Assembly (NCBI GenBank): GCA_017501465.1
Contig: JAFVWY010000009.1
Coordinates: forward strand, 115,092 to 179,091
Direction of reading: 5' to 3'
Origin: Bacilli bacterium
Lineage (GTDB): Bacteria > Bacillota_I > Bacilli_A > ML615J-28 > CAG-313
DNA length: 64,000 nucleotides
Shown here: positions 1-64,000 of the stretch, piece after piece
Numbering within the stretch: the stretch's first letter is position 1
Layout of the letters: every line of letters begins with the position of its first letter
Position numbers and translations under genes: made by a program
The notes under the pieces: model-generated
Seen by the model: only the letters and a program-made list of their open reading frames with translations
Databases searched by the model: none
Told to the model about the DNA's origin: nothing

Positions 1-468
1 GCTGAAGTTATTAAAGAACACTTCCCAACATGTGAGGTTGTGATGGGAACTTCAACTGCAGGTATTCCACATGCTGCATATGTTTCTGAAATCTTAAACT
101 TACCGATGGGTTATGTTAGAGGTGGAGCTAAAGATCATGGTAGAGGAAATCAAATTGAAGGGATTGTTCCTGTTGGAAAAGATGTCGTAGTAATTGAAGA
201 TTTAATTTCAACTGCCGGATCATCAATTGAAGTTGTTGATGTTTTAAGAAATGCCGGTTGTAATGTTTTAGGTATTGCATCTATTTTTACTTATAACTTA
301 CAAAAAGGAATTGATAGATTAAAAGAAGCCAATGTTATCAACCATTCATTATCTAACTTTGAAACATTAGTAGAAGTAGCGGCTGAAGAAAATTATATTT
401 CCAAAGAAGATATTAATAAAGTTTTAAAATTCCAAAAGAATCCTAGTGATCCTAGTTGGATGGAATAA
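1..468 (+). CDS. pyrE: orotate phosphoribosyltransferase, C-terminal part (5' end outside window)
   Basis: Frame is open from base 1. PRTase PRPP-binding motif VVVIEDLISTAGSS. A hairpin plus T-run terminator follows. Confidence 0.8.
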   Translation, partial: AEVIKEHFPTCEVVMGTSTAGIPHAAYVSEILNLPMGYVRGGAKDHGRGNQIEGIVPVGKDVVVIEDLISTAGSSIEVVDVLRNAGCNVLGIASIFTYNLQKGIDRLKEANVINHSLSNFETLVEVAAEENYISKEDINKVLKFQKNPSDPSWME

Positions 469-496
469 AAGGTTACATATGTAACCTTTTTTATTT
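468..496 (+). terminator. rho-independent terminator after pyrE
   Basis: aaaggttacatatgtaaccttt hairpin followed by tttttattt. Confidence 0.6.
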
Positions 497-561
497 AAAT
501 ATATATATTTTTCCATAAAATGTAGTATAATATTTATAACTTTTATGATAGAGGTTTAAAT

Positions 562-1587
562 ATGAAATATAGTTTTAGAAATGATTATAATCAAGTAGGA
601 CATCCAAGAATAATTCAAACACTTCTAGATCATGCAAACTGTGTAAATGTTGGATATGGCGAGGATATAGTTACAAAAGAATTAGAAAATATGGTTTCTA
701 ATTTAGTAGATGGCGATGTTAAGATATATTTATTAGTAGGTGGTACTTTAGCTAACAAACTAGTATTATCTAAAATTCTTGCTCCATACGAAGCTGTTAT
801 TGCATGTGAAACAGGACACATTAATGTACATGAAACTGGGGCTGTTGAACAAACAGGTCACAAGATATTAACTGTTAAAAAAGAAAATGGCAAACTATCA
901 TCAAAAGATATTCATGAAGTTATGAATATTCACAATGAAGTACACCGTGTTTTACCAAGAGTAGTCTATATTTCTAATTCAACAGAAGTTGGTACAATTT
1001 ATAAAAAAGAAGAATTAATGGATTTATATCACACATGTAAACAATATGGCCTATATTTATTCTTAGATGGTGCAAGACTACCTATTGCATTAACTTCTAG
1101 TGCAAATGATTTAAACCTTAAAGACATTTATAATTATACTGATGTTTTTTATATTAGTGGTACTAAAAACGGGATGCCACTTGGGGAAATGGTTGTGGTT
1201 AAAAATGAATTAATTAATAGTAATTTTTTGTATCATTTAAAAAATCAAGGTGGAATGGTATCTAAAACATTTACTCTATCTTATATGTTTAAAGAATATT
1301 TAAAAGATGATTTCTATTTAGAACTTGCAAGAAATGCTAATAAAATGGCAGAGTATTTAAAAGAAGAATTAATTAAATTAAATGTCAATATTAAGTACTT
1401 AAATGATACTAATCAAATTTTTGTCGAATTAAATAACGACATTATAGATACACTATCTAAAGAATATGATTTTGAGGTTTGGGAATCAAATTCTAATAGT
1501 ACTGTTATTCGTTTAGTTACATGTTTTAATACTACCTTAGATGGATGTAACATGTTAATTGAAGATTTAAAAAAATTGCTTAATTAA
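562..1587 (+). CDS. PLP-dependent threonine aldolase-like / beta-eliminating lyase family protein
   Basis: 341 aa. GGTLANKLVL-type fold-type I PLP segment. Overall similarity to low-specificity L-threonine aldolases. Confidence 0.55.
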   Translation: MKYSFRNDYNQVGHPRIIQTLLDHANCVNVGYGEDIVTKELENMVSNLVDGDVKIYLLVGGTLANKLVLSKILAPYEAVIACETGHINVHETGAVEQTGHKILTVKKENGKLSSKDIHEVMNIHNEVHRVLPRVVYISNSTEVGTIYKKEELMDLYHTCKQYGLYLFLDGARLPIALTSSANDLNLKDIYNYTDVFYISGTKNGMPLGEMVVVKNELINSNFLYHLKNQGGMVSKTFTLSYMFKEYLKDDFYLELARNANKMAEYLKEELIKLNVNIKYLNDTNQIFVELNNDIIDTLSKEYDFEVWESNSNSTVIRLVTCFNTTLDGCNMLIEDLKKLLN

Positions 1588-1604
1588 ATTACTTATAATA
1601 AAAA

Positions 1605-1636
1605 AGATTGTAATACTTAATTACAATCTTTTTTTA
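1605..1636 (+). terminator. rho-independent terminator
   Basis: agattgtaat..attacaatct hairpin followed by ttttttt. Confidence 0.6.
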
Positions 1637-1708
1637 TGAGTTTGACAATTCTGGTAATTTTTGGTATTATATAATAGATTTAATATACTAATCAAAAGGA
1701 GGAACTAA

Positions 1709-2575
1709 ATGTTTAAGTTTTTAACAGAAGCAACTACAGAAGCAGTCGATACTGCTAAACTTTCATTTAGTGAAATTTTAGAAAATGTTGTTAATTGGTT
1801 AGCAACAGAAGGTGTAAAACTTCTAATAGGTGTAGTTGTTTTATTAATATCATTTTATATTATAAATGTGTTTTCTAAAGGCATTCGAAAAAGAATGACT
1901 AAGAAAGGACGAGACAAAACTATAACAAGTGTTGTATTTCAATTAACTAGAAAGGGTCTAAAAATTGCAGTATTTATTTTATTCTTAGGCTATGTCGGAA
2001 TTGATACAGCCGGGATTGGAAGTATTATTGCCTCAGTCGGTGTTGGTGTTGGTTTAGCATTACAAGGATCATTAAGTAATTTAGCTGGTGGAGTAATTAT
2101 TTTATTAATGAGACCATTTAAAATTGGTGATTATATTAGTGCCCAAGGTGAAAGTGGAACAGTAGAAGATATTAGAATTTTTTATACATATCTTAATACT
2201 CCAGATAACAAAGTAGTAATGATTCCAAATGGAACCCTTGCTAATGGAACTATGGTAAACTATTCAGCTAAAGAACTTAGAAGAGTTGATTTGGAATTTG
2301 GTATTAGTTATGATGAAGACTTTGAAAAAGCTAAAGCTGTTATTTGGGAAGTTATTGATAACACTGAAAATATTTTAATGGATCCAAAACCATTGGTTAG
2401 AGTTTCTAGCCATGGTGATAGCAGTATTAATATAGCTGTTAAAGTATGGACTAAAAATAGCGACTATTGGAATGTATATTTTGATTTAATGGAATCAATG
2501 AAGAAAGAGTTTGATCATTCTGGTATCGAAATTCCATATAACACTATGGATATAAATATTAAAAAAGAAAAATAA
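1709..2575 (+). CDS. mscS: small-conductance mechanosensitive channel (MscS family)
   Basis: Three TM helices, then the MscS beta-domain LLMRPFKIGDYISAQGESGTVEDI and MIPNGTLANGTMVNYS. A TTGACA / TATTAT promoter lies upstream. Confidence 0.85.
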   Translation: MFKFLTEATTEAVDTAKLSFSEILENVVNWLATEGVKLLIGVVVLLISFYIINVFSKGIRKRMTKKGRDKTITSVVFQLTRKGLKIAVFILFLGYVGIDTAGIGSIIASVGVGVGLALQGSLSNLAGGVIILLMRPFKIGDYISAQGESGTVEDIRIFYTYLNTPDNKVVMIPNGTLANGTMVNYSAKELRRVDLEFGISYDEDFEKAKAVIWEVIDNTENILMDPKPLVRVSSHGDSSINIAVKVWTKNSDYWNVYFDLMESMKKEFDHSGIEIPYNTMDINIKKEK

Positions 2576-2596
2576 AGTTAGAAAGAAGGTAATATT

Positions 2597-3157
2597 ATGT
2601 TATTAGATTTATTCATCACTTTCTTTAAACTAGGACTATTTACTTTTGGTGGTGGATATGCAATGATATCTAATATTAAAGAAATAATCGTAGAAAAGAA
2701 ACAATGGATAACTGAAGATGAACTAATAGAAATGATTACAATAGCTGAGTCTACTCCAGGGCCAATTGCTATTAATATGGCAACTTATGTTGGTTATCAT
2801 AAAGCCAAAATCCTAGGCAGTATTCTATCAACTTTAGGTGTAGTTTTACCATCATTTATAATAATATTTATTATTTCTTTATTTCTAGAACAATTTATGA
2901 CAATTAAATATGTTCAATATGCTTTCTATGGAATTAATGCATGTGTATCATTTTTAATTTGTCGAACAGGTTTTAACTTAGTTAAAAAAATTGAAAAGAA
3001 AAAACTACCAATTATTACTTTTATAATTGTATTTACCCTTTTAATGTTATTTGAAATTTTATCAATTTCATTCTCATCAATATTATTTATTATTTTTGGA
3101 GGATTACTAGGTATTATATACTACGGTGTAATTACTGGAAAAGGAGGATCAAAATAA
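2597..3157 (+). CDS. chrA: chromate transporter ChrA family, N-terminal half-size paralog
   Basis: FGGGYAMI, ESTPGPIAINMATYVG motifs. Paired with the adjacent half-size paralog. Confidence 0.75.
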   Translation: MLLDLFITFFKLGLFTFGGGYAMISNIKEIIVEKKQWITEDELIEMITIAESTPGPIAINMATYVGYHKAKILGSILSTLGVVLPSFIIIFIISLFLEQFMTIKYVQYAFYGINACVSFLICRTGFNLVKKIEKKKLPIITFIIVFTLLMLFEILSISFSSILFIIFGGLLGIIYYGVITGKGGSK

Positions 3158-3729
3158 TGATTTATTTAGAATTATTTTTTGAATTCTTTAAAATTGGTCT
3201 ATTCACATTTGGTGGTGGATTTGCAATGATACCTTTAGTAAAAGATTTAGTAGTAACAAAAGGTTGGCTTGGTGTTGAAGAATTTACTAACCTTATTGGT
3301 GTATGTGAATCTACGCCAGGTCCAATTGCTATTAATATGGCTACATATGTTGGTTCAATACAAGCAGGATTTTTTGGTAGTGTTTGTGCAACTATTGGTG
3401 TTGTTTTACCATCAGTTATTATAATAATTTTAATTGCTGCAATTTTGAAAAACCTAACTACAAATATTTATTTTAGATCATTTATAAAAGGGGTTAAACC
3501 AATTATTTCAGCTCTTATTTTATCAACAGGTCTAATTTTACTTGCAAAATGTTTTGGCTATGAAAATATACATACTATATCATTTAAAATTGTGCCAATA
3601 ATAGTATTTGCAATTATTGCTTTAGTATATTTTTTAAGCACAAAAGTTTTAAAGAAGAAAGTGTCTTCAATTCAATTAATTATTTTATCAGCAATCTTAG
3701 GTATTGGTATATCTTTAATAATGGAGTAA
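3157..3729 (+). CDS. chrA: chromate transporter ChrA family, second half-size paralog
   Basis: FGGGFAMIPL, CESTPGPIAINMATYVG motifs. Its start is coupled to the stop of the upstream half (ATAATG). Confidence 0.75.
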   Translation: MIYLELFFEFFKIGLFTFGGGFAMIPLVKDLVVTKGWLGVEEFTNLIGVCESTPGPIAINMATYVGSIQAGFFGSVCATIGVVLPSVIIIILIAAILKNLTTNIYFRSFIKGVKPIISALILSTGLILLAKCFGYENIHTISFKIVPIIVFAIIALVYFLSTKVLKKKVSSIQLIILSAILGIGISLIME

Positions 3730-3732
3730 AAA

Positions 3733-4545
3733 ATGGAAATCATTAAATACAATAATGGAATTGATTTTTATAATGATAATTTAGAAATATTAAATACACA
3801 TTTAATTGAAACTGCTTTCTTTAAATTGAATTACCCATTTATAAATACTTATGAAAAAGAAAATTACGCAATAAAAATAAAAGATAAAGACAAATATTTA
3901 ATTGCTCTTCAAAGAACACCTTATAATTTATTAATATTTGGTAATCATTTACTAACAAAGAATTTAGTTGAAATAATTAAAAAAGATGATTTAAAAGTAA
4001 ATGGTATTTTAACTAATAAATTAATAAGTAACGAATTCTTAAAAGAAGCTTCTAGATCATTTGACGGATTCTTTACTCTTAGAAATGATATGAGTATTTT
4101 AACTTGTAATAAATTTAATCAATTAAATCATTCATATGAAATATTAACTCCAACTGAACTTGATTTAAATGAATTAAAAGAATTACATGAACTATTTCAT
4201 GAAGAAATCTATCATGAAAAAGCTACTTATGAAATTGATGATATTTTACCTGATTTAAACAGCTATCAAATAATAAAACTAGACAATAAAATTGTTTCAA
4301 TGGTTAAAAAAGTTAGAGATGAGTTAACAATTTGTAGTATTTCTTTTGTATATACTAGAATTAATTATCGTTCTAAAGGGCTTGCAAGAATTTTAGTAAC
4401 TAATCTAACTAATGAAATAGTTTCTAATAATAAAACAGCATATTTATTTGTAGATAACTTAAATCCTATTTCTAACCATTTATATACTTCAATTGGATAT
4501 TGTTTAAAAGAAGAAAGAATTGAATATATTTATAATAAAAAATAA
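3733..4545 (+). CDS. hypothetical protein with C-terminal GNAT acetyltransferase-like domain
   Basis: C-terminal RINYRSKGLARILVTNL resembles the GNAT motif A region. The N-terminal 150 aa have no recognised motif. Confidence 0.45.
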   Translation: MEIIKYNNGIDFYNDNLEILNTHLIETAFFKLNYPFINTYEKENYAIKIKDKDKYLIALQRTPYNLLIFGNHLLTKNLVEIIKKDDLKVNGILTNKLISNEFLKEASRSFDGFFTLRNDMSILTCNKFNQLNHSYEILTPTELDLNELKELHELFHEEIYHEKATYEIDDILPDLNSYQIIKLDNKIVSMVKKVRDELTICSISFVYTRINYRSKGLARILVTNLTNEIVSNNKTAYLFVDNLNPISNHLYTSIGYCLKEERIEYIYNKK

Positions 4546-4627
4546 GACTAATCAAGTCTTATTTTTTTATTATTGACTATTCTTATACACTAGTGTATAA
4601 TTTAATAAGGATAAAGGAAAAACTTAT

Positions 4628-5824
4628 ATGAATTTTTTAAAAAAAATATATTGTCGTACATTTCAATTTTGTTTTAAGATAGCATACCCTTTTTTACCAT
4701 ATAAAGAACCCGTGATATTAAATAGTTTAAAAGAACTTTGTTTAAATATCAAAGAACACAACTATCAAAATGTCTTATTAATTACTGATAAAGGTATTAG
4801 ATGCCATGGTATTACCAAACCCTTAGAAGAAGAATTAAAAAACAATGATATTAATTGTATTGTCTTTGATGAAACGGTTGCTAATCCAACTACTTTGAAT
4901 GTAAGTACTGCGAAAGATTTATACATAAAAAATCAATGTCAATGTTTAATTGCTTTTGGTGGTGGATCTGCAATGGATTGTACAAAGGCTGTTGGGGCTT
5001 TAATTGCAAGACCAAATAAAAGTTTAGATAAACTTAAAGGGTTATTAAAGATTAGAAAGAAAACTCCGTTAATTTATGCTATACCTACTACTGCTGGTAC
5101 TGGTAGCGAGGTTACAATTGCTAGTGTTATAACTAATGAAGTAACACATCATAAATATACTTTAATGGATTTTAATTTAATTCCTAGTTGTGCAGTACTT
5201 GATCCTAGCGTTACTTACAGTTTGCCAAAACACTTAACTGCAACAACTGGTATGGATGCTTTAACTCATGCAATTGAAGCATATATTGGTAAGAGTAATA
5301 CTAAATACACAAGAAAAGTAGCGATTGATGCTATTAGATTAATCTTGGATAATATTGAAGTAGCTTATAATGAACCGAATAATTATGAAGCTAGAAAAAA
5401 CATGTTATATGCATCATATTTAGCAGGCATTGCTTTTACTAGATCTTATGTTGGTTATGTTCATGCCATAGCTCATTCCTTAGGGGGACAATATAATTTA
5501 CCACATGGACTTTTAAATGCAATAATTCTACCTAAAGTATTAAAAGTATATGATAAAAGTATTTATAAACAAATTCATAAATTATGTGTAATGTTAAATA
5601 TATCTAAGAAAAATGATTTAAAGCATGACAGTTTTAATAAGTTTATTAATAAAATTATACAATTAAATCATAACTTAGGTATTAAAGATCATATAGAAGA
5701 AATAAATACTAACGATATTTTGTTAATGGCAACTCATGCAGATAAAGAAGCTAATCCATTATATCCAGTGCCTAAACTGATGGATAAAAAGGAACTCATG
5801 AAAATATATCGAATATTAAAATAA
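4628..5824 (+). CDS. iron-containing alcohol dehydrogenase
   Basis: GGGSAMDCTKAV and GMDALTHAIEAY Fe-ADH signatures. A TTGACT-17-TATAAT promoter lies upstream. Confidence 0.8.
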   Translation: MNFLKKIYCRTFQFCFKIAYPFLPYKEPVILNSLKELCLNIKEHNYQNVLLITDKGIRCHGITKPLEEELKNNDINCIVFDETVANPTTLNVSTAKDLYIKNQCQCLIAFGGGSAMDCTKAVGALIARPNKSLDKLKGLLKIRKKTPLIYAIPTTAGTGSEVTIASVITNEVTHHKYTLMDFNLIPSCAVLDPSVTYSLPKHLTATTGMDALTHAIEAYIGKSNTKYTRKVAIDAIRLILDNIEVAYNEPNNYEARKNMLYASYLAGIAFTRSYVGYVHAIAHSLGGQYNLPHGLLNAIILPKVLKVYDKSIYKQIHKLCVMLNISKKNDLKHDSFNKFINKIIQLNHNLGIKDHIEEINTNDILLMATHADKEANPLYPVPKLMDKKELMKIYRILK

Positions 5825-5827
5825 AAA

Positions 5828-5856
5828 TAGGACAAAAATTTGTCCTATTTTTTTCT
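5828..5856. terminator. bidirectional terminator between the ADH (+) and the XRE regulator (-)
   Basis: taggacaaaaatttgtccta hairpin with T-runs on both sides. Confidence 0.6.
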
Positions 5857-6462
5857 TCTTATTAAGATGATAAAAAATATAAAAGCCATTACTTGAAGAG
5901 GAATACAAACGATATAGATTAAATAAATTTTATTAACTACATTTAATAAAGATAAATGAATTGATAATGCACAAGTCCATAATAAAACAGATGTAGTTGC
6001 AAATCTTGTATATTTGTTCCCCCACATACTAGCATATACTAAAAGTACAATGCTAGATACTGGCAAAGCATATATAAATGATAACCAAATTTTTAAATTT
6101 GGATGATTATCTTTTAAGATGCCAAGGATTAAGCAAACAATAGTTGCCACAAGCCAAACAATGCCTAGCGATAAACTAACAATAGAAAAGACTGTTCTTT
6201 TGCTTTTTCCTTTCTCCATTTTTTTAGGAATAAAATTAGTATCTTCATTTAGTAGTTGATCTACAGTAATTCCAAATAAATCTGCCATTTGTTTTAAAGT
6301 TATAACATCTGGTATTGATTCAGCTCTTTCCCACTTAGATAATGTCTTATCTGAGTAACTTAATTTATCAGCAAGTTCTAATTGTGTTAGTCCTAATTCT
6401 TTGCGATATTTAATTATATTTTTTGAAATTGTTTCTTTTAATTCTTCGTAATTGTTTTCCAT
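5845..6462 (-). CDS. membrane-anchored XRE-family HTH transcriptional regulator
   Basis: N-terminal LGLTQLELADKLSYSDKTLSKWERAESIP helix-turn-helix, followed by about four TM helices. Confidence 0.7.
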   Translation of the reverse strand: MENNYEELKETISKNIIKYRKELGLTQLELADKLSYSDKTLSKWERAESIPDVITLKQMADLFGITVDQLLNEDTNFIPKKMEKGKSKRTVFSIVSLSLGIVWLVATIVCLILGILKDNHPNLKIWLSFIYALPVSSIVLLVYASMWGNKYTRFATTSVLLWTCALSIHLSLLNVVNKIYLIYIVCIPLQVMAFIFFIILIRRKK

Positions 6463-6668
6463 ACATTATAATTATAACACAAAAATGGTTAAAATTGGTT
6501 AAATTTGACTATTTTTTTATAACTCTCTAAAAAGGAGAGTTCTATTCTACCAAAACAAGAAAAGAGAGTCTCTAATTAGGATAGTTACTTTAATAACATT
6601 CTATTGTATTTTCAAATTAATATATGTATAATTACTTGAAATTGATATTTTGAAAGGATGTATTAAAT

Positions 6669-7595
6669 ATGAAAAAACAAATTCCAATCTTTTTTGCGGT
6701 GGATAATAATTATGCACCCAATCTATCTGTTGTAATTGAATCAATAAAAGAAAATAGTTCAAAAGAGTATGAATATGATATTTATGTCCTGAATGAAAAT
6801 ATTTCTATTGATTATATGAATAAACTTAATAAATATAATAAGGATAATGTTAAATTAACGTTTGTTGATGTTTCTATAAAACTTTCTGAAATTTCAGAAA
6901 AACTGCCAACAAGAGATTATTATTCAAATGCTATTTTTTATCGTTTATTAATTCCTGAGTTATTTAAAGATATTGATAAAGCTTTATACTTAGATGCTGA
7001 CATTATTATTTTAGGCGATGTTTCTGAATTATATAATCATAATGTTGATGATTATTATTTGGGTGTTGTAAAAGATGATGTTGCTTCTAGTTGTAGTGAG
7101 TTTAGAACTTATACCAAAGAAGCACTAGGAGTTGATTCATCAAAATACTTTAATTCAGGCATTTTAGTTATGAACTTAAAAAAATTTAGAGACGATTTAA
7201 TGTTGGATAAATTTATTAATTTATTGAAAAAAGTAAAATTCTTTATCGCACCTGACCAAGATTATTTAAATGTTTTATGTTTAGATAAGGTTTTATATGT
7301 TAGTGAACTTTGGAACATGGCTCCTCTTCATGGCGTTATCCTTCCTGATGATGTGAAGTTAGTACATTTTAAGTTAACTGCAAAACCATGGCATTATAAT
7401 GATATTCAAAAATCAGATGAATTTTGGAAATATGCTAAAAGAACAGAATTCTTTAGTCAACTTCATTCAGCATTAATTAACTATTCAGATGAAAGAAAAG
7501 AAAAAGACTCTCATATTGAAGAAAACTTAATTAAGTTTGCAATTGAAGAAACTAAAAGAATTAAAGACTTAAATAATAATCATCAAATATTCTAG
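6669..7595 (+). CDS. glycosyltransferase family 8 (LPS 1,3-galactosyl/glucosyltransferase-like)
   Basis: IFFAVDNNYAPNLSV, DxD YLDADIIILGDV, FNSGILVMNLKKFR. Confidence 0.75.
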   Translation: MKKQIPIFFAVDNNYAPNLSVVIESIKENSSKEYEYDIYVLNENISIDYMNKLNKYNKDNVKLTFVDVSIKLSEISEKLPTRDYYSNAIFYRLLIPELFKDIDKALYLDADIIILGDVSELYNHNVDDYYLGVVKDDVASSCSEFRTYTKEALGVDSSKYFNSGILVMNLKKFRDDLMLDKFINLLKKVKFFIAPDQDYLNVLCLDKVLYVSELWNMAPLHGVILPDDVKLVHFKLTAKPWHYNDIQKSDEFWKYAKRTEFFSQLHSALINYSDERKEKDSHIEENLIKFAIEETKRIKDLNNNHQIF

Positions 7596-7597
7596 AG

Positions 7598-8434
7598 GTG
7601 TTTATGTCTAGAGAATATAAATTACAGTTATTAAATAAAATTAAAGACTATGAATTATTAAAAAAATTTAATGAGGATATTGAATCTGATCCGCCATATA
7701 AAACATTAAAACCAGAAGATGTTAGATACATAAACAAAAAGAAGATCCATATCTTTAAAACATATGTGGCTAATAGGATTGCTATTAATCACATTAATAA
7801 ATTAATTAAAAAAAAGCAATTGATCATAGAAGATGTTATAGGACTGGAAAATTTAATGAATGTTTGTACTAAACAAGGTTGTATTCTAACTTGTAATCAT
7901 TTTAATCCTTTTGATAATTTTGCATTACATGCTATCTTACAAGATTATTTGTTTGGTCAACATAAACACTTATATAAAGTGATTAGAGAAGGTAACTATA
8001 GTTTTAAAGGATTATACGGATTCTTTTTTAGAAATTGTAATACTCTTCCTCTTAGTTCTAATTTTGATACAATGAAAAAATTCACAAGAAGCATAAAAGA
8101 AGTATTACTTGAAGAAAAAGAAATTGTTTTAATATATCCAGAACAATCAATGTGGTGGAACTATAAACTACCAAGACCTTTAAAGATTGGAGCGTTTAAA
8201 TATGCTAAGAATTTTAATGTCCCTATCGTTCCATGTTTTATTACAATGAGAGATTCAGATATTTTAGATCCAGATGGATTCTACATACAAAAATATACAA
8301 TACATTTCTTAGAACCAATATTTCCCAATAAAGAATCTACACCGGAAGATTTAATGAATCAAAACTATAATGTTTGGAAAAAAACATACGAAGAGTTTTA
8401 TAATGTTCCACTTCAATATAAAAGCTTAGAATAA
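7598..8434 (+). CDS. lysophospholipid / 1-acyl-sn-glycerol-3-phosphate acyltransferase family protein
   Basis: H-x4-D catalytic motif NHFNPFD and a downstream IYPEQS box. Start is coupled to the GT8 stop. Confidence 0.6.
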   Translation: MFMSREYKLQLLNKIKDYELLKKFNEDIESDPPYKTLKPEDVRYINKKKIHIFKTYVANRIAINHINKLIKKKQLIIEDVIGLENLMNVCTKQGCILTCNHFNPFDNFALHAILQDYLFGQHKHLYKVIREGNYSFKGLYGFFFRNCNTLPLSSNFDTMKKFTRSIKEVLLEEKEIVLIYPEQSMWWNYKLPRPLKIGAFKYAKNFNVPIVPCFITMRDSDILDPDGFYIQKYTIHFLEPIFPNKESTPEDLMNQNYNVWKKTYEEFYNVPLQYKSLE

Positions 8435-9012
8435 TGTTAATCTACTTATTCTTAATTAGTATTACAATCTTAATAATGTTAGTTTTGAATATTTTTATTG
8501 GTATTGATAAATATAATTATTCAACTAGTTATATTATCGGTATGATTGTAATACATATTGTTGCTGTATTTATAATTGATGCAATAGTTGCATTCGTTAT
8601 TAATAAATTACCTAAAAAGTGGTTTAATTATAAAAGTAGTGTTTTTAAAATTTATAATTGGGAGAATAGTTTCTACAATCATTTAAAGATTAGAAAATGG
8701 AAAGAACATATACCAGAACTAGGTATGTTAGCTGGTTTTAGAAAAAATAAAATAAAAGAACCTAATAATAATGATTATTTATCTGTTTATTTAGAACAAA
8801 GTTGTATAGGAATTACAGTGCATTCATACTCAATACTATTAGGATTCTTAATCTTTTTAATCAAACCTAAATATTTTTTCTTTTTTGCATTACCAGTATC
8901 AATAACTAATGGTATTATTCATTTCCTATCTTTGAGTATTTTAAGATATAATGTGCCTAAATTAATTAGATTATTTGAAAGAAATAAAAAGAGGGTGTTG
9001 AAAAGTGAATAA
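8434..9012 (+). CDS. hypothetical polytopic membrane protein
   Basis: Four or five hydrophobic helices. Translationally coupled to both neighbours. No motif recognised. Confidence 0.4.
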   Translation: MLIYLFLISITILIMLVLNIFIGIDKYNYSTSYIIGMIVIHIVAVFIIDAIVAFVINKLPKKWFNYKSSVFKIYNWENSFYNHLKIRKWKEHIPELGMLAGFRKNKIKEPNNNDYLSVYLEQSCIGITVHSYSILLGFLIFLIKPKYFFFFALPVSITNGIIHFLSLSILRYNVPKLIRLFERNKKRVLKSE

Positions 9013-9859
9013 AGTAAATACTGTAATTATACCAGTTGCTGGGAAAGGAACTCGCTTTTTGCCAGTAACTAAAAGTGTGACAAAAACTATGTTTCCTATC
9101 ATTAATAAACCAGTTCTTCATTATTTAATTGAAGAAGGTATTAAAGCTGGTATTAAACGATTTATTATAGTTATTAATGATGAACAGGACATGATTAAAG
9201 ATTATCTTGACTTAAATAGTGATTATTATAATAATTTACATAAAGAATATCTAGAGCTTAATCAATTAGATGATATTATAAGACAAATTGAAATTAATTT
9301 CGTACATCAAGAAAAACCCTTAGGGTTAGGTCATGCAATACTTTGTTGTAAAGAATTAATTAAAAATGAACCATTTGGTGTAATGCTTGGAGATGATTTA
9401 GTCTTAAGCGATCAAACTAAATATGGAATTAGTGATTTAATTAAAGAATATAATAAAAATGCTGTTAACTATTTAGGCGTTCAAGAGGTTGAAATTGAAA
9501 ATACTAAAAAATATGGTATCGTAAAAACCCATAATAAAAAAGTAGTTGGAATTGTCGAAAAACCTCAAAGTAATCCACCATCAAATCTTGCTGTTGTTGG
9601 TAGATATGTTTTTAATCCATCAATTTTTGATTATTTGGAAACTTTAACAACTGATGGTGTTAAAGAGATTCAACTTACTGATGCTATTGAACTGGCTTTA
9701 TCAAAAGAAGTAGTGAACGCAATTCAGTTTAGTGGTATTAGATTTGATATAGGTGATCACTCTGGTTATATTGAAGCAGTAATTTATGCTGCATTACTTG
9801 ATAAAACGACTAAACAAAATGTTTTAAAATATATCGATAAATATCAACTAGTGTGTTAA
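9005..9859 (+). CDS. galU: UTP--glucose-1-phosphate uridylyltransferase
   Basis: IPVAGKGTRFLPVTKSVTKTMFPIINKPVLHYLIEE nucleotidyltransferase N-terminus. Terminator follows. Confidence 0.85.
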   Translation: MNKVNTVIIPVAGKGTRFLPVTKSVTKTMFPIINKPVLHYLIEEGIKAGIKRFIIVINDEQDMIKDYLDLNSDYYNNLHKEYLELNQLDDIIRQIEINFVHQEKPLGLGHAILCCKELIKNEPFGVMLGDDLVLSDQTKYGISDLIKEYNKNAVNYLGVQEVEIENTKKYGIVKTHNKKVVGIVEKPQSNPPSNLAVVGRYVFNPSIFDYLETLTTDGVKEIQLTDAIELALSKEVVNAIQFSGIRFDIGDHSGYIEAVIYAALLDKTTKQNVLKYIDKYQLVC

Positions 9860-9861
9860 AA

Positions 9862-9894
9862 AAGTCTTAGTATTAATTACTAAGACTTTTTTTA
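9862..9894 (+). terminator. rho-independent terminator after galU
   Basis: aagtcttagta..tactaagactt hairpin followed by ttttttt. Confidence 0.65.
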
Positions 9895-9937
9895 GTCTTT
9901 TTTGAATTTTTAGTTCATAAAATTAATGAGGTATGTT

Positions 9938-11023
9938 ATGAGAAATAAAATTGATTTTAAACTATTATTTTTAATAATTACTTTGGTTATATTTGGTATA
10001 GTAATGGTTTATTCATCAAGTAATGTGGTAGCTAGATTTCGATACAATGATGAATTATACTATTTTAAAAGACAATTGCTTTTTAGTGTTGTAGGAGTAA
10101 TTTTAATGTTATTAATTAGTAAGATCAACATTAATAAAATTAAAAAATACTCAAAGTTTTTTTTCTTAATATGTATAGTATTATTAGTTGCAGTATTAAT
10201 TTTCTCTAAAGCGATTGGAGGAGCTAAGTCTTGGCTTCAATTTGGCAGTTTTAGTTTACAACCTTCAGAGTTTATGAAAATTGCCTTAATACTTTTACTT
10301 AGCAATTATTTATCAAAATACCACCAAGATATAAAAAAATTTAAATACTTTATTTTACTATTATCGATTATTATATTTGTTTTTGGCTTAATTATGTTAC
10401 AGCCTGATTTTGGAACGGGTTTAGTTATTGTATTAAGCGGAATTACTTTATTGTTTATTGCTGGGACACCATTTAAATATTTCTTAATGTTATTTGGTAT
10501 TGGCATAATTGGTTTAGTAGGTTTAATTTTATCCGCTCCTTATAGACTAGATAGAATTTTAGCTTTTATTAATCCTTGGAGTGATCCACTAGGAAGTGGC
10601 TTTCAAGGGATACAATCGATACTAGCAGTTGCACCTAGCGGATTATTTGGACTTGGTTTTAATAAGAGTATCCAAAAACAATTCTTTTTACCGGAACCCC
10701 AAAATGATTTTATTTTTGCCATCATATGTGAAGAACTCGGATTAATTGGTGCGGTATTTTTAATTTTATTATATTTTTTATTTTTATATAAAACTATTAG
10801 ATTAAGTGTTAGAGTAGAAGATAAATATAAGTCTTTTGTAGCTTTAGGAATTGGCATTAGTATTTTTATTCAAGCAATTATTAATATAAGTGTCGTAATC
10901 GGTCTATTACCAATAACAGGAATAACTCTTCCTTTTATTAGTTATGGAGGATCTAGTTTAGTAATTACTTTAATTGGCTGTGGAATTATTTTAAATATTT
11001 CTAAATATGAGGAGGTTGTATGA
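9938..11023 (+). CDS. ftsW: SEDS-family peptidoglycan glycosyltransferase (FtsW/RodA)
   Basis: About 10 TM helices. C-terminal PITGITLPFISYGGSSL SEDS signature. GAGGT RBS before the ATG at 9938. TGA stop overlaps the murG ATG. Confidence 0.85.
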   Translation: MRNKIDFKLLFLIITLVIFGIVMVYSSSNVVARFRYNDELYYFKRQLLFSVVGVILMLLISKININKIKKYSKFFFLICIVLLVAVLIFSKAIGGAKSWLQFGSFSLQPSEFMKIALILLLSNYLSKYHQDIKKFKYFILLLSIIIFVFGLIMLQPDFGTGLVIVLSGITLLFIAGTPFKYFLMLFGIGIIGLVGLILSAPYRLDRILAFINPWSDPLGSGFQGIQSILAVAPSGLFGLGFNKSIQKQFFLPEPQNDFIFAIICEELGLIGAVFLILLYFLFLYKTIRLSVRVEDKYKSFVALGIGISIFIQAIINISVVIGLLPITGITLPFISYGGSSLVITLIGCGIILNISKYEEVV

Positions 11024-12015
11024 AAACAATTGTTATAATTGGGGGAAATACTTTAGGCCATGTAATTCCTGGAATAAGTATCGTTAATGGCCTTAGAAAT
11101 AAATATCCTCAAAATAGAATTATTTATGTTACTAATAGTAAACAAATGAATCTAAAAATTATTAAAGAATCAAACGCTGATATAAAAGAGTTTATTGATA
11201 TTAAGAGCCTTTCAAGACTTAATGAAATTAAAGAGTTTTTTAAGCTAAGAAAATACTTTATTAATTTATATAAAAAGTATAAGGTTGATTTAGTAATTGG
11301 ATTTGGTTCTTTTATATCTAGTGTTGGTATAATTACAGCCCAAATGCTAAATATTGATACAATAATTCATGAACAAAATAAAGTATTGGGACTTGGTAAT
11401 AAGTTATGTTATTTTAAAACAAAGAAATTACTATTGAATTATCCGTTAAATAAAAAACATAGAAAGAGTGTTGTTGTTGGTAATCCAATCCTAGTAAGTA
11501 ATCAAAGTAAAACAAAAAAAGAAAAATTAGTAATTACTAGTGGTAGCGGAGGAGCAAAATTTTTTAATGATATAATGGTAGATTTCTTAAATAATTACGA
11601 AGACAATTTAGAAATTACTTTTATTACAGGAAAAAAATATTACGATGAGATAAATTCAAAAATTAATAATAAAAAAATACAAATAGTTGACTTCATTGAT
11701 GATTTAGGTAGTTATTTACAAGATGTTAAATATATAATTACAAGAGCTGGTGCGACTACTTTATCAGAGATTTTTGAACTTGGTATTAAACCTATCATTA
11801 TTCCATCGCCTAATGTTTCTAATAATCATCAAGTATTAAACGCTTTAGAATATAAAGATTACAGTATAATTTTATATGAAAAAAATTTAACACCTGATGT
11901 GTTACTAACTTCTTTAAAAAAATTAAAGGATTTAAACCCCTTTAAAAAAGACTGTTTGGTAAGTCCTGTCTATCAATTTATAGAGGAAGTAAATGATGTT
12001 AAAAGACTATATTAG
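11020..12015 (+). CDS. murG: undecaprenyldiphospho-muramoylpentapeptide beta-N-acetylglucosaminyltransferase
   Basis: N-terminal IVIIGGNTLGHVIPGISI G-loop. C-terminal TRAGATTLSE. Confidence 0.85.
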   Translation: MKTIVIIGGNTLGHVIPGISIVNGLRNKYPQNRIIYVTNSKQMNLKIIKESNADIKEFIDIKSLSRLNEIKEFFKLRKYFINLYKKYKVDLVIGFGSFISSVGIITAQMLNIDTIIHEQNKVLGLGNKLCYFKTKKLLLNYPLNKKHRKSVVVGNPILVSNQSKTKKEKLVITSGSGGAKFFNDIMVDFLNNYEDNLEITFITGKKYYDEINSKINNKKIQIVDFIDDLGSYLQDVKYIITRAGATTLSEIFELGIKPIIIPSPNVSNNHQVLNALEYKDYSIILYEKNLTPDVLLTSLKKLKDLNPFKKDCLVSPVYQFIEEVNDVKRLY

Positions 12016-12952
12016 TAAAAATCATATAGGTACTTTGTATGAATATCACGAGTTAAAACAATATACGACATTTAAAATTGGTGGAATTTGTAGGTATTAT
12101 ATAGAGGTTAGTTCAATAGTAAAATTAAGCTTATTGATTAAATACTTAAAAAAAATTAATTATTTATATTATATTTTGGGAAATGGCTCTAATTTATTAA
12201 TAGATGATTGTTTTTTAGATTGTGTTTTTATAAGTTTAAAAAAGCTTAATAAAATTACAAAATTAGCTGAAAACATATATATGTTAGATGCAGGACTTAA
12301 ACCTAATCTATTAGGAATCAAGCTAGTAAAAGATGGTTTTATTGATGCGATACCATTTTGTTTAATTCCAGGAACAATTGGTGGTTTAACTTATATGAAT
12401 GCATCTTGTTTTAAAAAAAGTATTCAAAATATTGTCAAGTCTGTAATTTGTATGGACCATTTTGGTAATATCATATTCTTAAAAGATTGTCAGTTTAGTT
12501 ACCGAAAAAGTATATTCCAAGAGTTGAACTTAATAATATTAAAGGTAATATTTGAGTTTAAAGAAAAAAAAGAAGATGCCTATTCTACTTTAAAAAAGTA
12601 TCAAAATATTAAAAAAACAACCCAACCAATGTTAGTAAATACTAGTGGTAGTATGTTTATGAATGATTTAAATTATCATGCTTGGGAGCTAATAGATAAA
12701 TTAAAATTAAGAGGTTTTTCAATAAATGATGCTTGTATTAGTATGATTCATACTAACTTTTTTCTTAATAAAGGAAATGCTAAATTCAAAGAAATGATAG
12801 CTTTAATCTATTATGTTAAAACTAAAATATTTTTAGAATTTAATATCAAATTAAAATTAGAAGTAAAAATAATTACTATTCAATCTATTGCCTATTCAAA
12901 GAATAATTTGAGGAATAAGATAGATTGGGAGGGGAATTATGAATCATTTTAA
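11993..12952 (+). CDS. murB: UDP-N-acetylenolpyruvoylglucosamine reductase
   Basis: TTFKIGG and LGNGSNLLIDD FAD-binding motifs. Position after murG. Confidence 0.7.
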   Translation: MMLKDYISKNHIGTLYEYHELKQYTTFKIGGICRYYIEVSSIVKLSLLIKYLKKINYLYYILGNGSNLLIDDCFLDCVFISLKKLNKITKLAENIYMLDAGLKPNLLGIKLVKDGFIDAIPFCLIPGTIGGLTYMNASCFKKSIQNIVKSVICMDHFGNIIFLKDCQFSYRKSIFQELNLIILKVIFEFKEKKEDAYSTLKKYQNIKKTTQPMLVNTSGSMFMNDLNYHAWELIDKLKLRGFSINDACISMIHTNFFLNKGNAKFKEMIALIYYVKTKIFLEFNIKLKLEVKIITIQSIAYSKNNLRNKIDWEGNYESF

Positions 12953-13337
12953 TTATTTTAAAAATTACAAGAATAATAATACTTTAGTTTCTTTAGCTAC
13001 ACCTACAACTGGTTTTAAAAGAGGAAATATGTTTAATAATCTTTATAAACCCTATAGGAATTATTCGGTTAGCGACTTAACATTTAAAACTGATAAAGAA
13101 CGTTTAATGTATGAAATTCAAATGCATTCGTTTGTGGTGAATGATTTAGTTTTATATTTAGATGTTAATCCAACTGATCAAGAAGCTTTAAGAAGTTTTA
13201 AAGAATATAATCAAAAGTATAATTTACTTGTAAATGAGTTTGAACGAAAGTATCATCCTTTATGTATCAATTCAGAACAGTTTAATCAAAACTATTTTGA
13301 ATGGGTTAATAATTGGCCTAAAGGGGTGATGATGTAA
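12939..13337 (+). CDS. cotJB: CotJA-like / CotJB fusion protein
   Basis: N-terminal GNMFNNLYKPY resembles the CotJA core. The C-terminal 85 aa, LMYEIQMHSFVVNDLVLYLDVNPTDQEALRSFKEYNQKYNLLVNEFERKYHPL, match the CotJB domain. Coupled to cotJC. Confidence 0.6.
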   Translation: MNHFNYFKNYKNNNTLVSLATPTTGFKRGNMFNNLYKPYRNYSVSDLTFKTDKERLMYEIQMHSFVVNDLVLYLDVNPTDQEALRSFKEYNQKYNLLVNEFERKYHPLCINSEQFNQNYFEWVNNWPKGVMM

Positions 13338-13897
13338 TGTGGAAATATGAAAAGATTTTAGCATTTCCAATGAACATTAAAAAGAAAGACTTAAGGCTTG
13401 CAAAAGTAATATTAAGTCAATATGGTGGTCCACAAGGTGAATTAGGAGCTGCTTTAAGATATTTAAATCAAAGCTATACTATGCCTGATGATTATGGTAA
13501 AGCATTACTTAAAGATATTGGTACAGAAGAACTATCTCACGTTGAAATGCTTTGTGAAATGGTAGTTCAACTAACAAAAGATGCAACCATTAAGGAAATT
13601 AAAGAAGCTCATTTAGAGGATTACTTTACAGAACATGGTTTAGATTTATATGCACAAAATGCTTCAGGTGTTAGCTTTGATACAAAAGTCTTTTCATCTG
13701 TTGGTGATGTAATTGCAAATATTCATGAAGACATGGCGGCTGAAGAAAAAGCAAGAGCAGTATATGAACATTTAATTGACTTAACCGATGATGAAGAAGT
13801 CTTAAGACCACTACTTTTCTTAAGACAAAGAGAAATTGTTCATTATGCAAGATTTAAAGAATTATTAGAACATTATCAATCAAAAATGAATGAGTAA
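13337..13897 (+). CDS. cotJC: manganese catalase-family protein CotJC
   Basis: 186 aa. LRYLNQSYTMP and EELSHVEML di-metal ligand regions typical of CotJC / Mn-catalase. Confidence 0.8.
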   Translation: MWKYEKILAFPMNIKKKDLRLAKVILSQYGGPQGELGAALRYLNQSYTMPDDYGKALLKDIGTEELSHVEMLCEMVVQLTKDATIKEIKEAHLEDYFTEHGLDLYAQNASGVSFDTKVFSSVGDVIANIHEDMAAEEKARAVYEHLIDLTDDEEVLRPLLFLRQREIVHYARFKELLEHYQSKMNE

Positions 13898-14010
13898 ACT
13901 CATTCATTTTTTCTTTTTAAAAAAATATTTTTTTTATTTATGTGTAAAAAAAACCCATTAGTGTTATAATACGTTTACTAAAGATAGAAAAAAAATAAGT
14001 GGAGGATAAT

Positions 14011-15132
14011 ATGAACAGAACAATTGATGATATGTTAAGTTCTAGCCCAGTTATAAAAGTTGTTGGTGTTGGTGGTGGTGGTTGTAACGCCGTTAACCGT
14101 ATGATTTTAAATGATGTAATTGGTGTAGATTTTGTTGCAATTAATACTGACTGTCAAGCATTAAAAATGTCAAGAGCAGCAACTAAATTACAAATTGGTC
14201 GCCAAATCACTAAAGGATGGGGAGCTGGTGCAGAACCTGAAATTGGCCAAAGAGCTGCTGAAGAATCTGAAGATGAAATTAGAGAAGTTTTAAAAGATGC
14301 TGATATGATCTTTATTACTGCTGGTATGGGTGGAGGAACTGGTACTGGTGCCGCTCATATAGTTGCGAAAATCGCTAAAGAAATGGGAAGTTTAGTTATT
14401 GCTGTTGTTACTAAGCCATTCTCATTTGAAGGTAATAAACGTATGAAAGATGCTCTTATGGGTATCGAAAAGATTCGTCCTCATGTTGACTCACTAGTAA
14501 TTATTCCTAACGATAAACTTTTAGATGGTGGACCTGACGTTACTTATCTAGAAGCTGTTAGAGAAGCTGACAATGTTTTAAGAAGAGCTGTACAAGGTAT
14601 CTCAGAGATTATTACATTACCTGCTATGATTAACGTAGACTTTGCGGATGTAAGACATGTATTAAAAGATAGTGGTACTGCCTTAATGGGTATTGGTGCT
14701 GCTACTGGTCCTAATCGTGCAATTGAAGCTGCAAGACATGCTGTTTGTAGTCCCCTTCTTGAAATTGATATAAATGGTGCAACTGATGCTATTGTACAAA
14801 TTACAAGTGATACTGAAATTAAGATGAAAGAAGTTCAAGATATTGTTGATGAAATTAAAAATGCATCAACTACTGAAATCAATGTTATCTTCGGTACTGG
14901 ATTTAATACAGGTTTAGAAGGCGCAATCGTTGTAACTGTTATTGCAACTGGTTTTGACAAAACACAAAAAGAAAGACAACTTAATGTTTTAGATACTGAA
15001 TCAGAAGCTGAAGTTGTTGGTCTTGGTGGTGGCGAAACTACATCTAATGATCCTGTTGAAGACCCTAGAAATTCAGAAAAAGAACAAATTAGAGGACAAA
15101 TGCCTAAATGGCTAACTGATCGTTTTAAATAA
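14011..15132 (+). CDS. ftsZ: cell division GTPase FtsZ
   Basis: GVGGGGCNAVNRM and GGGTGTG tubulin signature. GGAGG RBS before the ATG at 14011. The 13999 GTG start in the ORF track is an N-terminal over-extension. Confidence 0.95.
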   Translation: MNRTIDDMLSSSPVIKVVGVGGGGCNAVNRMILNDVIGVDFVAINTDCQALKMSRAATKLQIGRQITKGWGAGAEPEIGQRAAEESEDEIREVLKDADMIFITAGMGGGTGTGAAHIVAKIAKEMGSLVIAVVTKPFSFEGNKRMKDALMGIEKIRPHVDSLVIIPNDKLLDGGPDVTYLEAVREADNVLRRAVQGISEIITLPAMINVDFADVRHVLKDSGTALMGIGAATGPNRAIEAARHAVCSPLLEIDINGATDAIVQITSDTEIKMKEVQDIVDEIKNASTTEINVIFGTGFNTGLEGAIVVTVIATGFDKTQKERQLNVLDTESEAEVVGLGGGETTSNDPVEDPRNSEKEQIRGQMPKWLTDRFK

Positions 15133-15232
15133 TTCAATTGTTTAAAACGTTAAAATATTTGTCATATGCTGAAATTCGACAAAGAAGATATGTTTACATA
15201 TCTTCTTTTTTTAAAAAAGAAAGGAAATTATT

Positions 15233-15667
15233 ATGAAAATTGTAATTGGTTCTGATCATGCTGGATTTGAATTAAAAGAACAACTTGTTAATTATTTACA
15301 AGAAAAATATAAAGTAGTAAATTGTGGAACATACTCTAAAGATTCTGTTGATTATCCTGATTATGCCAAAGCTGTATGTCTTGAAATGAATGAAAATACT
15401 GTTGGCATTTTAGTTTGTTTTACAGGAATTGGTATGAGTATTGCTGCAAATAAATTTAAAGGTGTTAGAGCTGCTTTGGTTGGTAGTGTTGAAGATGCAA
15501 AACTTACAAGAGAACACAACAACGCAAACGTTTTATGTTTAAGTAGTAAAAATACTCCATTTGAACTTGCTAAAAAAATAGTTGATACTTTTTTAACAAC
15601 TGAATTCACTTATGGTAGACATGAAAATAGAGTTAATAAAATATTAAAAATTGAAGAAGAAAATTAA
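15233..15667 (+). CDS. rpiB: ribose-5-phosphate isomerase B
   Basis: MKIVIGSDHAGFELKE, RpiB/LacAB family, 144 aa. Confidence 0.85.
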   Translation: MKIVIGSDHAGFELKEQLVNYLQEKYKVVNCGTYSKDSVDYPDYAKAVCLEMNENTVGILVCFTGIGMSIAANKFKGVRAALVGSVEDAKLTREHNNANVLCLSSKNTPFELAKKIVDTFLTTEFTYGRHENRVNKILKIEEEN

Positions 15668-15698
15668 AAGTCCTGTATTAATTTACAGGACTTTTTTC
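15667..15698 (+). terminator. rho-independent terminator after rpiB
   Basis: aagtcctgta..tacaggactt hairpin followed by ttttc. Confidence 0.65.
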
Positions 15699-16105
15699 AA
15701 TAATATTAAAATAAATAAAAGAAAAGATATTATTTAAAATCTAAAAAAATATTATGTTAGAATTAAAACATGAGAAATATAATTAACTTATTTACTTTAA
15801 AAAAAATTTATAATTATGAAATTATTTATATTGGAAGTGTGTTATTATTTATCACTAAATATGTTGATTTAAATCAATTAAAAGCTCTTGTAAATTATAG
15901 TATAGTAGGTGGTGTTATTCTAATAATTTTAGACAATTTAAATGAAATTTATATGATACACGAATCAATATTTGACATATGTGAACAATATATCATAATT
16001 TATTTAGATTAATTTCAAAAAAAATCTTGACTTGAGTAGGTATTAATATGGTATAATATAAGTGTAAATAGAAGTATTTACAAAATTATATTGGAGGTAT
16101 TATAT

Positions 16106-16642
16106 ATGAAGATTAACATTCATGGAAAAAACAAATTCGTGGTAAAGCCAGCATTAAAAGAGTACATTGAAGAACAACTTTTACCAATTGAAAAGATGTT
16201 TAGAATGGCTGAAAGTGTGACTGCTAATGTCGTATGTAAAGAATATGGTGATACCAAGACAGTGGAGGTTACCATACCAACAAAATACCTTATTATGAGA
16301 GCTGAAAGTAAAGCCGATGATATGTTCAAGGCTGTAGATTTAGCTTTAGAAAAACTTGAAAAACAATTACTAAGACATAAGAAAAAGATTAATTCTATCA
16401 TTAGAAAACGTGATGGTGTAGGAAATTACTTTAGTGAACTTGTTCAAGGTGAAGAAGTAGAACATAAACCGGTTGTTAAAGAAAAAACTGTCGATCTACC
16501 TATTATGAGCGTTGAAGAAGCAATTACTCAATTAGAATTATTAGATCATGATTTCTTTATGTTTATCAATGAGGAAAATCATAAACCTACAACTTTATAT
16601 TTGAGAAATGATGGAAATTATGCAGTAATTAAATCTAAATAA
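16106..16642 (+). CDS. hpf: ribosome hibernation promoting factor (long HPF)
   Basis: MKINIHGKN start after GGAGG. RaiA/HPF N-terminal domain plus C-terminal dimerisation domain. TTGACT..TATAAT promoter upstream. Terminator 16647..16673. Confidence 0.85.
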   Translation: MKINIHGKNKFVVKPALKEYIEEQLLPIEKMFRMAESVTANVVCKEYGDTKTVEVTIPTKYLIMRAESKADDMFKAVDLALEKLEKQLLRHKKKINSIIRKRDGVGNYFSELVQGEEVEHKPVVKEKTVDLPIMSVEEAITQLELLDHDFFMFINEENHKPTTLYLRNDGNYAVIKSK

Positions 16643-16748
16643 TTAATTAAGCCTTCGGGCTTAATTTTTTTAAATTTTAAAGTTTGACATTAATTACTTG
16701 ATAAAATATTCAAAAAGTGGTATCATATGTAAGAAAGAGGTAATTAGC

Positions 16749-19262
16749 ATGTTTAAAAAATTATTTGATTCAGGATATAAAGAACTAAAGAAATGTGAAA
16801 AACTTGCAGATAAAGTTTTAGCTTTAGAATCTAAATATCGTGAAATGACTGACGATGAATTAAAGAATAAAACTATTGAGTTTAAAGAAAGACTAAGTAA
16901 AGGTGAAACTCTAGATGATATTTTAGTAGAAGCTTTCGCAACCTCACGTGAAGCTGCATATAGAGTATTAGGTTTACTAGCATTTAAAGTTCAAATTATT
17001 GGTGCGGCAACAATGCATTATGGTAATATTGCCGAAATGAAAACTGGTGAAGGTAAAACATTAACTTCAGTTTTAGTTGCTTATCTTAATGCTTTATCAG
17101 GTAAGGGTGTTCATATCGTTACTGTTAATGAATACTTAGCTCATCGTGATGCTACTGAAATGGGTATGGTTCATAAATTCTTAGGTTTAACTGTCGGGTT
17201 AAATGTTAGAGAACTTACTAAAGAAGAAAAGAAAGAAGCATACAATTGTGATATTACTTACTCTACTAATAATGAATTAGGGTTTGACTACTTAAGAGAC
17301 CACATGGTAGTAAGACTTGAAGATATGGTACAAAGAGAATTAAATTTTGCCATCGTCGATGAAGTTGACTCTATTTTAATTGATGAAGCAAGAACACCTT
17401 TAATCATCTCTGGTGGTGCAAAGGGTGGACCAAATTTATATGAATCTGCTAATACTTTTGTTAGAAGTCTTCGTGAAGATGAATATGAAAAAGATGTTAA
17501 GTCTAAACACGTTACTTTAACAGAAAAAGGTATGGAGAGAGCTCAAAATTACTTTAGAATTGATAACTTATATGATGTTCAATATGTAACATTAGTACAT
17601 AGAATTAATAATGCCTTAAAAGCAAATTATGGAATGGATCGCGATGTTGACTATGTTGTTCAAGATAATACAGTTATTATCGTTGACCCATTTACAGGTC
17701 GTTTAATGCATGGAAGACAATTTAGCGAAGGATTACATCAAGCATTAGAAGCTAAAGAAAGAGTAGAAATTAAGAAAGAAACTAGAACATTAGCAACAAT
17801 TACATTCCAAAATTATTTTAGACTTTATAATAAACTTGCTGGGATGACAGGTACTGCTAAAACAGAAGAAGAAGAATTTAGAAATATTTATAATATGTTT
17901 GTAGTTGAAATTCCAACTAATGTTCCAGTTGTTAGAATTGATGATAATGATAGAATTTTCCAAACTATGAAGGGAAAATACAATGCACTAGCTAAAGATA
18001 TTGCTGAAAGACATAAAAAAGGTCAACCAGTTTTAGTTGGTACAATTTCAATTGAATCAAGTGAATTATTATCAGAATTACTTAGAAAACGTGGTATTCC
18101 ACATAAGGTTTTAAATGCTAAACAACATGAAAGAGAAGCAGAAATTGTTGCTCATGCTGGTGAAATTGGTGCAGTTACCATTGCAACAAATATGGCAGGT
18201 CGTGGTACCGATATTAAACTTGGTGAAGGTGTTGTTGAGCTTGGCGGTCTTGCTGTTATTGGTACTGAACGTCATGAGTCACGTCGTATTGATAATCAGT
18301 TAAGAGGTCGTAGTGGACGTCAAGGAGACCCAGGATATAGCTGTTTTTACTTATCATGTGAAGATGATTTACTAGTAAGATTTGGTAGTGATAGATTTAA
18401 AACAATTGTAAAACTTGGTACTAGCGGTGAAGTTGATGAAGAAGGTAATGAATTACCACTTACAATGAAGATTATGAGTAATTTTATTGAAGGTGCTCAA
18501 AAAAGAGTTGAAGGTGCTAACTACGACAGACGTAAAAATGTCGTTGAATATGATGAAGTATTAAGATTACAAAGAGAAGTTATTTATCAACAAAGACATG
18601 ATATTTTAACAATGGATGATATGGAACCAGTAATTGTTAAAATGATGAAAAGTGTGGTAGAAAGATCTGTTAACAAATTTGTAGTTTACGAAGGTAAAAA
18701 AGAATCATTTGATACAGAAAGATTCTATAAAGAATTTGTTCAACTATATTTTAATGCTGAAAGCTTTGAATATGATGCTTTTGATGAGTTAAAAACAGAT
18801 GAAATTAAAGAGAAAATCTATAATAAGTTTATCAGTAACCTAGAAGATAAAAAGAATACTTTACCTGCTGAGGTTGTTCAAGAATTTATGAAAGTAATTC
18901 TATTAAAAGTTGTTGATAGATACTGGATGAATCATATTGACCAAATGAGTAGTCTAAGACAAAGTATTGGCTTAAAATCATATTCTCAAGAAAACCCACT
19001 TAGAGAATATCGTGAAATAGGTTTCCAAATGTTCGATGAAATGATTATGCATATTGAAAATGATGTTGTAATCAATATTAATAGAGCACAAATTAGGGAT
19101 AACTTAGAAAGAGAACAAGTAGCAAAACCAACAGGAACAAGTGGTGGTGGAAGTGAAGAAACTCTTAAGAGAAAACCAGTAACTTCAAATAAAAAACCTG
19201 GTAGAAATGAACCATGTCCTTGTGGTAGTGGTAAAAAATATAAAAACTGTTGTGGGAAGTAG
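16749..19262 (+). CDS. secA: preprotein translocase ATPase SecA
   Basis: MFKKLFDSGYKELKK start after AAGAGG. Walker A GEGKT. DEVDSILIDEARTPLIISG. C-terminal zinc finger CPCGSGKKYKNCCG. Confidence 0.95.
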   Translation: MFKKLFDSGYKELKKCEKLADKVLALESKYREMTDDELKNKTIEFKERLSKGETLDDILVEAFATSREAAYRVLGLLAFKVQIIGAATMHYGNIAEMKTGEGKTLTSVLVAYLNALSGKGVHIVTVNEYLAHRDATEMGMVHKFLGLTVGLNVRELTKEEKKEAYNCDITYSTNNELGFDYLRDHMVVRLEDMVQRELNFAIVDEVDSILIDEARTPLIISGGAKGGPNLYESANTFVRSLREDEYEKDVKSKHVTLTEKGMERAQNYFRIDNLYDVQYVTLVHRINNALKANYGMDRDVDYVVQDNTVIIVDPFTGRLMHGRQFSEGLHQALEAKERVEIKKETRTLATITFQNYFRLYNKLAGMTGTAKTEEEEFRNIYNMFVVEIPTNVPVVRIDDNDRIFQTMKGKYNALAKDIAERHKKGQPVLVGTISIESSELLSELLRKRGIPHKVLNAKQHEREAEIVAHAGEIGAVTIATNMAGRGTDIKLGEGVVELGGLAVIGTERHESRRIDNQLRGRSGRQGDPGYSCFYLSCEDDLLVRFGSDRFKTIVKLGTSGEVDEEGNELPLTMKIMSNFIEGAQKRVEGANYDRRKNVVEYDEVLRLQREVIYQQRHDILTMDDMEPVIVKMMKSVVERSVNKFVVYEGKKESFDTERFYKEFVQLYFNAESFEYDAFDELKTDEIKEKIYNKFISNLEDKKNTLPAEVVQEFMKVILLKVVDRYWMNHIDQMSSLRQSIGLKSYSQENPLREYREIGFQMFDEMIMHIENDVVININRAQIRDNLEREQVAKPTGTSGGGSEETLKRKPVTSNKKPGRNEPCPCGSGKKYKNCCGK

Positions 19263-19309
19263 TTAATTAAGACCAAACATTGTTTGGTCTTGTTTAATAG
19301 GAGGAGCTT

Positions 19310-20404
19310 ATGGAAAAGTTTGAAATACTTAAGCATCATGAAGATTTTAAAAGAAGAATTAATGAATTAAAACAGGTGTTAAATATTGAAAAACTTATAC
19401 AGGAAATTCAAGAATTTGATAGTGTAATGCAACAAGATGGTTTTTGGAATGATACAAGACATGCTAAGTCCCTTATTAATAAATTAAATACTTTAAAGAA
19501 TAAATATAACTTATATGTTGAATTAGAAAAATATCAAGAAGAATTAACAACAATTATTGAATTTAATGATGATGAATTATTTGTTGAAGCCACAAGTTTA
19601 ATTGATACAATTATAAAAAAATTAGATAATTTTGAAGAATTATTATTACTTAATGAAGAATATGATAGTAATAACTGTATTTTAGAAATACATCCTGGTG
19701 CAGGGGGTACAGAATCACAAGATTGGGCTTTAATGTTATTTAGAATGTATAAAAGATTTGCCGAAATTAAAGGTTTTAAATTTAGCGTGCTAGATTATTT
19801 AGAAGCAATTGATGCTGGAATTAAAAGTGTTACTTGTTTAGTAGAAGGTGTTAATGCTTATGGATTATTAAAGTCAGAAAAAGGAGTACACCGATTGGTT
19901 CGTATTTCACCATTTGACTCAAACGCTAGAAGACACACAAGTTTTGCAGGTGTTAACATTACCCCAGAAGTTAGTGATGATATTGACATTGAGATTAATG
20001 TTGATGATTTAAGAGTAGATACTTATAGATCAAGTGGTGCAGGAGGTCAATATGTTAATACTACTGACTCTGCTGTAAGAATTACACATATTCCAACCGG
20101 TATTGTCGTTTCTTGTCAAAATGAAAGAAGTCAAATTCAAAATAGAGAAAGGGCAATGCAAGTTTTAAAAGCAAAGTTATATGAACACGAAAAAGAAATT
20201 GAGAAGGCAAAACTTTCTAAAATTGAAGGAGATATTACTGATAACGCTTTTGGCAGTCAAATCAGAAGTTATGTTCTTCATCCATATTCACTAGTTAAAG
20301 ATCACAGAACAAATTATGAATCAATGAATCCACAAAAAGTTTTAGATGGTGATTTGATGGGATTTATTAATGCATATTTAAAAAATAAAAAGACGGTGAT
20401 ATAG
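19310..20404 (+). CDS. prfB: peptide chain release factor 2, single uninterrupted ORF
   Basis: GGQ motif SGAGGQYVNTTDSAVRITH. SPF tripeptide at RISPFDS, which marks RF2 rather than RF1. Confidence 0.85.
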   Translation: MEKFEILKHHEDFKRRINELKQVLNIEKLIQEIQEFDSVMQQDGFWNDTRHAKSLINKLNTLKNKYNLYVELEKYQEELTTIIEFNDDELFVEATSLIDTIIKKLDNFEELLLLNEEYDSNNCILEIHPGAGGTESQDWALMLFRMYKRFAEIKGFKFSVLDYLEAIDAGIKSVTCLVEGVNAYGLLKSEKGVHRLVRISPFDSNARRHTSFAGVNITPEVSDDIDIEINVDDLRVDTYRSSGAGGQYVNTTDSAVRITHIPTGIVVSCQNERSQIQNRERAMQVLKAKLYEHEKEIEKAKLSKIEGDITDNAFGSQIRSYVLHPYSLVKDHRTNYESMNPQKVLDGDLMGFINAYLKNKKTVI

Positions 20405-20405
20405 T

Positions 20406-21320
20406 ATGAATAAAAATAGTATTAAAAGAAAAATAAAAGATTTTATTTATTTGAATTTAGGAGTTATTTTAATTACAATTCCATTTGTTTTTATTATGAC
20501 ACCAAATAATGCAGTATATGGTGGGGTTCAAGGTATTTCCATCATTATTAATAGCTTATTACCTGGATTTGAAAGAGTTTCTTACATTTTACTGGCCTTA
20601 AATATCATCCTTTTATTATTAGGTTGGCTATGTATTGGTAAAGAGTTTTTCTTAAAAACATTATATTGTTCAATAGCCTCATTTGTATATGCGTGGATTT
20701 TTGAATGGGCATTAACTGAAGAAGTAATTAAAACTGCTGTTGGAATATTTGAATCGAATGGCTTTTTGGTTGTTACTATTTGTGGTATTTTGATGGGGGC
20801 AGGCCTTGGTCTTGCTTTAAAAACCGGCGCATCAACAGGTGGAGTGGATATCTTACAAGCAATGTGTTATAAATATTTTAAGATGTCTTACTCTAAAAGT
20901 TTAATATTTATTGATGGCACTATTGTGTTAATCGGTTCAATTTTATTACATAAAGATATTGCTTTAGTAGAAAATATTTTGTATGCATTAGTTTTAATAT
21001 TATTATCAGGTTATGTAACTGATTCGATTGTCTTTAGTGGATTTAATGTAAGAGCAATGTATATTATTACAAAAGAACCTGAACAAGTTAAAAAATATAT
21101 TTTAGAGAAATTAAGAAGAGGTGTAACAGAAGTTCCAGCCAAAGGTGGTTATACTGGGGATGATAAAGTACTGCTACTTTGTGTATTATCATCAAGAGAA
21201 TATTTTGTTTTAAAGGATTTAATTGAAACAATAGATGATGGTGCGTTTATTTATGCTGCTAGAGCTTCAGAAGTACATGGGGAAGGCTTTAGTTATGACT
21301 CATTTGATGAACGATGGTAA
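20406..21320 (+). CDS. YitT-family membrane protein (DUF161 + DUF2179)
   Basis: Five TM helices, then a C-terminal soluble domain. Architecture matches YitT/YpjC family. Confidence 0.55.
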   Translation: MNKNSIKRKIKDFIYLNLGVILITIPFVFIMTPNNAVYGGVQGISIIINSLLPGFERVSYILLALNIILLLLGWLCIGKEFFLKTLYCSIASFVYAWIFEWALTEEVIKTAVGIFESNGFLVVTICGILMGAGLGLALKTGASTGGVDILQAMCYKYFKMSYSKSLIFIDGTIVLIGSILLHKDIALVENILYALVLILLSGYVTDSIVFSGFNVRAMYIITKEPEQVKKYILEKLRRGVTEVPAKGGYTGDDKVLLLCVLSSREYFVLKDLIETIDDGAFIYAARASEVHGEGFSYDSFDERW

Positions 21321-21933
21321 ATTAATTTCGGTTTTAAAAATTATTCAAAAAGGATATAATTATCAAGTTATATTTGACAATGATTTAAAATTAGAGTTAT
21401 CACTTGATCAATTAGTTGAATTTAGAATCAGTTTAGATAAAAAATTTAGTGAACTTGAAATAAAGAACCTAATAGAAGAATCTAAAATTTTATTTTGGTA
21501 CAATAAGACCATTAAATTTATTAGTCGAAAACTAAGAACAAAAAAAGAAATTTTAGATTATTTAAAAAATACTAACTTAGATGAAATACAAATTTCTAAT
21601 ATTTTAACTAAGTTAACAAAAAACAATTATATTAATGATTTGCTATATTCTAAATATTTTATGGAAGATTGTATTAACAAATTAAAAGGTAAAGTTTATT
21701 TTGTTTACATTTTAAAAAATAAAGGGATTCCAGATTTTATCATTAATGAGGTAGTAGATAGTTTTGATGAAGAAATAGTAATAGATAGGCTTGTCATTAA
21801 ATTTCAAAAGTATCAACAATCTATTAAAGAATATTCTAAATCTATCCAAATACAAAAGATTAAAAATAATTTATTACGTAGTGGTTTTACTTCTAATACA
21901 ATTGAAAAGGTAATAGGTAAGATTAATTTTTAA
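21295..21933 (+). CDS. recX: RecA regulator RecX-like protein
   Basis: KLISVLKIIQKGYNYQVIFDNDLKLELSLDQLVEFRI matches the RecX N-terminal pattern, followed by three helical repeats. Start chosen at the ATG after GGAAGG. The track start at 21235 overlaps yitT. Confidence 0.5.
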   Translation: MTHLMNDGKLISVLKIIQKGYNYQVIFDNDLKLELSLDQLVEFRISLDKKFSELEIKNLIEESKILFWYNKTIKFISRKLRTKKEILDYLKNTNLDEIQISNILTKLTKNNYINDLLYSKYFMEDCINKLKGKVYFVYILKNKGIPDFIINEVVDSFDEEIVIDRLVIKFQKYQQSIKEYSKSIQIQKIKNNLLRSGFTSNTIEKVIGKINF

Positions 21934-21953
21934 GTAAATGTTTAATGTATATA

Positions 21954-21982
21954 AATGTCAGTTTTACTGACATTTTTTTTAT
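21954..21982 (+). terminator. rho-independent terminator after recX
   Basis: aatgtcagtttt actgacatt hairpin followed by ttttttttattttt. Confidence 0.65.
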
Positions 21983-22214
21983 TTTTATACATATATTTTA
22001 TTGGAGTGATATAGTGAATAGAAATGAATTTAAAAAACCAAAAATTAAAGATGGATTAAGAGAAATTAAAAAAGGGTTTTTAAAAGATGTAGATTTAGAA
22101 CCATCTATTAAATTAGAAATTAGTAAAGATTTTAATCATAATAAAAAAAAGAATATTAAATAATTGATTATTATTAAAAAAAATAGTATAGTATAAATAT
22201 AACTTGGAGGAAAT

Positions 22215-23648
22215 ATGAAAAAAATACTTGTACTATTTATAATGTTGACTTCTATTTTTATGTTAGCATCTTGTGAATTTGGTGGAACAGGAAGTGGTGG
22301 TCAAACTGGCGGTAATAACAAGCCAACAGAATATACTATTACATATGAACTTGATGGCGGTGAGTTTGAAGAAGAAGCTGTTACTAAGTTTACTGATGGT
22401 AGTAAAATAGAATTAATTGAACCTGTTAAAGAAGATCACATTTTTATTGGTTGGTACAATGAAGATGATGAATTAGTATCTAATTTAGCTGGTGTTTATG
22501 AAAATGTCGTTTTATATGCTAAATGGGAATCATTTATCCCTGGTGTTGAATATCAGATTGAATATGTAACTAATGGTGGAGAACTACCAAGTGATACAGA
22601 ATATAAATATACATCTGGTAAGGAATATGTTTTACCAATCCCTAGAAAAGCTAGCTATGAATTTGTTGGTTGGTATGATTATGAAACTGATGAAGAAATG
22701 ACTAAAGTTAGCGCTACAACTAGCGGTGATGTTAAAGTTTATGCAATGTATCGCAAAACTGTTATCGTTAATAATATTACATATCATACTGATGGCGGTG
22801 TATTACCAGAAAATACTAAGTATACTTACACAGAAGGTGTAGGTCAAGCGCTACCTAAACCAACTAAAGATGGTTACTATTTTAGAGGTTGGTATACAAC
22901 TAGTTCATTCGAAAAGGTTGTAACTGCTATTACTGTTAATTATTATGGTGAATTAGAGTTTTATGCTTTATTTGTTGAAGCAACAGTAGAAAATTCTAAT
23001 TTCGCTATTCTTGGCGATAGTATTTCAACATTCTATTCACCAACATCATCTTTTAATAGTTTATTTGGTGGTGAAAATCAATTCTATTATCCAAGATATA
23101 GTGCAACTGTTAATAGTGTCCAAAAGACTTGGTGGTATAAAACAATCGAAGCTATTGGTGGAAAGTTATTCGTTAATAATTCTTACTCTGGTGGAACAGT
23201 TTGTGGTAGCGGTATGAGTGCTGCAATTTCTAATGAAAGACTTGCTAAATTTAACTATAAAGGCCAATCACCAGATGTTATCATTATTTATTTAGGCATT
23301 AACGATGCAGTTGGTAAAACACCAAGAGAAACATTTAAACAAACATATCAAGAAGTAATTAATAAGATTCATAATATGTATCATGATGTTCAAATCTTCA
23401 TATGTAACCTTCCTTATGAAACTTACACAGATGGTGTACATAGAGAACAGTATAATGAGGTTTTATCTGAACTTGCTAGTGAAAATGAATTACCATTAAT
23501 TAATTTTAAAAATGCTTGGTCAAGTAATACTGAGATTAAAAATAATTGGTATTACCTTGGTGATAATATACATCCAAGTGCTAATGGTATGAATATTTTG
23601 GCTCAAATTGCTACTAAAGCTATTAAGGAATTTTACGGTATTGAATAA
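22215..23648 (+). CDS. lipoprotein with Listeria-Bacteroides-type repeat domain and C-terminal SGNH/GDSL hydrolase
   Basis: Signal peptide with lipobox LASC. Three GWY-containing ~70-aa repeats. SGNH blocks FAILGDSISTF, LGINDA, DNIHP. Paralog of the 59076..60860 lipoprotein. Confidence 0.7.
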   Translation: MKKILVLFIMLTSIFMLASCEFGGTGSGGQTGGNNKPTEYTITYELDGGEFEEEAVTKFTDGSKIELIEPVKEDHIFIGWYNEDDELVSNLAGVYENVVLYAKWESFIPGVEYQIEYVTNGGELPSDTEYKYTSGKEYVLPIPRKASYEFVGWYDYETDEEMTKVSATTSGDVKVYAMYRKTVIVNNITYHTDGGVLPENTKYTYTEGVGQALPKPTKDGYYFRGWYTTSSFEKVVTAITVNYYGELEFYALFVEATVENSNFAILGDSISTFYSPTSSFNSLFGGENQFYYPRYSATVNSVQKTWWYKTIEAIGGKLFVNNSYSGGTVCGSGMSAAISNERLAKFNYKGQSPDVIIIYLGINDAVGKTPRETFKQTYQEVINKIHNMYHDVQIFICNLPYETYTDGVHREQYNEVLSELASENELPLINFKNAWSSNTEIKNNWYYLGDNIHPSANGMNILAQIATKAIKEFYGIE

Positions 23649-23721
23649 ATAAAAAAACACATTAGAATTTCTAATGTGTTTTTAATTTGTAAAAATATTC
23701 TTTTTGATATATAATAATAGT

Positions 23722-23876
23722 GTTCTTCAGGGCAGGGTGTAATTCCCGACCGGCAGTAAAGTCTGCGAAATCTAAATGATTTGATGAGGTTAGATTCCTC
23801 AACCGATAGTATAGTCTAGATGAAAGAAGAAATCCATTTCTTTTTTTGTCGCTCTGTAGCGGCTTTTTATTTTATT
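23722..23876 (+). promoter_or_regulatory. FMN riboswitch (RFN element) with intrinsic terminator expression platform
   Basis: ttcttcagggcagggtgtaattcccgaccggcagtaaagtctgcgaaa...ggttagattcctcaaccgatagtatagtctagatgaaagaagaa matches the conserved RFN core. Followed by gtcgctctgtagcggc hairpin plus T-run. Confidence 0.8.
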
Positions 23877-23889
23877 TAAAGGATGGTTT

Positions 23890-24522
23890 ATGTATATGAA
23901 AAAAAGAAAAGTAACAACAGCGTGGGAAGTTCAAGTAGCAATCCTTTCTGCACTTGCCATTATTTTATACAATTTTCCTAAGTTTCAACTTCCGTTTTTT
24001 CCTGGTATGTTAAGTGTGCAATTTTCTATGTTACCTACTATTATTGGTGGTTTTGCTTTAGGTCCAGTTGGCGGAATCTATATTGTATTAATTAAGTTTA
24101 TTTTTAAATTACTAACAACAAGATCAGCTGGGGTTGGAGAATTTGTTGATTTAATTATAGGAGTTTGTGTAGTACTTGTTACTTCACTAATTTATAAATA
24201 TATTAAAAGTAAAAAAGGAGCCATTATTGCCTTAATTATGGGATCTATTACTTGGGTAGTAGTTGCGGTTATTTTAAACTGGCTTTGGGCAATACCATTT
24301 TATTGTAATACTTTTGGTATGGATAAAGTAATTGGTATGATAATGGTAATACCTGGCGTTAATGAAAGCAATTATATGAGTAAATATTTATTATTTGGAT
24401 GTTTACCATTTAATCTTATGTTAGCAAGTGTAGTAAGTATAGTCACATATATTATATATAAAAGAGTTTCTTGGTTATTTGAGAAAATGACTAATAAAAT
24501 AGAAAAGAAAAATAGAGTTTAA
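23890..24522 (+). CDS. ribU: riboflavin transporter RibU (ECF S-component)
   Basis: Sits downstream of the FMN riboswitch. About six TM helices, 210 aa. LPTIIGGFALGPVGG segment typical of RibU/YpaA. Confidence 0.75.
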   Translation: MYMKKRKVTTAWEVQVAILSALAIILYNFPKFQLPFFPGMLSVQFSMLPTIIGGFALGPVGGIYIVLIKFIFKLLTTRSAGVGEFVDLIIGVCVVLVTSLIYKYIKSKKGAIIALIMGSITWVVVAVILNWLWAIPFYCNTFGMDKVIGMIMVIPGVNESNYMSKYLLFGCLPFNLMLASVVSIVTYIIYKRVSWLFEKMTNKIEKKNRV

Positions 24523-24536
24523 AAAACTCTATTTTT

Positions 24537-25346
24537 TTATATTTTAAAATAATCTTTTAAAAATAAATAAACCCCTTTTTCTTTATTAGACTTAGTAATA
24601 ACATTAGCATGAGGTAGTAGCTCTTTATGAGAATTCGCCATAGCAACTTTGGTATGTGCTAAGTTAAACATCTCGATGTCGTTGTGACCATCGCCTATTG
24701 CAATTACACACTTAGGATCAATTTTGTAATATTCAATGGCACTTTTCAAACCTTCGCCTTTATTAACATTGATGTTATATACTTCAACAATTTGAAATAA
24801 ATCGTCCTCTCCCCAATATCTACTTCTTAAAATACCATTATATTTTTTATCGATATATTCTTGTAGTTGTTCAACAAATCCATCTTTAACAAATAAGATT
24901 AAACCATTAGGATCATCAGGAAGAGTTTGATCAAGAGAACCAACATGTAAGAATCCGTTATCAACATGTAAGTATGGATGGATGGCTTCATTATAATCTA
25001 AAACATATATATCATCATGGATTTCGGAAAAGACATTAACTAGATTATCACCAATAAAATTAATAATATCTATAATATATTCTTTTTTAACTCTTAAATC
25101 AGTTTTTGGAAAACAATCATCAAAAGGGTTAGAAACTAATGCACCATTATAATTGATAATTGGTGTATTTAATCCAATTGCTTGATGAACAAAAAAACTT
25201 GATCTAAAAGGTCTTCCAGTAGCAATTAAAATAATATGTCCAAGTTCATTTAATTTTTTTAAATATTCAACAGCACATTGTTCGTATTCACCAAAGTTCA
25301 ACATTAATGTACCATCTAAATCAATTATAATAAGATGTTTATCCAT
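24537..25346 (-). CDS. Cof-type HAD-IIB family hydrolase
   Basis: N-terminal IIIDLDGTLM motif I. GDGHNDIEMF motif IV. Confidence 0.75.
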   Translation of the reverse strand: MDKHLIIIDLDGTLMLNFGEYEQCAVEYLKKLNELGHIILIATGRPFRSSFFVHQAIGLNTPIINYNGALVSNPFDDCFPKTDLRVKKEYIIDIINFIGDNLVNVFSEIHDDIYVLDYNEAIHPYLHVDNGFLHVGSLDQTLPDDPNGLILFVKDGFVEQLQEYIDKKYNGILRSRYWGEDDLFQIVEVYNINVNKGEGLKSAIEYYKIDPKCVIAIGDGHNDIEMFNLAHTKVAMANSHKELLPHANVITKSNKEKGVYLFLKDYFKI

Positions 25347-25465
25347 AAGTGTTCTCCTTTTTGTTAATTATATCAAAAAGTTAGTAAGAAAGAAATTATT
25401 TTAATAATTGTTTTACAAATTCTTTTAATTGGTGTAAAATAGATATACAAGAAAGAGAGCTAAAA

Positions 25466-26254
25466 ATGTTTTTAAGTAAAGTAGATGATTTTTTTAACTG
25501 GATCTTTAAAGATTTAAATGGTAAGTTTGATTTTAGAATATTCGTGACTTTATTAATTGGTATCTTATTGGGTATTATAATTACTATTTCGATATATGGT
25601 ATTGTATTATTAATATCTTTAAAACAATCTGAAAAGAAACAAAAAAGCCATATTATTGAATCTAATTTAACTGAAGATGAATTAGAAAAATTAGTAAAAC
25701 AAATAAAGAATGAATTCCTAGATACAACATCTACTTTTACCCCGAGTGAAAAAGTTAAAGTTTTAGGTACTACTTTACTAAATACTATTAAAACAATTGC
25801 TGCATCTTTTTATCCTAACTCTAAGTATCCTTTATTTGAATTAAATATTGAGGAACTATTGGTGTTGTGTCACTATATTAGCAATAGGGTGGAAACTATT
25901 TTTGACAAAAGAGTTTTAAAGCCTTTTAAAACAATGAGTATCAGTCAAATATTTAAAATGTTAGATGAATATAAAAGAGTACAAGAAAATAAAGCGGTTA
26001 AAGGATTTAAAAAGACCTCATCTGCTAGAAATATTGTGTTTACAATATTGAATTATGCTAATCCTGTATATTGGTTTAAAAAATTAATTATTAATGGAAC
26101 TATCAATTCAGCATTAACTAAAATGTGTTTAATAGTAATTGATATTACATCTAGTGAAACAATTAAAGTATATAGTAAAAGAGTTTTCAACAAAGAGTTA
26201 GAACTACTAGATGAAATAGTAGAAAAAGAAATTAATGAAATGGAGGAATTATAA
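25466..26254 (+). CDS. hypothetical single-pass membrane protein, translationally coupled to ftsK
   Basis: One strong TM helix (IFVTLLIGILLGIIITISIYGIVLLISL). Its stop overlaps the ftsK start (ATAATG). No motif recognised. Confidence 0.4.
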   Translation: MFLSKVDDFFNWIFKDLNGKFDFRIFVTLLIGILLGIIITISIYGIVLLISLKQSEKKQKSHIIESNLTEDELEKLVKQIKNEFLDTTSTFTPSEKVKVLGTTLLNTIKTIAASFYPNSKYPLFELNIEELLVLCHYISNRVETIFDKRVLKPFKTMSISQIFKMLDEYKRVQENKAVKGFKKTSSARNIVFTILNYANPVYWFKKLIINGTINSALTKMCLIVIDITSSETIKVYSKRVFNKELELLDEIVEKEINEMEEL

Positions 26255-28362
26255 TGAAAAAGAAAAATCAAGAAATAGTTTTTAATCTTAAGTTTATTGA
26301 TGAGAATTCTAAAGATACTAGGGATGATTTTCCTAATGTGTTAAAACATGTTGATCCAATTACTCCATTAGATAGTTTTCCGATTTGTTATTTTAAAGAT
26401 GAAAAACATGTGGAAAAACCAATAGAAGAAACTATTGTTATTAATGAACCTAATAAATTTGTATCACCAATTATTGGAGAACAAAATAATGATTTAGTAA
26501 GTGGAGAACATAGTAACAGACCTAAAGAAGTTTATGAAAAGTTTATGGGAGATGAAAAAAAGCCCCAAACTATTAGCGAAATTAAAAAGAGTTTTGATTT
26601 ATTAGACTCTAAAGATTATCGAAACATTTTAATTAATGGTGTGGCTCCGGTGGATTATGATGAGTCAACTGGTTATGAATATGAAATAGATGATACATAC
26701 GAAGAGGAAGTTAAAGAAGTAGAAATTCCAGAAGTAAAACATACTAATTATGAGTATTATGTTGAAGAAGATACTAAACCTAAAGAAGAAAATAAATTTG
26801 AAGATATTGAAGAATTCACTTTAGAAGATGATTTGGAAGAAGAAGTTGAATTAGAAGAAGAAGTTATAGAAAAACCGATTAAAAAAGAAGTTGTAATTAA
26901 AGAAGTAGAAAAACCCGCTTATCATAAACCTAGTAAAAGAAGTAAATATGTTGCTCCGCCTTTAAAATTCTTAAAGAAGAATGAAGGTAGAGTTGAGGTT
27001 GATAATGAGTGGGCACTTGAAAAACAAAATGCAATTAATAGAGTATTTAGTGAATTTAATTATGGTGCCAAAGCTGTAGGCTACAAGGTAGGTCCTACTG
27101 TTACATTGTTTTTAATTGATATTGAACCAGGAACAGATGTTGGTAAAATAAATTCCTTCACTAAAACATTACAAATGAGACTATGCGTTAAGAGTTTAAG
27201 AATTCATTCGCCAATTCCTGGAATGGATTGTGCTGGTATTGAAGTGCCTAATGCCAAACGTACAACCGTTTTAGCAGGAACTTTAATTAATAATCCTGAA
27301 TATTTACAAGATGAAAAAAAATTAAAGTTTGCTTTAGGGTTAAATTTAAGTGGCGATATGGTATATGCTGATATTGAAAAGATGCCACATGGATTAATTG
27401 CCGGAGCAACTGGTAGTGGTAAGAGTGTATGTATTAATACTATGATTATTAGTTTAATATATCACAATACTCCAGATGAATTAAGAATGATTATGGTAGA
27501 CCCTAAAATGGTAGAACTATCTATTTATAATGATATTCCTCATCTTGCAATGCCAGTAATTACTGAGGCTAAAAAAGCAGCTCCTGCTTTTAAATGGCTT
27601 TGTGAAGAAATGGATCGTAGATTTATGATCTTCTCTCAATATCATGTCAGAGATATTAGTAAGTTTAATAAATTAATGGAAGCTCAAGGAAACAAGATTT
27701 TCCCTCGTATTGTTTTAATTATAGATGAATTAGCTGACTTAATGTTAGTTGCTGGTAACGAAATTGATGGTTACATTCAACGTTTAGGTGGTAAAGCTAG
27801 AGCAGCGGGTATTCACGTTATTTTAGCAACCCAAAGACCTTCTACTGATGTTATTAAAGGTACAATGAAAAATAATGTGCCTGCCAGAATCGCGTTTGCA
27901 GTTACGAGCCCTGTGGATTCTACTACTATCTTAGACCATGGCGGTGCTGAAAAATTACTTGGTATGGGTGATATGTTGTTCTCTAATGCTCAAGGGGAAG
28001 AACGTGTTCAAGGTGCTTTAGTAACTGATGATGAAATTAGTGATATTGTAGAATTCTTAGTTGAACATAATGAGGTATCATTCTTACTAGATTCTAATCA
28101 ATTACAAGAAAGAATTGTAAGTGAAGAAGTAGAAGAAGGTGACGATGAATTACTTGAAGAAGTTGCTTTATATATGGTAAGAAATAAGAATGGTTCATCC
28201 AATATTATTCAGACAAAATTTGGTGTTTCCTTTAATAGAGCAAAACGAATGTTGTCTAAAATGGAAAAACTAGGTATTTTATCTGAAACAGTGGCTGGTA
28301 AACCTAGAGAAGTTTTAGTAAATGAAGAAGAATTATTAAGAATTCTTGATGAAAATAAGTAG
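26254..28362 (+). CDS. ftsK: FtsK/SpoIIIE-family DNA translocase lacking a membrane domain (SftA-like)
   Basis: Acidic low-complexity linker. Walker A GATGSGKSVCINT. ILATQRPS. C-terminal winged-helix gamma domain. No TM helices are predicted. Confidence 0.85.
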   Translation: MKKKNQEIVFNLKFIDENSKDTRDDFPNVLKHVDPITPLDSFPICYFKDEKHVEKPIEETIVINEPNKFVSPIIGEQNNDLVSGEHSNRPKEVYEKFMGDEKKPQTISEIKKSFDLLDSKDYRNILINGVAPVDYDESTGYEYEIDDTYEEEVKEVEIPEVKHTNYEYYVEEDTKPKEENKFEDIEEFTLEDDLEEEVELEEEVIEKPIKKEVVIKEVEKPAYHKPSKRSKYVAPPLKFLKKNEGRVEVDNEWALEKQNAINRVFSEFNYGAKAVGYKVGPTVTLFLIDIEPGTDVGKINSFTKTLQMRLCVKSLRIHSPIPGMDCAGIEVPNAKRTTVLAGTLINNPEYLQDEKKLKFALGLNLSGDMVYADIEKMPHGLIAGATGSGKSVCINTMIISLIYHNTPDELRMIMVDPKMVELSIYNDIPHLAMPVITEAKKAAPAFKWLCEEMDRRFMIFSQYHVRDISKFNKLMEAQGNKIFPRIVLIIDELADLMLVAGNEIDGYIQRLGGKARAAGIHVILATQRPSTDVIKGTMKNNVPARIAFAVTSPVDSTTILDHGGAEKLLGMGDMLFSNAQGEERVQGALVTDDEISDIVEFLVEHNEVSFLLDSNQLQERIVSEEVEEGDDELLEEVALYMVRNKNGSSNIIQTKFGVSFNRAKRMLSKMEKLGILSETVAGKPREVLVNEEELLRILDENK

Positions 28363-29329
28363 GATCGATATGGAAAATAATGAATTTAAAGAAGAACTTA
28401 ATGAAGAGTTAGTAGAGGATACAAATCTTGAATCTTTAGAAATCTTGCCAACTATAGAAGTTGAATATACAAAAGAGGACATTAAAAAAAGTAAAAGAAG
28501 ATTTTTAGTTTTACTATTATCGTTTTTGATTAGTGTTGTTGTTTATTATATTAGTAAAGCTTTTGATCCTTTTAAAGGAGTCGAAGTTGGGACAAGATTT
28601 CAATCATCTAACTTAGGTTTGATTGTTAATGTTGTCATGATTTGTTCAATTTTTGTTACTATATTTGGAATTATTGTTTGTTTTATTAATCGATTTAAAC
28701 ATAATCTAAAGATCAAAAAGAAACAATTAACTAAGATTTTTGATATATTAGAATGGGTAGTAATTTTTCCTGTTTGTATAGCTGTTGCTAGTTTTTGTTT
28801 TTCATTTATTTTTACTTTAACAGTTGTTGAAGGCGAGTCAATGGAACCCAATTATTTTGATAATGAAGAATTATTTTTACTATATACTAACAACTTTGAT
28901 AGATTTGATGTGGTAGTAATTGATGTTAATAATAAATATGGTTTAACTAATGAAAAATTATTTATCAAAAGAGTAATTGGTTTACCAGGAGAACACATTG
29001 AATATATTGAAGAAGAAGTTAATGGGAAACTTGTAACTAATTTATATGTTAATGGGGAATTTGTTGAAGAAGATTTTTATACAGATTTTCTAAAAAGTAT
29101 TTATTTAACTTATACTCATACAGAAAAGAGTTTTGATACAGAGAAAGTGTATAGTTTAAATGGATTAGAATTAAAGTATGTGGATGGGAAAGTTGTTATA
29201 CCAGATGATTATTATTTAGTTCTTGGTGATAATAGAATTAATAGTACTGATAGTAGAGTTATTGGTTTAGTTCACAAAGATGACATTATTGGTGAAATTA
29301 AATTTAAAGTAAAAAGTCTTATAGATTAA
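28346..29329 (+). CDS. lepB: signal peptidase I with extended three-TM N-terminal region
   Basis: S26 catalytic Ser box EGESMEP. VLGDNRINSTDSR box E. Preceded by about 150 aa carrying three hydrophobic helices. Confidence 0.7.
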   Translation: MMKISRIDMENNEFKEELNEELVEDTNLESLEILPTIEVEYTKEDIKKSKRRFLVLLLSFLISVVVYYISKAFDPFKGVEVGTRFQSSNLGLIVNVVMICSIFVTIFGIIVCFINRFKHNLKIKKKQLTKIFDILEWVVIFPVCIAVASFCFSFIFTLTVVEGESMEPNYFDNEELFLLYTNNFDRFDVVVIDVNNKYGLTNEKLFIKRVIGLPGEHIEYIEEEVNGKLVTNLYVNGEFVEEDFYTDFLKSIYLTYTHTEKSFDTEKVYSLNGLELKYVDGKVVIPDDYYLVLGDNRINSTDSRVIGLVHKDDIIGEIKFKVKSLID

Positions 29330-29342
29330 GAAGGAGGTAAAC

Positions 29343-30182
29343 ATGGTTCAATGGTATCCTGGTCATATGGCCAAGGCATTTAGAGAAATGGATGAAAAAA
29401 TTAAATTTGTTGATTTAGTAATTGTGCTTTTAGATGCAAGAGTACCTGAATCATCTTTAAATCCGGAAGTTGTTAAAAAGTTTCAAAATAAACAAATATT
29501 ATATGTGTTAACAAAAGCTGATAAAGCTGATAGTGAACAAACAAAAAAGTGGTGTAAACATTATGAATCTAATAACGCTATTGTTATTAGCGTAAATTCT
29601 AAAGACTCATCTACTAAAAAAATAGTTATGAAAGCTATTCAAAAAGTTTTAGAAGAAAAAAGAAAAAAAGATGCCTTAAAAGGCTTAAGACCAAGAGCTA
29701 TTAAAGCGATGGTTGTAGGCATTCCTAATGTTGGTAAATCCACACTTATTAATAATTTATCAGGTAAAAAGGTGGCAAGCGTGGGCGATAAACCTGGCGT
29801 AACGAAAGCTCAACAATGGATTAAGCTTAATCAAGATTTAGAACTTTTAGATACACCGGGAGTTTTATGGCCTAAGTTTGAAAGCCCTCATGTTGGACTT
29901 AATCTTGCGTTAACTGGTGCTATTAAAGATGATATTTTAAGACTAGAAGATATAGTTGAATATGGTGTTAAATTATTACATGAATTATATCCTGGGATTT
30001 TAGAAAAACGCTATAATGTTAAAGAAGATTTTATTAATGATTATGCAACACATGTCGCTAAAGAAAAGAAGTTTTATGCTAATGGTGAAATTGATTATAA
30101 CCGAGTATGTATGTTAATTCTTAATGACTTAAGAAATGGTGCCCTTGGTAATATTACTTTAGATAGGATTAATCATGAATAA
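29343..30182 (+). CDS. rbgA: ribosome biogenesis GTPase A (YlqF/RbgA)
   Basis: MVQWYPGHMAKA hallmark. Circularly permuted GTPase motifs. GIPNVGKST. Confidence 0.85.
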   Translation: MVQWYPGHMAKAFREMDEKIKFVDLVIVLLDARVPESSLNPEVVKKFQNKQILYVLTKADKADSEQTKKWCKHYESNNAIVISVNSKDSSTKKIVMKAIQKVLEEKRKKDALKGLRPRAIKAMVVGIPNVGKSTLINNLSGKKVASVGDKPGVTKAQQWIKLNQDLELLDTPGVLWPKFESPHVGLNLALTGAIKDDILRLEDIVEYGVKLLHELYPGILEKRYNVKEDFINDYATHVAKEKKFYANGEIDYNRVCMLILNDLRNGALGNITLDRINHE

Positions 30183-30789
30183 TTTTGAATTTGAAGAAAA
30201 ACTATATCTTGAAGGTTGTAAATACATTGCAGGATGTGATGAGGTAGGAAGAGGCTGTATTGCAGGTCCAGTTTATGCTTGCTGTGTAATTATGAAACCA
30301 ACTAGTAAGATAGAAGGCGTTAATGATTCTAAAAAATTAACTGATAAAAAAAGAAGAGAACTATTACCTAAAATTTTACAAGATGCGGTATGTTATAAAG
30401 TTATTGCGATTGATAATGATGAGATTGACAAAATTAATATTTTAGAGGCTTCTAGAAAAGCAATGGAATTAGCTTTAGAAGGTTTAGAAGTAAAGCCTGA
30501 TTATGTATTAACTGATGCTATGAAGTTACATACTACTATTCCTTATCAAGACATTATTAAAGGTGATCTTAGAAGTTATACAATAGGCTGTGCTTCGATT
30601 ATTGCAAAAGTTTTTAGGGATGATTATATGATTGCGTTATCTAAGGAATTTCCTGGATATGACTGGGATAAGAATAAAGGATATCCAACTAAAAGACATA
30701 AACAATCTTTATATGAATTAGGTGTGACTAAGTATCACAGAAAAAGCTATGATCCCGTTCGAATTTGTTTAGAAAAGTCTAATTTATGA
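30175..30789 (+). CDS. rnhB: ribonuclease HII
   Basis: GCDEVGRGCIAGPV active-site motif. Follows rbgA, as in Bacillus. Confidence 0.85.
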   Translation: MNNFEFEEKLYLEGCKYIAGCDEVGRGCIAGPVYACCVIMKPTSKIEGVNDSKKLTDKKRRELLPKILQDAVCYKVIAIDNDEIDKINILEASRKAMELALEGLEVKPDYVLTDAMKLHTTIPYQDIIKGDLRSYTIGCASIIAKVFRDDYMIALSKEFPGYDWDKNKGYPTKRHKQSLYELGVTKYHRKSYDPVRICLEKSNL

Positions 30790-30971
30790 TATATATATAA
30801 AAGTAAAATCAAAGAATAGATTCTTTGATTTTTTTTCTTTTTGGTTTACAATTTAAATTTTGTTTGATAAAATGAAAAGCACAAAAGTTTCGAAAAAAAT
30901 TAAATTGCGAAAAGTTTATTGCATTAAATTTATAATGCGTGATATAATTAATTTGAAAAGGAATGATATAA

Positions 30972-33083
30972 ATGAAATTACTTATTGTTGAATCTCCATC
31001 AAAGTCTAAAACAATTGAAAATTATTTAGGTCAAGACTATAAAGTTGTTGCCTCTCTTGGTCATATTAGAGATTTAAGAATAAAGGGGAAAGGCGGCTTT
31101 GGTGTTGATGTTGAAAACAACTTTCAACCCGAATATAGCATCTTGCCTGAGAAAAAAGAAGTAGTAGATCAATTGATTGAACTTGCAAATGAGGCAGAAC
31201 ATATATATCTTGCAACCGACCCGGATAGAGAAGGGGAAGCAATTAGTTGGCATTTACAAGAAGTATTAGAACAAGAACCAGAAAAAGTTTCACGAATTGT
31301 TTTTAACGAAATTACAAAAACAGCTGTTACTAATGCGATAAAAAATGATCGTCAAATTGATATGGGTCTAGTTCATTCTCAAGAATCTAGAAGAATTATT
31401 GATAGAATTATTGGCTTTAGATTATCAAGTTTGCTTCAACAAAAATTAGGTTCTAAATCAGCTGGACGTGTTCAATCTGTTGCGTTAAAACTTATTGTTG
31501 ATAGAGAAAAAGAGATTGAGGCTTTCGATAAAGAAGAATATTGGGATGTTTTTTCAATTATAAATAAAGAAGATCAAGAATATAAATTAAAGCTAGTACG
31601 TTTTAATGATGAAAAGATTGAACTTACAAATGAAGAATCAGCAAAAAAAGTATTAAATGATTTACATAAAGCAAACTTTAAAGTTGAATCTATTGAAACT
31701 AAAGAAAGAAAAAGAATCGCAAAAGCACCTTTTATAACAAGTACCCTTCAACAAGATGCTGGTGTTAGATTTAAATATAATGCGAAAAGAACAATGTTAA
31801 TTGCTCAAAAACTATATGAAGGTATTGATGTAGGCAAAGAAAGAGTTGGTTTAATAACTTATATGCGTACTGACTCAGTAAGACTTTCTGATGATTTTAT
31901 TAATGAAGCGAAGAAGTATGTTAAATCTAATTTTGGTGATAAATATTATAAAGGGTATAAAGTAAAAAATAAAAAGAACCAAAAAATTCAAGATGCCCAC
32001 GAAGCGATAAGACCTACATCACTTGAAAGAACACCCGAAAAAATGAAAAAATATTTATCAAGTGATGAATTAAAAATTTATACAATTATTTATCAAAGAG
32101 CATTATCTAGTGTAATGAGTGATGCTTTAGTAGAAGATACAATCGTTACAGTTGATGCTGCTAATTATAAGTTTGAACTTAGTGGTGAAAAAACACTATT
32201 TGATGGCTTCCAAAGAGTCTATAAAGAAATGGTTGAAGATGAAACAGAAATTAGTGGTCTTCCTGACTTTTTACAAGATGAAAAATTAAATGTTATAGAC
32301 GTAAAGAGCGAACAAAAATATACTAATCCTCCATATCGTTATACGGAAGTTAGATTAATTAAGAAGATGGAAGATTTAGGTATTGGACGTCCATCTACTT
32401 ACGCTCTTACAATGGAAACTTTAAGAGTTAGAAGTTATGTTACAATGGATAAGAGAACTTTCGTTCCATCTGAACAAGGTCGTCTTACAAGTGATCAATT
32501 AGATATTTATTTTAAAGATATTATCAATGTTAAATATACTGCTGAAATGGAAAATACTTTAGACTCTATTAGTGAAGGTCATGCAGTATGGTATGAAGAA
32601 ATTAGAAAATTCTATGACACATTTATGCCATTAATAGAAAATGCTAGGGATAATATGATAAAAATTTATCCAAAACCTACCGATGAATTTTGTCCAGAAT
32701 GTGGATTACCATTATTCATTAGAAGGGGTCCATTTGGTGAATTTACTGCTTGTAGTGGTTACCCTCATTGTAAATATATTAAGAAAAAACCTAAACCTGA
32801 ACCAGTTCATACAGGTATTAGTTGTCCGCTTTGTAAAGAAGGCGAACTTGTAGAAAGAATTAATGTACGTGGTAGAACAAAGGGTTCTTTATTTTATGCA
32901 TGTAGTCGATTCCCAGATTGTAGAGCAACTTACTCTGGTCTTCCTAATGGTGAAATTTGTGCTGTTTGTGGTGGACCAATGATTACTGTAAATGATGAAA
33001 TTGTTTGTGGAAATGAAAAGTGTAAAACCAATAAAGAAAGAAGAGCAAAAGAAAGAGAACTTCAAAAAAAGGTAATTTCTTAA
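30972..33083 (+). CDS. topA: DNA topoisomerase I
   Basis: MKLLIVESPSKSKTIENYLG Toprim N-terminus. C-terminal Cys4 zinc ribbons. Confidence 0.9.
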   Translation: MKLLIVESPSKSKTIENYLGQDYKVVASLGHIRDLRIKGKGGFGVDVENNFQPEYSILPEKKEVVDQLIELANEAEHIYLATDPDREGEAISWHLQEVLEQEPEKVSRIVFNEITKTAVTNAIKNDRQIDMGLVHSQESRRIIDRIIGFRLSSLLQQKLGSKSAGRVQSVALKLIVDREKEIEAFDKEEYWDVFSIINKEDQEYKLKLVRFNDEKIELTNEESAKKVLNDLHKANFKVESIETKERKRIAKAPFITSTLQQDAGVRFKYNAKRTMLIAQKLYEGIDVGKERVGLITYMRTDSVRLSDDFINEAKKYVKSNFGDKYYKGYKVKNKKNQKIQDAHEAIRPTSLERTPEKMKKYLSSDELKIYTIIYQRALSSVMSDALVEDTIVTVDAANYKFELSGEKTLFDGFQRVYKEMVEDETEISGLPDFLQDEKLNVIDVKSEQKYTNPPYRYTEVRLIKKMEDLGIGRPSTYALTMETLRVRSYVTMDKRTFVPSEQGRLTSDQLDIYFKDIINVKYTAEMENTLDSISEGHAVWYEEIRKFYDTFMPLIENARDNMIKIYPKPTDEFCPECGLPLFIRRGPFGEFTACSGYPHCKYIKKKPKPEPVHTGISCPLCKEGELVERINVRGRTKGSLFYACSRFPDCRATYSGLPNGEICAVCGGPMITVNDEIVCGNEKCKTNKERRAKERELQKKVIS

Positions 33084-33111
33084 AAAAAATTGTAAAATCA
33101 AATAGAAATAC

Positions 33112-33141
33112 TTGACAAAATGTCGAAGTTTATGATACAAT
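33112..33141 (+). promoter_or_regulatory. sigma70-like promoter (TTGACA-18-TGaTACAAT) with no adjacent ORF
   Basis: TTGACA at 33112..33117, extended -10 tgatacaat at 33133..33141. It precedes a palindrome and an intrinsic terminator, not a CDS. Confidence 0.5.
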
Positions 33142-33208
33142 AATCTTGTCCTAGGAATTCTAGGACATTACATATCCCCTACATTATATGTTAATATATT
33201 ATTAGCAT

Positions 33209-33246
33209 ATGGCCATCTTTCCCCTAGATGGCCACTTTTTTTTATT
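33209..33246 (+). terminator. intrinsic terminator closing a ~100-nt orphan transcript
   Basis: Perfect 10-bp inverted repeat atggccatct / agatggccac with a 7-nt loop, followed by tttttttttatttt. Confidence 0.65.
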
Positions 33247-33302
33247 TTAGTTGCCTAAAAGTTAAAAATGTAGTATAATACACAAAGAAAGGTGGGAATA
33301 CT

Positions 33303-34286
33303 ATGGGTTTATTTTCAATCTTTAAAAAGAAAAAAAGTCAAGATAATAAAGCTTTGGAAAAAGCTAATAAATATAAATTAGGTATGGCTAAGACTAGAAA
33401 TGGTCTTATGAATAAGTTAAAAGGTTTATTTACAAGTTATAATGAAGTTACAGAAGATTTATTTGATGATCTTACTGATATCTTCATTATGGCAGATATT
33501 GGTGTGGAAACAACTCTGGATTTCATTGAAGAATTAAAAGAAGATGAAAGAGTAGAAGATGTTACTACTCCTGAAGAATTACATCCAATAATAGTTGATA
33601 AGATGTTTGAGCTTTATTTAAAAAATGAAATTGTTGATACGTCTCTTAACATAAAAGAAGATGATTTAAGTGTTTTATTATTTGTTGGTGTTAATGGTGT
33701 TGGAAAAACAACAACAATTGCTAAAATTGCTCATCGCTTAGTAGAAGAAGGCAAAAAGGTTTTACTTGCTGCTGGGGACACTTTTAGAGCTGGAGCAATT
33801 GATCAATTAAAAGTTTGGGGAGAACGCTTAGGCCTTAATGTTGTCTGTAAGGCTGAAGGTAGCGATCCTTCTAGTGTAATTTTTGATGCAATACAAATTG
33901 CAAAAGAAGAAAAATATGATGTTCTTTTATGTGATACTGCCGGAAGACTACAAAATAAAACTAATCTAATGGCAGAACTTGAAAAAATGAATCGTGTAAT
34001 CAAGAAAGAAATTCCTGATGGTCCACATGAGACTTTACTAGTTATTGATGCTACAACTGGCCAAAATGGGTTATCCCAAGCAGAAGCATTTAAAGAAATT
34101 ACTGATGTTACAGGGGTAGTTCTAACTAAACTTGATGGCACTAGTAAAGGCGGTATTGTTTTAGCAATTCGTGATAAATATAATCTACCTATTAAATTTG
34201 TTGGTCTTGGTGAAAAAATGGAAGACTTAGAATACTTTGATTTAGAAGATTATATATATGGATTATTTGGAGACGACGATGAATAA
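33303..34286 (+). CDS. ftsY: signal recognition particle receptor FtsY
   Basis: GVNGVGKTTTIAKIA P-loop. DTAGR. SRP-GTPase NG domain. Confidence 0.9.
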   Translation: MGLFSIFKKKKSQDNKALEKANKYKLGMAKTRNGLMNKLKGLFTSYNEVTEDLFDDLTDIFIMADIGVETTLDFIEELKEDERVEDVTTPEELHPIIVDKMFELYLKNEIVDTSLNIKEDDLSVLLFVGVNGVGKTTTIAKIAHRLVEEGKKVLLAAGDTFRAGAIDQLKVWGERLGLNVVCKAEGSDPSSVIFDAIQIAKEEKYDVLLCDTAGRLQNKTNLMAELEKMNRVIKKEIPDGPHETLLVIDATTGQNGLSQAEAFKEITDVTGVVLTKLDGTSKGGIVLAIRDKYNLPIKFVGLGEKMEDLEYFDLEDYIYGLFGDDDE

Positions 34287-34593
34287 TCTAATTGAGAAGA
34301 AAACTTACTATAATATTCTATATAGTTATTATGGAGAGTTATTAACAGATAAACAAAAAGAAGTTTTTGTCGCATATTATGAAGAAGATTTTAGTTTAAA
34401 AGAAATTGCTGATAGTTTAGGTATTTCTAGAAACGCTGTTCATGATGCTTTAAAAACATGTATAAAAAATTTAGAACATTTTGAAAATGTTTTAAAACTT
34501 TATGAAAAAAATACAAAAAGATCAATTCTTTATCAAGAATATGAAAACAATGAAACAAAAGAATTAATTAACAAACTTAAAGAAATGGAGTGA
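34258..34593 (+). CDS. ylxM: YlxM (UPF0122) putative DNA-binding protein of the ffh operon
   Basis: LTDKQKEVFVAYYEEDFSLKEIADSLGISRNAVHDALK sigma-70 region-4-like HTH. Position between ftsY and ffh. Confidence 0.7.
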   Translation: MDYLETTMNNLIEKKTYYNILYSYYGELLTDKQKEVFVAYYEEDFSLKEIADSLGISRNAVHDALKTCIKNLEHFENVLKLYEKNTKRSILYQEYENNETKELINKLKEME

Positions 34594-34598
34594 GCTAA

Positions 34599-36005
34599 AT
34601 GCCTTTTGAAAGTTTATCAGAGCGTTTAGGAATGGCCCTTAGAAGATTAACGGGTCGAGGAAGAATAAACGAAAATGATATCGATGAAATGATGAAAGAA
34701 GTTAGGGTTTCATTGCTTGAGGCCGATGTTAACTATAAAGTAGTTAAAGCTTTCATCAAAGATGTAAAAGAAAAATCTTTAGGCGAACGTGTAATGAAAT
34801 CACTTACTCCTGGAGATCAAGTATTAAAAATAGTAGATGAAGAATTAAAAATGTTAATGGGTGAAGAAGCTACGCCTATTAATATGAATCCAAATGGTAC
34901 AACAGTTATTTTACTTGCTGGTCTTCAAGGTAGTGGTAAAACAACACATGCTGGTAAATTAGCATCTTATCTTAGAAAGCATTATAATTCTAAACCTTTA
35001 TTAGTTGCAGCTGATATTTACAGACCAGCTGCTGTTAATCAATTAGTTACTCTTGGTAAACAACTAAATATTGATGTTTATGAACAAGGTACCTCAAAAA
35101 AACCTGAGGATATTGTTAAGGAAGCTTTAGCTTATGCTAAAGCCAAAAGTAACAACGTTGTGATTATTGATACTGCTGGTCGTTTATCAATTGATGAAGC
35201 TTTGATGCAAGAGTTAGTTAATATTAAAAACATTGCCAAACCTCATGAAATCTTACTTGCAGTTGATGCAATGACTGGTCAAGATGCTGTGAATGTTGCT
35301 ATTCAGTTTAATAATGCTTTAAGTGTTACTGGTTGTATTTTAACCAAATTAGATAGTGACACAAGAGGTGGGGCTGCTTTGTCAATTAGATACATGACAA
35401 ACATTCCAATTAAGTTCTGTGGTATGGGAGAAAAATTAGATCAAATTGAAGTATTCCATCCTGATAGAATGGCAAGTAGAATTCTTGGTATGGGGGATGT
35501 GTTAACCTTAATTGATAAAGCAACTGAAAATATTGATGAAACTGAAGCTATGAATATTGCGGAAAGATTACAAAAAGGTTACTTTAATTATTATGATTTT
35601 TTAAAACAACTGAAGATGATTAAAAGGATGGGTTCTTTAAAAGGAATCTTAAGTTTATTACCAGGCATGGGTAAACAATTAAAAAATATTGATATAGATG
35701 ATAAAAAATTTGTTTATATTGAATCAATCATTGGATCAATGACTAATGAAGAAAGAAAAAATCCAGAACTTGTTAATACAAGTCGTTCAAGAAAAGAACG
35801 TATCGCAAAAGGTTCTGGTAGAAGTTATCCTGAAGTTAACAATCTTACTCAACAATTTGAAACTATGAAAAAACAAATGAAACAAATGATGGGTTTATCA
35901 GAAGATGAAATGGAAAAAATGTCGAAAGGTCAATATGTTCCTAATATGCCTAAACAAAAAGCTAAAAAAGGTAAAGGCAAGAATAAAGGAGGATTTAGAT
36001 TCTAG
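34599..36005 (+). CDS. ffh: signal recognition particle protein Ffh (SRP54)
   Basis: GLQGSGKTT P-loop. NG domain. Methionine-rich M domain. Basic C-terminus. Confidence 0.95.
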   Translation: MPFESLSERLGMALRRLTGRGRINENDIDEMMKEVRVSLLEADVNYKVVKAFIKDVKEKSLGERVMKSLTPGDQVLKIVDEELKMLMGEEATPINMNPNGTTVILLAGLQGSGKTTHAGKLASYLRKHYNSKPLLVAADIYRPAAVNQLVTLGKQLNIDVYEQGTSKKPEDIVKEALAYAKAKSNNVVIIDTAGRLSIDEALMQELVNIKNIAKPHEILLAVDAMTGQDAVNVAIQFNNALSVTGCILTKLDSDTRGGAALSIRYMTNIPIKFCGMGEKLDQIEVFHPDRMASRILGMGDVLTLIDKATENIDETEAMNIAERLQKGYFNYYDFLKQLKMIKRMGSLKGILSLLPGMGKQLKNIDIDDKKFVYIESIIGSMTNEERKNPELVNTSRSRKERIAKGSGRSYPEVNNLTQQFETMKKQMKQMMGLSEDEMEKMSKGQYVPNMPKQKAKKGKGKNKGGFRF

Positions 36006-36412
36006 TGAGTAATGATCGTTGGTATAAACGCTTGGGTTGGTTCTTATTATTTTCTTGTATTACTTTATTAATATTTTTTGTTTTAGATTATGCTTTTAAC
36101 GCATTTACAGAAAAATATACATCAACAAGATTTACTGCATTTTATGTTGAAGCTGAATATAAATATAAAGAAAGCGACACCATTGTTTTAACTTTGGATA
36201 CAGATGCAACAAGTTTTACTGTTGATTTATGGATTGATGAAGAAAATACTGGACTTACTTTTGAAAATGAAAAAACCATTTCATTTAAACTTAGCGAATT
36301 AAGTATAGATTTAGAACCAGGAACTTACACTGTGAAGTCTTCAGTGTTTGGTAAAAAAGGATTAAGTAGGGAAAGAGAAGTATTAATTACTACTACTTTA
36401 ATAATTGAATAA
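36005..36412 (+). CDS. hypothetical membrane-anchored protein
   Basis: GTG start overlaps the ffh stop. One N-terminal TM helix. No motif. It occupies the rpsP position found in Bacillus. Confidence 0.35.
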   Translation: MSNDRWYKRLGWFLLFSCITLLIFFVLDYAFNAFTEKYTSTRFTAFYVEAEYKYKESDTIVLTLDTDATSFTVDLWIDEENTGLTFENEKTISFKLSELSIDLEPGTYTVKSSVFGKKGLSREREVLITTTLIIE

Positions 36413-36454
36413 AAATGATTTTTATTTATTCATTGGATGAATAGAGGGTTAATT

Positions 36455-37453
36455 ATGTACATTAAAGAAAATTATCAAAGCAAGTTAACAATTTATGAAA
36501 CACAAGTTGCTATTGGTTTACTTAAAAAAAGCTTTGAAAAACATTTAAGTGAAGCATTAAATATTAAAAGAGTATCCGCACCTTTATTTGTAGAGGCAAC
36601 TAGCGGGTTAAATGATGATTTAAATGGTGTTGAAAAAGCAGTTTCTTTTACTTTAAAAAATAAAGATCAAGAATTACAAATAGTTCATTCTTTAGCCAAA
36701 TGGAAACGTCTTGCTTTATATGAATATAAGTTCCCTGTTGGGGAGGGTTTATATACCGATATGAATGCGATTAGAAAAGAAGAAGATCTAGATAACATTC
36801 ATTCTATTTATGTTGACCAATGGGATTGGGAAAAAGTAATTACAAAAAAAGATCGTACACTATCATATCTAAAAGAAATAGTTAGAAAAATAGTTCACGC
36901 CATTTATCTTACAAATTTAGAAATGAATAGCTTATTTCCTAAGCTTTCATATCTAATTCAAGACGAAGTATCATTTATAACTAGTGAAGAGTTAAGATGT
37001 ATGTATCCTTCTTTAACTCCTAAAGAAAGAGAAAATATATATGTTAAAGAACATCCAGTGACATTTTTAATGCAGATTGGGAAAATCTTATCTGATGGAA
37101 CTAAACACGATGGCCGCGCTCCTGATTATGATGATTGGGATTTAAATGGCGACATTTTAGTTTATAATCCTATCTTAGATCAAGCTTTTGAGTTATCTTC
37201 AATGGGTATTAGAGTAGATCAAGAATCTTTATTAAAACAATTAAAAATATCAAATAAAGAAGAACGTAAAAATTTGTATTTTCATAAGATGTTGCTTAAT
37301 GGGTATCTTCCATTAACTATTGGTGGTGGGATTGGTCAGTCTAGACTATCAATGTTGTTACTAGAAAAAGCTCATATTGGTGAGGTTCAAGTATCAATTT
37401 GGGATGAAGAAACGAAAAAGTATTGTCTGGAAAAAGGGATTACTTTATTATAG
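36455..37453 (+). CDS. asnA: aspartate--ammonia ligase (asparagine synthetase A)
   Basis: MYIKENYQSKLTIYETQVAIGLLK N-terminus typical of AsnA. Class II aaRS-like core. GAGGG RBS before the ATG at 36455. Confidence 0.8.
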   Translation: MYIKENYQSKLTIYETQVAIGLLKKSFEKHLSEALNIKRVSAPLFVEATSGLNDDLNGVEKAVSFTLKNKDQELQIVHSLAKWKRLALYEYKFPVGEGLYTDMNAIRKEEDLDNIHSIYVDQWDWEKVITKKDRTLSYLKEIVRKIVHAIYLTNLEMNSLFPKLSYLIQDEVSFITSEELRCMYPSLTPKERENIYVKEHPVTFLMQIGKILSDGTKHDGRAPDYDDWDLNGDILVYNPILDQAFELSSMGIRVDQESLLKQLKISNKEERKNLYFHKMLLNGYLPLTIGGGIGQSRLSMLLLEKAHIGEVQVSIWDEETKKYCLEKGITLL

Positions 37454-37467
37454 AAAAAAAGACTAGG

Positions 37468-38352
37468 TTATTTACCTAGTCTTTTATTTACATTATAAAA
37501 ATAATTAATATCATCTATATTATCATATATATTAATTGAATGATCAACATACTCTAAATATTCTAAAATGTTAATATTTTTTGTTTTGACAATAAGTTTA
37601 TCTTTATCTTCAATTATTTTTTTGAAAACTTTAATTTTATTAGTATTAAAGTAAATCTCTTCAAAATCCAAATAATTTATATCCCCATCATAATTATTAA
37701 TTAAAATAATACCTTTATTAATATCTAAATTTAATAAATACTCATTAATACTAATTGAATCTATAGAAATGATTGAATCGGTTGTATTTTCTAAAGAAGA
37801 TACTTTATATGTCTTATCAATTATTTTTTTATCAAATAATTCATTAGTAATTTTTAAATATTCATCGAAGTTTTTTAAGTTATTAATTTTATTTGTGTTA
37901 TTAAAAGGTTTATTTGTTACAATAAAACGTGATGCATAAATAGTATCATGAGGTGGGATTTTCGAAAAGTGGGCGTATTTTGGTAAATAGTAATAATCAT
38001 AAATATAACGATATAATTCTTCTTCTGTTATATTTTCTTTAGCAACACTTAATAAATAATCAATAAAATCATCATTTAAATAAGCTTTTAATTTTTTTAA
38101 ATATGAACGTTCTTGTTTTTCTTTTCTTGTTAGTTTAACTGGATAATATCTTCTTTTTGCGAATGCATTACATCTTAAGATTCTAAAACCCACTAATATA
38201 GTTGCATAAAAGAAATTAAACTTTTTATAAGTTTCTAAGGCATAGTCAGAACAAGTTGGGTAAAATTTGCAATGTCCTACACCTATTAAAGATTTATTTT
38301 TTTGATATGATTTTATTAATTTAACTGCAAACTTATTTTTACATTTATGCAT
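37468..38352 (-). CDS. yidD: YidD (membrane protein insertion efficiency factor) domain fused to ~220-aa C-terminal extension
   Basis: GHCKFYPTCSDYALETYKKFNFFYATILVGFRILRCNAF matches the YidD hallmark. Followed by an Asn/Ile/Asp-rich domain of unknown function. Start placed at the ATG after GGTGA. The track start is TTG with no RBS. Confidence 0.55.
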   Translation of the reverse strand: MHKCKNKFAVKLIKSYQKNKSLIGVGHCKFYPTCSDYALETYKKFNFFYATILVGFRILRCNAFAKRRYYPVKLTRKEKQERSYLKKLKAYLNDDFIDYLLSVAKENITEEELYRYIYDYYYLPKYAHFSKIPPHDTIYASRFIVTNKPFNNTNKINNLKNFDEYLKITNELFDKKIIDKTYKVSSLENTTDSIISIDSISINEYLLNLDINKGIILINNYDGDINYLDFEEIYFNTNKIKVFKKIIEDKDKLIVKTKNINILEYLEYVDHSINIYDNIDDINYFYNVNKRLGK

Positions 38353-38421
38353 AACATCACCATTTTTAATTATCTCAAAAAAGATAGTATAAATCAAGAA
38401 TTTAAGTTAAAAATATTACTG

Positions 38422-38961
38422 ATGAATACTTTAATAATAATTACCTTAATACTTTTATTGATATATTATATTTTTTCTTTAAAGATTACTCTATATTTAA
38501 ATAAAGATGAAAAACTTCATATTTGGTTTAAAATAGGCAAAATTTTTAGATTTAGAGTCAATGAATCAAAACTTATTAAAAAACTGTTAGATGATATTAA
38601 TCTAAAAGATATATCGAAAATACAATATGATAGTTTCATGATTAATAATCTTTTAAAATATATTACTGTAGAAAAAATCACCGTTATTGAAAAATCTAAT
38701 ATTTTAAGTGATACTTGGAATATTTATTCAAGTTTTATTTTAAACTATATGAATAGTTATCTTCATAGTTTACTAAATCAACATTTTTATAAAGTAAATG
38801 ATGTGTATTATTCTATTAGTTATGATACAGTAGGATCGTTTGGTATTTATTTTGAATTAGTATTAAGTCTTAAAATAACTAAATTACTAAAGTATTTAAT
38901 AAGGAGGAAAAGATATAATGAACAAAGAAACGAGCGAAATTATAAAAGATTCATTAAATGA
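38422..38961 (+). CDS. YtfI-like (DUF2953) sporulation-associated membrane protein
   Basis: N-terminal TM helix, then a K/I-rich body as in DUF2953. Immediately upstream of and overlapping ytfJ, as in the Bacillus ytfI-ytfJ operon. Confidence 0.4.
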   Translation: MNTLIIITLILLLIYYIFSLKITLYLNKDEKLHIWFKIGKIFRFRVNESKLIKKLLDDINLKDISKIQYDSFMINNLLKYITVEKITVIEKSNILSDTWNIYSSFILNYMNSYLHSLLNQHFYKVNDVYYSISYDTVGSFGIYFELVLSLKITKLLKYLIRRKRYNEQRNERNYKRFIK

Positions 38962-39295
38962 GGTAAAAAGTTTAATTGATGTTAATGTTGTGATTGGGAA
39001 GCCAATGTTTTTAGATGAAGCATTAGTAGTACCTATCTCAAAAGTAAAGTGTGCATATATTAGTGGAGGAATCGATCAAAAAAAAGAAAACTATAAAGGT
39101 AATATGCCTCAATCTAGTTTATTAGCTTCTAACCAAACAATCACTCCGGTTGGGTTTTTAGTTAAAGAAAAAGATAGTGTAAAAGTATTACACTTAGAAA
39201 ATGATGTACATATTTTAGAATATATTTTAGATTCTGGTATTGATGTTATTAAGACATTTATCGATTTATTTAAAAAGAAAGAAAAACCTGAATAA
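38918..39295 (+). CDS. ytfJ: sporulation protein YtfJ/GerW family
   Basis: VIGKPMFLDEALVVPISKVKCAYISGGIDQKK and TPVGFLVKEKDSVKVLHLEND match the YtfJ/GerW core. Confidence 0.65.
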   Translation: MNKETSEIIKDSLNEVKSLIDVNVVIGKPMFLDEALVVPISKVKCAYISGGIDQKKENYKGNMPQSSLLASNQTITPVGFLVKEKDSVKVLHLENDVHILEYILDSGIDVIKTFIDLFKKKEKPE

Positions 39296-39464
39296 ATTAA
39301 AAACTACTCTAATATAATATAGTGAATATATTATAAAGGAGTAGTATATGAGGTTTATCGTAATTGAATTACCTAAGTTTTTATCTGGAATAGTAGGTTT
39401 TTTTAAAAACCTATTTAAGAAATAAAAAAAACAAGACATTTGTCTTGTATTTTTTTAGTTTGTT

Positions 39465-39656
39465 TTACGCTCTTGTAACTAAACCAGAACGTAATGCTCT
39501 AGTTGATACTAATACTTTCTTAGTGTGACCTTTTTCATCAACGATTCTAACTTTTTGTAAGTTAGCTTTGAAAGTACGACGAGTTGCGTGCCAAGAGTGA
39601 GAACGATTGTTACCTGCTGTAGAACCTAAACCAGTAACATAACATTTACGAGCCAT
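39465..39656 (-). CDS. rpmB: 50S ribosomal protein L28
   Basis: [36 protein letters not shown], 63 aa. Bidirectional terminator at 39424..39458. Confidence 0.9.
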
Positions 39657-39833
39657 AATGCTTCCTCCTTAATTACTCTTTTAAAATCTACATTATTATA
39701 TCACAAAATATACTCTATTGCAAGGAAATACAAAAAAAATTTAAAATGAAGCTGTTAAAAAAGGGCATAAAATAATATTACTTGCATTTTTTTACAAAAT
39801 GTGGTATATTATACAAGTATTAGGAGGTAACTA

Positions 39834-41507
39834 ATGAGTACAATTAAAGTTAATGGTGAATTATACAAAATAATTGTTAAGAATGGCGCAGTCTCTTTAC
39901 GAAATGATTATAAACGAATCGATGCACTTAATGTATTCCCTGTTCCTGATGGGGATACTGGTACTAATATGTCTATGACAATAGAAGCTGGTGTTTCAGC
40001 TTTAGAAAACGAAAATGAAACTTCTATTTATTTAATGTCTAAAAAATTCTCTCGTGGTATGTTAATGGGAGCAAGAGGTAACTCTGGTGTAATTTTATCA
40101 CAATTTTTTAGAGGTATTTATAAAGGTTTAGAAGGCTTTGATGAAGTGGGAGCAAAAGAATTTGCTAAAGCATTCAAACGTGGGGTAGAACAAGCTTATA
40201 AAGCTGTTATGAAACCAGTTGAAGGTACAATTCTTACTGTATGTAGAGAAGCTAGTGAATATGCTTTTAAAAATGTTTCAAAAAAATCATCTATTGAAGA
40301 TTTCTTTGAATTATTCTTAAAAGAAGCGTATGCATCACTTGAAAGAACTCCTGATTTATTACCTGCTTTAAAAGACGCTTGTGTAGTAGATAGTGGTGCA
40401 GCCGGCTTTATTCAAATTATTGAAGGTATGTATAAAGCTGTCAAAGGAGAAATTCTAGAACACATTGATGCTTCTAGTGTTAGTACAAATTCTGTTAATC
40501 GTGGCTCATTTAATGCTCATAGCGAATTAACATATGGATATTGTACAGAGTTCATTCTTCAATTACAACATAGTAAAGTTGATGTTGCAAATTTTGATGA
40601 AAAAGTTATTACTGATGAATTACAAGTTCTAGGTGATTCTATCGTATGCTTCAAAGATGAAGACATTATTAAAGTCCATGTTCATACTAAGACTCCTGGA
40701 ATCGTACTTGGTATTGGTCAAAAATATGGAGAATTTATCACATTAAAGATTGAAAATATGTCAATTCAACATAATGAATCAGAAGAAGTTCAAGAACAAT
40801 GTAATTGTGAACAATGTGTAGAAATGCGTAGTAAACAAGAAAGAAAAAAATATGCAGTAGTTGCTGTAGCATCTGGAACAGGTCTTGTTAATATGTTCAA
40901 ATCTATGGGTGTTGATTATGTTGTTTCTGGTGGTCAAACAATGAATCCATCATCAGAAGATTTTGTTACTGCATTTGATTCAATTAATGCAGAAAATATT
41001 ATTGTCTTCCCAAATAATAGTAATATTGTAATGGCTGCACAACAAGCTGGTAAATATTATGATAAAGCCAATGTTGTTGTTATTAAAACTAAGTCACTTG
41101 CACAAGGATATAGTGCCCTTACTGTATTAGATTTATCTAGTGATAATTTAGAAGAAATCCAAGAATCAATTCAAGAAGTTATCACAAACGTTACTACAGG
41201 TTTAGTAACTTATTCAATTAGAGATGCATCTATTGATGGTATCGAAATTAAAAAAGATGATTATATTGGTATTATTAATGGTAGAATGGTTGCTTCAACT
41301 GCTAGTAGAGTTGAAACTGTAAAAGAAATGTTAAAGGCAACTGATTTATCTGAAAAATACATTGTAACTATTATTACAGGCTGTGATGCAAATCCTGCTG
41401 AAACTGAAGAAATTATAGCTCACATAGCTGAAAACTATCCTGATATTGAAACTGATGTAGTAGAAGGAAATCAAGAAGTTTACAGTTATATCTTATCTTT
41501 AGAATAA
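39834..41507 (+). CDS. yloV: DAK2 domain fusion protein YloV
   Basis: N-terminal Dak2 domain (VFPVPDGDTGTNM). C-terminal DegV-like domain. Position between rpmB and recG. Confidence 0.85.
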   Translation: MSTIKVNGELYKIIVKNGAVSLRNDYKRIDALNVFPVPDGDTGTNMSMTIEAGVSALENENETSIYLMSKKFSRGMLMGARGNSGVILSQFFRGIYKGLEGFDEVGAKEFAKAFKRGVEQAYKAVMKPVEGTILTVCREASEYAFKNVSKKSSIEDFFELFLKEAYASLERTPDLLPALKDACVVDSGAAGFIQIIEGMYKAVKGEILEHIDASSVSTNSVNRGSFNAHSELTYGYCTEFILQLQHSKVDVANFDEKVITDELQVLGDSIVCFKDEDIIKVHVHTKTPGIVLGIGQKYGEFITLKIENMSIQHNESEEVQEQCNCEQCVEMRSKQERKKYAVVAVASGTGLVNMFKSMGVDYVVSGGQTMNPSSEDFVTAFDSINAENIIVFPNNSNIVMAAQQAGKYYDKANVVVIKTKSLAQGYSALTVLDLSSDNLEEIQESIQEVITNVTTGLVTYSIRDASIDGIEIKKDDYIGIINGRMVASTASRVETVKEMLKATDLSEKYIVTIITGCDANPAETEEIIAHIAENYPDIETDVVEGNQEVYSYILSLE

Positions 41508-41570
41508 AAATAACAAAAGTGAAGGAGGCTTATAATGCTTACTTCACTTTATATTTGAAAAGGGATCATT

Positions 41571-43604
41571 ATGAAATCAATATTGTTAGAAAATGAAGAA
41601 TACATTTTAGCAAGATATCGTAATGCTTTAAAAAAACAAGGGATAGAAACAATAGAACAATTACTAAAAGAGTATCCTACTAGATATGAAAATTTTAAAG
41701 TTAGTAGTATTAAAAATGCTAAACTTGATGAACAAATAGTGCTAGAAGGGAGTATTCAAAGTAAAGTTACTGTTACTTACCTTAAAGCAAAACTATCTGC
41801 GTTAAATTTCTTACTAGAAGTTGAAGGACGAATAGTAAGAGCTACTATTTTTAATAGAACTTTCTTAAAAACAAAACTAGACTATGGAACTGTCATTAGA
41901 GCAAGCGGTAAGTTCGTTAAAACAATGAACAATTTTACTATTTCTGAGCTTATCTTTTGTGATGAAATTGACCGCGAAATTGTTCCAATTTATAAGACTA
42001 AAGATATAAGTGAAGCTAAATACATTGAACTTGTTGATAAAGTTCAAAGAAAGTATTTAGATTTATTAGATGAAGAATTACCAAAAAAATATGTAGACAA
42101 ACATCATTTAGTTGATATTTATACATTAACTAAATATTTACATAAACCGGAATCAGAAGAACAAATTAATGTTGCTAGAAAGCGTCTTAAGTATGAAGAA
42201 TTATTAAAATATCAAGTGTCAATGAAATATCTTCATTATATGAGAGAAAAAACTCATAATTGTCCGGTTATTGAATATGATAAAGACTTATTAAAAAAAT
42301 TAGAATTAACTTTGCCTTATGAATTAACAAGTGATCAAAGACAAGTAATTAATGAAATTTTAAATGATTTAAAAGCTCCATATACTATGAATAGATTATT
42401 ACAAGGAGAAGTTGGTAGTGGTAAAACAATTGTTGCGATTATGGCTATCTTAGCTGTTGTTAGTGGTGGTTATCAAGCTGCTTTAATGTGTCCTACTGAA
42501 ATCTTATCTAAACAACATTTTGATACACTATCTTCAATGTTAGAACCTTTTAATATTTCCATTGGACTTCTTACAGGTTCTACTTCATTAAAGGTTAAAA
42601 AACAAATCATTGAAGATTTAAAAACAGGTAAAATTCAAGTAATTGTTGGTACTCATGCGTTATTTCAAAAAGGCGTTGAATATGAAAAATTAGGTATTGT
42701 TATTGCAGATGAAGAACATCGCTTTGGTGTTAAACAAAGAGTAATGATTAGGAATAAAGGTGAGGATGTTAATTATTTAAAAATGAGTGCAACTCCAATT
42801 CCTAGAACTTTATCTATTTCTGCATATGGTGATATGGATATTTCGATTATTAAAGAAATGCCAAAGAATAGAAAACCAGTTAATACTTTCTATGTTGATA
42901 ACAAGAATAAAAATAGTGTTATGAAACATATGAAAGAAGAATTAAAAAAGAAGCACCAAATATATGTAGTGACACCACTTATTAATGAATCTGAGTCACT
43001 TGACACTGCTAATGCTACAGAGATTTATCAAAATATGGTTAGATATTTTAAAGATAAAGCTGTTGTTGGATTGATTCATGGTAAACTTCCAAGTAATGAA
43101 AAAGAACAAGTAATGAAAGATTTTTTAGATAAAAAGATTGATATCTTAGTTGCTACTTCAGTAATTGAGGTTGGGGTTAATGTTATTAATGCAACTACAA
43201 TTGTTATACTTGGAGCAGAACGTTTTGGGGTGGCAACACTACATCAATTAAGAGGTCGTGTTATGAGAAGTGATGCGGAGCCTTATTGTTTCTTACTTGC
43301 TGAACATAAAACAGAAGCTAGTGAAAAACGATTAAAAATGTTAGAATATACAACTGATGGTTTTGAACTAGCAGAGTATGATTTAGTAAATAGAGGACCT
43401 GGTGAATTCTTTGGTGAAAAACAAAGTGGTTCTATGAATTTTAAATATGTTGATTTAAGAGTTGATAATGAGTTATTGCTTTTAGCGAATGAAGATTCTG
43501 AAGAAATTTTAGAATCTGGTGAATTATTTAATAATGAAGAGTATAAGGTATTATTTGAAACTGCCAAACATAATTATCAATTAAAATTAGAAGAATTAGA
43601 CTAA
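41571..43604 (+). CDS. recG: ATP-dependent DNA helicase RecG
   Basis: Wedge domain. GEVGSGKT Walker A. DEEHRFG (DEEH box). HQLRGRVMR. Confidence 0.9.
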   Translation: MKSILLENEEYILARYRNALKKQGIETIEQLLKEYPTRYENFKVSSIKNAKLDEQIVLEGSIQSKVTVTYLKAKLSALNFLLEVEGRIVRATIFNRTFLKTKLDYGTVIRASGKFVKTMNNFTISELIFCDEIDREIVPIYKTKDISEAKYIELVDKVQRKYLDLLDEELPKKYVDKHHLVDIYTLTKYLHKPESEEQINVARKRLKYEELLKYQVSMKYLHYMREKTHNCPVIEYDKDLLKKLELTLPYELTSDQRQVINEILNDLKAPYTMNRLLQGEVGSGKTIVAIMAILAVVSGGYQAALMCPTEILSKQHFDTLSSMLEPFNISIGLLTGSTSLKVKKQIIEDLKTGKIQVIVGTHALFQKGVEYEKLGIVIADEEHRFGVKQRVMIRNKGEDVNYLKMSATPIPRTLSISAYGDMDISIIKEMPKNRKPVNTFYVDNKNKNSVMKHMKEELKKKHQIYVVTPLINESESLDTANATEIYQNMVRYFKDKAVVGLIHGKLPSNEKEQVMKDFLDKKIDILVATSVIEVGVNVINATTIVILGAERFGVATLHQLRGRVMRSDAEPYCFLLAEHKTEASEKRLKMLEYTTDGFELAEYDLVNRGPGEFFGEKQSGSMNFKYVDLRVDNELLLLANEDSEEILESGELFNNEEYKVLFETAKHNYQLKLEELD

Positions 43605-43618
43605 AAGGAGTGATATTT

Positions 43619-44296
43619 ATGAGTAATTTAGATGCTTTTTTAAAAAAGTACAAAATTGATTCATCAAGAATGGATATCATTGAAGAAGCTTTAACACATT
43701 CTAGTTATGCTAATGAACATCAAACTACTTGTTATGAAAGATTAGAATTTTTAGGTGATGCAGTGCTAGGTATTTTAGTAGCTGAATTTATCTACAAAAA
43801 CTATCCTGATTTACCAGAAGGTAAAATGACTAAATTAAGAGCGACTTATGTTTGTGAAGATGCCAACTATAAATACGCTCAAGAACTTGAGATTGGTTCG
43901 ATGATTAGACTTGGCCATGGCGAAGAAATGAGTGGAGGAAGAACTAGACCTACGGTTTTAAATGATGTGTTTGAAGCTTTACTAGGGGCAATATATTTAA
44001 CAAATGGACTTGAAAAGGTAAGAGAAATTTTGAGTGATGTTGTATTCCCTCATATTGGTAAAGACATTGTTAAACCTTTTGTTGATTATAAGAGTAAATT
44101 ACAAGAATATATTCAAACTGAAACAAGAAGTGTTTTACAATACCGCTTAGATGATGTTGTTGGTCCACCACACGATCGAACATTTACTATGAGTGTTAGT
44201 CTTGATGGTATTAAATTAGGGGTTGGTATTGGTAAATCGAAAAAAGATGCAGAACAACTTGCAGCTAAAGCTGCCCTTGATAAAATGGTACAATAA
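43619..44296 (+). CDS. rnc: ribonuclease III
   Basis: ERLEFLGDAVLG RNase III signature. C-terminal dsRBD. AAGGAG RBS before the ATG at 43619. Confidence 0.9.
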   Translation: MSNLDAFLKKYKIDSSRMDIIEEALTHSSYANEHQTTCYERLEFLGDAVLGILVAEFIYKNYPDLPEGKMTKLRATYVCEDANYKYAQELEIGSMIRLGHGEEMSGGRTRPTVLNDVFEALLGAIYLTNGLEKVREILSDVVFPHIGKDIVKPFVDYKSKLQEYIQTETRSVLQYRLDDVVGPPHDRTFTMSVSLDGIKLGVGIGKSKKDAEQLAAKAALDKMVQ

Positions 44297-44345
44297 AAAG
44301 CATAGTAATATCTTTTTTATTGGAAATTTTAAAATATAAATTATT

Positions 44346-44377
44346 AAACTCGACTTTTAAACAGTCGAGTTTTTTTA
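44346..44377 (+). terminator. rho-independent terminator after rnc
   Basis: aaactcgact..agtcgagttt hairpin followed by tttttt. Confidence 0.65.
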
Positions 44378-44458
44378 TACAAATAATGTTGAATTCATAT
44401 ATTTTTTTTGATATAATAAAATCATAGATTAGTAAAAAAATATCAAAGGAGAAATATA

Positions 44459-45391
44459 ATGCGTCGAATAAATTTACAATTTGTACTTTTATCTTTCATT
44501 TTTTGTATGATAATATTAACATTATCATCTTGTTCTTCAAAAAAATATGAAACAAACACTCATGATATTTCTGAAGAATTCAACAACATTGCTATTAAAA
44601 CAGATACAGCAGATATTAATATTGTTTTGTCTGAAAGTGGAGAATGCAAAGTAGTTTGCTATGAGGAGTCAAAGAAAAGTCATTCTGTTGTAGTTCAAAA
44701 TAGTACTCTTACAGTTAATGTGATTAATGATAAAAAATGGTATGACTATATTGGATTTAATTTCGACTCTCCGAAGATAACAGTTTATCTACCTAAATCT
44801 GAATATTCATCGCTTATAATTGAAGAAAGCACTGGTGATATTGAGATATCGAAAGAATTTCAATTTAAAGACATCGATATTTCTCTAAGTACTGGCGATG
44901 TTAAGTGTTATGCTTCTGCTTTAGGGGATATTAAAATAGCAGCTAGTACTGGTTCTGTTTGTGTTGAAAGCAAATTGGTAAGTTCACTTGATATTACTGT
45001 TTCCACTGGTAAAGTAACAGTTTCCAATATGATGTGTGATGGCAACATATCAATCGCTGTTTCAACGGGAAAAACTTATCTTACTAATATTGTGTGTAAA
45101 AATCTTTCATCAACTGGAAGTACTGGTGATATATCATTAAGAGGTGTCATTTCTTCAGAAAAGATCATCATAGAAAGAAGTACTGGGGATGTAATGTTTG
45201 ATGGCTCGGATGCTTCAGAACTTTTTATAACAACAGATACAGGTGATGTTGAAGGTAGTTTACTTACTGAAAAAGTATTTATTGTTAGAACAGATACAGG
45301 TGATATCCATGTTCCAAATTCTATCACTGGAGGAAGATGCGAGATTACCACTGACACAGGTGATATAAAAATCTCGATTTTAATTAGTTAA
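44459..45391 (+). CDS. DUF4097-family beta-helical repeat lipoprotein
   Basis: Lipobox LSSC. About ten S/T-TGD-I/V repeat units (STGDIEIS, STGDVKCY, TDTGDIHVP, etc.), typical of DUF4097 putative adhesins. Confidence 0.6.
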   Translation: MRRINLQFVLLSFIFCMIILTLSSCSSKKYETNTHDISEEFNNIAIKTDTADINIVLSESGECKVVCYEESKKSHSVVVQNSTLTVNVINDKKWYDYIGFNFDSPKITVYLPKSEYSSLIIEESTGDIEISKEFQFKDIDISLSTGDVKCYASALGDIKIAASTGSVCVESKLVSSLDITVSTGKVTVSNMMCDGNISIAVSTGKTYLTNIVCKNLSSTGSTGDISLRGVISSEKIIIERSTGDVMFDGSDASELFITTDTGDVEGSLLTEKVFIVRTDTGDIHVPNSITGGRCEITTDTGDIKISILIS

Positions 45392-45432
45392 TTTTGATTA
45401 AAAAAAAGAGTAGCTCAAAAAAGCTACTTTTT

Positions 45433-47679
45433 TTATTGAATCTCTTTATTAAAGTGACCTCTAGTGTCTTTTTGATTATCAAAGAATTTTGTAACACTAT
45501 TAATATTATTTAGTTTATATTGGAATTGTTTAATAATATTAATGACTTGATCTTTACTTTCATCAGTAAATACTAATCTGTAACTTGATATTCCATTTAT
45601 TAAGTGTAAATCATCAACTAGATTTAGTGTTTTACTATTTAAAATAGTAATTGTACAATCGTTATTAAATTTAATTGGGAATTCTGCAATGTCGTCTTTA
45701 ATTGTATATTGATTCTTTTTACAATCACCACACATGTTAAGTTTTCTTAAAGGACAATATTTTGTTACCATTAGATTTAATCTACCGTATGCAATAACTT
45801 CTATGTTAGGATAAGTATCGAATTCCTTTAGATAATTATCGACTAAATCATTGATGCTATCTTTATTTATTTCGTATGATAAAGTAACTTTATCTACACC
45901 AAGTGAGTGAAGTAAAGCAACACTTTTAGAATTAACTACATTTAAAGAATAATCTGTAGTTATTGTATTAGTATCTTTATAGTGGTATACGCCATTTAAT
46001 CCGCCAACTAGTAAATTCCCATATAAATCACGGTAATTGACATTATTTCTTGGAACAATATTGTCATAATAAATATCAGTAATACCCATTTTTAAACAAG
46101 CGTCATATTGTTCATCATTTGATACTTGTACACTAATCGTAGGATATGGTTTATCGTAACTTGGTACAATTAATTTTTTTGAATCTTTTTTCACAAAACT
46201 AAACTTTAGTCTTTCATTGTTGAGCTTGTTTATGGCATCTCGTTTTAAACTACTAATGATTTTCAAAGGAACAAAAGCGTTACTTTCGAAATCAATAAAG
46301 ATATTATCAAGATAATATGGTGTATCATTTAACTTAGATAGTAAGTCTTTAAAGTTTTCATCAGTTATCCCTTTAGATTTTGCAGGTTCGATAATATAAT
46401 TACTTTCTACTTTTATACTATAAGTTTCATATTTAATATATAAAATAAGAGGTTTACCAACACTACCTTGAACTATTATGTCAATTGGAAGACGTTTAAA
46501 TTCTTTTGGATATGTTTTATTAATCTCATTTAGATATTTAATATCTTTAGTTTTGTAAACTAAATTACCCACTTCTACTTTTTCTTTAATTTCAATATTG
46601 ATAATGTTGTCTGATTCATTAATAAGACGACCTTGTTGATCATATATTTTAACTAGTGGAAAAGAAACTTCTTCCCCTACTTTATTAGTTTCAATACGTA
46701 TTTGATCGTTTTGGCAAACTGGTTTGTTTAATTTAATTGTTACCTTTTTACCGGCCACTCTTATAACTTTTCCAATTAAATAACCATAATTGTTTGGTTT
46801 TAAAGAGTTAACTATGTCTTTAGGATCTTCTCCCAAAATATAACCTTTAGTAAATGTTCTTTGGAAGTTTTTATATATATGTTCAGTGTTAGTTTTGTTG
46901 CCATCTAGAATATCTCGGTAATATCTTACAATTCCTGCAACATAGCTAGGCTCTTTCATTCTACCTTCAATTTTAAAAGAGTCAACCATCTTAAGTTTAT
47001 TAATATCATTACTTACATTCAAATCTTTCATACTAAAAAGATAGCTAGCAGGATATGTCTTATTGGTTGTTTTATTATTTAAAGTATAGATTTTTCTACA
47101 ACATCCAACGCATCTACCACGGTTTCCACTTCGCATTCCTAATAATCCACTCATAAAACAGTTGCCTGAATATGATACACAAAGAGCGCCGTGAATAAAA
47201 GTTTCTAGTTGAATCTTACAATTTTTCTTAAATTCTTTTATTTTTTCAACATTAACTTCACGAGCAAGAACTACTCTTTTTGCACCAAGGGATTTAACAA
47301 GTTTAATGCCATCTAAATCATCGATTCCAACTTGAGTTGAAATGTGTGCTTCTATTGTATTATAGTGAGAAGTTATATAATTTAGTAAAGCAAGATCTTG
47401 AACAATTATAGCATCTATATTAATTGATGCTAATAAATCCACGGTTTTAAATGCCATATTAAGTTCATGTTCAAAAAGAATTGTATTCATTGCAACAAAA
47501 ACTTTTACATTTCTTAAATGTGCATATTCAGTGATTAATTTTAATGTATCAATATCAAAGTTATTAGCATATGCTCTAGCACTAAATGAATTAAGGCCAA
47601 CATAGATAGCATCAGCACCATTAGATATTGCTGCATAAAAAGCATCTATATTACCAGCAGGAGCAAGTAATTCACTCAT
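45433..47679 (-). CDS. peptidase U32 family protein, double-domain long form
   Basis: MSELLAPAGN start after AGAGGTGA. TIM-barrel U32 core with Cys cluster CVGCCR. The ~740 aa correspond to a fused YrrN+YrrO-type architecture. Confidence 0.8.
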   Translation of the reverse strand: MSELLAPAGNIDAFYAAISNGADAIYVGLNSFSARAYANNFDIDTLKLITEYAHLRNVKVFVAMNTILFEHELNMAFKTVDLLASINIDAIIVQDLALLNYITSHYNTIEAHISTQVGIDDLDGIKLVKSLGAKRVVLAREVNVEKIKEFKKNCKIQLETFIHGALCVSYSGNCFMSGLLGMRSGNRGRCVGCCRKIYTLNNKTTNKTYPASYLFSMKDLNVSNDINKLKMVDSFKIEGRMKEPSYVAGIVRYYRDILDGNKTNTEHIYKNFQRTFTKGYILGEDPKDIVNSLKPNNYGYLIGKVIRVAGKKVTIKLNKPVCQNDQIRIETNKVGEEVSFPLVKIYDQQGRLINESDNIINIEIKEKVEVGNLVYKTKDIKYLNEINKTYPKEFKRLPIDIIVQGSVGKPLILYIKYETYSIKVESNYIIEPAKSKGITDENFKDLLSKLNDTPYYLDNIFIDFESNAFVPLKIISSLKRDAINKLNNERLKFSFVKKDSKKLIVPSYDKPYPTISVQVSNDEQYDACLKMGITDIYYDNIVPRNNVNYRDLYGNLLVGGLNGVYHYKDTNTITTDYSLNVVNSKSVALLHSLGVDKVTLSYEINKDSINDLVDNYLKEFDTYPNIEVIAYGRLNLMVTKYCPLRKLNMCGDCKKNQYTIKDDIAEFPIKFNNDCTITILNSKTLNLVDDLHLINGISSYRLVFTDESKDQVINIIKQFQYKLNNINSVTKFFDNQKDTRGHFNKEIQ

Positions 47680-47820
47680 AATATCACCTCTATTTTGTAA
47701 TTTTATCATATTTTTTAAAAAATAACTACTATTTACAAAAGTTATTTATCCAATTGCTTTATTTTAAAAACTATTATATAATATATTTAATGATAGAAAA
47801 ATTTAGAAAAGGAGAAAAAT

Positions 47821-48690
47821 ATGTCAAATGTAGTTATACTTACAGATTCTACTTGTGATTTATCACAAGAATTATTAAAAGAATATGATATACATGTACT
47901 ACCACTTTATGTAACAATTAATGGTAAATCTTATAAAGACTTTGTTGAACTAACTGCAAAGGATATGTATGAGTTAGCTGAAAAAGAAAATGCTCATCCT
48001 AAAACATCAGCTGCTTCAGTTCAAGACTATTACGATTTCTTTTCACAATTTTTAAAGGAAGGTAAAGAAATTGTTTACTGTGGAATTGGTAAAAACTTAT
48101 CAAGTAGTTACCAAAATGCTTTTTTAGTAATCAATATGTTAGAAGAAAATCATCCAGAATATACTGGTAAAGTACATTTAGTTGATAGTATGAGTTTATC
48201 TACTGGTATTGCTTTAACTTTGTTAAAAATGTGTAAAGCAAGAGATGAAGGTAAAACAGCTATAGAAATTGCCAAAATTGGTGAGGAAGTTTCTCAAAAA
48301 GTTGTTGCTCAATTTTGCGTAGAAGGATTAGATTATATTCACAAAGGCGGAAGATGCTCTAATTCAGCAAAATTTTTTGGTACACTTTTATCTATTAAAC
48401 CAATGTTAAAGGTTGAAGGCGGAAAACTTAATGTTTGGAAAAAATCAATTGGTTCTTTCAAAAAAGCTTTAAATATTATGATTGATGAATTTAAACAATC
48501 ACTGCCAAATTTAGATAAAGACTTCATTTTTGTCACTCATTCTGAGGGTGATGAATATGCTAAATACATTTGGGATAAAATAAGTGAAGAAAGCAAAGAG
48601 TTTGCTAACGCTTATGAGACTAAAGCTGGTTGTGTTATTTCTGGTCACTGTGGAAAAAATACAATTGGTATTTTGTATATTGAAAAATAA
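47821..48690 (+). CDS. degV: DegV-family fatty-acid-binding protein
   Basis: VVILTDSTCDLSQELLKEYDIHVLPLYV N-terminus typical of DegV, 289 aa. Confidence 0.85.
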   Translation: MSNVVILTDSTCDLSQELLKEYDIHVLPLYVTINGKSYKDFVELTAKDMYELAEKENAHPKTSAASVQDYYDFFSQFLKEGKEIVYCGIGKNLSSSYQNAFLVINMLEENHPEYTGKVHLVDSMSLSTGIALTLLKMCKARDEGKTAIEIAKIGEEVSQKVVAQFCVEGLDYIHKGGRCSNSAKFFGTLLSIKPMLKVEGGKLNVWKKSIGSFKKALNIMIDEFKQSLPNLDKDFIFVTHSEGDEYAKYIWDKISEESKEFANAYETKAGCVISGHCGKNTIGILYIEK

Positions 48691-48717
48691 TAAAGATATT
48701 TTATAATATCTTTAAAT

Positions 48718-49078
48718 GGGCTAGTATTGGTTTCGACGGGATGTTAGAAGGTTGATAAGCATACCGTGGTCATGCACGTTAAAACATCTAGGTTTAAAAT
48801 AACCGGAAATCAAAATTTAGCTTTCTGCTAGGCTTAAATAGCAGATCCTAATAATTAGGGTAACTCCTTTGTGTCTTGCCTATGTGATACAAAAGGATTC
48901 AGAGAATAGGCTATGATGATCATATTAGCTTCGGTATAGGATTCGAGATTTAGAGCTGGTAGTAATTATGTTTTGTTTATTTTCATAATTACTATGAGAC
49001 CAAATTAATAAACTAAGTATGTAGAAAATTGATTAGATAATGTTTCGGACGCGGTTTCGACTACCGCCTAGTCCACCA
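48718..49078 (+). ncRNA. ssrA: transfer-messenger RNA (tmRNA, ssrA)
   Basis: 5' GGGCUAG pairs with 3' CUAGUCC, then discriminator A plus encoded CCA. GGUUUCGACGGG D-analog. T-arm GCGGUUUCGACUACCGC with UUCGACU loop. 361 nt. Internal tag ORF ends with UAG. Another frame ends with UAA UAA. Confidence 0.85.
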
Positions 49079-49176
49079 TTAGAATACACGCCACTTTGTT
49101 GAAAAATGAAGTGGTTTTTTTATTTTATAGAAATTTGGTTTTTGTATTGACAATGTAGTGACATTTTGGTATAATG
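49047..49176 (+). repeat. att-like module copy A: tmRNA 3' end, terminator hairpin, TTGACA-17-TATAAT promoter
   Basis: Core tagtccaccattagaatacacgccactttgttgaaaaatgaagtg (49070..49114) recurs at 52146..52190 with 3 mismatches. A more degenerate copy lies at 50996..51044. All three are followed by a promoter. Confidence 0.75.
49089..49122 (+). terminator. intrinsic terminator downstream of tmRNA
   Basis: ccactt..aagtgg hairpin followed by ttttttt. Confidence 0.6.
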
Positions 49177-49198
49177 AAAGTGTTATGGAGGTATTTTT

Positions 49199-49831
49199 AT
49201 GAGTTATATACAAATTAGAATTGATGATGAATTAAAAGAAGAAGCTGTAAAATTGTTTAATGAATTAGGTTTAGATTTATCTACAGCTATTCGTCTTTTT
49301 CTAAAGAAAAGTATTGATGATAAAAAAATGCCCTTTAAATTAAAAGGCAAGGGACGTGACGATTCTAAAGATGTTAAATACCGATTAAGAGCAGATGTAA
49401 TGGTACCACCTAATACTAACCCGTTTGAAGTAATGGATGAATTTATCCGAGTTTGTAATGAGAATGAATGGTACTGTTTAGGTGGTGGTGTACAATATCC
49501 TAATAAAGTCTTGACACTTTCAAAACCGGATGATGACATATATTATCACGGTTCACCATTTAAAATTGAAACTTTAAAAGAAGGGTTTGATTTTACGCCA
49601 TTTAAAGAACTTGCAATTTCATTTGGAAGTAAGCCATCACATATATCTATTAATGAGGGGAAAGTTAGCCATGATGGGATTAAATATCCTGTATATTTAT
49701 ATCAAATTGATGAAGACATAAAACTTGAAAAAGATTTTATTAATCATCCAAATTCAGCATTTGATAAAGGAATGGAATTCCGTTCTAAACGTGATTTAAA
49801 ATTAAAGTTGATAGATGTTATTAATGAGTAG
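49199..49831 (+). CDS. RelB/DinJ-type ribbon-helix-helix antitoxin-like domain fused to ~160-aa domain of unknown function
   Basis: N-terminal MSYIQIRIDDELKEEAVKLFNELGLDLSTAIRLFLKKSI matches the DinJ/RelB antitoxin family. The C-terminal domain has no recognised motif. Promoter 49147..49175 upstream. Confidence 0.55.
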   Translation: MSYIQIRIDDELKEEAVKLFNELGLDLSTAIRLFLKKSIDDKKMPFKLKGKGRDDSKDVKYRLRADVMVPPNTNPFEVMDEFIRVCNENEWYCLGGGVQYPNKVLTLSKPDDDIYYHGSPFKIETLKEGFDFTPFKELAISFGSKPSHISINEGKVSHDGIKYPVYLYQIDEDIKLEKDFINHPNSAFDKGMEFRSKRDLKLKLIDVINE

Positions 49832-49840
49832 GTGAATATT

Positions 49841-50839
49841 ATGGAAAAACAATATGGTCAAATCATTATATATAAGACACCTGATGGCAACACAAAATTA
49901 GAAGTTAAATTTTATGAAGATACTGTTTGGTTATCACAAGAACAACTTGTAGAACTTTACGGGTCTAGTAAATCCAATATTAGTGAACATATTAAACACA
50001 TATTTGAAGAAGGTGAACTAGATGAAAATTCAACTGTTCGGAATTTCCGAACAGTTGCTAGTAACGGAAGAACATATAATATAAAGTATTATAATCTAAA
50101 AATGATTATTGCTATTGGATATAGAGTTAGAAGTAATATCGGAACAAATTTTAGAAAATGGGCTACAACAACTTTAGAAGAATATATAGTTAAAGGATTT
50201 TCTATAAACGATGATTTACTAAAACGTGCAGGTGGCGGAAGATATTTTAAAGAACTACTTGCAAGAATAAGAGATATTAGATCTAGCGAAAGAGTGTTTT
50301 GGCGACAAGTTCTGGATATATTTGCAACATCAATAGATTATGATCCTAAACTTGAATTATCACAAGAGTTTTTTAAAACTGTACAAAACAAAATGCACTG
50401 GGCAACTCATGGTCATACTGCTGCTGAGATAATAGTAGAAAGAGCAAATGCTAAAAGAGATTTTATGGGTTTGACTTCATTTGATGGGGATTACCCAACA
50501 AAAGAAGATGCTGAAATTGCTAAAAACTATTTATCAAAAGATGAACTTGATACACTAAATAGAATTGTTTCATTATATTTAGATTTTGATGAACTTATGG
50601 CAAAAGAAGAAAAGCCAATGACGATGAAGGATTGGATAAAACAGCTTGATTATTTTCTAAAAATGAGTAGAAAAGATATATTGACTGGAAGTGGAACTAT
50701 ATCACATATTAAAGCATTAGAACATGCTAGAAAAGAATATAATGATTTTAGTAAGAGAATTTTAACAAATCCAACTGAAAATGAAAAATTATATTTTGAT
50801 AAATTACAACAGTTAATGTTAATAGATAAAAAAGAATAG
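49841..50839 (+). CDS. RhuM-family (virulence protein RhuM-like) protein
   Basis: IIIYKTPDGNTKLEVKFYEDTVWLSQEQLVELYG and KYYNLKMIIAIGYRVRSNIGTNFRKWATTTLEEYIVKGF match the RhuM family N-terminal and central core. AGGTGA RBS before ATG 49841. Starts 10 nt after the upstream stop. Confidence 0.7.
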   Translation: MEKQYGQIIIYKTPDGNTKLEVKFYEDTVWLSQEQLVELYGSSKSNISEHIKHIFEEGELDENSTVRNFRTVASNGRTYNIKYYNLKMIIAIGYRVRSNIGTNFRKWATTTLEEYIVKGFSINDDLLKRAGGGRYFKELLARIRDIRSSERVFWRQVLDIFATSIDYDPKLELSQEFFKTVQNKMHWATHGHTAAEIIVERANAKRDFMGLTSFDGDYPTKEDAEIAKNYLSKDELDTLNRIVSLYLDFDELMAKEEKPMTMKDWIKQLDYFLKMSRKDILTGSGTISHIKALEHARKEYNDFSKRILTNPTENEKLYFDKLQQLMLIDKKE

Positions 50840-50917
50840 TTTTCAGGTTTTTAAATATTTATGCTAATCTCATCAGAGTTTTTGCATTATGGTATAGCTT
50901 TCCGTTTCAATAATTTA

Positions 50918-50962
50918 AATTCCCGGTTTTTACTTAGATGCCGGGAATTATTTGTAATTTTA
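50918..50962 (+). terminator. intrinsic terminator after the RhuM gene
   Basis: aattcccgg / ccgggaatt 9-bp inverted repeat with 14-nt loop, followed by atttgtaatttt. Confidence 0.55.
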
Positions 50963-50992
50963 ATAAAAATAACACGCATACAGTCAGAAACT

Positions 50993-51099
50993 CCCCTGGT
51001 CCACTAAAAATAATTTCGTCTGGTTTGTTGAAATAACAATCCAGTTGTTAATTTAATTTTGATCTTGATTTTGCAAACAAAATTCTTATATGCTATAAT
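50993..51099 (+). repeat. att-like module copy C (degenerate): tmRNA-3'-end-like core, ctgg..ccag hairpin, TTGCAA-17-TGcTATAAT promoter
   Basis: cctggtccactaaaaataatttcgtctggtttgttgaaataacaatccag aligns to copy A (cctagtccaccattagaatacacgccactttgttgaaaaatgaagtgg). Promoter at 51071..51099. Confidence 0.55.
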
Positions 51100-51132
51100 T
51101 TCAATGAAATGATATTCATAGGAGGTAAAATT

Positions 51133-51999
51133 ATGAAAATAATACATATGATTGATGATTACAAAATATTATGTAAAGATATAGAATCTATGGGTAAATA
51201 TGAAGCATATAAAGCATATATAAAAAAATATCCTTATTTCTTTGAAGGTGTATTAAAATATTTATATTGCCAACCAATAGAGAATTTAAAAGAAATGATT
51301 GAGAATGTTAATTTTCATTTATTATTAAAAACAGCAGAAGAAAATTATGAAACTGGTAAAGTGGATTATATTATTGAGTTTATGAATAAATTTATCAAAA
51401 AAATGAATGTTGATTTTGATTTTTCATTTCTTATAGGTATAGAAATGGGGAATATTGGAGGATGTGCAACTCCGTGTGATACAGGGGACCCTCATTTGTA
51501 TATAGGAATAGATAAACCGTTAGATAAACAAAAGATTGGTATGCTTATTTCGCATGAACTATATCATATGTTAAGGGCATATATGACTCAAGGGAGTACA
51601 GCGGATACGGTGTTTTCTAGAATGGTAGAAGAAGGATTAGCATCATATTCATCATTATGGGCTCATGATATGGAATGGAACACGGTTAATATTGCAAAGA
51701 CATTGGGCGTATCTGAAAAACAAGCAAATAATTTATTAAATAATACAAATGCCCTATTAGAAAGAATTGTTAATGATGGTGAAAAACCGATCTCAGTAGA
51801 GACAATGACTGAATATTTTATTGCTGATATGAATGATGTGGAGTTTCCAGTTATAGGATACTATGTTGGATTATATCTTGCACATTTATCTATAGAGCAA
51901 GGGATAGATTTTGAAAGTTTTATTTCAATGTCACAAAATGATATAATTGACATGTGGTTAAAACAAATACTGACACTTAAATGTATAAAAAATAATTAA
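51133..51999 (+). CDS. putative zinc metallopeptidase (HExxH; DUF2268-like)
   Basis: SHELYHML HExxH motif in a helical context. GGAGG RBS before ATG 51133. Own promoter embedded in repeat copy C. Confidence 0.5.
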   Translation: MKIIHMIDDYKILCKDIESMGKYEAYKAYIKKYPYFFEGVLKYLYCQPIENLKEMIENVNFHLLLKTAEENYETGKVDYIIEFMNKFIKKMNVDFDFSFLIGIEMGNIGGCATPCDTGDPHLYIGIDKPLDKQKIGMLISHELYHMLRAYMTQGSTADTVFSRMVEEGLASYSSLWAHDMEWNTVNIAKTLGVSEKQANNLLNNTNALLERIVNDGEKPISVETMTEYFIADMNDVEFPVIGYYVGLYLAHLSIEQGIDFESFISMSQNDIIDMWLKQILTLKCIKNN

Positions 52000-52118
52000 A
52001 TATTAAACGTTTAAGATTTCGTACAAAAACGAGAATTTTTTGCACTATTGATATTTCAAGGGTATAAATTAATGAAAAACGTTAAAAACCATATAAAAGG
52101 ATAAGTTATTATCAAATT

Positions 52119-52233
52119 GGACGCGGGTGGAAACAAGTAGCCACCTAGTCCACCATTAGAACACACGGCACTTTGTTGAAAAATAAAGTGTCTTTTTATA
52201 TTTGTAGTCAATATGAATTTTATATGTTATAAT
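52119..52233 (+). repeat. att-like module copy B: displaced tmRNA 3'-end fragment, hairpin, promoter
   Basis: ggacgcgg...tagtccaccattagaacacacggcactttgttgaaaaataaagtg, then T-run and TAGTCA-17-TGtTATAAT promoter. It has no 5' tRNA-like half and its T-arm is degenerate. Confidence 0.75.
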
Positions 52234-52273
52234 AAAACAAAAGAATTTATTTTTGATTATAAGAGGTAATTAA

Positions 52274-52972
52274 ATGAACCCACAAGTTTTTGGAAAAGAA
52301 CATTTGATTTATATTTTTGTTAGTATAATAGTGGCTTTAGCTGTACTTATCTTAACAAAAAGATTTGCTAAAACAGAAAAGATAAAAAATATTGTAATGA
52401 AAGTTGCAGGTGCAATTTTATTTATAATTATATTTATTAATAGATTAGTGCTTGTTTTTGAATATAATCAAGTAGATTGGATTCAATTTGTACCTGATTC
52501 TATATGTAGCACTTCAAGCTTTGTTTTATCTTTAGCGATATTATTTGGGAAAAAAGATAATAAGGTTCTTCATTTTATTTGGCTTGTTTCTCTTGCGGGA
52601 GGAGTAATAACTACATTTTATCCTAATTTTATTGGACAAAACTCTAAGTTTATGTATCCACCTACAATTTTTGGAATGATGCATCATACTTGGGGTGCAA
52701 TAGTTGTAATACTATTATTTTTGTTGGGATACTTAAAACTTACATATAAAAAATGGTATTGTACTTTGATTGGATTTACATCATATTTATCATATGGCGC
52801 TTTTTTAATGTGTGTATTAAAAATAGGTAATCCTTTATATATGACAGGGCCAGCACTTGATGGCACAATATTTACGATTTGGGTACTAATTCCAATTTAT
52901 TTTGTTGTTTATGGGCTAATATTGGGTGTATTAGAATTAATAAGAAACAAAGATAAACTGTTAAAAAAATAA
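52274..52972 (+). CDS. YwaF-family integral membrane protein
   Basis: Seven TM helices, 232 aa. Overall match to the intramembrane YwaF (TIGR02206-type) family. Confidence 0.5.
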   Translation: MNPQVFGKEHLIYIFVSIIVALAVLILTKRFAKTEKIKNIVMKVAGAILFIIIFINRLVLVFEYNQVDWIQFVPDSICSTSSFVLSLAILFGKKDNKVLHFIWLVSLAGGVITTFYPNFIGQNSKFMYPPTIFGMMHHTWGAIVVILLFLLGYLKLTYKKWYCTLIGFTSYLSYGAFLMCVLKIGNPLYMTGPALDGTIFTIWVLIPIYFVVYGLILGVLELIRNKDKLLKK

Positions 52973-53009
52973 AATAAGTATATTATTAAGCATTATACAT
53001 GGAAGTGAT

Positions 53010-53762
53010 TTGATGAATAAAATTAGATTTTTGAGTGGGAATGCATTAAAAATCATAGGAGCTATCGCTATGTTAATAGATCATATTGGTTTTATGTTTT
53101 TTCCAGACGTTATAGTATTTAGACTTATTGGGCGTTTAGCTTTTCCTATTTTTGCTTTAATGATTTCAGAAGGGGCTAAATATACTAAAAATAAGTTAAG
53201 ATATTTTTTAACTATCTTTTTGTTAGGAGTTATATGTCAGGTTGTCTATTACTTTTTTGATAATCACAGTTTATATATGTCAATCCTTATTACTTTTTCA
53301 ATTTCTATTTTAATAATATATTTACTTCAATTTATAAAATATTTAATTTTTAAGACTACTTTAAATAAAATAATTAAAATTATTTTACCAATTGTATTAT
53401 TATCTATAACAATAACTGGTTTATATTATTTAAATTTATATGTTCAAATCGATTATGGTTTTTGGGGAATTTTAACACCGGTTTTTGCAAGTGTATTTGA
53501 TTTTAAAAATATTAATACTAAAAGTTTTATAAAAAAATTAGATAATTATTATATTAGAATTGCTTTAATGAGTATTGGACTAATCATGTTAACAATTTTT
53601 GGATTTGATTTCCAATGGGCTTGTTTATTATCAATTCCATTATTATTGTTATATTCTGAAAAAAGAGGAAGAATTAAATTAAAGTATTTTTTCTATATTT
53701 TTTATCCTCTTCATTTAGTTTTTTTACAAGGTATTCAAATGTTGTTAACGCTATTAAAATAG
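53010..53762 (+). CDS. TraX-family membrane protein
   Basis: LKIIGAIAMLIDHIGFMFFP and RLIGRLAFPIFALMISEG match the TraX family N-terminal signature. Confidence 0.6.
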   Translation: MMNKIRFLSGNALKIIGAIAMLIDHIGFMFFPDVIVFRLIGRLAFPIFALMISEGAKYTKNKLRYFLTIFLLGVICQVVYYFFDNHSLYMSILITFSISILIIYLLQFIKYLIFKTTLNKIIKIILPIVLLSITITGLYYLNLYVQIDYGFWGILTPVFASVFDFKNINTKSFIKKLDNYYIRIALMSIGLIMLTIFGFDFQWACLLSIPLLLLYSEKRGRIKLKYFFYIFYPLHLVFLQGIQMLLTLLK

Positions 53763-53769
53763 GTGATGT

Positions 53770-54315
53770 ATGAATAAAAATAAAGAAATATATAACATAG
53801 TTTTATCTTCCATTTTTCTTGGTATGGCTTTTGTGTTACCATTTTTAACTGGACAAATTCCAGAAATTGGATCAATGCTTTGTCCTATGCATATTCCTGT
53901 TATTCTTTGTGGATTTATATGTGGTTGGAAATATGGATTATTAGTAGGAGTTTGTTCTCCAATTTTAAGGTCTGTTATTTTAGGTATGCCACCAATGTTC
54001 CCTACAGCTTTTTCAATGTGTTTTGAACTTGGGACATATGGGTTAATATCAGGGTTATTATATAATCAATTATTAAATAAATTTATTAAAAGACGAGAAA
54101 GTTTAATAATCATAACTTTAATTATATCGATGCTTATTGGTAGAGGTGTTTATGGAAGTGTTATGTTTATTTTAATGGGCTTTGGAAAAATTCAATATAG
54201 TATTAAAATGTTTTGGATTGGATCTTTTGTTGAAACTTTACCAGGAATTATTATTCAGATTTTGTTCATACCTTTCATTGTGTTGATTTATGAAAAATAT
54301 AAAACATCAAGATAA
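53770..54315 (+). CDS. ECF-transporter S-component-like small membrane protein (ThiW/QueT-like)
   Basis: Five or six TM helices, 181 aa. PMHIPVIL...LLVGVCSPILRSV pattern like S components. Substrate not assignable. Confidence 0.4.
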   Translation: MNKNKEIYNIVLSSIFLGMAFVLPFLTGQIPEIGSMLCPMHIPVILCGFICGWKYGLLVGVCSPILRSVILGMPPMFPTAFSMCFELGTYGLISGLLYNQLLNKFIKRRESLIIITLIISMLIGRGVYGSVMFILMGFGKIQYSIKMFWIGSFVETLPGIIIQILFIPFIVLIYEKYKTSR

Positions 54316-54508
54316 ATTAGAATATATTTTTTGATTTATTTTGTAAAATAATGTATAACAAATGCGTAAATTTTAAAAATAATTAATATTGTTTTTTGGA
54401 TGAAGTCTGTCAAATTTACGTTTTTACTATGCTTAAAGAACAAGTAGAAATACTTGTTTTTTATTTTATTTCTTTGAAGACTCATAAAAAACTTTAGATG
54501 GAGGTTTT

Positions 54509-54883
54509 ATGGGCTTAGATTTATTACTTGACGGAATAGCGGCCATCACTTGGAAAGAAATCGTAATGTATTGTGTTGGGATTATTTTGATATATCTAGT
54601 AATTCTAAACAACTAGAACCAACTCTATTATTACCAATGGGATTTGGTGCAATTTTGGTTAACATTCCGTTTTCTTCTGTATTAACTCAAGGTAGTACAA
54701 TTGGTGCTATTGAGTGGTTATTTGATGTTGGTATTAATGTTAGTGAAATATTACCACTTTTACTATTTATAGGCATTGGAGTATTGCTTGATTTTGTACC
54801 ATTATTATCTAATCCAAAATTAATATTGCAGGTCAAGTTGCATCTGCAATTGCTGGTGGTGTTGTATTATCATTCTTTATGTA
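54509..54883 (+). pseudogene. frameshifted N-terminal remnant of a Na+-translocating decarboxylase beta subunit (OadB/GcdB/MmdB family)
   Basis: MGLDLLLDGIAAITWKEIVMYCVGIILIYL then stop. Next frame: LEPTLLLPMGFGAILVNIP...PLLLFIGIGVLLDFVPLLSNPK. A third frame reads GQVASAIAGGVV then stop. About 250 aa of the family are missing. GGAGG RBS retained. Confidence 0.5.
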
Positions 54884-55110
54884 GGAGGCAACTAATGTTT
54901 TTAAAAATTAACACTGAACAATTATTACAAGCTTTAGATATAAGTTGGAAATCATTAGTAGCACTTTTTGTCGCAATGCTTCTAATTTATGTTTCAATTA
55001 ATTTCTTGAGTAGTATTAAGAAAAATAAGTTTATTAATTAACTTCATAAGTTTTGCTTATGAAGTTTTTTTATGGTAAAATATTATATGTAAAATTAATC
55101 GAGGTATGAT

Positions 55111-55923
55111 ATGAAGAATGTATTAATAACAGGGGTATCATCTGGTATTGGAAAAGCAGTAAGTGATATCTATATAGAAAAGGGATTTAAAGTTATTGGA
55201 ATTGATAAGAATATTTGTCTAAATAATAATGTATTATTTTTTAACTGTGATATTACATCTACTAACGAACTAAATAATGTTGTTAGCTATTTAAAAGATA
55301 ATAAGATTAATCTAGATTTAATAATAAACATTGCTGGTATTCATAAAATGTTATCTCTTATTGAAGGTGATTTTAGTGATATCAAAAAAGTAATAGATAT
55401 TAATCTTTTAGGAACAATGCAGGTAATAAAGGTATTTCATCCTTTCTTAGTTAAAAAGGGTAGGGTAATAATTGTAACTAGTGAGGTGGCTTCCTTTGAA
55501 CCTTTACCTTTTAATGGCATATACAGTATTTCTAAAATTGCACTTGAATCATATGCTCAAAGTTTAAGACAAGAATTAAACTTACTAGGTCAAAAAGTTA
55601 TTACCTTTAGACCAGGTGCAGTTGAAACTCCACTTGCAAATAACTCAACTTTTGCAACAATGGAGCTTGCTGATAAGACGGTTTTATTTAAGGAACAATC
55701 AAAACATTTTTTAAATATCGTTAAAAAGTTTAGTGGAAAACCTATTAAACCTTCAAAGCTGGCATTAAAGATTTACCGAAAATCTATTAAAAAAAGAGTG
55801 AAATACACATATAAGGTTCATCAAAACTTTGGGTTAATGTTACTAGGTTTGTTACCAAAAAGAACTCAATGTTTTATAATAAAGATGTTACTTAATAGGA
55901 AGACAAAAAAAGGAGATTTATGA
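55111..55923 (+). CDS. short-chain dehydrogenase/reductase (SDR) family oxidoreductase
   Basis: TGVSSGIGKAV Rossmann motif. NIAG. YSISKIA (YxxxK). Confidence 0.8.
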   Translation: MKNVLITGVSSGIGKAVSDIYIEKGFKVIGIDKNICLNNNVLFFNCDITSTNELNNVVSYLKDNKINLDLIINIAGIHKMLSLIEGDFSDIKKVIDINLLGTMQVIKVFHPFLVKKGRVIIVTSEVASFEPLPFNGIYSISKIALESYAQSLRQELNLLGQKVITFRPGAVETPLANNSTFATMELADKTVLFKEQSKHFLNIVKKFSGKPIKPSKLALKIYRKSIKKRVKYTYKVHQNFGLMLLGLLPKRTQCFIIKMLLNRKTKKGDL

Positions 55924-56972
55924 AAAGAATAATTAAAATAGGCGAATATGAAACTGGTTTATTAAATAATATTTGTGATGTTGAAGGTGTTTCAGTTGGT
56001 CACTTTACCATTGATAAAGATAATATTCAAACTGGTTTAACTGTTATTTTGCCTCACCAAGATAATTTATTTCAAAATAAAGTCGTTTCAGCATCTTATG
56101 TTTATAATGGCTTTGGCAAATCTTTAGGTTTAGTTCAAATCGATGAATTGGGTATAATCGAAACTCCTATCGTTTTAACTAATACTTTATCAGTTGGAAA
56201 AGTTAGTGATGGTTTAATTAGTTATATGTTGAAGGATAACAAAGAAATTGGTAGATCAGCATCAACCGTTAATTCTGTTGTTTTGGAATGCAATGATGGT
56301 TCAATTAATGATATTCAAACAAGAGCAATTGAAGAAGAACATTTATTTAACGCTATTAATACTGCTACAAAAGACTTTGAATGTGGAAGTGTTGGCGCAG
56401 GTAGAGGAATGAAGTGCCATGGATTTAAAGGTGGTATTGGCTCAAGCTCTAGAATAATTAATATTGGTAGTGAAACTTATACAATAGGTGTATTGGTTAA
56501 TTCTAATTTTGGTAGTTCAAATGGCAGCGATTTGATTATAAAAGGTAGACAAATGGGACCTTTAATTAAAGACTATGAACTAGAAAAGTTAGAAGATCAA
56601 GGAAGCATAATTGTAGTGATTGCTACTGATTTACCACTAGATTCTAGACAATTAAAAAGAGTTTGTAAAAGAGCAGAACTTGGTATTGCAAGAACTGGAT
56701 CATATGCTGGCAATGGCAGTGGCGATATTATGGTTGCCTTTAGTACAAAAAATATTGTTACTAATAGTGCACCTTGTGAAAAAATTTTAAGATTTAGTGA
56801 TTCATATATAAATATAGTTTTTAAGGCTGTTGTTGATGCTACAGAAGAAGCTGTATTAAATTCAATGTTCTACGCAACAAAAGTCAAAGGATATAATAAT
56901 ATCACATATAAAACGTTAGATGAGTATATTAATTTATACAAAGATTTATTGTTAGACAATAAAGTTTTATAA
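55920..56972 (+). CDS. DmpA/P1-family aminopeptidase (S58)
   Basis: GVSVGHFT, GLTVILP N-terminal DmpA/OAT fold signatures. Coupled to the SDR gene. Confidence 0.65.
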   Translation: MKRIIKIGEYETGLLNNICDVEGVSVGHFTIDKDNIQTGLTVILPHQDNLFQNKVVSASYVYNGFGKSLGLVQIDELGIIETPIVLTNTLSVGKVSDGLISYMLKDNKEIGRSASTVNSVVLECNDGSINDIQTRAIEEEHLFNAINTATKDFECGSVGAGRGMKCHGFKGGIGSSSRIINIGSETYTIGVLVNSNFGSSNGSDLIIKGRQMGPLIKDYELEKLEDQGSIIVVIATDLPLDSRQLKRVCKRAELGIARTGSYAGNGSGDIMVAFSTKNIVTNSAPCEKILRFSDSYINIVFKAVVDATEEAVLNSMFYATKVKGYNNITYKTLDEYINLYKDLLLDNKVL

Positions 56973-57038
56973 TGTATTGACATATATATATAAACTATTG
57001 TAAACTATAGGTAATAAATCAAAAAAAGGAGTTTCAGC

Positions 57039-58451
57039 ATGGAAAAAGTAAAAAAACAATATGGTCTTTGGACCGGTATTGCGATGGTTGTAGGGATTGT
57101 TATAGGTTCAGGTGTATTTACTAAAGCGGGAGGAGTTTTACAAGAATCAAATGGTGACTTAAGATATGCCATTTTAGCATGGTTTGTCGGTGGCGTTATC
57201 ATGATTTGTTCTGGCTTTTGTTTTGCTACGTTTGCATCTCGTGTGACTAAATATAATGGAGTAATAGATTATGTAGAAGAATCTACTAATAAAAAAGTAG
57301 GTTATGGCTTAGCTTGGTTAATGACTACATTTTATTATCCTATTATTGCTTCAATTGTGTCTTTACTTGCAGGACAATATTTTTTCCAATTAATTAATCC
57401 ATCAGGTTCTTGGGGGATTACACTAGTTTCTTGGCAAAATTTTATTTTTGCAATAGTTATATTAGTAGCATTTGTGGCACTAAATTATTTTTCACCAATG
57501 TTAGCAGCAAAATTTCAAGTTTCAGCAACAGTAATTAAATTAGTACCAATTGCGGTTATTGCTTTTGCCGGCTTGTTTGCATCTTTAATTGTTGGTGATG
57601 GCTTTGGAATTATAAATGGTTTTCAAAATAATGCCCAAGGATATGCACTAAACTTTGGTGAAGCGGTAAAAAAGACGGCTTTTGCTTATGAAGGTTGGGT
57701 TTGTGCTACAGCTATTAATGCTGAATTAAAAGATTCTAAAAAGAATTTATCACGTGCATTAACATTTGGTACAATTGCTGTTTTAGTATTTTATATTATT
57801 TATTATGTTTCTTTATCAGCATTTTTAGGTAACGCTGGAACAATTGCTGAAGGCGGTAATGCTCCAATTGCTGTATTTACTAAACTTATGCCTGGCTTTG
57901 GTAGTTTATTATTTACATTCTTTATTATGATTTCATGCTTGGGTACTGTTAATGGTGTATCAATAAGTTGCTGTCGTGGGATGTATACTATGTCATGTAG
58001 AGGACAAGGGATTATGCCAGAAAAGTTCTCTAAACTTGGTAAGAATCAAAGCGTATCATTCTTATCTTGTGTATATGGCTTATGTTGTATGTTATTAATG
58101 TTATTAGTATGGTATTTGGCTTTCCACTCAGTTTGGATATTTGGATATCTTCAAACAATGGATGAAATTATATGTGCGATTATTTATGGCGTTTATATTA
58201 CTTTATACATTTACATTATTAGAAAATGTAGTGATGTTGGCATATTCTCAAGATACGTTATGCCTATTTTAGCAATCATTGGTTCTTTATTCTTTGTTAT
58301 ATGTGGTACAGGAATTTATCAATATATTGCAACAGGTAGTTTAGAAAGTATTAAAGCATTCGGTGTATTTATGCTATTATTTGCATTACTAATGTTCCCT
58401 TGTATTTTCTTCTATAATAAAGATAAATATATTCAATTAGAAAGTGAATAA
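57039..58451 (+). CDS. APC-family amino acid permease
   Basis: 12 TM helices. GSGVF segment in TM1. 470 aa. Confidence 0.8.
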   Translation: MEKVKKQYGLWTGIAMVVGIVIGSGVFTKAGGVLQESNGDLRYAILAWFVGGVIMICSGFCFATFASRVTKYNGVIDYVEESTNKKVGYGLAWLMTTFYYPIIASIVSLLAGQYFFQLINPSGSWGITLVSWQNFIFAIVILVAFVALNYFSPMLAAKFQVSATVIKLVPIAVIAFAGLFASLIVGDGFGIINGFQNNAQGYALNFGEAVKKTAFAYEGWVCATAINAELKDSKKNLSRALTFGTIAVLVFYIIYYVSLSAFLGNAGTIAEGGNAPIAVFTKLMPGFGSLLFTFFIMISCLGTVNGVSISCCRGMYTMSCRGQGIMPEKFSKLGKNQSVSFLSCVYGLCCMLLMLLVWYLAFHSVWIFGYLQTMDEIICAIIYGVYITLYIYIIRKCSDVGIFSRYVMPILAIIGSLFFVICGTGIYQYIATGSLESIKAFGVFMLLFALLMFPCIFFYNKDKYIQLESE

Positions 58452-58528
58452 AAAAAGATGGTTAAATCCATCTTTTCTTTTTCAAAAATATATATTTTAT
58501 GGTATAATAAAAATAGAAGGTGATAATT

Positions 58529-59062
58529 ATGAAATATTTAGTTTTTTCTGATATCCATGGTTCTTTTTATTATGCTAAAATTATGGAAAGTATAATAAAA
58601 AAAGAAAAACCTAATAAAATAATTTTACTTGGTGATTTATATTATCATGGCCCTAGAAACCCTCTTCCTGTAGAATATAATCCTAAAGAAGTTGCTAATT
58701 TACTAAATCAATATCAAGATAAAATTATAGCAATTAAAGGAAATTGTGATGCGGAAGTTGATCAAATGATATCTTTATTTAAAATAAAAAATCATTTAAA
58801 ACTTACTATTAATAACAAAAAAGTTATGTTCACTCATGGACATAAATATAATATAGATAATGTTCCAAGTGATGTTGATGTATTAGTTTATGGACATTTT
58901 CACACTTGTTTTATTAAAAAAACAGATGATAAAATATTTATTAATGCGGGGAGTATTACATATCCTAAAGATAATACACCTCATTCATATTTGATAATTG
59001 ATAAAAATATTTTAACTATTAAAGATATTGAAGGTCTAGCTATTGATCAAATTATTTTATAG
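58529..59062 (+). CDS. YfcE/MJ0936-family metallophosphoesterase
   Basis: MKYLVFSDIHGS, LGDL, GNCD, FTHGH, GHFH calcineurin-like motifs. AGAAGGTGA RBS before ATG 58529. Confidence 0.75.
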   Translation: MKYLVFSDIHGSFYYAKIMESIIKKEKPNKIILLGDLYYHGPRNPLPVEYNPKEVANLLNQYQDKIIAIKGNCDAEVDQMISLFKIKNHLKLTINNKKVMFTHGHKYNIDNVPSDVDVLVYGHFHTCFIKKTDDKIFINAGSITYPKDNTPHSYLIIDKNILTIKDIEGLAIDQIIL

Positions 59063-59075
59063 AAAGGAATAACAT

Positions 59076-60860
59076 ATGAAAAGATTTTTAAAGATATTTG
59101 CTATTTTATTTTGTGCAATGTATTTAGTATCATGTAATACAAGTGGAAATGATGAACCGGTAAAAAAAGCTCATATTACTTACTATATTGATGATGAACT
59201 TGTAAAAGAAGAGTTCCTTAATTTAGATAAAGTAAATGAAAGTATTAAACCAGATATGCCTGAAAAAGTAAAAAAAGGCGAATGGAAACTTACTATAACT
59301 GAAGATGAAAATCATGTAGATTATCGATATAATTTAGAATATACGGTTCATAGATATGTGGTTTATTTTATGGGCCCTGAAGGAGAAGTTTTAAAAAGCA
59401 TGCCAGTTAATCATGGCGAAGCTGCCATTCCACCTACTTTTTCAGATAGAGAAATTGTAACATGGGATAAGGATTTTTCTTGTATAACAAGCTCTACATC
59501 TATTAATGCATCTATCGAATATAAATATTATTATGTAGAATTTTATGATGACGGCCAAAAAGTTGATGTTGGTATTGATCGATATGTTCCAGGTGAAGTT
59601 ACAGAACTTCCTTCATATTCAAAAGAAGGTTACCAATTCCTAGGTTGGTATAATTCTAATATTTCCTTATATACTTACAAAGAAATATCTGCAGATATGA
59701 AAGGTGATTTAAAGTTTGTTTCAAAATTTAATCAATTGGAATATGATGAAGTTGTTTTACCTGATGCCAAATATCATTTTACAGGTATTAATAAAGTAGT
59801 TAGCGATAAGACAGTATATTATCAACCTATTTTGCCATCTGGCGCCCCTAGTGGTGTAAGTAATTACAAATGGACTACAAGTGATCCAAGTGTTGCAACA
59901 GTATCTAATTATTCATCTATTGCAGGATTGAAGTCAGGTTATTGTGTATTAACAGCAACGAACATAAATGATCCTAGTATTACTATTAATTGTTTCATTA
60001 AAGTTACTGACAAAGGTATTGAATATACAACCAGCGAAGAATTAAATAATAGAGAAGTTTATACTATTACATTTAAGGGATTTAATAATGAAATTATTGA
60101 ACAAATCGATGTTCTTGAAGGAGATAGTATATGTTTTCCAATGCCACCAGTTATTGAAGGTTATAAATTTATGGGTTGGGATCAAGAAATTTACACTGTT
60201 ACAGAAGATACTACTATGAGTGCTATTTATATTGAAGGAAATAGCCCATATAATGGTAAAACATTCTCAATTATTGGTGATAGCATTTCTACCTTCCTAA
60301 GCTATATTCCACAAGGATATGCTCATTTTTATCCATATCCTGCAACTGATATATTTAATGTTAATCAAACTTGGTGGATGAGAACTATTAATGCTTTAGG
60401 TGGCAGTTTGTTTATTAATAATTCATATTCGGGTAGTTGTGTATCAACTGGTGGAACAAGTGCTTCTACTAATATAGGCAGACTTAGCAAACTAGTAGTT
60501 GCTAATGATTATGCAGATTATGTAATAATATACATGGGTTCTAATGATTGTGCTGCCCAAATTAATACACCAGTTTTTAAAAAAGCATACAAACAAATGA
60601 TGAATTCAATTTTAGATTTAGCGCCAAATACAAAGATGATACTTTTAACTTTGCCTAACTCTAAACTTTATAGTAATGATTTAAGAAAAGTTTATAATCA
60701 AGCGATTAGAGAACTTGCAGAAGAGTTTAATCAACAATTAATCGAATTAGAAAACTTTGATTTAGTACCTAATTTAATGGATGGAGCACATCCAAATAAT
60801 AACGGTATGATTCAATTATCTAATTATCTTGTAGAAATTTTAAGAAAAAATGAAGCATAA
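59076..60860 (+). CDS. lipoprotein with repeat/Big_2 domains and C-terminal SGNH/GDSL hydrolase (paralog of 22215..23648)
   Basis: Lipobox LVSC. GWY repeat modules. Ig-like Big_2 segment (YKWTTSDPSVATVS). SGNH blocks FSIIGDSISTF, MGSNDC, DGAHP. Confidence 0.7.
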   Translation: MKRFLKIFAILFCAMYLVSCNTSGNDEPVKKAHITYYIDDELVKEEFLNLDKVNESIKPDMPEKVKKGEWKLTITEDENHVDYRYNLEYTVHRYVVYFMGPEGEVLKSMPVNHGEAAIPPTFSDREIVTWDKDFSCITSSTSINASIEYKYYYVEFYDDGQKVDVGIDRYVPGEVTELPSYSKEGYQFLGWYNSNISLYTYKEISADMKGDLKFVSKFNQLEYDEVVLPDAKYHFTGINKVVSDKTVYYQPILPSGAPSGVSNYKWTTSDPSVATVSNYSSIAGLKSGYCVLTATNINDPSITINCFIKVTDKGIEYTTSEELNNREVYTITFKGFNNEIIEQIDVLEGDSICFPMPPVIEGYKFMGWDQEIYTVTEDTTMSAIYIEGNSPYNGKTFSIIGDSISTFLSYIPQGYAHFYPYPATDIFNVNQTWWMRTINALGGSLFINNSYSGSCVSTGGTSASTNIGRLSKLVVANDYADYVIIYMGSNDCAAQINTPVFKKAYKQMMNSILDLAPNTKMILLTLPNSKLYSNDLRKVYNQAIRELAEEFNQQLIELENFDLVPNLMDGAHPNNNGMIQLSNYLVEILRKNEA

Positions 60861-60941
60861 TTTATGCTTCATTTTTATATTTCTTGAAAAAAATGTCGAA
60901 TAATGGTATAATAGTATAAAAATACTTAATAGAGGGTAATT

Positions 60942-61778
60942 ATGATTAAACTAATCGCAACCGATCTTGATGGTACTCTTTTTTATCCTAAAAAGAAAAT
61001 CAGATTGTTAGTAAACAAAAACAAAAAGTTTTTAAAGCGTTTTATTGATGAAGGTAATCGTGTTGTTTTAGTTTCTGGAAGAAACTTTCATATTGCAAGA
61101 AGAATTATTAGAAAACTAAAACATAATGTTGATATGATAGCATGTAATGGTTCAGCTTTATATCGCGAAAAAAATATTATTGAAGATTATCCGATGCCAC
61201 ATGATAAGGTTTTAAAAATGTATTTAGATAATCTAAATAACAGATCTATCATGTCTTGGATATATATGACTGACCAAGATAATATGATTATTGTTCCTAA
61301 TAAAATGGGTTTATTTTTAACTATTTGTTATCGAATTGGCTTAATATTCCAATTTAGATATCGTGGTAGTTATAAATTTGGTAAAAGACATTTTCTAAAA
61401 ATGATTAAAGACGAAAATGTTAGGATTTATAAAGCGATGTCAATATATGGTTTAGGACAAAAAGGGATTAAAAAAGCAAGTAATTCAATTGGTGAACTAC
61501 AGGCAAAATATGGTGATATATTTGAAGTGGTTCAATCGCATAGTTCATTAGAAATTATGAATAAGAATATTAATAAAGCTAGTTGTTTATTAAAATATAT
61601 TAAATCTTTATCAATTAGTAAAGAAGAGGTTGCAGTTGTTGGTGATTCAGGTAATGATGTTCCTTTGTTTGAGGCTTTCCCCAATAGTTTTGTTATGGCA
61701 CAAGCTCAAAAAGAAGTAATGGAAAAAGCAAAAACTGTTATCAATGGAGTATTTGAATTAGAAAAATATGTTGATTAA
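60942..61778 (+). CDS. Cof-type HAD-IIB family hydrolase
   Basis: LIATDLDGTLF motif I. GDSGNDVPLF motif IV. Confidence 0.75.
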   Translation: MIKLIATDLDGTLFYPKKKIRLLVNKNKKFLKRFIDEGNRVVLVSGRNFHIARRIIRKLKHNVDMIACNGSALYREKNIIEDYPMPHDKVLKMYLDNLNNRSIMSWIYMTDQDNMIIVPNKMGLFLTICYRIGLIFQFRYRGSYKFGKRHFLKMIKDENVRIYKAMSIYGLGQKGIKKASNSIGELQAKYGDIFEVVQSHSSLEIMNKNINKASCLLKYIKSLSISKEEVAVVGDSGNDVPLFEAFPNSFVMAQAQKEVMEKAKTVINGVFELEKYVD

Positions 61779-62007
61779 AAGGCATGATTTATTATGCCTT
61801 TTTTATATATATTTTTCTATGTTTATATCATAATAATTTTTAGGATTTTAATTTTTGATTATGATAGTTTAGTTGATTAATAAATAGAGTATACATATTT
61901 TTTGCTAAAATTTACAAAAAGTGATATAATAAGACGAATAAGTTGAGGCAGTTTTACAACTGTTCTATTGATTAATCATATTAATTTTTTTAAAAAGGAG
62001 ATATTTT

Positions 62008-63033
62008 ATGAAAGTGGAAGATTATAATTATGTCCTTCCGCAAGAGCTAATTGCGCAAACTCCCTTAAAAGATAGAAGCTCTTCTAGATTATTAGTGCTT
62101 GACAAAAAAAGTGGAGAGATGGAAGATTTACATTTTTATAATATCATTGATTTATTAGATGAAAATGATTGTCTAGTGTTTAATGATACTAAGGTAATTC
62201 CTTCTAGAATTTATGGTAAAAAAGAAGATACTTTAGCAAATATTGAAATACTTCTTTTAAAAGAAATTGAGGAAGATACTTGGGAGGCCTTAACAAGACC
62301 TGCTAAAAGAGTTCATTTAGGTACTGTGATATCATTTGGAGATGGTATTTTAAAAGCAACTTGTATTGGTCTTGGCGATGATGGTAAAAGAGTATTTAAA
62401 ATGGATTATGAGGGAATTTTTTTAGAAGTATTAGATCAGATTGGTGAGATGCCACTTCCTCCATATATTCATGAAAAATTGGAAGAACAAGATAGATATC
62501 AAACTGTTTATGCTAAAGATTATGGAAGTGCAGCAGCACCTACTGCTGGGCTTCATTTCACAGAAGAAATTTTAGAAAAATTAAAAGAAAAGAATATACA
62601 AACTGAGTATGTTACATTACATGTAGGACTTGGCACTTTTAGACCAGTAATGGTTGAAAATATTGAAGATCATGTGATGCATTCAGAATATTTTAAGATG
62701 AGCAAAGAAACGGCTTCAAGATTAAATGAGGCAAAAGCAAAAGGTAAAAGAATAATTAGTGTAGGCACAACATCAACTAGAACCTTAGAAGCTATTTATA
62801 ATAAGTATGGAAAATTCGTAGAATGTAGTGAAAATACTAATATTTTCATTTATCCTCCATATGAGTTTAAAGCAATTGATGCTTTAATCACTAATTTCCA
62901 TTTACCAAAATCAACACTGCTTATGTTAGTGTCAAGTTTATCAACAAAAGAAAATATATTAAAAGCATATCATCATGCAATCGAAGAAGGATATCGATTC
63001 TTTTCCTTTGGTGATGCGATGTTTATAAAGTAA
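62008..63033 (+). CDS. queA: S-adenosylmethionine:tRNA ribosyltransferase-isomerase
   Basis: [27 protein letters not shown]-terminus and overall QueA length. Confidence 0.9.
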
Positions 63034-63044
63034 AGGTGAAGAAT

Positions 63045-64000
63045 ATGAACAATTATAAAAAACTTGCGGATCTAATTTTCCCAGAAATAACAGAAACTAT
63101 TGAAGATTTAGAAAGAAGATATCCTAAGCGTGATTTACCAGCTGGTGCTAAAGTAACTAGATTTGCACCAAGTCCTACAGGATTTTTACATACAGGTAGC
63201 TTATTTGCTTCTATGATTTCTAGAAAAATGGCTAAAGATTCTAATGGAATTTTTTATACAAGATTAGAAGATACTGACCAAAAAAGAGAAGTAGCTGGTA
63301 GTGGTGATAGTTTAATTGATCAATTAAACAAATTTGGTGTTACTCCGGATGAAGGTTATCTTGGTACTGAAAAAGAATTAGGCAACTATGGACCATATGT
63401 TCAAAGCCAAAGAGCAGATATTTATAAAGTTGTTATTAAATATATGTTAGAAAATAATATGGCATATCCTTGTTTTTGTAGTCCCGAAGAATTAAGTGAA
63501 ATGCGTAAAGTTCAAGAAAGTAAAAAAGAAAACTTTGGATATTACGCTGACTACGCAAAATGTTCTAAATTAAGTGTAGAAGAAGCTATTGAACGAATTC
63601 AAAATGGTGAAAACTTTGTCATCAGATTTAGAAGTCAAGGTGATTATCATAATAAAGTTGCTATTGATGATGCTATTAGAGGTCATATTGAAATGGCTGA
63701 AAATGATCAACATTTAGTAATTTATAAAAGTGATGGGTTACCAACATATCACTTTGCACACCTTGTTGATGATCATTTTATGCGTACAACTCATGTTACT
63801 CGTGGTGAAGAATGGATGCCAAGTTTACCAATGCATATTGAATTATTTGCCTCTATGAACTGGGATGCACCAACTTATGCTCACTTACCAGTTATTATGA
63901 AACTAGATAATGGTAATAGAAGAAAACTATCTAAGCGTAAAGATTTAGAAGCAGCTGTATCGTTCTTCTTAGAACAAGGTTACCCAATTGAAGGATTTAT
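63045..64000 (+). CDS. gltX: glutamate--tRNA ligase (class I, GltX family), 3' end outside window
   Basis: HIGH-type motif RFAPSPTGFLHTG. RLEDTD. C-terminal KLSKR (KMSKS-like). Sequence is divergent. Confidence 0.65.
   Translation, partial: MNNYKKLADLIFPEITETIEDLERRYPKRDLPAGAKVTRFAPSPTGFLHTGSLFASMISRKMAKDSNGIFYTRLEDTDQKREVAGSGDSLIDQLNKFGVTPDEGYLGTEKELGNYGPYVQSQRADIYKVVIKYMLENNMAYPCFCSPEELSEMRKVQESKKENFGYYADYAKCSKLSVEEAIERIQNGENFVIRFRSQGDYHNKVAIDDAIRGHIEMAENDQHLVIYKSDGLPTYHFAHLVDDHFMRTTHVTRGEEWMPSLPMHIELFASMNWDAPTYAHLPVIMKLDNGNRRKLSKRKDLEAAVSFFLEQGYPIEGF

Follow-up and report, generated by a model that had tools for sequence, protein, structure and literature searches.

A stretch of 64,000 nucleotides (the window) from an uncultured gut bacterium (~27% GC), labelled "Bacilli bacterium" by NCBI and represented by a metagenome-assembled genome (MAG), carries a plus-strand locus at positions 9938-15132 in which a SEDS gene, murG and murB are followed by a cotJA/cotJB fusion gene, cotJC and ftsZ. 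This arrangement is genuine: a variant of known systems that extends across the clade. The explanation that accounts best for it overall, and that we consider probable, is that the locus is the 3' remnant of a Firmicutes dcw cluster that contains cotJ and has ftsZ as a separate unit. The DNA inspected from the MAG comprises the window and ~15 kb of added flank, ~79 kb in all, and the features of the locus are as follows.

9858..9892, plus strand: intrinsic terminator after a galU-like gene, upstream boundary of the predicted operon (15-bp stem and T-run; -16.6 kcal/mol, z = -5.05)
9916..9933, plus strand: conserved leader CATAAAAT-TAAT-GAGGTA directly 5' of the SEDS start (from sequence comparison)
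9938..11023, plus strand: SEDS peptidoglycan glycosyltransferase, FtsW/SpoVE type, 361 aa (PF01098, 376.7 bits)
11020..12015, plus strand: murG (PF03033, PF04101; TIGR01133 147 bits, below its cut-off), 4-nt overlap with SEDS
11993..12952, plus strand: murB (PF02873, PF01565; TIGR00179 175 bits, above the cut-off of 144.5), 23-nt overlap with murG
12939..13337, plus strand: cotJA/cotJB fusion gene, 132 aa (PF12652 69.4 bits; NCBI name "spore coat protein CotJB")
13337..13897, plus strand: cotJC, short Mn-catalase/ferritin-like protein, 186 aa (PF05067 161.9 bits); start overlaps the cotJB stop (TAATG)
13882..13911, plus strand: intrinsic terminator closing the predicted five-gene operon (hairpin and T-run; -13.4 kcal/mol, z = -5.17)
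13962..13970, plus strand: extended -10 promoter-like element TGTTATAAT for ftsZ (TGnTATAAT type), read from sequence
14011..15132, plus strand: ftsZ, 373 aa (TIGR00065 394.5 bits, above the cut-off of 295.2; exact product MBR2891290.1)

Pfam and TIGRFAM scores bear out every gene call and the order given in the earlier note (ftsW-murG-murB, a cotJ pair, ftsZ). The SEDS start at 9938 agrees with 361-aa gene calls, and the protein exceeds the cut-off of the ftsW model (TIGR02614, 391.1 bits vs 337.5); its best-scoring model is spoVE (TIGR02615, 411.2 bits), yet that score is below the cut-off of 448.8. In spore-forming Firmicutes, the dcw-encoded SEDS proteins are of SpoVE type and vanish along with sporulation (PMC10693644), and the location of the gene between dcw genes, in a clade of spore-former type, speaks for a SpoVE identity here. 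The ftsZ start is placed at ATG 14011 because the recorded product is 373 aa. FtsZ has the tubulin/FtsZ GTPase domain, the FtsZ_C domain and a C-terminal docking peptide, MPKWLTDRFK (encoded at 15100-15129), of which the motif [MIV]PxWLxxRFK is kept throughout the clade.

The five genes from SEDS to cotJC overlap in reading frame by 4, 23, 14 and 1 nt and are bracketed by the two intrinsic terminators. From this geometry, we infer that one mRNA covers all five. The leader ahead of SEDS holds a ribosome-binding site and a putative -10-like element; within it, tcATAAAATTAATGAGGTA is invariant across the window and the related loci L012 and L087, while the remaining intergenic sequence varies. 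A hairpin follows cotJC at the equivalent place in L012, L089, L091, L094 and L100. The cotJC-ftsZ gap is 113 nt in the window, and the terminator, promoter-like site and GGAGG (14001-14005) that had been proposed ahead of ftsZ are all present. Counterparts of the promoter-like element occur as TGCTATAAT in L087, TGATATAAT in L094 and TTGACA-17-TATAAT in L089. Downstream of the five genes, ftsZ forms a unit apart, under its own predicted promoter. Vegetative growth requires murG and murB, which makes it unlikely that the operon serves sporulation alone; growing cells would then produce CotJ too, barring an internal promoter or attenuation.

The cotJ module is itself unusual. The 132-aa protein combines a CotJA-like motif, GNMFNNLYKPY (aa 29-39), with a CotJB domain (aa 55-127) that scores 69.4 bits against the 29-bit cut-off of PF12652; its match to the CotJA family PF11007 (E = 0.0048, 17.2 bits) is under the 25-bit cut-off. 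There is no separate cotJA upstream of cotJB, and no other frame bears the CotJA motif. Because the hallmark motif lies within a long CotJB reading frame only in the window's group, and ordinary cotJ loci have it in an upstream frame of its own, the proposed CotJA/B fusion stands, and it offers a simple genetic argument for CotJA and CotJB acting as one unit. The ribosome-binding site of the fusion gene, GGGAGGGG, is located within the 3' end of murB, whose C-terminus is ~17-20 aa longer than in relatives, so that the gene extends over the cotJB start; relatives have a MurB of 299-302 aa and then a gap of 17-53 nt. As a candidate cotJ -10 element, the window carries AATAAGATA and not CATAnnnTA; the CATA-type motifs are weak candidates for sigma-E-dependent expression, and such elements precede only 3 of 36 ordinary cotJA genes. 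The best solved relative of CotJC is Anabaena Alr3090 (E = 8e-23), with whose EEFSH and REISH the CotJC stretches EELSH and REIVH (ExxH type) align.

The order murB-cotJB-cotJC, with ftsZ 0.06 to >7 kb downstream, is repeated in relatives with FtsZ identities of only 59-89%: L012 (89%, with a 4.5-kb insertion ahead of ftsZ), L087 (78%), L089 (63%) and L091 (59%, with a 7.6-kb insertion); a metagenome scan added L094, L097, L098 and L100. The layout goes back to the ancestor of a clade with several genera. It is not peculiar to one genome but standard in its clade, which the earlier note had itself named as grounds for calling it unremarkable. The suggested Erysipelotrichia/Clostridia frame is also wrong, as the nearest FtsZ relatives beyond the clade come from MAGs that carry the labels Acholeplasmatales, Anaeroplasmataceae and Acholeplasmataceae. 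The overlaps, the flanking terminators and the clade-wide linkage support and strengthen the idea of cotJ recruitment into the dcw locus; among 80 cotJC loci compared, cotJ is linked to murB only in this clade. Many clade members carry ftsZ followed by spoIIGA-sigE-sigG (directly seen 3' of ftsZ in L090, L091 and L092), a signature of spore formers; these genes are absent near ftsZ in the window and L012.

That such a layout arises from an assembly or binning error fusing unrelated fragments would be conceivable for a MAG, but it has next to no likelihood and we rejected it: the gene order is identical on independent metagenome contigs with identical FtsZ (several samples, several assemblers) and recurs in several other species, and base composition is even over the junctions of the locus. 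A rather unlikely reading treats the cotJ pair as a neutral passenger in the gap left by divIB-ftsA loss, with no functional link to wall synthesis or division and kept by inertia. The cotJC-ftsZ interval is indeed an insertion hot spot: L012 has a transporter and a surface protein there, and L100 and L091 hold 2-7.6 kb of unrelated genes; in addition, L089 has a hairpin after murB, which may make cotJ a unit of its own in that locus, and ftsZ is located elsewhere in L088. However, nothing interrupts murB-cotJB-cotJC in any clade member, even at 59% FtsZ identity and with reshuffled flanks; the gaps span -19 to +53 nt, and the window's reading frames overlap. The Anaeroplasmataceae outgroup retains murG-murB-ftsZ without SEDS or cotJ. 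It is still less probable that CotJ(A)B-CotJC serves mainly as a constitutive Mn-catalase that protects an anaerobe from peroxide and is expressed with murG and murB. The apparent co-transcription with growth-essential genes, the alignment of the ExxH-type stretches with a solved Mn catalase and the lack of spoIIGA-sigE-sigG beside ftsZ in the window's genus would suit that role, but the CotJB plus CotJC architecture is specific to the sporulation operon, clade relatives carry sporulation sigma genes, the window contains ytfJ, and cotJ is missing from the non-sporulating outgroups.

The other half of the argument concerns what is missing. Few gene adjacencies in bacteria are as conserved as that of ftsA and ftsZ, and in a scan of other phyla an FtsA-like ORF lies immediately upstream of ftsZ in 44 loci. 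A Pfam scan of all window ORFs of at least 90 aa found no FtsA, DivIB/FtsQ, SepF or MreB, and the ~15 kb of extra flanks yielded none either. A local FtsA HMM, validated by its seed matching solved FtsA structures (PDB), gave no match among window ORFs of at least 60 aa and nothing in any clade locus examined; FtsQ and SepF likewise had no HMM match in the window or the clade loci, and searches linked no SepF to the clade. The local absence of ftsA and divIB that had been noted therefore extends through the 64-kb window and ~15 kb of flank. The two genes could merely have been relocated, for example with the missing mraZ-mraW-ftsL-pbp-murE-mraY-murD half, leaving a conventional divisome. This has a real but minority share of the likelihood, and it gains from the fragmentation of the dcw cluster (upstream of SEDS are galU-like, CrtO-like, acyltransferase, GT8, HTH regulator, Fe-ADH and other genes, including glycosyltransferases, not murD or mraY), from the FtsA-binding peptide that FtsZ retains, and from the fact that the inspected sequence is ~79 kb of a MAG. 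Against it, the strongly conserved ftsA-ftsZ adjacency is missing from every examined locus of the clade and the outgroups, ftsZ of Acholeplasma is linked to sepF rather than ftsA, and FtsA-less Firmicutes are already documented, with Mageeibacillus indolicus lacking both FtsA and SepF (PMC8136486). Since FtsZ keeps its conserved docking peptide, a tether is expected; this is probably SepF, for which cultured Acholeplasma species (A. laidlawii, A. oculi and others) have an annotated gene, and we rank an FtsA encoded elsewhere as less likely. SepF-only tethering of the Z-ring operates in Actinobacteria, Cyanobacteria and Acholeplasma.

Returning to a dcw remnant as the preferred explanation, we envisage that ftsA and divIB were lost here before this clade and its wall-less Acholeplasma/Anaeroplasma relatives split; the stretch holding divIB-ylxXW-sbp-ftsA in Bacillus is occupied here by the cotJA/B fusion and cotJC. 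The SEDS gene would be the SpoVE-type, sporulation-linked synthase; cotJ would have joined a cortex/cell-wall operon and be co-produced with it in the mother cell, possibly with extra expression from a promoter inside the operon, immediately 5' of cotJB. The Z-ring would probably be tethered by SepF, whose gene adjoins ftsZ in Acholeplasma. The locus records an otherwise very stable dcw cluster eroding between spore-forming Firmicutes and the wall-less Acholeplasma group, by way of ftsA/divIB gone from near ftsZ, a stand-alone ftsZ and a coat module captured by the SEDS-murG-murB operon. More tentatively, an Acholeplasma-related clade of walled gut Bacilli with sporulation genes may have no FtsA and perhaps no DivIB, form both vegetative and asymmetric septa through FtsZ tethered only by SepF or an unknown factor, and use CotJA/B-CotJC as an integral part of a co-transcribed SpoVE-MurG-MurB operon. 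If CotJ is integral in this way, its role would be at the cortex/coat interface and not that of a late coat accessory. If FtsA is absent genome-wide, the clade would be a natural test of how a walled Firmicute anchors its Z-ring independently of FtsA, presumably through SepF, and of asymmetric sporulation septation without FtsA. Current models stand in either case, and FtsA losses in Firmicutes are already known.

In Bacillus subtilis, the 3' half of the dcw cluster reads spoVE-murG-murB-divIB-ylxW-ylxX-sbp-ftsA-ftsZ-bpr-spoIIGA-sigE-sigG. The window shares the SEDS-murG-murB order with ftsZ downstream, and several relatives have spoIIGA-sigE-sigG after ftsZ; as in a dcw cluster, ftsZ is distal and cell-wall synthesis genes precede it on the same strand. 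The window differs in that ftsQ/divIB and ftsA are not immediately upstream of ftsZ: divIB, ylxWX, sbp and ftsA are missing, with cotJ(A)B-cotJC in their place. In addition, mraZ-mraW-ftsL-bPBP-murE/F-mraY-murD is not found upstream of SEDS in the region inspected, and a terminator sets ftsZ apart as its own unit. The DCW1 cluster ancestral to Firmicutes comprised spoVE, murG, murB, ftsQ, ftsA, ftsZ and spoIIGA (PMC8136486), and M. indolicus sets a precedent for ftsA loss in Firmicutes, which in the window's clade is seen at the examined loci only. Clostridioides difficile, with its sporulation-specialised dcw SpoVE/SpoVD (PMC10693644), shares a dcw-resident SEDS in a spore-former lineage, and SEDS presence tracks sporulation, the non-sporulating outgroup here having none; unlike the window, C. 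difficile retains ftsA and ftsQ, its cluster is free of cotJ, and the SEDS role in the window is a predicted one. Acholeplasma FtsZ is among the nearest outside the clade (50-58% identity) and shares the C-terminal PxWL motif, and its locus (tgt-ftsZ-ychF-ylmE-sepF-ileS) likewise has no ftsA adjoining ftsZ; unlike the window's source, these organisms are wall-less, and their locus is without SEDS, murG, murB and cotJ and links sepF to ftsZ.

The cotJ genes have their own counterpart in the B. subtilis cotJA-cotJB-cotJC operon, which is sigma-E-dependent and encodes inner spore coat proteins, with CotJC of the Mn-catalase family (Seyler et al. 1997, cited in PMC13492147). Both share a CotJB domain, a translationally coupled CotJC of ~186 aa and the C-terminal motif of CotJA. 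The window has no separate cotJA, carrying instead a shortened CotJA motif fused to CotJB, and whereas the B. subtilis operon stands alone, the cotJ genes of the window sit within a predicted murein-synthesis operon.

The window, at about 27% G+C throughout, reads cleanly with the standard bacterial code and carries six plus-strand genes within 9938-15132:

Genes of the locus (window positions, strand, product and supporting models)
9938-11023, +, SEDS protein, an FtsW/SpoVE-type peptidoglycan glycosyltransferase (PF01098, 376.7 bits; NCBIfam ftsW, 391 bits, cut-off 337.5; spoVE, 411 bits, cut-off 448.8)
11020-12015, +, murG (PF03033, PF04101)
11993-12952, +, murB (PF02873, PF01565, TIGR00179)
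12939-13337, +, CotJB-domain protein, 132 aa (PF12652, 69.4 bits, aa 55-127)
13337-13897, +, CotJC-type Mn-catalase-family protein, 186 aa (PF05067, 161.9 bits)
14011-15132, +, ftsZ (TIGR00065, 394.5 bits)

We place the ftsZ start at ATG 14011, 5 nt past GGAGG, rather than at GTG 13999 of the ORF list, as an exact look-up found the 373-aa product recorded and no 377-aa one. Along its entire sequence CotJC can be aligned with Mn catalases of known structure. The best match is Anabaena Alr3090 (E = 8e-23), whose EEFSH and REISH align with EELSH and REIVH of CotJC. The window MurB is 319 aa long versus 299-302 aa in relatives; the frame of its extra C-terminal residues crosses what is an intergenic spacer in other species and enters cotJB.

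SEDS through cotJC form a run of five genes with successive overlaps of 4, 23, 14, and 1 nt. A strong hairpin with a T-run ends the galU-like gene upstream (9858-9892; -16.6 kcal/mol, z ~ -5), and another lies on the cotJC stop (13882-13911; -13.4 kcal/mol, z ~ -5). Between this terminator and ftsZ, TGTTATAAT at 13962-13970 forms an extended -10 element. Based on this geometry, the simplest reading would be that the five genes form a single transcription unit and that ftsZ, next in line, is monocistronic. Across the clade, that is, uncultured low-GC gut Bacilli sharing the murB-cotJB-cotJC layout, six of seven folded members have a hairpin 3' of cotJC, and every species checked has a promoter-like site of its own before ftsZ (TGCTATAAT, TGATATAAT, or TTGACA-17-TATAAT). 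A sigma-70 consensus scan returned 31 sites, fewer than the 37.7 in shuffles, and is uninformative in such AT-rich DNA.

Directly before the SEDS start codon, a 19-nt leader, tcATAAAATTAATGAGGTA (9916-9933), is identical in the window and the related loci L012 and L087, while the DNA around it, terminator included, differs among the three. It holds a ribosome-binding site and CATAAAAT, which precedes the SEDS gene in three species and resembles a sigma-E-type or a weak sigma-A -10 element. Likewise, a CATAnnnTA-like element lies at a fixed distance, 26-28 nt, before the cotJB ATG in L012, L087, L089 (where it comes after a hairpin 3' of murB), and L091; its window counterpart is AATAAGATA (about 12909-12917), within the extended murB ORF. 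We make no promoter claim for sigma-E/K-type motifs since only three of 36 ordinary cotJA genes, used as a control set, show one.

The gene order recurs in relatives at graded distances:

Related loci (FtsZ identity to the window; gene order)
L012, 89%: SEDS-murG-murB-cotJB-cotJC-(CitMHS transporter)-(942-aa surface protein)-ftsZ-rpiB-HPF-secA
L087, 78%: SEDS-murG-murB-cotJB-cotJC-ftsZ, uninterrupted
L088, 75%: nadE-ftsZ-rnf; ftsZ detached
L090, 69% over 84%: cotJC 10 kb upstream of ftsZ; spoIIGA-sigE-sigG after ftsZ
L089, 63%: SEDS-murG-murB-cotJB-cotJC-ftsZ, uninterrupted
L091, 59%: murG-murB-cotJB-cotJC-(7.6 kb of assorted genes)-ackA-ftsZ-pckA-...-spoIIGA-sigE-sigG
L092, 58%: ackA-ftsZ-pckA-...-spoIIGA-sigE-sigG; cotJ and murB absent from the 10 kb upstream

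A CotJC scan of JGI metagenomes added 80 loci. The five most similar with enough flank (L093, L094, L097, L098, L100) all have murB-cotJB-cotJC, and ftsZ follows in four of them, i.e., in all that extend far enough; every other scanned locus has cotJ in an unrelated context, including low-GC loci with 56-62% CotJC identity. Altogether, the recurrence of the layout, the promoter-like sites of ftsZ, and the hairpin 3' of cotJC show that members of a multi-genus clade have inherited the arrangement "SEDS-murG-murB-cotJ / variable gap / ftsZ" in common, with the cotJC-ftsZ spacer acting as an insertion hot spot. The earlier note had singled out this order while allowing that it might be universal in the group; the synteny is indeed clade-wide, which makes the order unremarkable for the genome of the window and mildly interesting for the lineage.

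The FtsZ, CotJB, CotJC, and MurB of the window are those of an NCBI "Bacilli bacterium" MAG (MBR2891287-290) and are encoded on contigs as long as 338 kb. Further metagenome contigs, mostly from ruminant-gut data sets, encode the identical FtsZ, and each one long enough has the same gene order, which rules out an assembly artefact. On one of these contigs, L001, prfB (15300-16394) is split into two gene calls, 189 and 169 aa long; the window (19310-20404) and L003 have it as an uninterrupted ORF of 364 aa. Strain variation, a sequencing error, or a frameshift site might account for the split. In the genome collection, the closest species is a goat colon "Bacilli bacterium" MAG (FtsZ 89% identical), and the next-best listed loci are Anaeroplasmataceae, Mollicutes, Acholeplasma, and Acholeplasmataceae MAGs (FtsZ 50-58%). 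A large protein search gave a graded FtsZ series of 58-92% identity, several members being labelled "Acholeplasmatales bacterium." Given these labels, the Erysipelotrichia/Clostridia frame in which the earlier note set the locus is not the right one.

The same note's description of the 132-aa gene as a CotJA/B fusion is accepted here on comparative evidence. Ordinary cotJ loci, some 35 of them, have a CotJB ORF of 82-98 aa, with the CotJA hallmark GT[ILV]FPELYxPY in a frame of its own immediately upstream, whereas in eight of ten murB-linked loci checked, and likewise in a small sister group, the ORF for CotJB measures 107-160 aa, carries GN[ML]FxxLYxPY ~15-20 residues ahead of the CotJB domain, and is accompanied by no separate cotJA frame. 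The Pfam CotJA model matches the N-terminus of the fusion weakly (E = 0.0048; 17.2 bits, below the 25-bit cut-off), as it does in three of five clade sequences. On this reading, what the fusion keeps of CotJA is its conserved C-terminal motif.

Pfam searches that took in all window ORFs of 90 aa or more, across the full 64 kb, found no FtsA/SHS2, MreB, POTRA/FtsQ-DivIB, or SepF domain. We also built an FtsA HMM from 44 FtsA-like ORFs that directly precede ftsZ in loci of other phyla. A seed of this model matches FtsA proteins of known structure (E = 3e-65), and the model gives weak matches to MreB-like proteins; it matched nothing in the window or any related locus, and FtsQ and SepF HMM searches of these were also negative. 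Extending the view by 5 kb on the upstream side and 10 kb on the downstream side brought in just pyrimidine-synthesis genes, gltX, ABC transporter genes, and the like. The local absence of ftsA and divIB, in window and flanks, is therefore solid, and neither gene was found at the locus in any clade member. Three candidates were discarded: a 433-aa ORF between cotJC and ftsZ in L012 is a CitMHS/ArsB transporter, a 370-aa ORF upstream of ftsZ in Acholeplasma is Tgt, and a 262-aa membrane protein upstream of ftsK has no Pfam or HMM support as a hidden DivIB. The last matches no family, has no detectable resemblance to DivIB, and is translationally coupled to ftsK/spoIIIE, the two together spanning 25466-28362.

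Outgroup gene orders extend this picture. Two MAGs labelled Anaeroplasmataceae and Mollicutes have CNNM-murG-murB-ftsZ, with the SEDS gene and cotJ absent. Acholeplasma-type genomes have a compact tgt-ftsZ-ychF-ylmE-sepF-ileS block (L009, 11177-13193; L173, 7130-13265), whose SepF scores 39.4 bits with PF04472 (cut-off 27). A JBC paper counts A. laidlawii among the mollicutes encoding ftsZ and sepF (PMC11987601), and annotations of the short SepF of this lineage exist for A. laidlawii, A. oculi, A. granularum, and other species. It is unusually short (105-109 aa) and begins MGLF-(K/R)-rich; a large family of similar SepFs of 109-127 aa occurs in "Bacilli bacterium" and "Acholeplasmataceae bacterium" MAGs. 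Thus, ftsA is missing near ftsZ across the wider lineage, of which at least the wall-less branch has SepF beside ftsZ.

Normally, ftsA and ftsZ are very tightly linked. Since the pair is absent from every clade and outgroup genome examined, we consider it somewhat more likely than not that ftsA has truly been lost; FtsA-less Firmicutes are documented (PMC8136486). The clade FtsZ proteins all end in [MIV]PxWLxxRFK and those of the outgroups in PSWLxx(K). The clade C-terminus is similar to the canonical docking peptide, DIPTFLRNR in B. subtilis, to which FtsA, SepF, and other partners bind. That the clade has conserved it speaks for some partner still being in use and does not indicate which.

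Elsewhere in the window, 48718-50839 holds a tmRNA gene (Rfam, 144.6 bits) whose predicted tag, GNQNLAFC, is unusual, directly followed by genes for a RelB-domain and a RhuM-family protein; these may represent a small element integrated at ssrA. In 23719-24522, an FMN riboswitch (108.5 bits) precedes the gene for an ECF-transporter S component that presumably serves riboflavin uptake. Paralogous secreted proteins at 22215-23648 and 59076-60860 carry both Listeria-Bacteroides repeats (Flg_new) and a GDSL lipase/esterase domain, and a similar gene lies near ftsZ in L090 (6484-8610). A 163-aa ORF (54550-55041) matches only the first ~90 of 349 positions of the oxaloacetate decarboxylase beta subunit model and is probably a gene remnant. 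A 309-aa protein (37468-38397, minus strand) has an N-terminal YidD domain; YidD, a membrane-insertion efficiency factor, is normally about 70-90 aa.

Work in C. difficile and a Firmicutes-wide survey found that the dcw SEDS protein of spore-formers is SpoVE-type and vanishes with sporulation loss (PMC10693644), and the inferred ancestral Firmicutes DCW1 comprises spoVE, murG, murB, ftsQ, ftsA, ftsZ, and spoIIGA (PMC8136486). The clade fits DCW1 with one change: it lacks ftsQ-ftsA and has cotJ in their place. The SEDS gene and cotJ would be the sporulation-linked parts of the locus, which fits their absence from Anaeroplasmataceae, where murG-murB-ftsZ is kept. Based on these three lines, we favour a SpoVE-like role for the SEDS protein, with cotJ probably co-expressed. 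As caveats, its 411 bits fall under the curated spoVE cut-off of 448.8, murG and murB have to be expressed in growth too, and the genus of the window lacks spoIIGA-sigE-sigG next to ftsZ. The window does have further sporulation-type content: at 38347-39295, ytfJ (Spore_YtfJ) is preceded by an overlapping gene for a 204-aa membrane protein without a family match. The two recall the forespore pair ytfI-ytfJ and so hint again at a capacity to sporulate. The literature searched gave no description of cotJ inside a dcw cluster. The locus is a real, clade-wide variant of both the dcw cluster and the cotJ operon, two known systems, and not a new kind of system.

Follow-up and report, generated by a model that had tools for sequence, protein, structure and literature searches.

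Organization of the locus

The window analyzed here is the whole 64-kb stretch of DNA, to which all positions refer. The host belongs to the Acholeplasma/Izemoplasma-related Bacilli and is a walled gut bacterium of low GC content. Five consecutive genes of the window, from ORF A to rnhB, probably constitute one operon:

25412 to 25440, plus strand: promoter-like TTTACA-17-TAAAAT, within the 119-nt gap preceding ORF A
25466 to 26254, plus strand: ORF A, 262 aa, a bitopic membrane protein whose soluble domain is predicted to be cytoplasmic and all-helical; the family is unannotated
26242 to 26256, plus strand: coupling junction, a GGAGGA Shine-Dalgarno sequence within ORF A followed by TAATG
26254 to 28362, plus strand: ftsK, a 702-aa DNA translocase of the FtsK/SpoIIIE family lacking transmembrane (TM) helices
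28370 to 29329, plus strand: lepB (probable start), signal peptidase I with an acidic cytoplasmic tail, three TM helices and then the S26 domain
29343 to 30182, plus strand: rbgA (ylqF), part of the probable operon
30175 to 30789, plus strand: rnhB, part of the probable operon, overlapping rbgA

Judged by consensus match only, the site upstream of ORF A is the top-scoring promoter-like site between positions 25200 and 31000 (10/12). The next site of equal score lies at 30845-30873, before topA, and no terminator-like site was found between the two. At the junction of ORF A and ftsK (...GGAGGAATTATAATGAAA) the overlap claimed in a previous sequence-only reading amounts to one shared base: the TAA stop of ORF A occupies 26252-26254 and the ATG of ftsK 26254-26256. 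The strong Shine-Dalgarno sequence of ftsK, at 26242-26247, is located inside ORF A. ORF A and FtsK are probably made from the same mRNA and translationally coupled.

The same reading had the signal peptidase gene overlapping the 3' end of ftsK, which we could not confirm. That overlap follows from taking the earliest start, TTG 28346. An AGGA stands 5 nt ahead of the in-frame ATG at 28370, and 7 nt separate this start from the ftsK stop. In seven relatives lepB likewise starts 2-20 nt past the ftsK stop, and the product of the closest relative begins with MEENKNNE, similar to MENNEF in the window. Based on the AGGA-preceded ATG and the spacing in relatives, a real overlap was rejected.

Since the two ORFs share a single base and are read in different frames, they could in principle represent one gene split by a frameshift or an assembly error; Bacillus subtilis sftA was itself formerly annotated as ytpS plus ytpT. 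This explanation is hardly credible here, as comparative data refute it. The two-gene structure is present in more than 70 independent assemblies with junctions of -1, -4, -8, -20, -23 and +2 to +30 nt, a thioredoxin gene stands between the two ORFs in 16 loci, with the pair still in one operon, and homologs of ORF A stand alone in phytoplasmas. Moreover, ftsK is preceded by a proper Shine-Dalgarno sequence and an ATG.

An FtsK motor without a membrane domain

The ftsK product is divided into three regions:

26254 to 26643, plus strand: N-terminal region, residues 1-130, predicted to be disordered, with conserved short motifs
26644 to 26898, plus strand: acidic linker, residues 131-215, 41% D+E, net charge -27
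26956 to 28320, plus strand: motor, with alpha domain 235-333, beta/RecA-like ATPase 350-530 and gamma winged helix 629-689

The assignment as a 702-aa FtsK homolog with alpha, beta and gamma domains behind an acidic linker was well founded. Pfam matches were obtained for FtsK_alpha (PF17854, E = 7e-20), FtsK_SpoIIIE (PF01580, E = 3e-61) and FtsK_gamma (PF09397, E = 8e-15), and the closest solved structures are the motors of Escherichia coli and Pseudomonas aeruginosa FtsK (2ius/2iut, E = 5e-97). Walker A (GATGSGKS at residue 384), Walker B (VLIIDE at 487) and the ATQRP motif at 525 are all intact. The NCBIfam model PRK10263 aligned to residues 225-477, with a whole-protein score of 351 against a cutoff of 1566. 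The protein is best read, from its sequence, as a working chromosomal DNA translocase that is SftA-type by architecture. No second FtsK/SpoIIIE was found within the 64-kb window among the ORFs of at least 550 aa, which encode SecA, FtsK, TopA, FakA, RecG, a U32 peptidase and a GDSL lipase.

In canonical FtsK and SpoIIIE, the polypeptide with the motor also contains 4-5 TM helices at its N-terminus. The window FtsK shares with the E. coli and P. aeruginosa proteins and with SpoIIIE a homologous motor including the gamma domain, but differs from them in having no such helices. As had been proposed, a Kyte-Doolittle hydrophobicity scan, on which this statement is based, returned no TM segment at the N-terminus or elsewhere: the mark of 1.8 was never reached, and the top window (1.75) coincides with Walker B. 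A Pfam match to the FtsK_4TM domain was also not obtained.

FtsK paralogs without TM helices occur in Bacilli, namely SftA of B. subtilis and FtsK of Staphylococcus aureus (PMC10233372, PMC9320952). Like the window FtsK, these proteins of the class Bacilli combine an alpha/beta/gamma motor with a linker and, ahead of it, an N-terminal targeting region, and have no TM helix. B. subtilis SftA binds the membrane via an amphipathic helix in residues 1-14, with SepF and FtsA acting as recruiters (PMC9320952). In contrast, no SftA-like amphipathic helix was detected by calculation at residues 2-15 of the window FtsK (hydrophobic moment 0.26, mean hydrophobicity -0.13), nor did AF2 predict a helix there. 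The best 14-residue window within residues 1-30 has a hydrophobic moment of 0.48 yet is hydrophilic. With neither a TM nor an amphipathic helix, hydrophobicity and hydrophobic-moment calculations reveal no membrane attachment of the translocase's own.

Modeling of residues 1-130 by AF2 gave a pLDDT of 58.8 and a pTM of 0.15, with secondary structure nearly absent. Nevertheless, a basic start, a PFxIPQI-like motif and FVSPI(F/I)G are kept across orders. Conserved motifs in an N-terminus that is predicted to be disordered are typical of docking peptides. A profile search with the N-terminal region returned 15 short unnamed fragments and no named SftA among them.

ORF A encodes a clade-specific protein with one predicted TM helix

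One further feature was assigned within ORF A:

25538 to 25621, plus strand: TM helix, residues ~25-52, from Kyte-Doolittle values; predicted N-out/C-in from flanking charges

The single strong TM helix attributed to the 262-aa upstream gene was recovered by the hydrophobicity scan (19-residue window), with a mean of 2.91 at residues 25-43 and a core at 30-50. Across the family, the 15 residues after the TM helix contain on average 4.14 K+R versus 0.81 in those before it, and the C side is the more positive one in 82 of 83 members. These flanking charges predict an N-out/C-in orientation, which would place the large domain in the cytoplasm. ORF A would accordingly be a clade-specific bitopic protein with a cytoplasmic helical domain of ~210 residues. 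Motifs conserved in the family are YPxSKYPxxEL, NPxYWFKK and ETxKxYSK.

A second hydrophobic stretch is found at residues ~207-225 (Kyte-Doolittle 1.6-2.1). This segment contains conserved polar positions (N, T, K, D, E) and lies inside a 42-residue helix of the structural model; a second TM helix is disfavored, and the segment more probably belongs to the soluble domain as a buried helix.

ORF A gave no match in Pfam or NCBIfam, and a permissive Pfam scan of 42 family members up to E ≤ 1 yielded only TM-driven noise, e.g., Myc_target_1 and LapA_dom. A fold comparison returned no match either. All relatives that bear a name are called "hypothetical protein". The family is confined to Acholeplasmatales, Izemoplasmatales, phytoplasmas and metagenome-assembled genomes (MAGs) of gut Bacilli. 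ZipA and EzrA are bitopic divisome anchors that have a single N-terminal TM helix in N-out/C-in orientation and recruit soluble division proteins through their cytoplasmic domain. ORF A resembles them in predicted topology, a works-like comparison only, as homology to ZipA or EzrA was tested by sequence and by fold and none was found.

Two options had been put forward in the sequence-only reading: a soluble translocase like SftA, or an FtsK with its membrane anchor split into a separate polypeptide. The order of anchor and motor genes and their translational coupling do mimic the product of a gene fission, in which an ancestral full-length FtsK would have lost its N-terminal membrane domain to a separate gene, ORF A. 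Such an origin is nevertheless very improbable. ORF A has one TM helix rather than 4-5, its conserved helical domain has no counterpart in FtsK, and none of the 42 members matched FtsK_4TM or any other Pfam domain even at E ≤ 1. No fusion of ORF A with FtsK was present among the matches listed from two profile searches (best 150 of 448 and best 120 of 217), all of which are 355 aa or shorter. In addition, FtsK still has a conserved N-terminal region of its own (~130 residues) as well as the linker. Of the two options, a translocase without TM helices is therefore what we find, here and in 73 loci, while a literal split is contradicted by the lack of similarity to the FtsK N-domain.

Conservation of the gene pair and of its surroundings

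Gene order was compared in 86 related loci carrying an ORF A homolog. In 73 of these, an ftsK directly follows the ORF A homolog, and its product is devoid of TM helices in all 73. The two genes overlap in 45 of the 73 and are spaced by 0-30 nt in 11. Among the 13 loci with no ftsK after ORF A, seven end 266-1066 nt past ORF A and six show at least 5.9 kb of ftsK-free sequence. Loci with the pair span Acholeplasmatales, including the cultured Haploplasma axanthum, Izemoplasmatales and gut Bacilli MAGs, with ORF A identities down to ~30%. The ORF A family is thus narrow and almost always linked to ftsK, and not a widespread family found apart from it. Since the arrangement recurs in dozens of species-level genomes, it is not due to chance, and its conservation across Acholeplasma-like bacteria raises the possibility that ORF A is the membrane tether of the motor.

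The surrounding genes are conserved as well. A divergent HAD gene on the minus strand followed by ORF A, ftsK, lepB, rbgA and rnhB is syntenic in most loci; the HAD gene lies upstream of ORF A in 64 of the 86, and lepB accompanies ORF A and a full-length FtsK in 63 non-redundant related loci. ORF A and ftsK do not stay adjacent more faithfully than the other genes of the block do. With the entire block syntenic, adjacency by itself is weak evidence for a link between the two proteins and could reflect a gene order inherited within one clade. Co-evolution had been suggested as a check alongside synteny, and no specific covariation was found: in a mirror-tree analysis of 64 loci, the partial correlation of ORF A with the FtsK N-terminus given the motor was r = 0.03 (p = 0.19), i.e., nothing beyond phylogeny.

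ORF A in loci without an adjacent ftsK

In Candidatus Phytoplasma mali and Candidatus Phytoplasma prunorum, ORF A is found in the same synteny (rsgA-A-rbgA-topA), while ftsK, lepB and rnhB have been lost from the block. ORF A has remained intact there, and purifying selection acts on it to the same degree as on its neighbor (dN/dS 0.33 versus 0.31 for rbgA). Four further loci have no ftsK within 5.9 kb downstream of ORF A; priA is next to ORF A in one of them (L030), and a phage integrase adjoins in the other three (L043-L045). The invariant core residues of ORF A persist in the phytoplasmas and in these four loci. Their retention where no ftsK is adjacent indicates that ORF A probably also has a function independent of FtsK. 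Phytoplasma is listed as lacking FtsZ in Table 1 of a review (PMC4164004). In the literature on FtsK in Acholeplasma, phytoplasmas and Mollicutes we found neither a statement on an ftsK elsewhere in phytoplasma genomes nor a description of the ORF A-ftsK gene pair.

These observations bear on a reading in which the SftA-like FtsK and ORF A are functionally independent, which we regard as a serious possibility although not quite an even one. FtsK would be recruited via its N-terminal motifs by common divisome proteins, e.g., SepF, FtsA or FtsZ, as is documented with SepF and FtsA for SftA (PMC9320952), and ORF A would be a housekeeping membrane protein of the clade. The two genes would be neighbors only through intact inheritance of the operon in compact genomes, where stop/start overlaps are common; rbgA and rnhB also overlap in the window. 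The comparable conservation of lepB, rbgA, rnhB and the HAD gene, the selection on ORF A in phytoplasmas, the four ftsK-free loci and the lack of specific covariation all agree with this. On the other hand, independence leaves a translocase with neither a TM helix nor a detectable amphipathic helix, while the predicted topology places the conserved domain of ORF A on the side of the membrane where FtsK resides. The pair also survives a change of the upstream neighbor, which is a sulfatase gene in locus L001, and the insertion of thioredoxin between the two genes. Finally, Pfam, NCBIfam and fold comparison offered no alternative function for ORF A.

A possible membrane-side partner of FtsK

We tentatively favor, at somewhat less than even confidence, ORF A as the membrane-side partner of an SftA-type FtsK in a conserved operon, and not as a split-off piece of FtsK. 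FtsK would then extend from a disordered N-terminus of ~130 residues with docking motifs, through the acidic linker, to the alpha/beta/gamma motor, and ORF A would hold or recruit this motor at the membrane or the division site. Physical contact of ORF A with FtsK and localization at the division site are what we infer from this arrangement. In a more far-reaching form, ORF A and the TM-less FtsK would be an obligate two-component septal DNA translocase, with ORF A as a hitherto unrecognized, clade-wide membrane receptor whose cytoplasmic helical domain captures the short motifs of the disordered FtsK N-terminus, and which in addition serves as a more general membrane scaffold. This form is conceivable but rather doubtful; a general scaffold would explain why ORF A is retained in FtsK-poor phytoplasmas.

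How SftA-type motors reach the membrane or the septum has been partly worked out, so far only in B. subtilis (PMC9320952), and the sftA literature cited here makes no mention of a partner membrane protein encoded upstream of sftA (PMC10233372, PMC9320952). In the two-component form, ORF A and FtsK would represent a third solution for membrane attachment, beside built-in TM helices and an amphipathic helix combined with SepF/FtsA. Were ORF A unrelated to FtsK, the locus would reduce to a conserved housekeeping operon that encodes an ordinary SftA-like translocase. As a dedicated receptor, ORF A would instead exemplify a novel way of tethering a chromosome translocase and assign a role to a family whose named members are all called "hypothetical". 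It would also enlarge the very small set of division and segregation proteins in wall-less and genome-reduced Bacilli. Such Bacilli include relatives of the plant-pathogenic phytoplasmas, which keep ORF A.

Arrangement of ORF A and ftsK

The locus represents a real, conserved gene pair, comprising an SftA-type translocase and an upstream, uncharacterised and clade-specific membrane protein, ORF A. It lies in a region of 26-30% GC with dense coding on the plus strand and contains the following features.

25412-25440, just 5' of A: promoter-like site
25466-26254, plus strand: ORF A, 262 aa
26242-26247, plus strand: Shine-Dalgarno sequence GGAGGA for ftsK, inside A
26254-28362, plus strand: ftsK, 702 aa
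28370-29329: lepB, signal peptidase I, with an N-terminal extension of ~130 residues before the S26 domain

As the sequence-only reading had described, A overlaps the start of ftsK, the TAA stop and the ATG having one base in common, and ftsK is predicted to be translationally coupled to A. The promoter-like site in front of A is the best-scoring one in 25200-31000 by consensus match only, and the next-best precedes topA. A consensus scan of the same interval found no terminator-like sites between the two. These promoter and terminator matches would fit a single operon, A-ftsK-lepB-rbgA-rnhB.

An overlap of lepB with the 3' end of ftsK had also been proposed, but it arises only if lepB is read from its first available start codon, TTG 28346. 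The in-frame ATG at 28370 is the better start, being preceded by AGGA 5 nt upstream and located 7 nt past the ftsK stop. The lepB genes of seven relatives begin 2-20 nt after the stop of ftsK, and the closest relative has a similar N-terminus. The lepB extension is made up of three TM helices and a ~40-residue cytoplasmic tail that is acidic, as are the N-termini of its relatives. lepB is the third constant member of an A-ftsK-lepB trio.

FtsK is an ordinary motor without TM helices

FtsK itself is ordinary. Pfam assigns FtsK_alpha (235-333), FtsK_SpoIIIE (350-530) and FtsK_gamma (629-689), and among solved structures the protein best matches the FtsK motors of E. coli and P. aeruginosa (E = 5e-97). 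Its Walker A and Walker B sites are intact, as is its ATQRP motif. Residues 131-215 contain 41% Asp+Glu, and a 19-residue Kyte-Doolittle scan found no membrane-like segment (maximum 1.75, at Walker B). The architecture read from the sequence, an alpha/beta/gamma motor with an acidic linker and no TM helices, thus holds. No second FtsK was found within the 64-kb window.

The FtsKs encoded next to A homologues have short N-terminal motifs in common across orders (a basic start, D..PFxIPQI, FVSPIFGxxVKD and YDAFR...YGxxYYEF). The N-terminus of the window protein has diverged and lacks YDAFR...YGxxYYEF; its first 130 residues are predicted to be disordered (pLDDT 58.8, pTM 0.15).

TM-less FtsK paralogues are well established in Bacilli, and two of them, B. 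subtilis SftA and S. aureus FtsK, localise to the septum (PMC10233372). Attachment of SftA relies on SepF, FtsA and an amphipathic helix, and its first 14 residues anchor the protein to the membrane (PMC9320952). The window FtsK has the same TM-less architecture, whereas no amphipathic helix was found at its residues 2-15 (muH 0.26). Of the two readings offered earlier, an SftA-like translocase or a split FtsK, the SftA-type architecture stands without the amphipathic helix, and a literal split of FtsK does not. A as a detached FtsK N-domain was ruled out: only a single TM helix is present in A, the protein does not resemble FtsK_4TM, and the listed matches include no fusions.

ORF A belongs to an unannotated membrane protein family

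The single strong TM helix proposed for A was recovered at residues ~25-52 (Kyte-Doolittle 2.91); Pfam/NCBIfam searches and the hydrophobicity scan revealed no other recognisable features. A word-indexed search yielded 25 relatives only, while a full profile search with a cutoff of E <= 1e-3 reached 448 clusters (50% identity); the 150 top-ranked ones all measure 106-355 aa. A broad-alignment search gave 217 matches; the 120 listed are unnamed or "hypothetical protein", have no Pfam domain and include the cultured Haploplasma axanthum, Acholeplasma equifetale and A. hippikon. Scanning one genome per species gave 115 loci, 80 of them kept, from Acholeplasmatales, Izemoplasmatales, Ca. Phytoplasma and many gut "Bacilli/Mollicutes" MAGs.

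YPxSKYPxxEL, NPxYWFKK and ETxKxYSK are invariant in the family. Within the 15 residues flanking the TM helix, mean Lys+Arg is 4.14 after versus 0.81 before, and 82 of 83 members carry the greater positive charge on the C side. The ~210-residue helical domain is thus predicted, under the positive-inside rule, to face the cytoplasm. ZipA and EzrA are bitopic divisome anchors, and the likeness of A to them is limited to this predicted topology.

Association with ftsK within a syntenic block

An FtsK homologue lies directly 3' of A in 73 of 86 related loci, and none of these 73 FtsKs has a TM segment. The A stop overlaps the FtsK ORF in 45 loci, precedes it by 0-30 nt in 11 and by 92 nt in one. 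The distance is ~300 nt in 16 loci, where a ~108-aa thioredoxin gene sits in between (L025 6750-7076; L031 6740-7090; L032 6482-6805; 13 more loci). These loci are mostly Izemoplasma-type, the inserted gene has a WCPDC motif (PF00085), and operon order is otherwise kept.

The most economical model, drawn from association and topology, is that A tethers or recruits FtsK at the membrane; we hold it tentatively, as possible and somewhat short of probable. If real, such a two-component arrangement would give a known type of system a new form. Nearly as probable is that A functions independently and that its adjacency to ftsK is inherited synteny. A divergent HAD gene lies upstream of A in 64/86 loci, and lepB-rbgA-rnhB follows downstream in most, cultured H. 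axanthum included. Since the whole neighbourhood is syntenic, adjacency alone cannot tell function from inheritance. In a mirror-tree analysis of 64 loci, r was 0.89 for A and the motor and 0.81 for A and the FtsK N-terminus; controlling the latter for the motor, no co-evolution beyond shared phylogeny was found (partial r = 0.03, p = 0.19).

Among the 13 loci lacking an adjacent FtsK, seven are contigs ending 266-1066 nt past A, and six have at least 5.9 kb of sequence 3' of A with no ftsK there. At L030, a locus without ftsK, priA is the next gene after A. Two phytoplasmas retain A homologues (L064 5929-6711, Ca. Phytoplasma mali NC_011047; L075 5986-6768, Ca. P. prunorum) in the order rsgA-A-rbgA-topA, with ftsK, lepB and rnhB missing from the block. 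Phytoplasma is listed among FtsZ-less groups in a review table (PMC4164004). The phytoplasma copies of A remain intact with their motifs preserved, and they evolve under purifying selection (dN/dS 0.33 versus 0.31 for the neighbouring rbgA), which argues for some function of A independent of an adjacent ftsK. Synteny of the block and retention in phytoplasmas both weaken the tether model.

The other three of these six loci (L043 3878-4666; L044; L045 5923-6774) hold A-family paralogues beside a phage-integrase gene, which may be mobile-element copies. Their further neighbours are an ORF of 127 aa and membrane proteins (530-590 aa) that lack annotation; ftsK is absent.

Other features of the window

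The rest of the window includes ftsW-murG-murB followed by cotJB-cotJC and, after these, ftsZ; it also has secA, prfB, ftsY, ffh, recG and rnc. Its cell-wall and division gene content indicates that the organism is walled.

12939-13337: cotJB
13337-13897: cotJC-like Mn-catalase gene
13999-15132: ftsZ
22215-23648 and 59076-60860: two paralogues with Listeria-Bacteroides repeats and a GDSL lipase/acylhydrolase domain
37468-38397, minus strand: YidD-domain ORF, 309 aa, TTG start
49832-50839: RhuM-family 'virulence protein' gene (PF13310, E = 2e-106)

Spore-coat-type genes inside a division/cell-wall cluster, here cotJB and the cotJC-like gene between murB and ftsZ (12939-15132), are unusual; ftsA is absent beside ftsZ at this locus. 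The first GDSL paralogue has a lipoprotein-like signal, LASC. YidD proteins normally have ~70-90 aa and the domain covers only residues 22-87 of the far longer ORF, which is thus either a fusion/extension or over-called. The RhuM-family gene may mark a mobile island. Near it, GC skew reverses at 46-48 kb, coinciding with a minus-strand U32 peptidase gene.

Follow-up and report, generated by a model that had tools for sequence, protein, structure and literature searches.

A C-rich candidate small RNA embedded in the topA 3' region of RF39-like gut Bacilli, Izemoplasmatales and Acholeplasmataceae

Introduction

Conserved trans-acting small RNAs (sRNAs) are rare in Bacillota. RsaE/RoxS is described as the sole trans-acting sRNA, besides 6S RNA, that is common to Staphylococcus aureus and Bacillus subtilis (PMC4409812). 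Through duplicated unpaired CCCC motifs, it binds Shine-Dalgarno (SD) sequences and prevents initiation, with no strong requirement for Hfq, and the pairing of these motifs with G-rich SDs also creates substrates for RNase III/Y (PMC4409812, PMC6158497). The conserved duplicated sequence of RoxS is CCCCUUUGUU (PMC4409812). In Actinobacteria, unpaired C-rich loops are reported to operate as the anti-SD seeds of 6C (PMC6486639).

Unpaired C-rich loops or linkers likewise serve as anti-SD seeds in FsrA and CsfG of B. subtilis and in the Rsa family of S. aureus. The same is true of LhrC in Listeria. Another relevant arrangement is that of DapZ and MicL, two 3'UTR-embedded sRNAs of enterobacteria, which possess their own promoter and make use of the terminator of the upstream gene.

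The Acholeplasma-, RF39- and Izemoplasma-type lineages are frequently encountered in animal guts and in sediments, and most of them have not been cultured. In the literature, we found no report of a conserved trans-acting sRNA in these genome-reduced lineages, and publications on sRNAs of Acholeplasma/Mollicutes and on RsaE outside Bacillales yielded no description of an RNA such as the one presented here. This RNA is predicted from a window of 64,000 nucleotides (the whole stretch of DNA that was analysed, to which all coordinates refer), originating from a Bacilli bacterium. A first-pass annotation of the window had proposed that a stand-alone sRNA gene of about 100 nt, and not a leader, lies between topA and ftsY. 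Its stand-alone nature is now supported by the recurrence of the whole unit in relatives, by covariation and by an invariant C-rich core.

Results

Organization of the topA-ftsY intergenic region

In the window, topA (30972-33083, 703 amino acids) and ftsY (33303-34286, ATG at 33303) lie on the plus strand, like all the features of the element described below, and they are separated by 219 nt that are 100% identical among five independent assemblies of the same species. The G+C content is 25-31%, and the genes occur in the order signal peptidase, RbgA-like GTPase, rnhB, topA, the sRNA element, ftsY, ylxM and ffh. The ftsY-ylxM-ffh operon is tightly packed: the last 8 nt of ftsY (34279-34286) are shared with the start of ylxM (UPF0122), and ffh begins 5 nt after ylxM.

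The predicted sRNA promoter comprises the -35 hexamer TTGACA (33112-33117) and, after an 18-nt spacer, the extended -10 element TGaTACAAT (33133-33141; TG at 33133-33134 and TACAAT at 33136-33141). It had been noticed earlier as a near-consensus sigma70 promoter, and it does match 11 of the 12 consensus positions in addition to the TG, which makes it the best site of the 6-kb region scanned (30500-36500), where promoter-like sites as a whole occur at chance level (32 found for 33 expected). Transcription is predicted to start at about 33147-33149 and to end in a run of eight T (33236-33243). As the first-pass annotation had also reported, the promoter of the ftsY operon (TTGCCT-17-TATAAT, 33251-33279) is separate from that of the sRNA and stands after the terminator and before ftsY. 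No open reading frame (ORF) of at least 20 amino acids occurs on the plus strand within the element. A small-peptide gene was considered and rejected, both for this lack of ORFs of at least 20 amino acids and for the mini-ORFs being unlike each other in relatives.

The predicted transcript folds into three hairpins (P1 to P3). P1 (33147-33167) has an 8-bp stem (TGTCCTAG/CTAGGACA, arms at 33147-33154 and 33160-33167) closed by the 5-nt loop GAATT; this is the structure that had been taken for a perfect 19-bp palindrome, the centre of the 19-mer being in reality not self-complementary. It is followed by a linker (linker 1, 33168-33185), which contains the C-rich region 1 and is unpaired in both the minimum-energy and the centroid folds. 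Within this linker lies the 14-mer ACATATCCCCTACA (33170-33183), which is identical in more than 20 species. P2 (33186-33210), an AU-rich hairpin seen in the fold, had been missed by the first-pass annotation. P3 (33210-33234) is the stem of the intrinsic terminator. The 7-nt loop and the T run of this terminator (eight T) agree with the earlier description, which gave a perfect 10-bp stem, but the GC-rich stem itself has nine pairs (TGGCCATCT/AGATGGCCA, arms at 33210-33218 and 33226-33234), the claimed tenth being an A.C opposition. The loop of P3 (33219-33225) harbours the C-rich region 2 (UUCCCCU).

Both C-rich regions belong to a 10-nt direct repeat, which had also been overlooked: its copies TCCCCTACAT (33175-33184) and TCCCCTAGAT (33220-33229) are both predicted to be unpaired and fall in the P1-P2 linker and in the loop of the terminator, respectively, so that UCCCCUA is present twice (33175-33181 in the linker and 33220-33226 in the P3 loop). 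The plus strand folds at -33.4 kcal/mol, as compared with -13.7 ± 2.7 kcal/mol for shuffled sequences (z = -7.3, none of the 200 shuffles being as good). The window copy has about six additional nucleotides (33168-33173, the stretch ACAUUACAU) between P1 and the conserved CAUAUCCCC block, which are not found in relatives and correspond to an insertion or to a local duplication of ACAU. Positions 33148-33243 of the plus strand most likely encode an independently transcribed sRNA of about 90-95 nt.

Conservation of the element in relatives

The ftsY locus was collected from 80 species-representative genomes. The closest FtsY relatives come from uncultured gut or rumen genomes labelled 'Bacilli bacterium', 'uncultured Mollicutes bacterium' or 'Staphylococcus sp. 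CAG:324', a group which we take to be the GTDB order RF39, and the more distant ones from Izemoplasmatales, Anaeroplasmataceae and Acholeplasmataceae/Mariniplasma. A unit made of the promoter, the three hairpins and the terminator occurs directly 3' of topA in 48 of the 80 loci. The carriers are RF39-like gut Bacilli, Izemoplasmatales and Acholeplasmataceae, i.e. about 50 species that are Mollicutes-like and mostly uncultured. The first-pass annotation had named a non-conserved spacer in close relatives as a result that would speak against an sRNA; the opposite was observed, as the unit recurs in 48 other species.

A short-word BLAST of the intergenic region retrieved a single block, ACATATCCCCTACA, that is conserved to the letter, and in the same position, in more than 20 species, the TopA proteins of which are just 65-80% identical to that of the window. 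The layout around this block is common to the copies: a sigma70 promoter, P1, the C-rich linker, P2, usually a second C-rich linker, the terminator and a U run. The sequence of P1 is quite different from one lineage to another and P2 is variable too, while the linker core ACAUAUCCCCUACA is invariant among the RF39-type copies and UAUCCCCUA is retained in the Acholeplasmataceae copies. Freely varying stems standing beside an invariant single strand point to a functional RNA with a seed rather than to a spacer. In most relatives, the P2-P3 linker, the usual form of which is (A)CCCUUCCU, holds another C-rich block (CCCUUCCU or AUCCCCUUAAU), and CCCC is often present in the P3 loop as well; relatives have two or three C-rich blocks. 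This second linker is missing in the window and in two related loci (L008 and L009), where the second C-rich motif lies in the terminator loop instead. In Acholeplasmataceae, the order is P1 (GCAUYC...GRAUGC), the linker UACUUAUCCCCUAUU, P2 (GUGUAC...GUACAC), the linker AAAAUCCCCUUAAU, P3 and the U run.

A -35/-10 pair is visible at the same distance from P1 in nearly all the homologous loci. In the window, the spacer of the sRNA promoter contains the motif TGTCGAA (33121-33127), which may be the site of a transcription factor or another regulator, as suggested by its recurrence in RF39-type loci: 15 of 26 such loci have GTCGAA in the 100 nt before P1, the background being 0.14 occurrences per kb on each strand. 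The motif, (A)TGTCGAA(A), which is also seen for instance in L011, L013, L019 and L038, has two locations, either within the spacer or some 20 nt before the -35 hexamer, and it is found in none of the Acholeplasmataceae or Izemoplasmatales promoters.

The other 32 of the 80 loci have no match to the final covariance model (R3, see below), and several of them clearly lack the element despite having topA directly upstream of ftsY, indicating that the sRNA is dispensable. That these relatives keep topA next to ftsY implies that the sRNA was lost repeatedly. Six loci have this arrangement (L014-L016, L018, L024 and L036, the last one as judged by model search only). In the five of them for which the upstream sequence was read (L014-L016, L018 and L024), a simple hairpin terminator ends topA and is immediately followed by the conserved ftsY promoter. 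Even relatives without the sRNA retain the context of the ftsY -10 element (tagtataat) in front of ftsY.

Covariance models and structural support

Since a MAFFT structural alignment put the variable stems out of register, it was replaced by iterative covariance models. The R1 model, built from three sequences of one clade, recovered 26 copies; it scored the window copy, which belongs to another clade, at a marginal 15.7 bits (E = 1.7). R2 brought in Izemoplasmatales and about 16 Acholeplasmataceae, and R3 was built from 37 sequences. The window copy scored higher with R2 and R3, a rise that is partly circular, since R2 had been trained on the window copy itself and R3 on the copy from the same species (L004); that the window copy belongs to the family is concluded instead from the 14-mer, which is identical, and from its shared architecture and position. 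R3 gave 49 matches, all of which (49/49) lie on the plus strand directly after topA, and no further match up to E = 5 in 706 kb. A weak R2 match on the antisense strand of ffh (window 35438-35519, minus strand; 21.7 bits, E = 0.11) was judged a false positive, because it vanished with the broader R3.

In the 37-sequence alignment (36 distinct rows), 95.5% of the cells pair; this falls to 34-44% if the 3' partners are displaced by one to three columns. P3 is 99.4% paired. Double changes occur among the 36 distinct sequences in all 22 modelled pairs (six of six in P1, seven of seven in P2 and nine of nine in P3), and the covariation score is 0.98 versus 0.22 for shuffles; as the alignment was fitted to the model, the pair counts lean towards the structure. 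Two checks that are independent of the model fit agree with the structure: RNAalifold returned the same three helices, with 20 pairs and compensatory changes in each helix, and all the members examined adopted these three hairpins in single-sequence minimum-energy folds.

The element is attached to topA

As the loci had been selected through ftsY, an ftsY-independent check was carried out by scanning metagenome contigs for ACATATCCCCTACA-N15-35-CCCTTCCT. All 11 motif-only matches lie directly 3' of topA on the same strand, and three of the 11 contigs have no ftsY within 4.6-11 kb downstream. Downstream of the element, RF39-type and Izemoplasmatales loci have ftsY, and Acholeplasmataceae have tpx, which possesses its own TGATATAAT promoter; a 190-amino-acid ORF follows in L010, and unrelated genes follow in L038, L088, L091 and L093. 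This variation makes the ftsY/SRP neighbourhood incidental. Of the earlier placement of the element between topA and ftsY, the link to topA thus holds, as the element is always directly 3' of this gene, but the downstream partner is not constant. In L057, L062, L071, L073, L075 and other Acholeplasmataceae, a 166-amino-acid ORF that, from a reading of its sequence, looks like a thiol peroxidase gene (tpx) occupies the interval (at about 3440-3945) between the sRNA terminator and ftsY, the order being topA, sRNA, tpx and ftsY.

The gap between the topA stop codon and P1 has a median of 64.5 nt (range 40-180 nt), which is about the length of a promoter. A terminator-like hairpin occurs in this gap in one of 44 loci and not in the window, where the sole plus-strand terminator after topA is P3 (33210-33234), the most likely end of the topA mRNA. 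With no terminator of its own, topA would have the sRNA as part of its 3'UTR. As far as can be judged from sequence, the sRNA is embedded in the topA 3' region, with a predicted promoter of its own and a terminator common to topA. The first terminator after topA being that of the sRNA is a feature of 3'UTR-embedded sRNAs. As in stand-alone sRNAs in general, the promoter and the intrinsic terminator are conserved in position, coding potential is absent and the structure is supported by covariation. Unlike a cis-acting leader, the element has an inconstant downstream gene and a separate promoter after its terminator.

Comparison with known RNA families

A covariance-model scan, which had been proposed earlier as a check, assigned the intergenic region to no Rfam family. 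At the gathering score, Rfam 15 detected in the whole window only a tmRNA gene and an FMN riboswitch, both elsewhere: the former is full length (48718-49078, plus strand; RF00023, 144.6 bits) and the latter (23719-23835, plus strand; RF00050, 108.5 bits) lies just upstream of a 210-amino-acid ORF starting at 23890. With the threshold relaxed to E ≤ 10, the intergenic region and 10 homologous loci gave noise only (for instance an RsaOG match on L017 at 23 bits for a threshold of 50, E = 9.6), and RsaE, SRP RNA and 6S were never matched. The earlier statement that the element is not an SRP RNA is borne out by this search.

The element resembles RsaE/RoxS (RF01820) by its size (about 100 nt), its own promoter, its intrinsic terminator and its hairpins lying between duplicated unpaired CCCC motifs. 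The 10-nt duplication is CCCCUUUGUU in RoxS and TCCCCTAcAT plus TCCCCTAgAT in the window RNA. The two RNAs differ in several respects. The RF01820 model is unmatched, even at E ≤ 10, in the 11 members scanned; the motif flanks are UAUCCCCUACA, CCCUUCCU or AUCCCCUUAAU here, as opposed to the conserved duplicated CCCCUUUGUU in RoxS; the syntenic position is the topA 3' region here and a redox-gene neighbourhood there. RsaE/RoxS occurs in Staphylococcaceae and Bacillaceae and has ResD/SrrA and Rex as regulators, whereas the present element occurs in Acholeplasmatales, RF39-like Bacilli and Izemoplasmatales. FsrA, CsfG, the Rsa family, LhrC and 6C are separated from it by the lack of any covariance-model match here, the noise-level RsaOG match on L017 being the sole overlap. 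The element is like DapZ and MicL in that its promoter is at the end of the upstream gene and a single terminator would serve both the mRNA and the sRNA, but its promoter stands just after the stop codon instead of inside the coding sequence, and its hosts are Bacillota-related. From these comparisons, we regard the RNA as a separate, new family within a type of regulator that is already known; it would work like RsaE without being a member of the RsaE family.

Search for targets

The complementarity of C-rich region 1 to the start regions of topA, ftsY, ylxM, ffh, rnhB, rbgA, tpx and ruvAB was at background level. For topA, the pairing of the start regions with the unpaired segments ranged from -3.6 to -14.9 kcal/mol, with a mean of -7.6 kcal/mol that is marginally above the controls (-6.1 kcal/mol for random windows and -6.6 kcal/mol for shuffled start regions). 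The exact complement of the motif, TAGGGGA, is found in the window at the frequency expected by chance (4 found for 3.4 expected), its two sites outside the element lying in coding-like sequence and not beside a start codon. Scoring of the whole sRNA with RNAduplex gave artefactual long-range duplexes and was dropped.

The best-scoring start regions of the 64 kb were those of cotJB and cotJC, which have unusual GGGG-type SDs and are, among the starts with GGGG in the SD window, those whose products were confirmed by Pfam. They were rejected as targets, the G-rich SD not being kept in the syntenic relatives L098 and L099. The cotJB-cotJC pair (12939-13897, plus strand; Pfam CotJB and Mn_catalase/Rubrerythrin) lies just upstream of ftsZ in the window, and between murB and ftsZ in L098 and L099, so that 'spore coat' genes are present in a gut lineage that is Mollicutes-like. 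The negative results on targets are weak, because the screen covered only 64 kb of the genome.

Discussion

A probable trans-acting riboregulator

We think it probable that the RNA is a trans-acting, C-rich, anti-SD riboregulator of the RsaE/RoxS type. This reading is favoured because the layout matches that of RsaE/RoxS and other C-rich sRNAs of Bacillota, namely a size of about 90 nt, a 5' hairpin, a duplicated unpaired UCCCC and a terminator loop with a C-rich motif. According to this proposal, transcription would proceed from the extended -10 promoter right after the topA stop codon and would end at the intrinsic terminator that would also serve topA. The RNA would fold into P1, P2 and P3, thereby displaying the two unpaired copies of UCCCCUA, and these C-rich motifs would pair in trans with the G-rich SD/start regions of target mRNAs, so as to block the binding of the 30S subunit and, probably, trigger cleavage by RNases. 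The 14-nt invariant block is longer than generic anti-SD pairing needs, and it could be the binding site of a protein or of one specific partner.

Alternative explanations

The C-rich motif could instead act in cis, as a part of the topA 3'UTR that pairs with the SD of the topA mRNA or otherwise controls the stability or translation of topA. There is a precedent in the S. aureus icaR 3'UTR, where a UCCCC motif acts in cis on the same mRNA. Such an action would account for the invariable position of the element, immediately 3' of topA and in the same orientation, and the topA mRNA should contain the whole element, as 43 of 44 loci have no terminator before P1. Yet a pure 3'UTR element would not need the strong promoter that is conserved in the 40-180 nt gap, and the barely elevated pairing of the topA start regions speaks against it too, so we regard a cis-acting element as unlikely. 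Improbable as well, in our opinion, is an RNA that binds a protein, as a sponge or a cofactor, through C-rich strands recognised by, for example, a KH-domain protein, with no pairing to mRNAs. The length of the invariant block, which in the RF39-type copies exceeds a typical anti-SD seed, would suit such a function, and so would the fact that no mRNA target emerged from the neighbouring genes, cotJB/cotJC and the 64 kb of genome; against it stands the layout of the RNA, in which the unpaired CCCC motifs are duplicated and accompanied by a 5' hairpin and a terminator, as documented for base-pairing sRNAs in Bacillota.

Three other explanations are effectively excluded. A riboswitch-like leader or attenuator controlling the ftsY-ylxM-ffh operon by conditional termination would fit what is seen in the window and in most loci of the RF39 type or of Izemoplasmatales, where the element precedes ftsY and has the same orientation. 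This reading is made very improbable by the presence of tpx or unrelated genes downstream in the other loci (tpx in Acholeplasmataceae, the others in L010, L038, L088, L091 and L093), by the separate promoter that is conserved after the terminator and kept in relatives devoid of the element, and by a fold offering no alternative anti-terminator pairing. A mere topA terminator, accompanied by a chance promoter-like sequence and an AT-rich spacer, is conceivable insofar as promoter-like hexamer pairs occur in this AT-rich DNA as often as expected by chance, but this does not explain why P1 and P2 covary, why the linker is invariant across three orders and the promoter conserved in position, or why, in relatives lacking the element, the topA stop codon is directly followed by a simple terminator hairpin; we give it extremely little credence. 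The least credible of all is a highly divergent SRP (4.5S-like) RNA. The bacterial small SRP RNA (RF00169) has a similar size, and in the window the element adjoins the SRP protein genes of the ftsY-ylxM-ffh operon; however, neither the window nor the 10 homologous loci match the family at the gathering score or at E ≤ 10, domain IV features are absent, the conserved blocks are C-rich linkers and not a GNRA-capped helix 8 with conserved internal loops, and the element is linked to topA and missing in many relatives that possess ftsY and ffh.

Implications for Mollicutes-related Bacilli

Returning to the trans-acting riboregulator, it is possible, though we put it forward only tentatively, that it represents the first widely conserved trans-acting sRNA of Mollicutes-related Bacilli (here Acholeplasmatales, RF39-like gut lineages and Izemoplasmatales), i.e. 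an ancient anti-SD riboregulator fused to the topA unit and coupling supercoiling to translation. The covariance model (49 members), the invariant seed and the fixed address 3' of topA provide a handle for the annotation of hundreds of metagenome-assembled genomes. The case indicates, in addition, that the fusion of an sRNA with the terminator of an essential gene can be maintained in three orders or more. If the proposal is true, the output of the sRNA would depend on its own promoter together with read-through or processing of the topA transcript; the seed, with its 14 invariant nucleotides, would suggest pairing with a single specific conserved target, or with a small number of them, rather than generic SD binding; and the supercoiling status of the DNA could thereby be coupled to the translation of a conserved regulon.

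Follow-up and report, generated by a model that had tools for sequence, protein, structure and literature searches.

We describe a long form of the membrane protein insertion efficiency factor YidD, encoded in the 64,000-nucleotide stretch of DNA analysed here (hereafter the window), in which an intact YidD domain is joined by a linker to a two-lobed tail; the latter probably descends, with loss of catalytic activity, from a module comprising an N-terminal domain and a kinase. A chain of profile comparisons, the fold, the insertion point and synteny make the descent of the tail from this module the probable one. The protein belongs to a clade of YidD fusions that is newly defined here, and whose members form a graded series from versions with an intact kinase to those with a dead remnant. 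Neither the YidD fusions nor the free-standing form of the module appear to have been described, and nothing relevant to them was found in the literature. The product is identical to GenBank MBR2891313.1, whose annotation as a plain YidD ('membrane protein insertion efficiency factor YidD [Bacilli bacterium]') is corrected by these findings: YidD accounts for only a quarter of the chain. Since the find extends no further than uncultured gut Bacilli, we regard it as a moderate lead and not a major one.

The preliminary description of this DNA had placed a YidD gene in the minus-strand reading frame at 37468-38352, with an unusual C-terminal extension of about 220 aa behind the YidD core. Both points are borne out, the core by matches to PF01809 and TIGR00278 and the extension by the length of the product, 294 aa, as against the short forms. 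The gene and its associated signals are:

37468..38352, minus strand: coding sequence of the long yidD, 294 aa plus stop codon, with the ATG at 38352
38357..38361, minus strand: Shine-Dalgarno-like GGTGA, evident in the sequence itself and separated from the downstream ATG by 4 nt
38369..38397, minus strand: weak sigma-70-like promoter match (TTGATT, 17-nt spacer, TG-GATAAT) in the divergent intergenic region
37457..37485, no single strand: bidirectional intrinsic-terminator-like hairpin with a 12-bp stem and T runs on both strands

The mechanical listing of open reading frames starts this gene at a TTG (37468..38397, minus strand, 309 aa), in place of which the preliminary description had favored the internal ATG preceded by GGTGA. 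We concur that the ATG at 38352, which yields the 294-aa product, is the true start, because of the GGTGA upstream of it, the use of the same start in the public gene calls of three independent contigs, and the N-termini of the homologues, which align at this codon. The -35 hexamer of the promoter-like match begins with this TTG; as the number of such matches in this region is not above that expected from shuffled sequence, the promoter is to be taken as a candidate only. Terminator-like sites number two, as against 0.1 expected from shuffled sequences, and the hairpin listed above lies between the long yidD and the convergent asnA, covering the stop codon of the former. The G+C content of the 64-kb window is 27.9%, and the long yidD is the only YidD-like sequence found in it.

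YidD is nearly universal in bacteria, with counterparts such as E. coli YidD and B. subtilis YtjA, and is usually about 70-85 aa in size; its molecular role is poorly defined. For the E. coli protein a role in membrane insertion has been reported (Yu et al. 2011, as cited in PMC8082313 and PMC3573977). The parts of the window protein, of which the first two comprise the YidD domain and its linker and the others the tail, are:

38137..38334, minus strand: YidD domain, aa 7-72, delimited by the PF01809 match, with the cysteines C28, C34 and C61
38077..38136, minus strand: charged helical linker, aa 73-92, KLTRKEKQERSYLKKLKAYL, delimited by alignments and helical in the models
37723..38076, minus strand: helical/beta lobe, about aa 93-210 (boundary approximate), putative remnant of the N-terminal domain of the module
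37471..37722, minus strand: alpha/beta lobe, about aa 211-294 (boundary approximate), putative remnant of a P-loop kinase domain

The YidD domain is canonical. It is recovered by PF01809 with an E-value of 5.8e-17 (61.7 bits, cutoff 27) and by the equivalog model TIGR00278 with 52.9 bits against a cutoff of 40, and is thus above both curated cutoffs. It retains the core motifs FYPTCS-YA and RILRCN, in agreement with the family core CxF(Y)xPTCSxYA ... R(I/L)xRC(N/H)P, and its three cysteines, along with the flanking core residues, are invariant in a 25-sequence alignment of relatives. The protein departs from the rest of the YidD family in bearing a folded C-terminal addition of 220 aa, and its gene in having neither rnpA nor yidC beside it in this window. 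The linker motif PV(K/P)L(T/S)KKEK is shared with other long YidD proteins; as PVPLTKKEK it also terminates the short YidDs in metagenome-assembled genomes of Acholeplasmatales and Anaeroplasmataceae.

Given the usual size of YidD, and lengths of 54-118 aa for the 78 short forms at the fetched loci, nearly all of which fall between 68 and 103 aa, one might suppose that a short yidD has been artificially joined to an unrelated gene downstream of it by a frameshift, an assembly error or stop-codon readthrough. The preliminary description itself had named a frameshift or sequencing error as the chief danger to its reading. We find such an artefact to be wholly improbable, and the frameshift or sequencing error in particular to be excluded. 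The identical protein is present on at least 20 public contigs from several samples, and all the fetched copies of the gene, which come from independent assemblies of different samples, are identical in DNA. Moreover, the search for long YidD forms proposed in the preliminary description, together with their alignment, recovered 43 full-length homologous clusters with the same uninterrupted architecture (281-304 aa; 97-99% of the length aligned at 40-71% identity). The junction lacks an internal start or ribosome-binding site, the linker motif is continuous with the C-terminus of YidD, and the structural model packs as a single chain (pTM 0.80). The long yidD is hence one genuine gene encoding one polypeptide with a conserved architecture.

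The tail had been characterized in the preliminary description as a low-complexity segment rich in N, I, D and Y and devoid of motifs. The first part of this stands: N, I, D, Y and K are over-represented in the tail, and its mean local entropy (3.05 bits versus 3.30 +/- 0.09) is the lowest when the 55 window ORFs with 150 aa or more are compared. The second does not, as the alignments of the family reveal invariant and near-invariant positions in the tail and the modelling returns a confident fold. As all the fetched copies of the gene are identical at the DNA level, constraint was judged by relative protein divergence. Between the organism of the window and that of locus L006, identity amounts to 62-90% for housekeeping proteins, to 67% for the YidD domain and to 41% for the tail (220 aa compared, E-value 6e-38). 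By this comparison of sequences, the tail evolves faster than the other parts, yet is clearly constrained. AlphaFold2 models the full-length protein with a pLDDT of 88.3 and a pTM of 0.80, and the tail alone with a pLDDT of 91.6 and a pTM of 0.85. In these models the conserved tail is folded as a two-lobed domain, with the helical linker leading into a lobe of helices and a hairpin, followed by an alpha/beta lobe. The first of these lobes carries the motifs LYxYIYDYYYLP, SRF and FxEYLKIxxEL; its assignment as the counterpart of the N-terminal domain of the module derives from the modelled secondary structure, the bridge alignment and the chain of hhalign comparisons detailed below.

Direct searches place the tail in no known family. 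No Pfam family is matched even at E-values up to 10, nor is any NCBIfam model. An exhaustive profile search with the tail against 1.84 billion representatives recovered its own family alone, with 6 representatives, which indicates that the tail in its window form is confined to a small lineage. A Foldseek search of PDB produced no match (best E-value 0.43). The similarity of the fold to known structures is remote and extends over less than half of the tail, and scores of 5-7 are attained by many Rossmann-like proteins. An alternative is that the tail is a lineage-specific element without kinase ancestry, arising either as an AT-driven extension or through the capture of an unrelated Rossmann-like domain, with its likeness to P-loop kinases being attributable to the commonness of three-layer alpha/beta sandwiches. 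We consider this explanation unlikely, even as it is the alternative to which we accord the most weight; the relatives of the window protein and the profile chain that connects them point to descent from the module instead.

The key to the ancestry of the tail is a set of longer YidD proteins. In two of these (P0044 and P0045; 447-450 aa), the YidD domain is followed by a match to PF00485 (the PRK/uridine kinase family) with an intact Walker A motif, GPSGGGKT, while a third long YidD protein (P0046; 407 aa) has a damaged version of the same motif. The YidD domains of the former two are 63-65% identical to that of the window protein, as against at most 59% for the ordinary short YidDs among the fetched loci. 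In the YidD-kinase fusions (P0044, P0045 and P0048-P0050; 446-450 aa), the linker and the point at which the module is inserted are the same as in the window protein. These fusions differ in retaining the Walker A, DDFF, GGN and EGVYS motifs, all of which are missing from the window protein, which is about 155 aa shorter. A search seeded with P0044 recovered more than 970 matches, the majority being free-standing proteins of about 355 aa from Clostridia, which cover the non-YidD part of the query. Members of this free-standing family (P0051-P0164) are annotated as 'hypothetical protein' or 'uridine kinase'. Their kinase half has relatives in PRK06547/PRK07667 and in PDB 1rz3, the latter scoring best among PDB sequences against the intact family (E-value 6e-16). 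The kinase half displays the motifs AIDGxSxSGKTTL, DDFFL, GGNxxYERF, IIEGVYSxHP and EWIPxExxYF, and is preceded by an N-terminal domain of about 170 aa with the motifs YPxMxxxDxxKLIYQxEFGxGH, IGNGxxR and SHSxxYxxxYxPxYR. The order of elements in the free-standing module is colinear with that of the window tail, to which it is connected by a transitive profile link. Unlike the window protein, the Clostridia versions have no YidD domain, are catalytically equipped, and are usually coupled to a gene for an ECF S component. The S-component gene is directly upstream of the module gene, or overlaps it, in 3 of the 4 contexts examined, and its product gives a sub-threshold match to the folate family. 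No paper combining ECF transporters, their S components and uridine kinases was found in the literature.

A search seeded with the 321-aa fusion of locus L012 revealed further groups of long YidD proteins, comprising proteins of 302-314 aa, 311-314 aa, 321 aa and 244-252 aa, along with a single protein of 353 aa. The proteins of 244-252 aa, which are also represented at locus L024, end right behind the N-terminal domain. Among the matches listed from a profile scan of genome contigs with the full-length alignment, which are largely ordinary short yidD genes, L012 and L024 are the fusion loci. A domain already known to be fused to YidD was the other finding by which the preliminary description held that its reading could be overturned. 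On this count, YidD and the module are indeed joined in one small clade of uncultured Bacilli, with a Pfam name being available for the kinase half of the module only; as that name holds only in the intact relatives, the tail matches a known YidD-fused domain in just a weak sense.

We compared the tail and the module using the tail only, with the linker removed. A linker-inclusive match with an E-value of 1e-5 was discounted, because the linker is also found in short YidDs. Compared directly, the tail of the window family and the intact family show no significant relationship (hhalign E-values of 0.08-0.09, region by region and in local and global modes), and the HMM-to-sequence scores of the tail lie inside the range of shuffled decoys, except against L012. 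The decayed groups supply the connection. The 302-314-aa group matches the intact family with an E-value of 9.4e-12 over 163 columns extending through the P-loop (hhalign), and also matches the 353-aa, 321-aa and 311-314-aa forms (5e-17, 2e-7 and 1.5e-4, respectively). The window family in turn matches any single decayed group only weakly (P of 2e-3 to 4e-3), and attains significance only after the intermediate groups are pooled: against the pooled decayed groups the E-value is 2.6e-6 over 143 columns, and when it is combined with the 311-314-aa group and compared with the other decayed groups, it is 3.5e-5 over 169 colinear columns spanning the whole tail. The controls are clean: the observed scores of 46.0 and 39.1 compare with 13 +/- 2.3 (maximum 19) for 40 column-shuffled targets, and reversed targets give 0.4-0.6.

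A MAFFT bridge alignment of all the forms is likewise colinear over the whole length. In the N-terminal domain, it places LYRYIYDYYYLP opposite KLIYQxEFGxGH, YASRF opposite IGNGxxR and FDEYLKITNELF opposite FExKLxxLxxxC of the module, with nothing in the window tail matching the SHS...YR motif. In the kinase domain, GIILINNYDG, which spans the first strand and the Walker A region, lies opposite IIAIDGxSxSGKT, KLIVKTKNINILEYL opposite IIIIEGVYSMHPLL, and HSINIYDNID opposite YDLxIFxDID.

The same alignments reveal the extent of the decay. The intact family has as its invariants the Walker A motif GxxxxGK[ST], the DDFF strand, the GGN lid, the EG(V)YS motif and the C-terminal W-P-E helices, and every one of these is missing or replaced in all members of the window family. 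The Walker A position of the window protein reads GIILINNYDGDIN, and a GK[ST] signature is found at that position in no member of its family. Consistent with these losses, neither PF00485 nor any other P-loop model is matched at E-values up to 10, the NCBIfam kinase models give no match to the full protein, and in the modelled alpha/beta lobe the first strand runs directly into the next, with neither the P-loop nor the helix that follows it. As the kinase invariants are all absent, the tail is best described as a pseudo-kinase remnant combined with a partly eroded N-terminal domain. By analogy only, this is reminiscent of pseudo-kinases in general, in which the kinase fold is kept under selection after the loss of the nucleotide-binding motif.

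An active tail could also be envisaged, in which it is still an enzyme or binds nucleotides at a non-canonical site, making the protein a bifunctional YidD-kinase like its 450-aa relatives. The maintenance of the fold under purifying constraint is compatible with this, as is the conservation in the former catalytic region of N219 (in NN), N274 (in SIN), and Y286 and N289 (in INYFY). Set against these residues, the loss or replacement of the entire complement of kinase invariants throughout the window family, the missing helix after the P-loop in the model and the failure of all P-loop models to match render such an activity very improbable. We therefore return to the catalytically dead descendant of the module as the preferred interpretation, in which the tail might function as a non-catalytic pseudo-kinase scaffold or as a domain binding a ligand or partner.

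Genomic context adds a further thread to this interpretation. The long yidD is separated by an intergenic region of 69 bp from a divergently transcribed pair of genes:

38422..38961, plus strand: 179-aa predicted membrane protein in the 'ytfI' position, as delimited by public gene calls
38918..39295, plus strand: YtfJ/GerW-family protein of 125 aa (PF09579), overlapping the upstream gene

The preliminary description had read these as the sporulation-associated ytfI-ytfJ pair, and for the second gene the family assignment is upheld. Its product matches PF09579 with 46.9 bits against a cutoff of 25, and the equivalog model TIGR02874 with 60.4 bits, below the cutoff of 116.3; by these profile matches it is a member of the YtfJ family that is not shown by the equivalog to be the orthologue of B. 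subtilis YtfJ. According to a preprint, YtfJ/GerW is a widely conserved sporulation gene (bioRxiv 10.1101/2022.02.25.481979). The first gene product, whether in its 204-aa or its 179-aa version, matches no Pfam family at E-values up to 1 and no meaningful NCBIfam model, and the 'ytfI' label thus denotes position only. It has a homologue in the same position beside an intact-kinase fusion (L004; 29% identity, E-value 1.6e-8).

The divergent pair of a membrane-protein gene and ytfJ recurs across the subtypes of the fusion, namely beside the intact form (L004), the 321-aa form (L012), a 303-aa form (L092), a 311-aa form (L093) and a form with only the N-terminal domain (L095), with the opposite flank differing at each of these loci. 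For the YidD-kinase fusion P0045 (L004/L005), the one locus examined shows the ytfI-like/ytfJ pair in the same divergent arrangement as in the window. The pair is absent at two relatives (L006 and L024), and a tblastn search with the window YtfJ at E-values up to 1e-4 detected it beside none of the short yidD genes obtained from other genomes. Its retention at the fusion subtypes, along with its absence beside these short yidDs, therefore identifies it as an ancestral conserved feature of the fusion clade. The arrangement suggests that expression of the long yidD may be coordinated with that of the divergent membrane-protein gene and ytfJ via the 69-bp region.

Taken together, these observations allow us to posit the following scenario. 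The ancestor would have been the free-standing module of about 355 aa seen in Clostridia, with its N-terminal domain of about 170 aa and a uridine-kinase-like P-loop domain. That the module gene usually overlaps the end of an ECF S-component gene suggests a membrane-located kinase for an imported compound. Fusion of the module behind YidD is likely to have taken place in a clade of uncultured low-GC gut Bacilli, and if the ancestral kinase did act on a compound imported by the ECF system, the fusion may originally have held the kinase at the membrane. Within this clade, the module appears to have decayed to differing degrees, giving rise to forms with an intact P-loop (447-450 aa), those with a degenerate P-loop (302-407 aa), and those retaining the N-terminal domain only (about 248 aa). 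The window form (281-304 aa) would have lost the Walker A motif, the helix next to it, the lid and the C-terminal helices, while the core of the beta-sheet and part of the N-terminal domain probably persist. The YidD domain, for its part, would still act at the membrane, as a peripheral helper in the YidC/Sec-dependent insertion of membrane proteins. The clade would thereby be a natural case of a kinase that became a pseudo-enzyme while joined to a second domain. Two leads for further investigation also emerge: the module of N-terminal domain and kinase, which is ECF-coupled in Clostridia, as a candidate functional partner for YidD, and the conserved divergent pair of a membrane protein and YtfJ/GerW.

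A more speculative extension, to which we attach only a slim chance, is to read the fusion as a 'Rosetta stone', such that YidD acts physically with the membrane-proximal module, the divergent membrane protein and YtfJ, either as a tether or adaptor or as a cysteine sensor. Were this true, the decayed tail would survive by still binding a partner or ligand, and YidD, rather than being only a general insertion helper, would be a tether that puts cytosolic enzymes beside membrane machinery. A separate fusion, of YidD with a peroxiredoxin (P0223), was also observed, and would be in keeping with the three conserved cysteines having a thiol-based role.

In the Clostridia, the gene for the free-standing ~355-aa protein, which combines the N-terminal domain with a P-loop kinase, has an ECF-transporter S-component gene directly upstream, with the stop and start codons overlapping or abutting at the three loci:

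L008: 4472-5008, ECF S-component gene; 5001-6068, ~355-aa protein gene
L011: 4442-4999, ECF S-component gene; 5001-6074, ~355-aa protein gene
L096: 2484-3008, ECF S-component gene; 3001-4056, ~355-aa protein gene

Judged by this gene arrangement, the Clostridial S component and the kinase protein look like an uncharacterised import-and-phosphorylate pair. The sole match of this S component to a substrate family was to the folate family and was sub-threshold. An ECF-transporter S-component gene is also found in the window (23890-24522, + strand; PF12822, E 3e-25), 13 kb from the long yidD.

The linker of the YidD fusions, for its part, extends beyond the fusions themselves. Short YidDs of 82-100 aa from Acholeplasmatales/Anaeroplasmataceae MAGs bear a C-terminal GYDPVPLTKEEK followed by a short charged tail (loci L013, L014, L018, L019, L033 and L065), whereas the Clostridial YidDs stop at GGYDPVK. 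This difference indicates that the linker is a lineage trait, present also in the absence of any fused domain. A different fusion occurs outside the window in P0223 (229 aa), where the YidD domain is followed by an AhpC/TSA-Redoxin (peroxiredoxin) domain, assigned from precomputed PF08534 and PF00578 matches; it hints that the three conserved cysteines of YidD may have a thiol-redox role.

On the far side of ytfJ, the gene for an HI0933-like flavoprotein comes next in four of five relatives (L004, L012, L092 and L093), and in all of these except L012 it is followed by an unannotated gene for a ~330-aa protein and by acetate kinase. The fifth relative, L095, retains the flavoprotein gene, but a gene for a metallo-beta-lactamase-fold protein separates it from ytfJ. 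The window has rpmB-fakA-recG in place of this flavoprotein block, so the ytfJ-distal side was rearranged in its lineage. At the other end of the long yidD, a hairpin with a perfect 12-bp stem and T-runs on both strands (37457-37485) lies between this gene and the convergent asnA, covering the last four codons of yidD together with the stop; it is likely to be a bidirectional terminator for the two genes.

Pfam matches place three further genes no more than 21 kb from the long yidD:

16698-19262, secA
33303-34286, ftsY
34599-36005, ffh

The three probably lie close by because this is the usual gene order in Firmicutes, not because they form a functional cluster. Between ffh and asnA lies an ORF of 135 aa (36005-36412, + strand) whose N-terminus is hydrophobic and for which there is no significant Pfam match; in L006, one of the relatives, the slot after ffh instead holds a 733-aa transglutaminase-core protein. 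The window also codes for a RhuM-family 'virulence protein' (49832-50839, + strand; PF13310, E 2e-106), a family frequent on mobile islands or prophage remnants.
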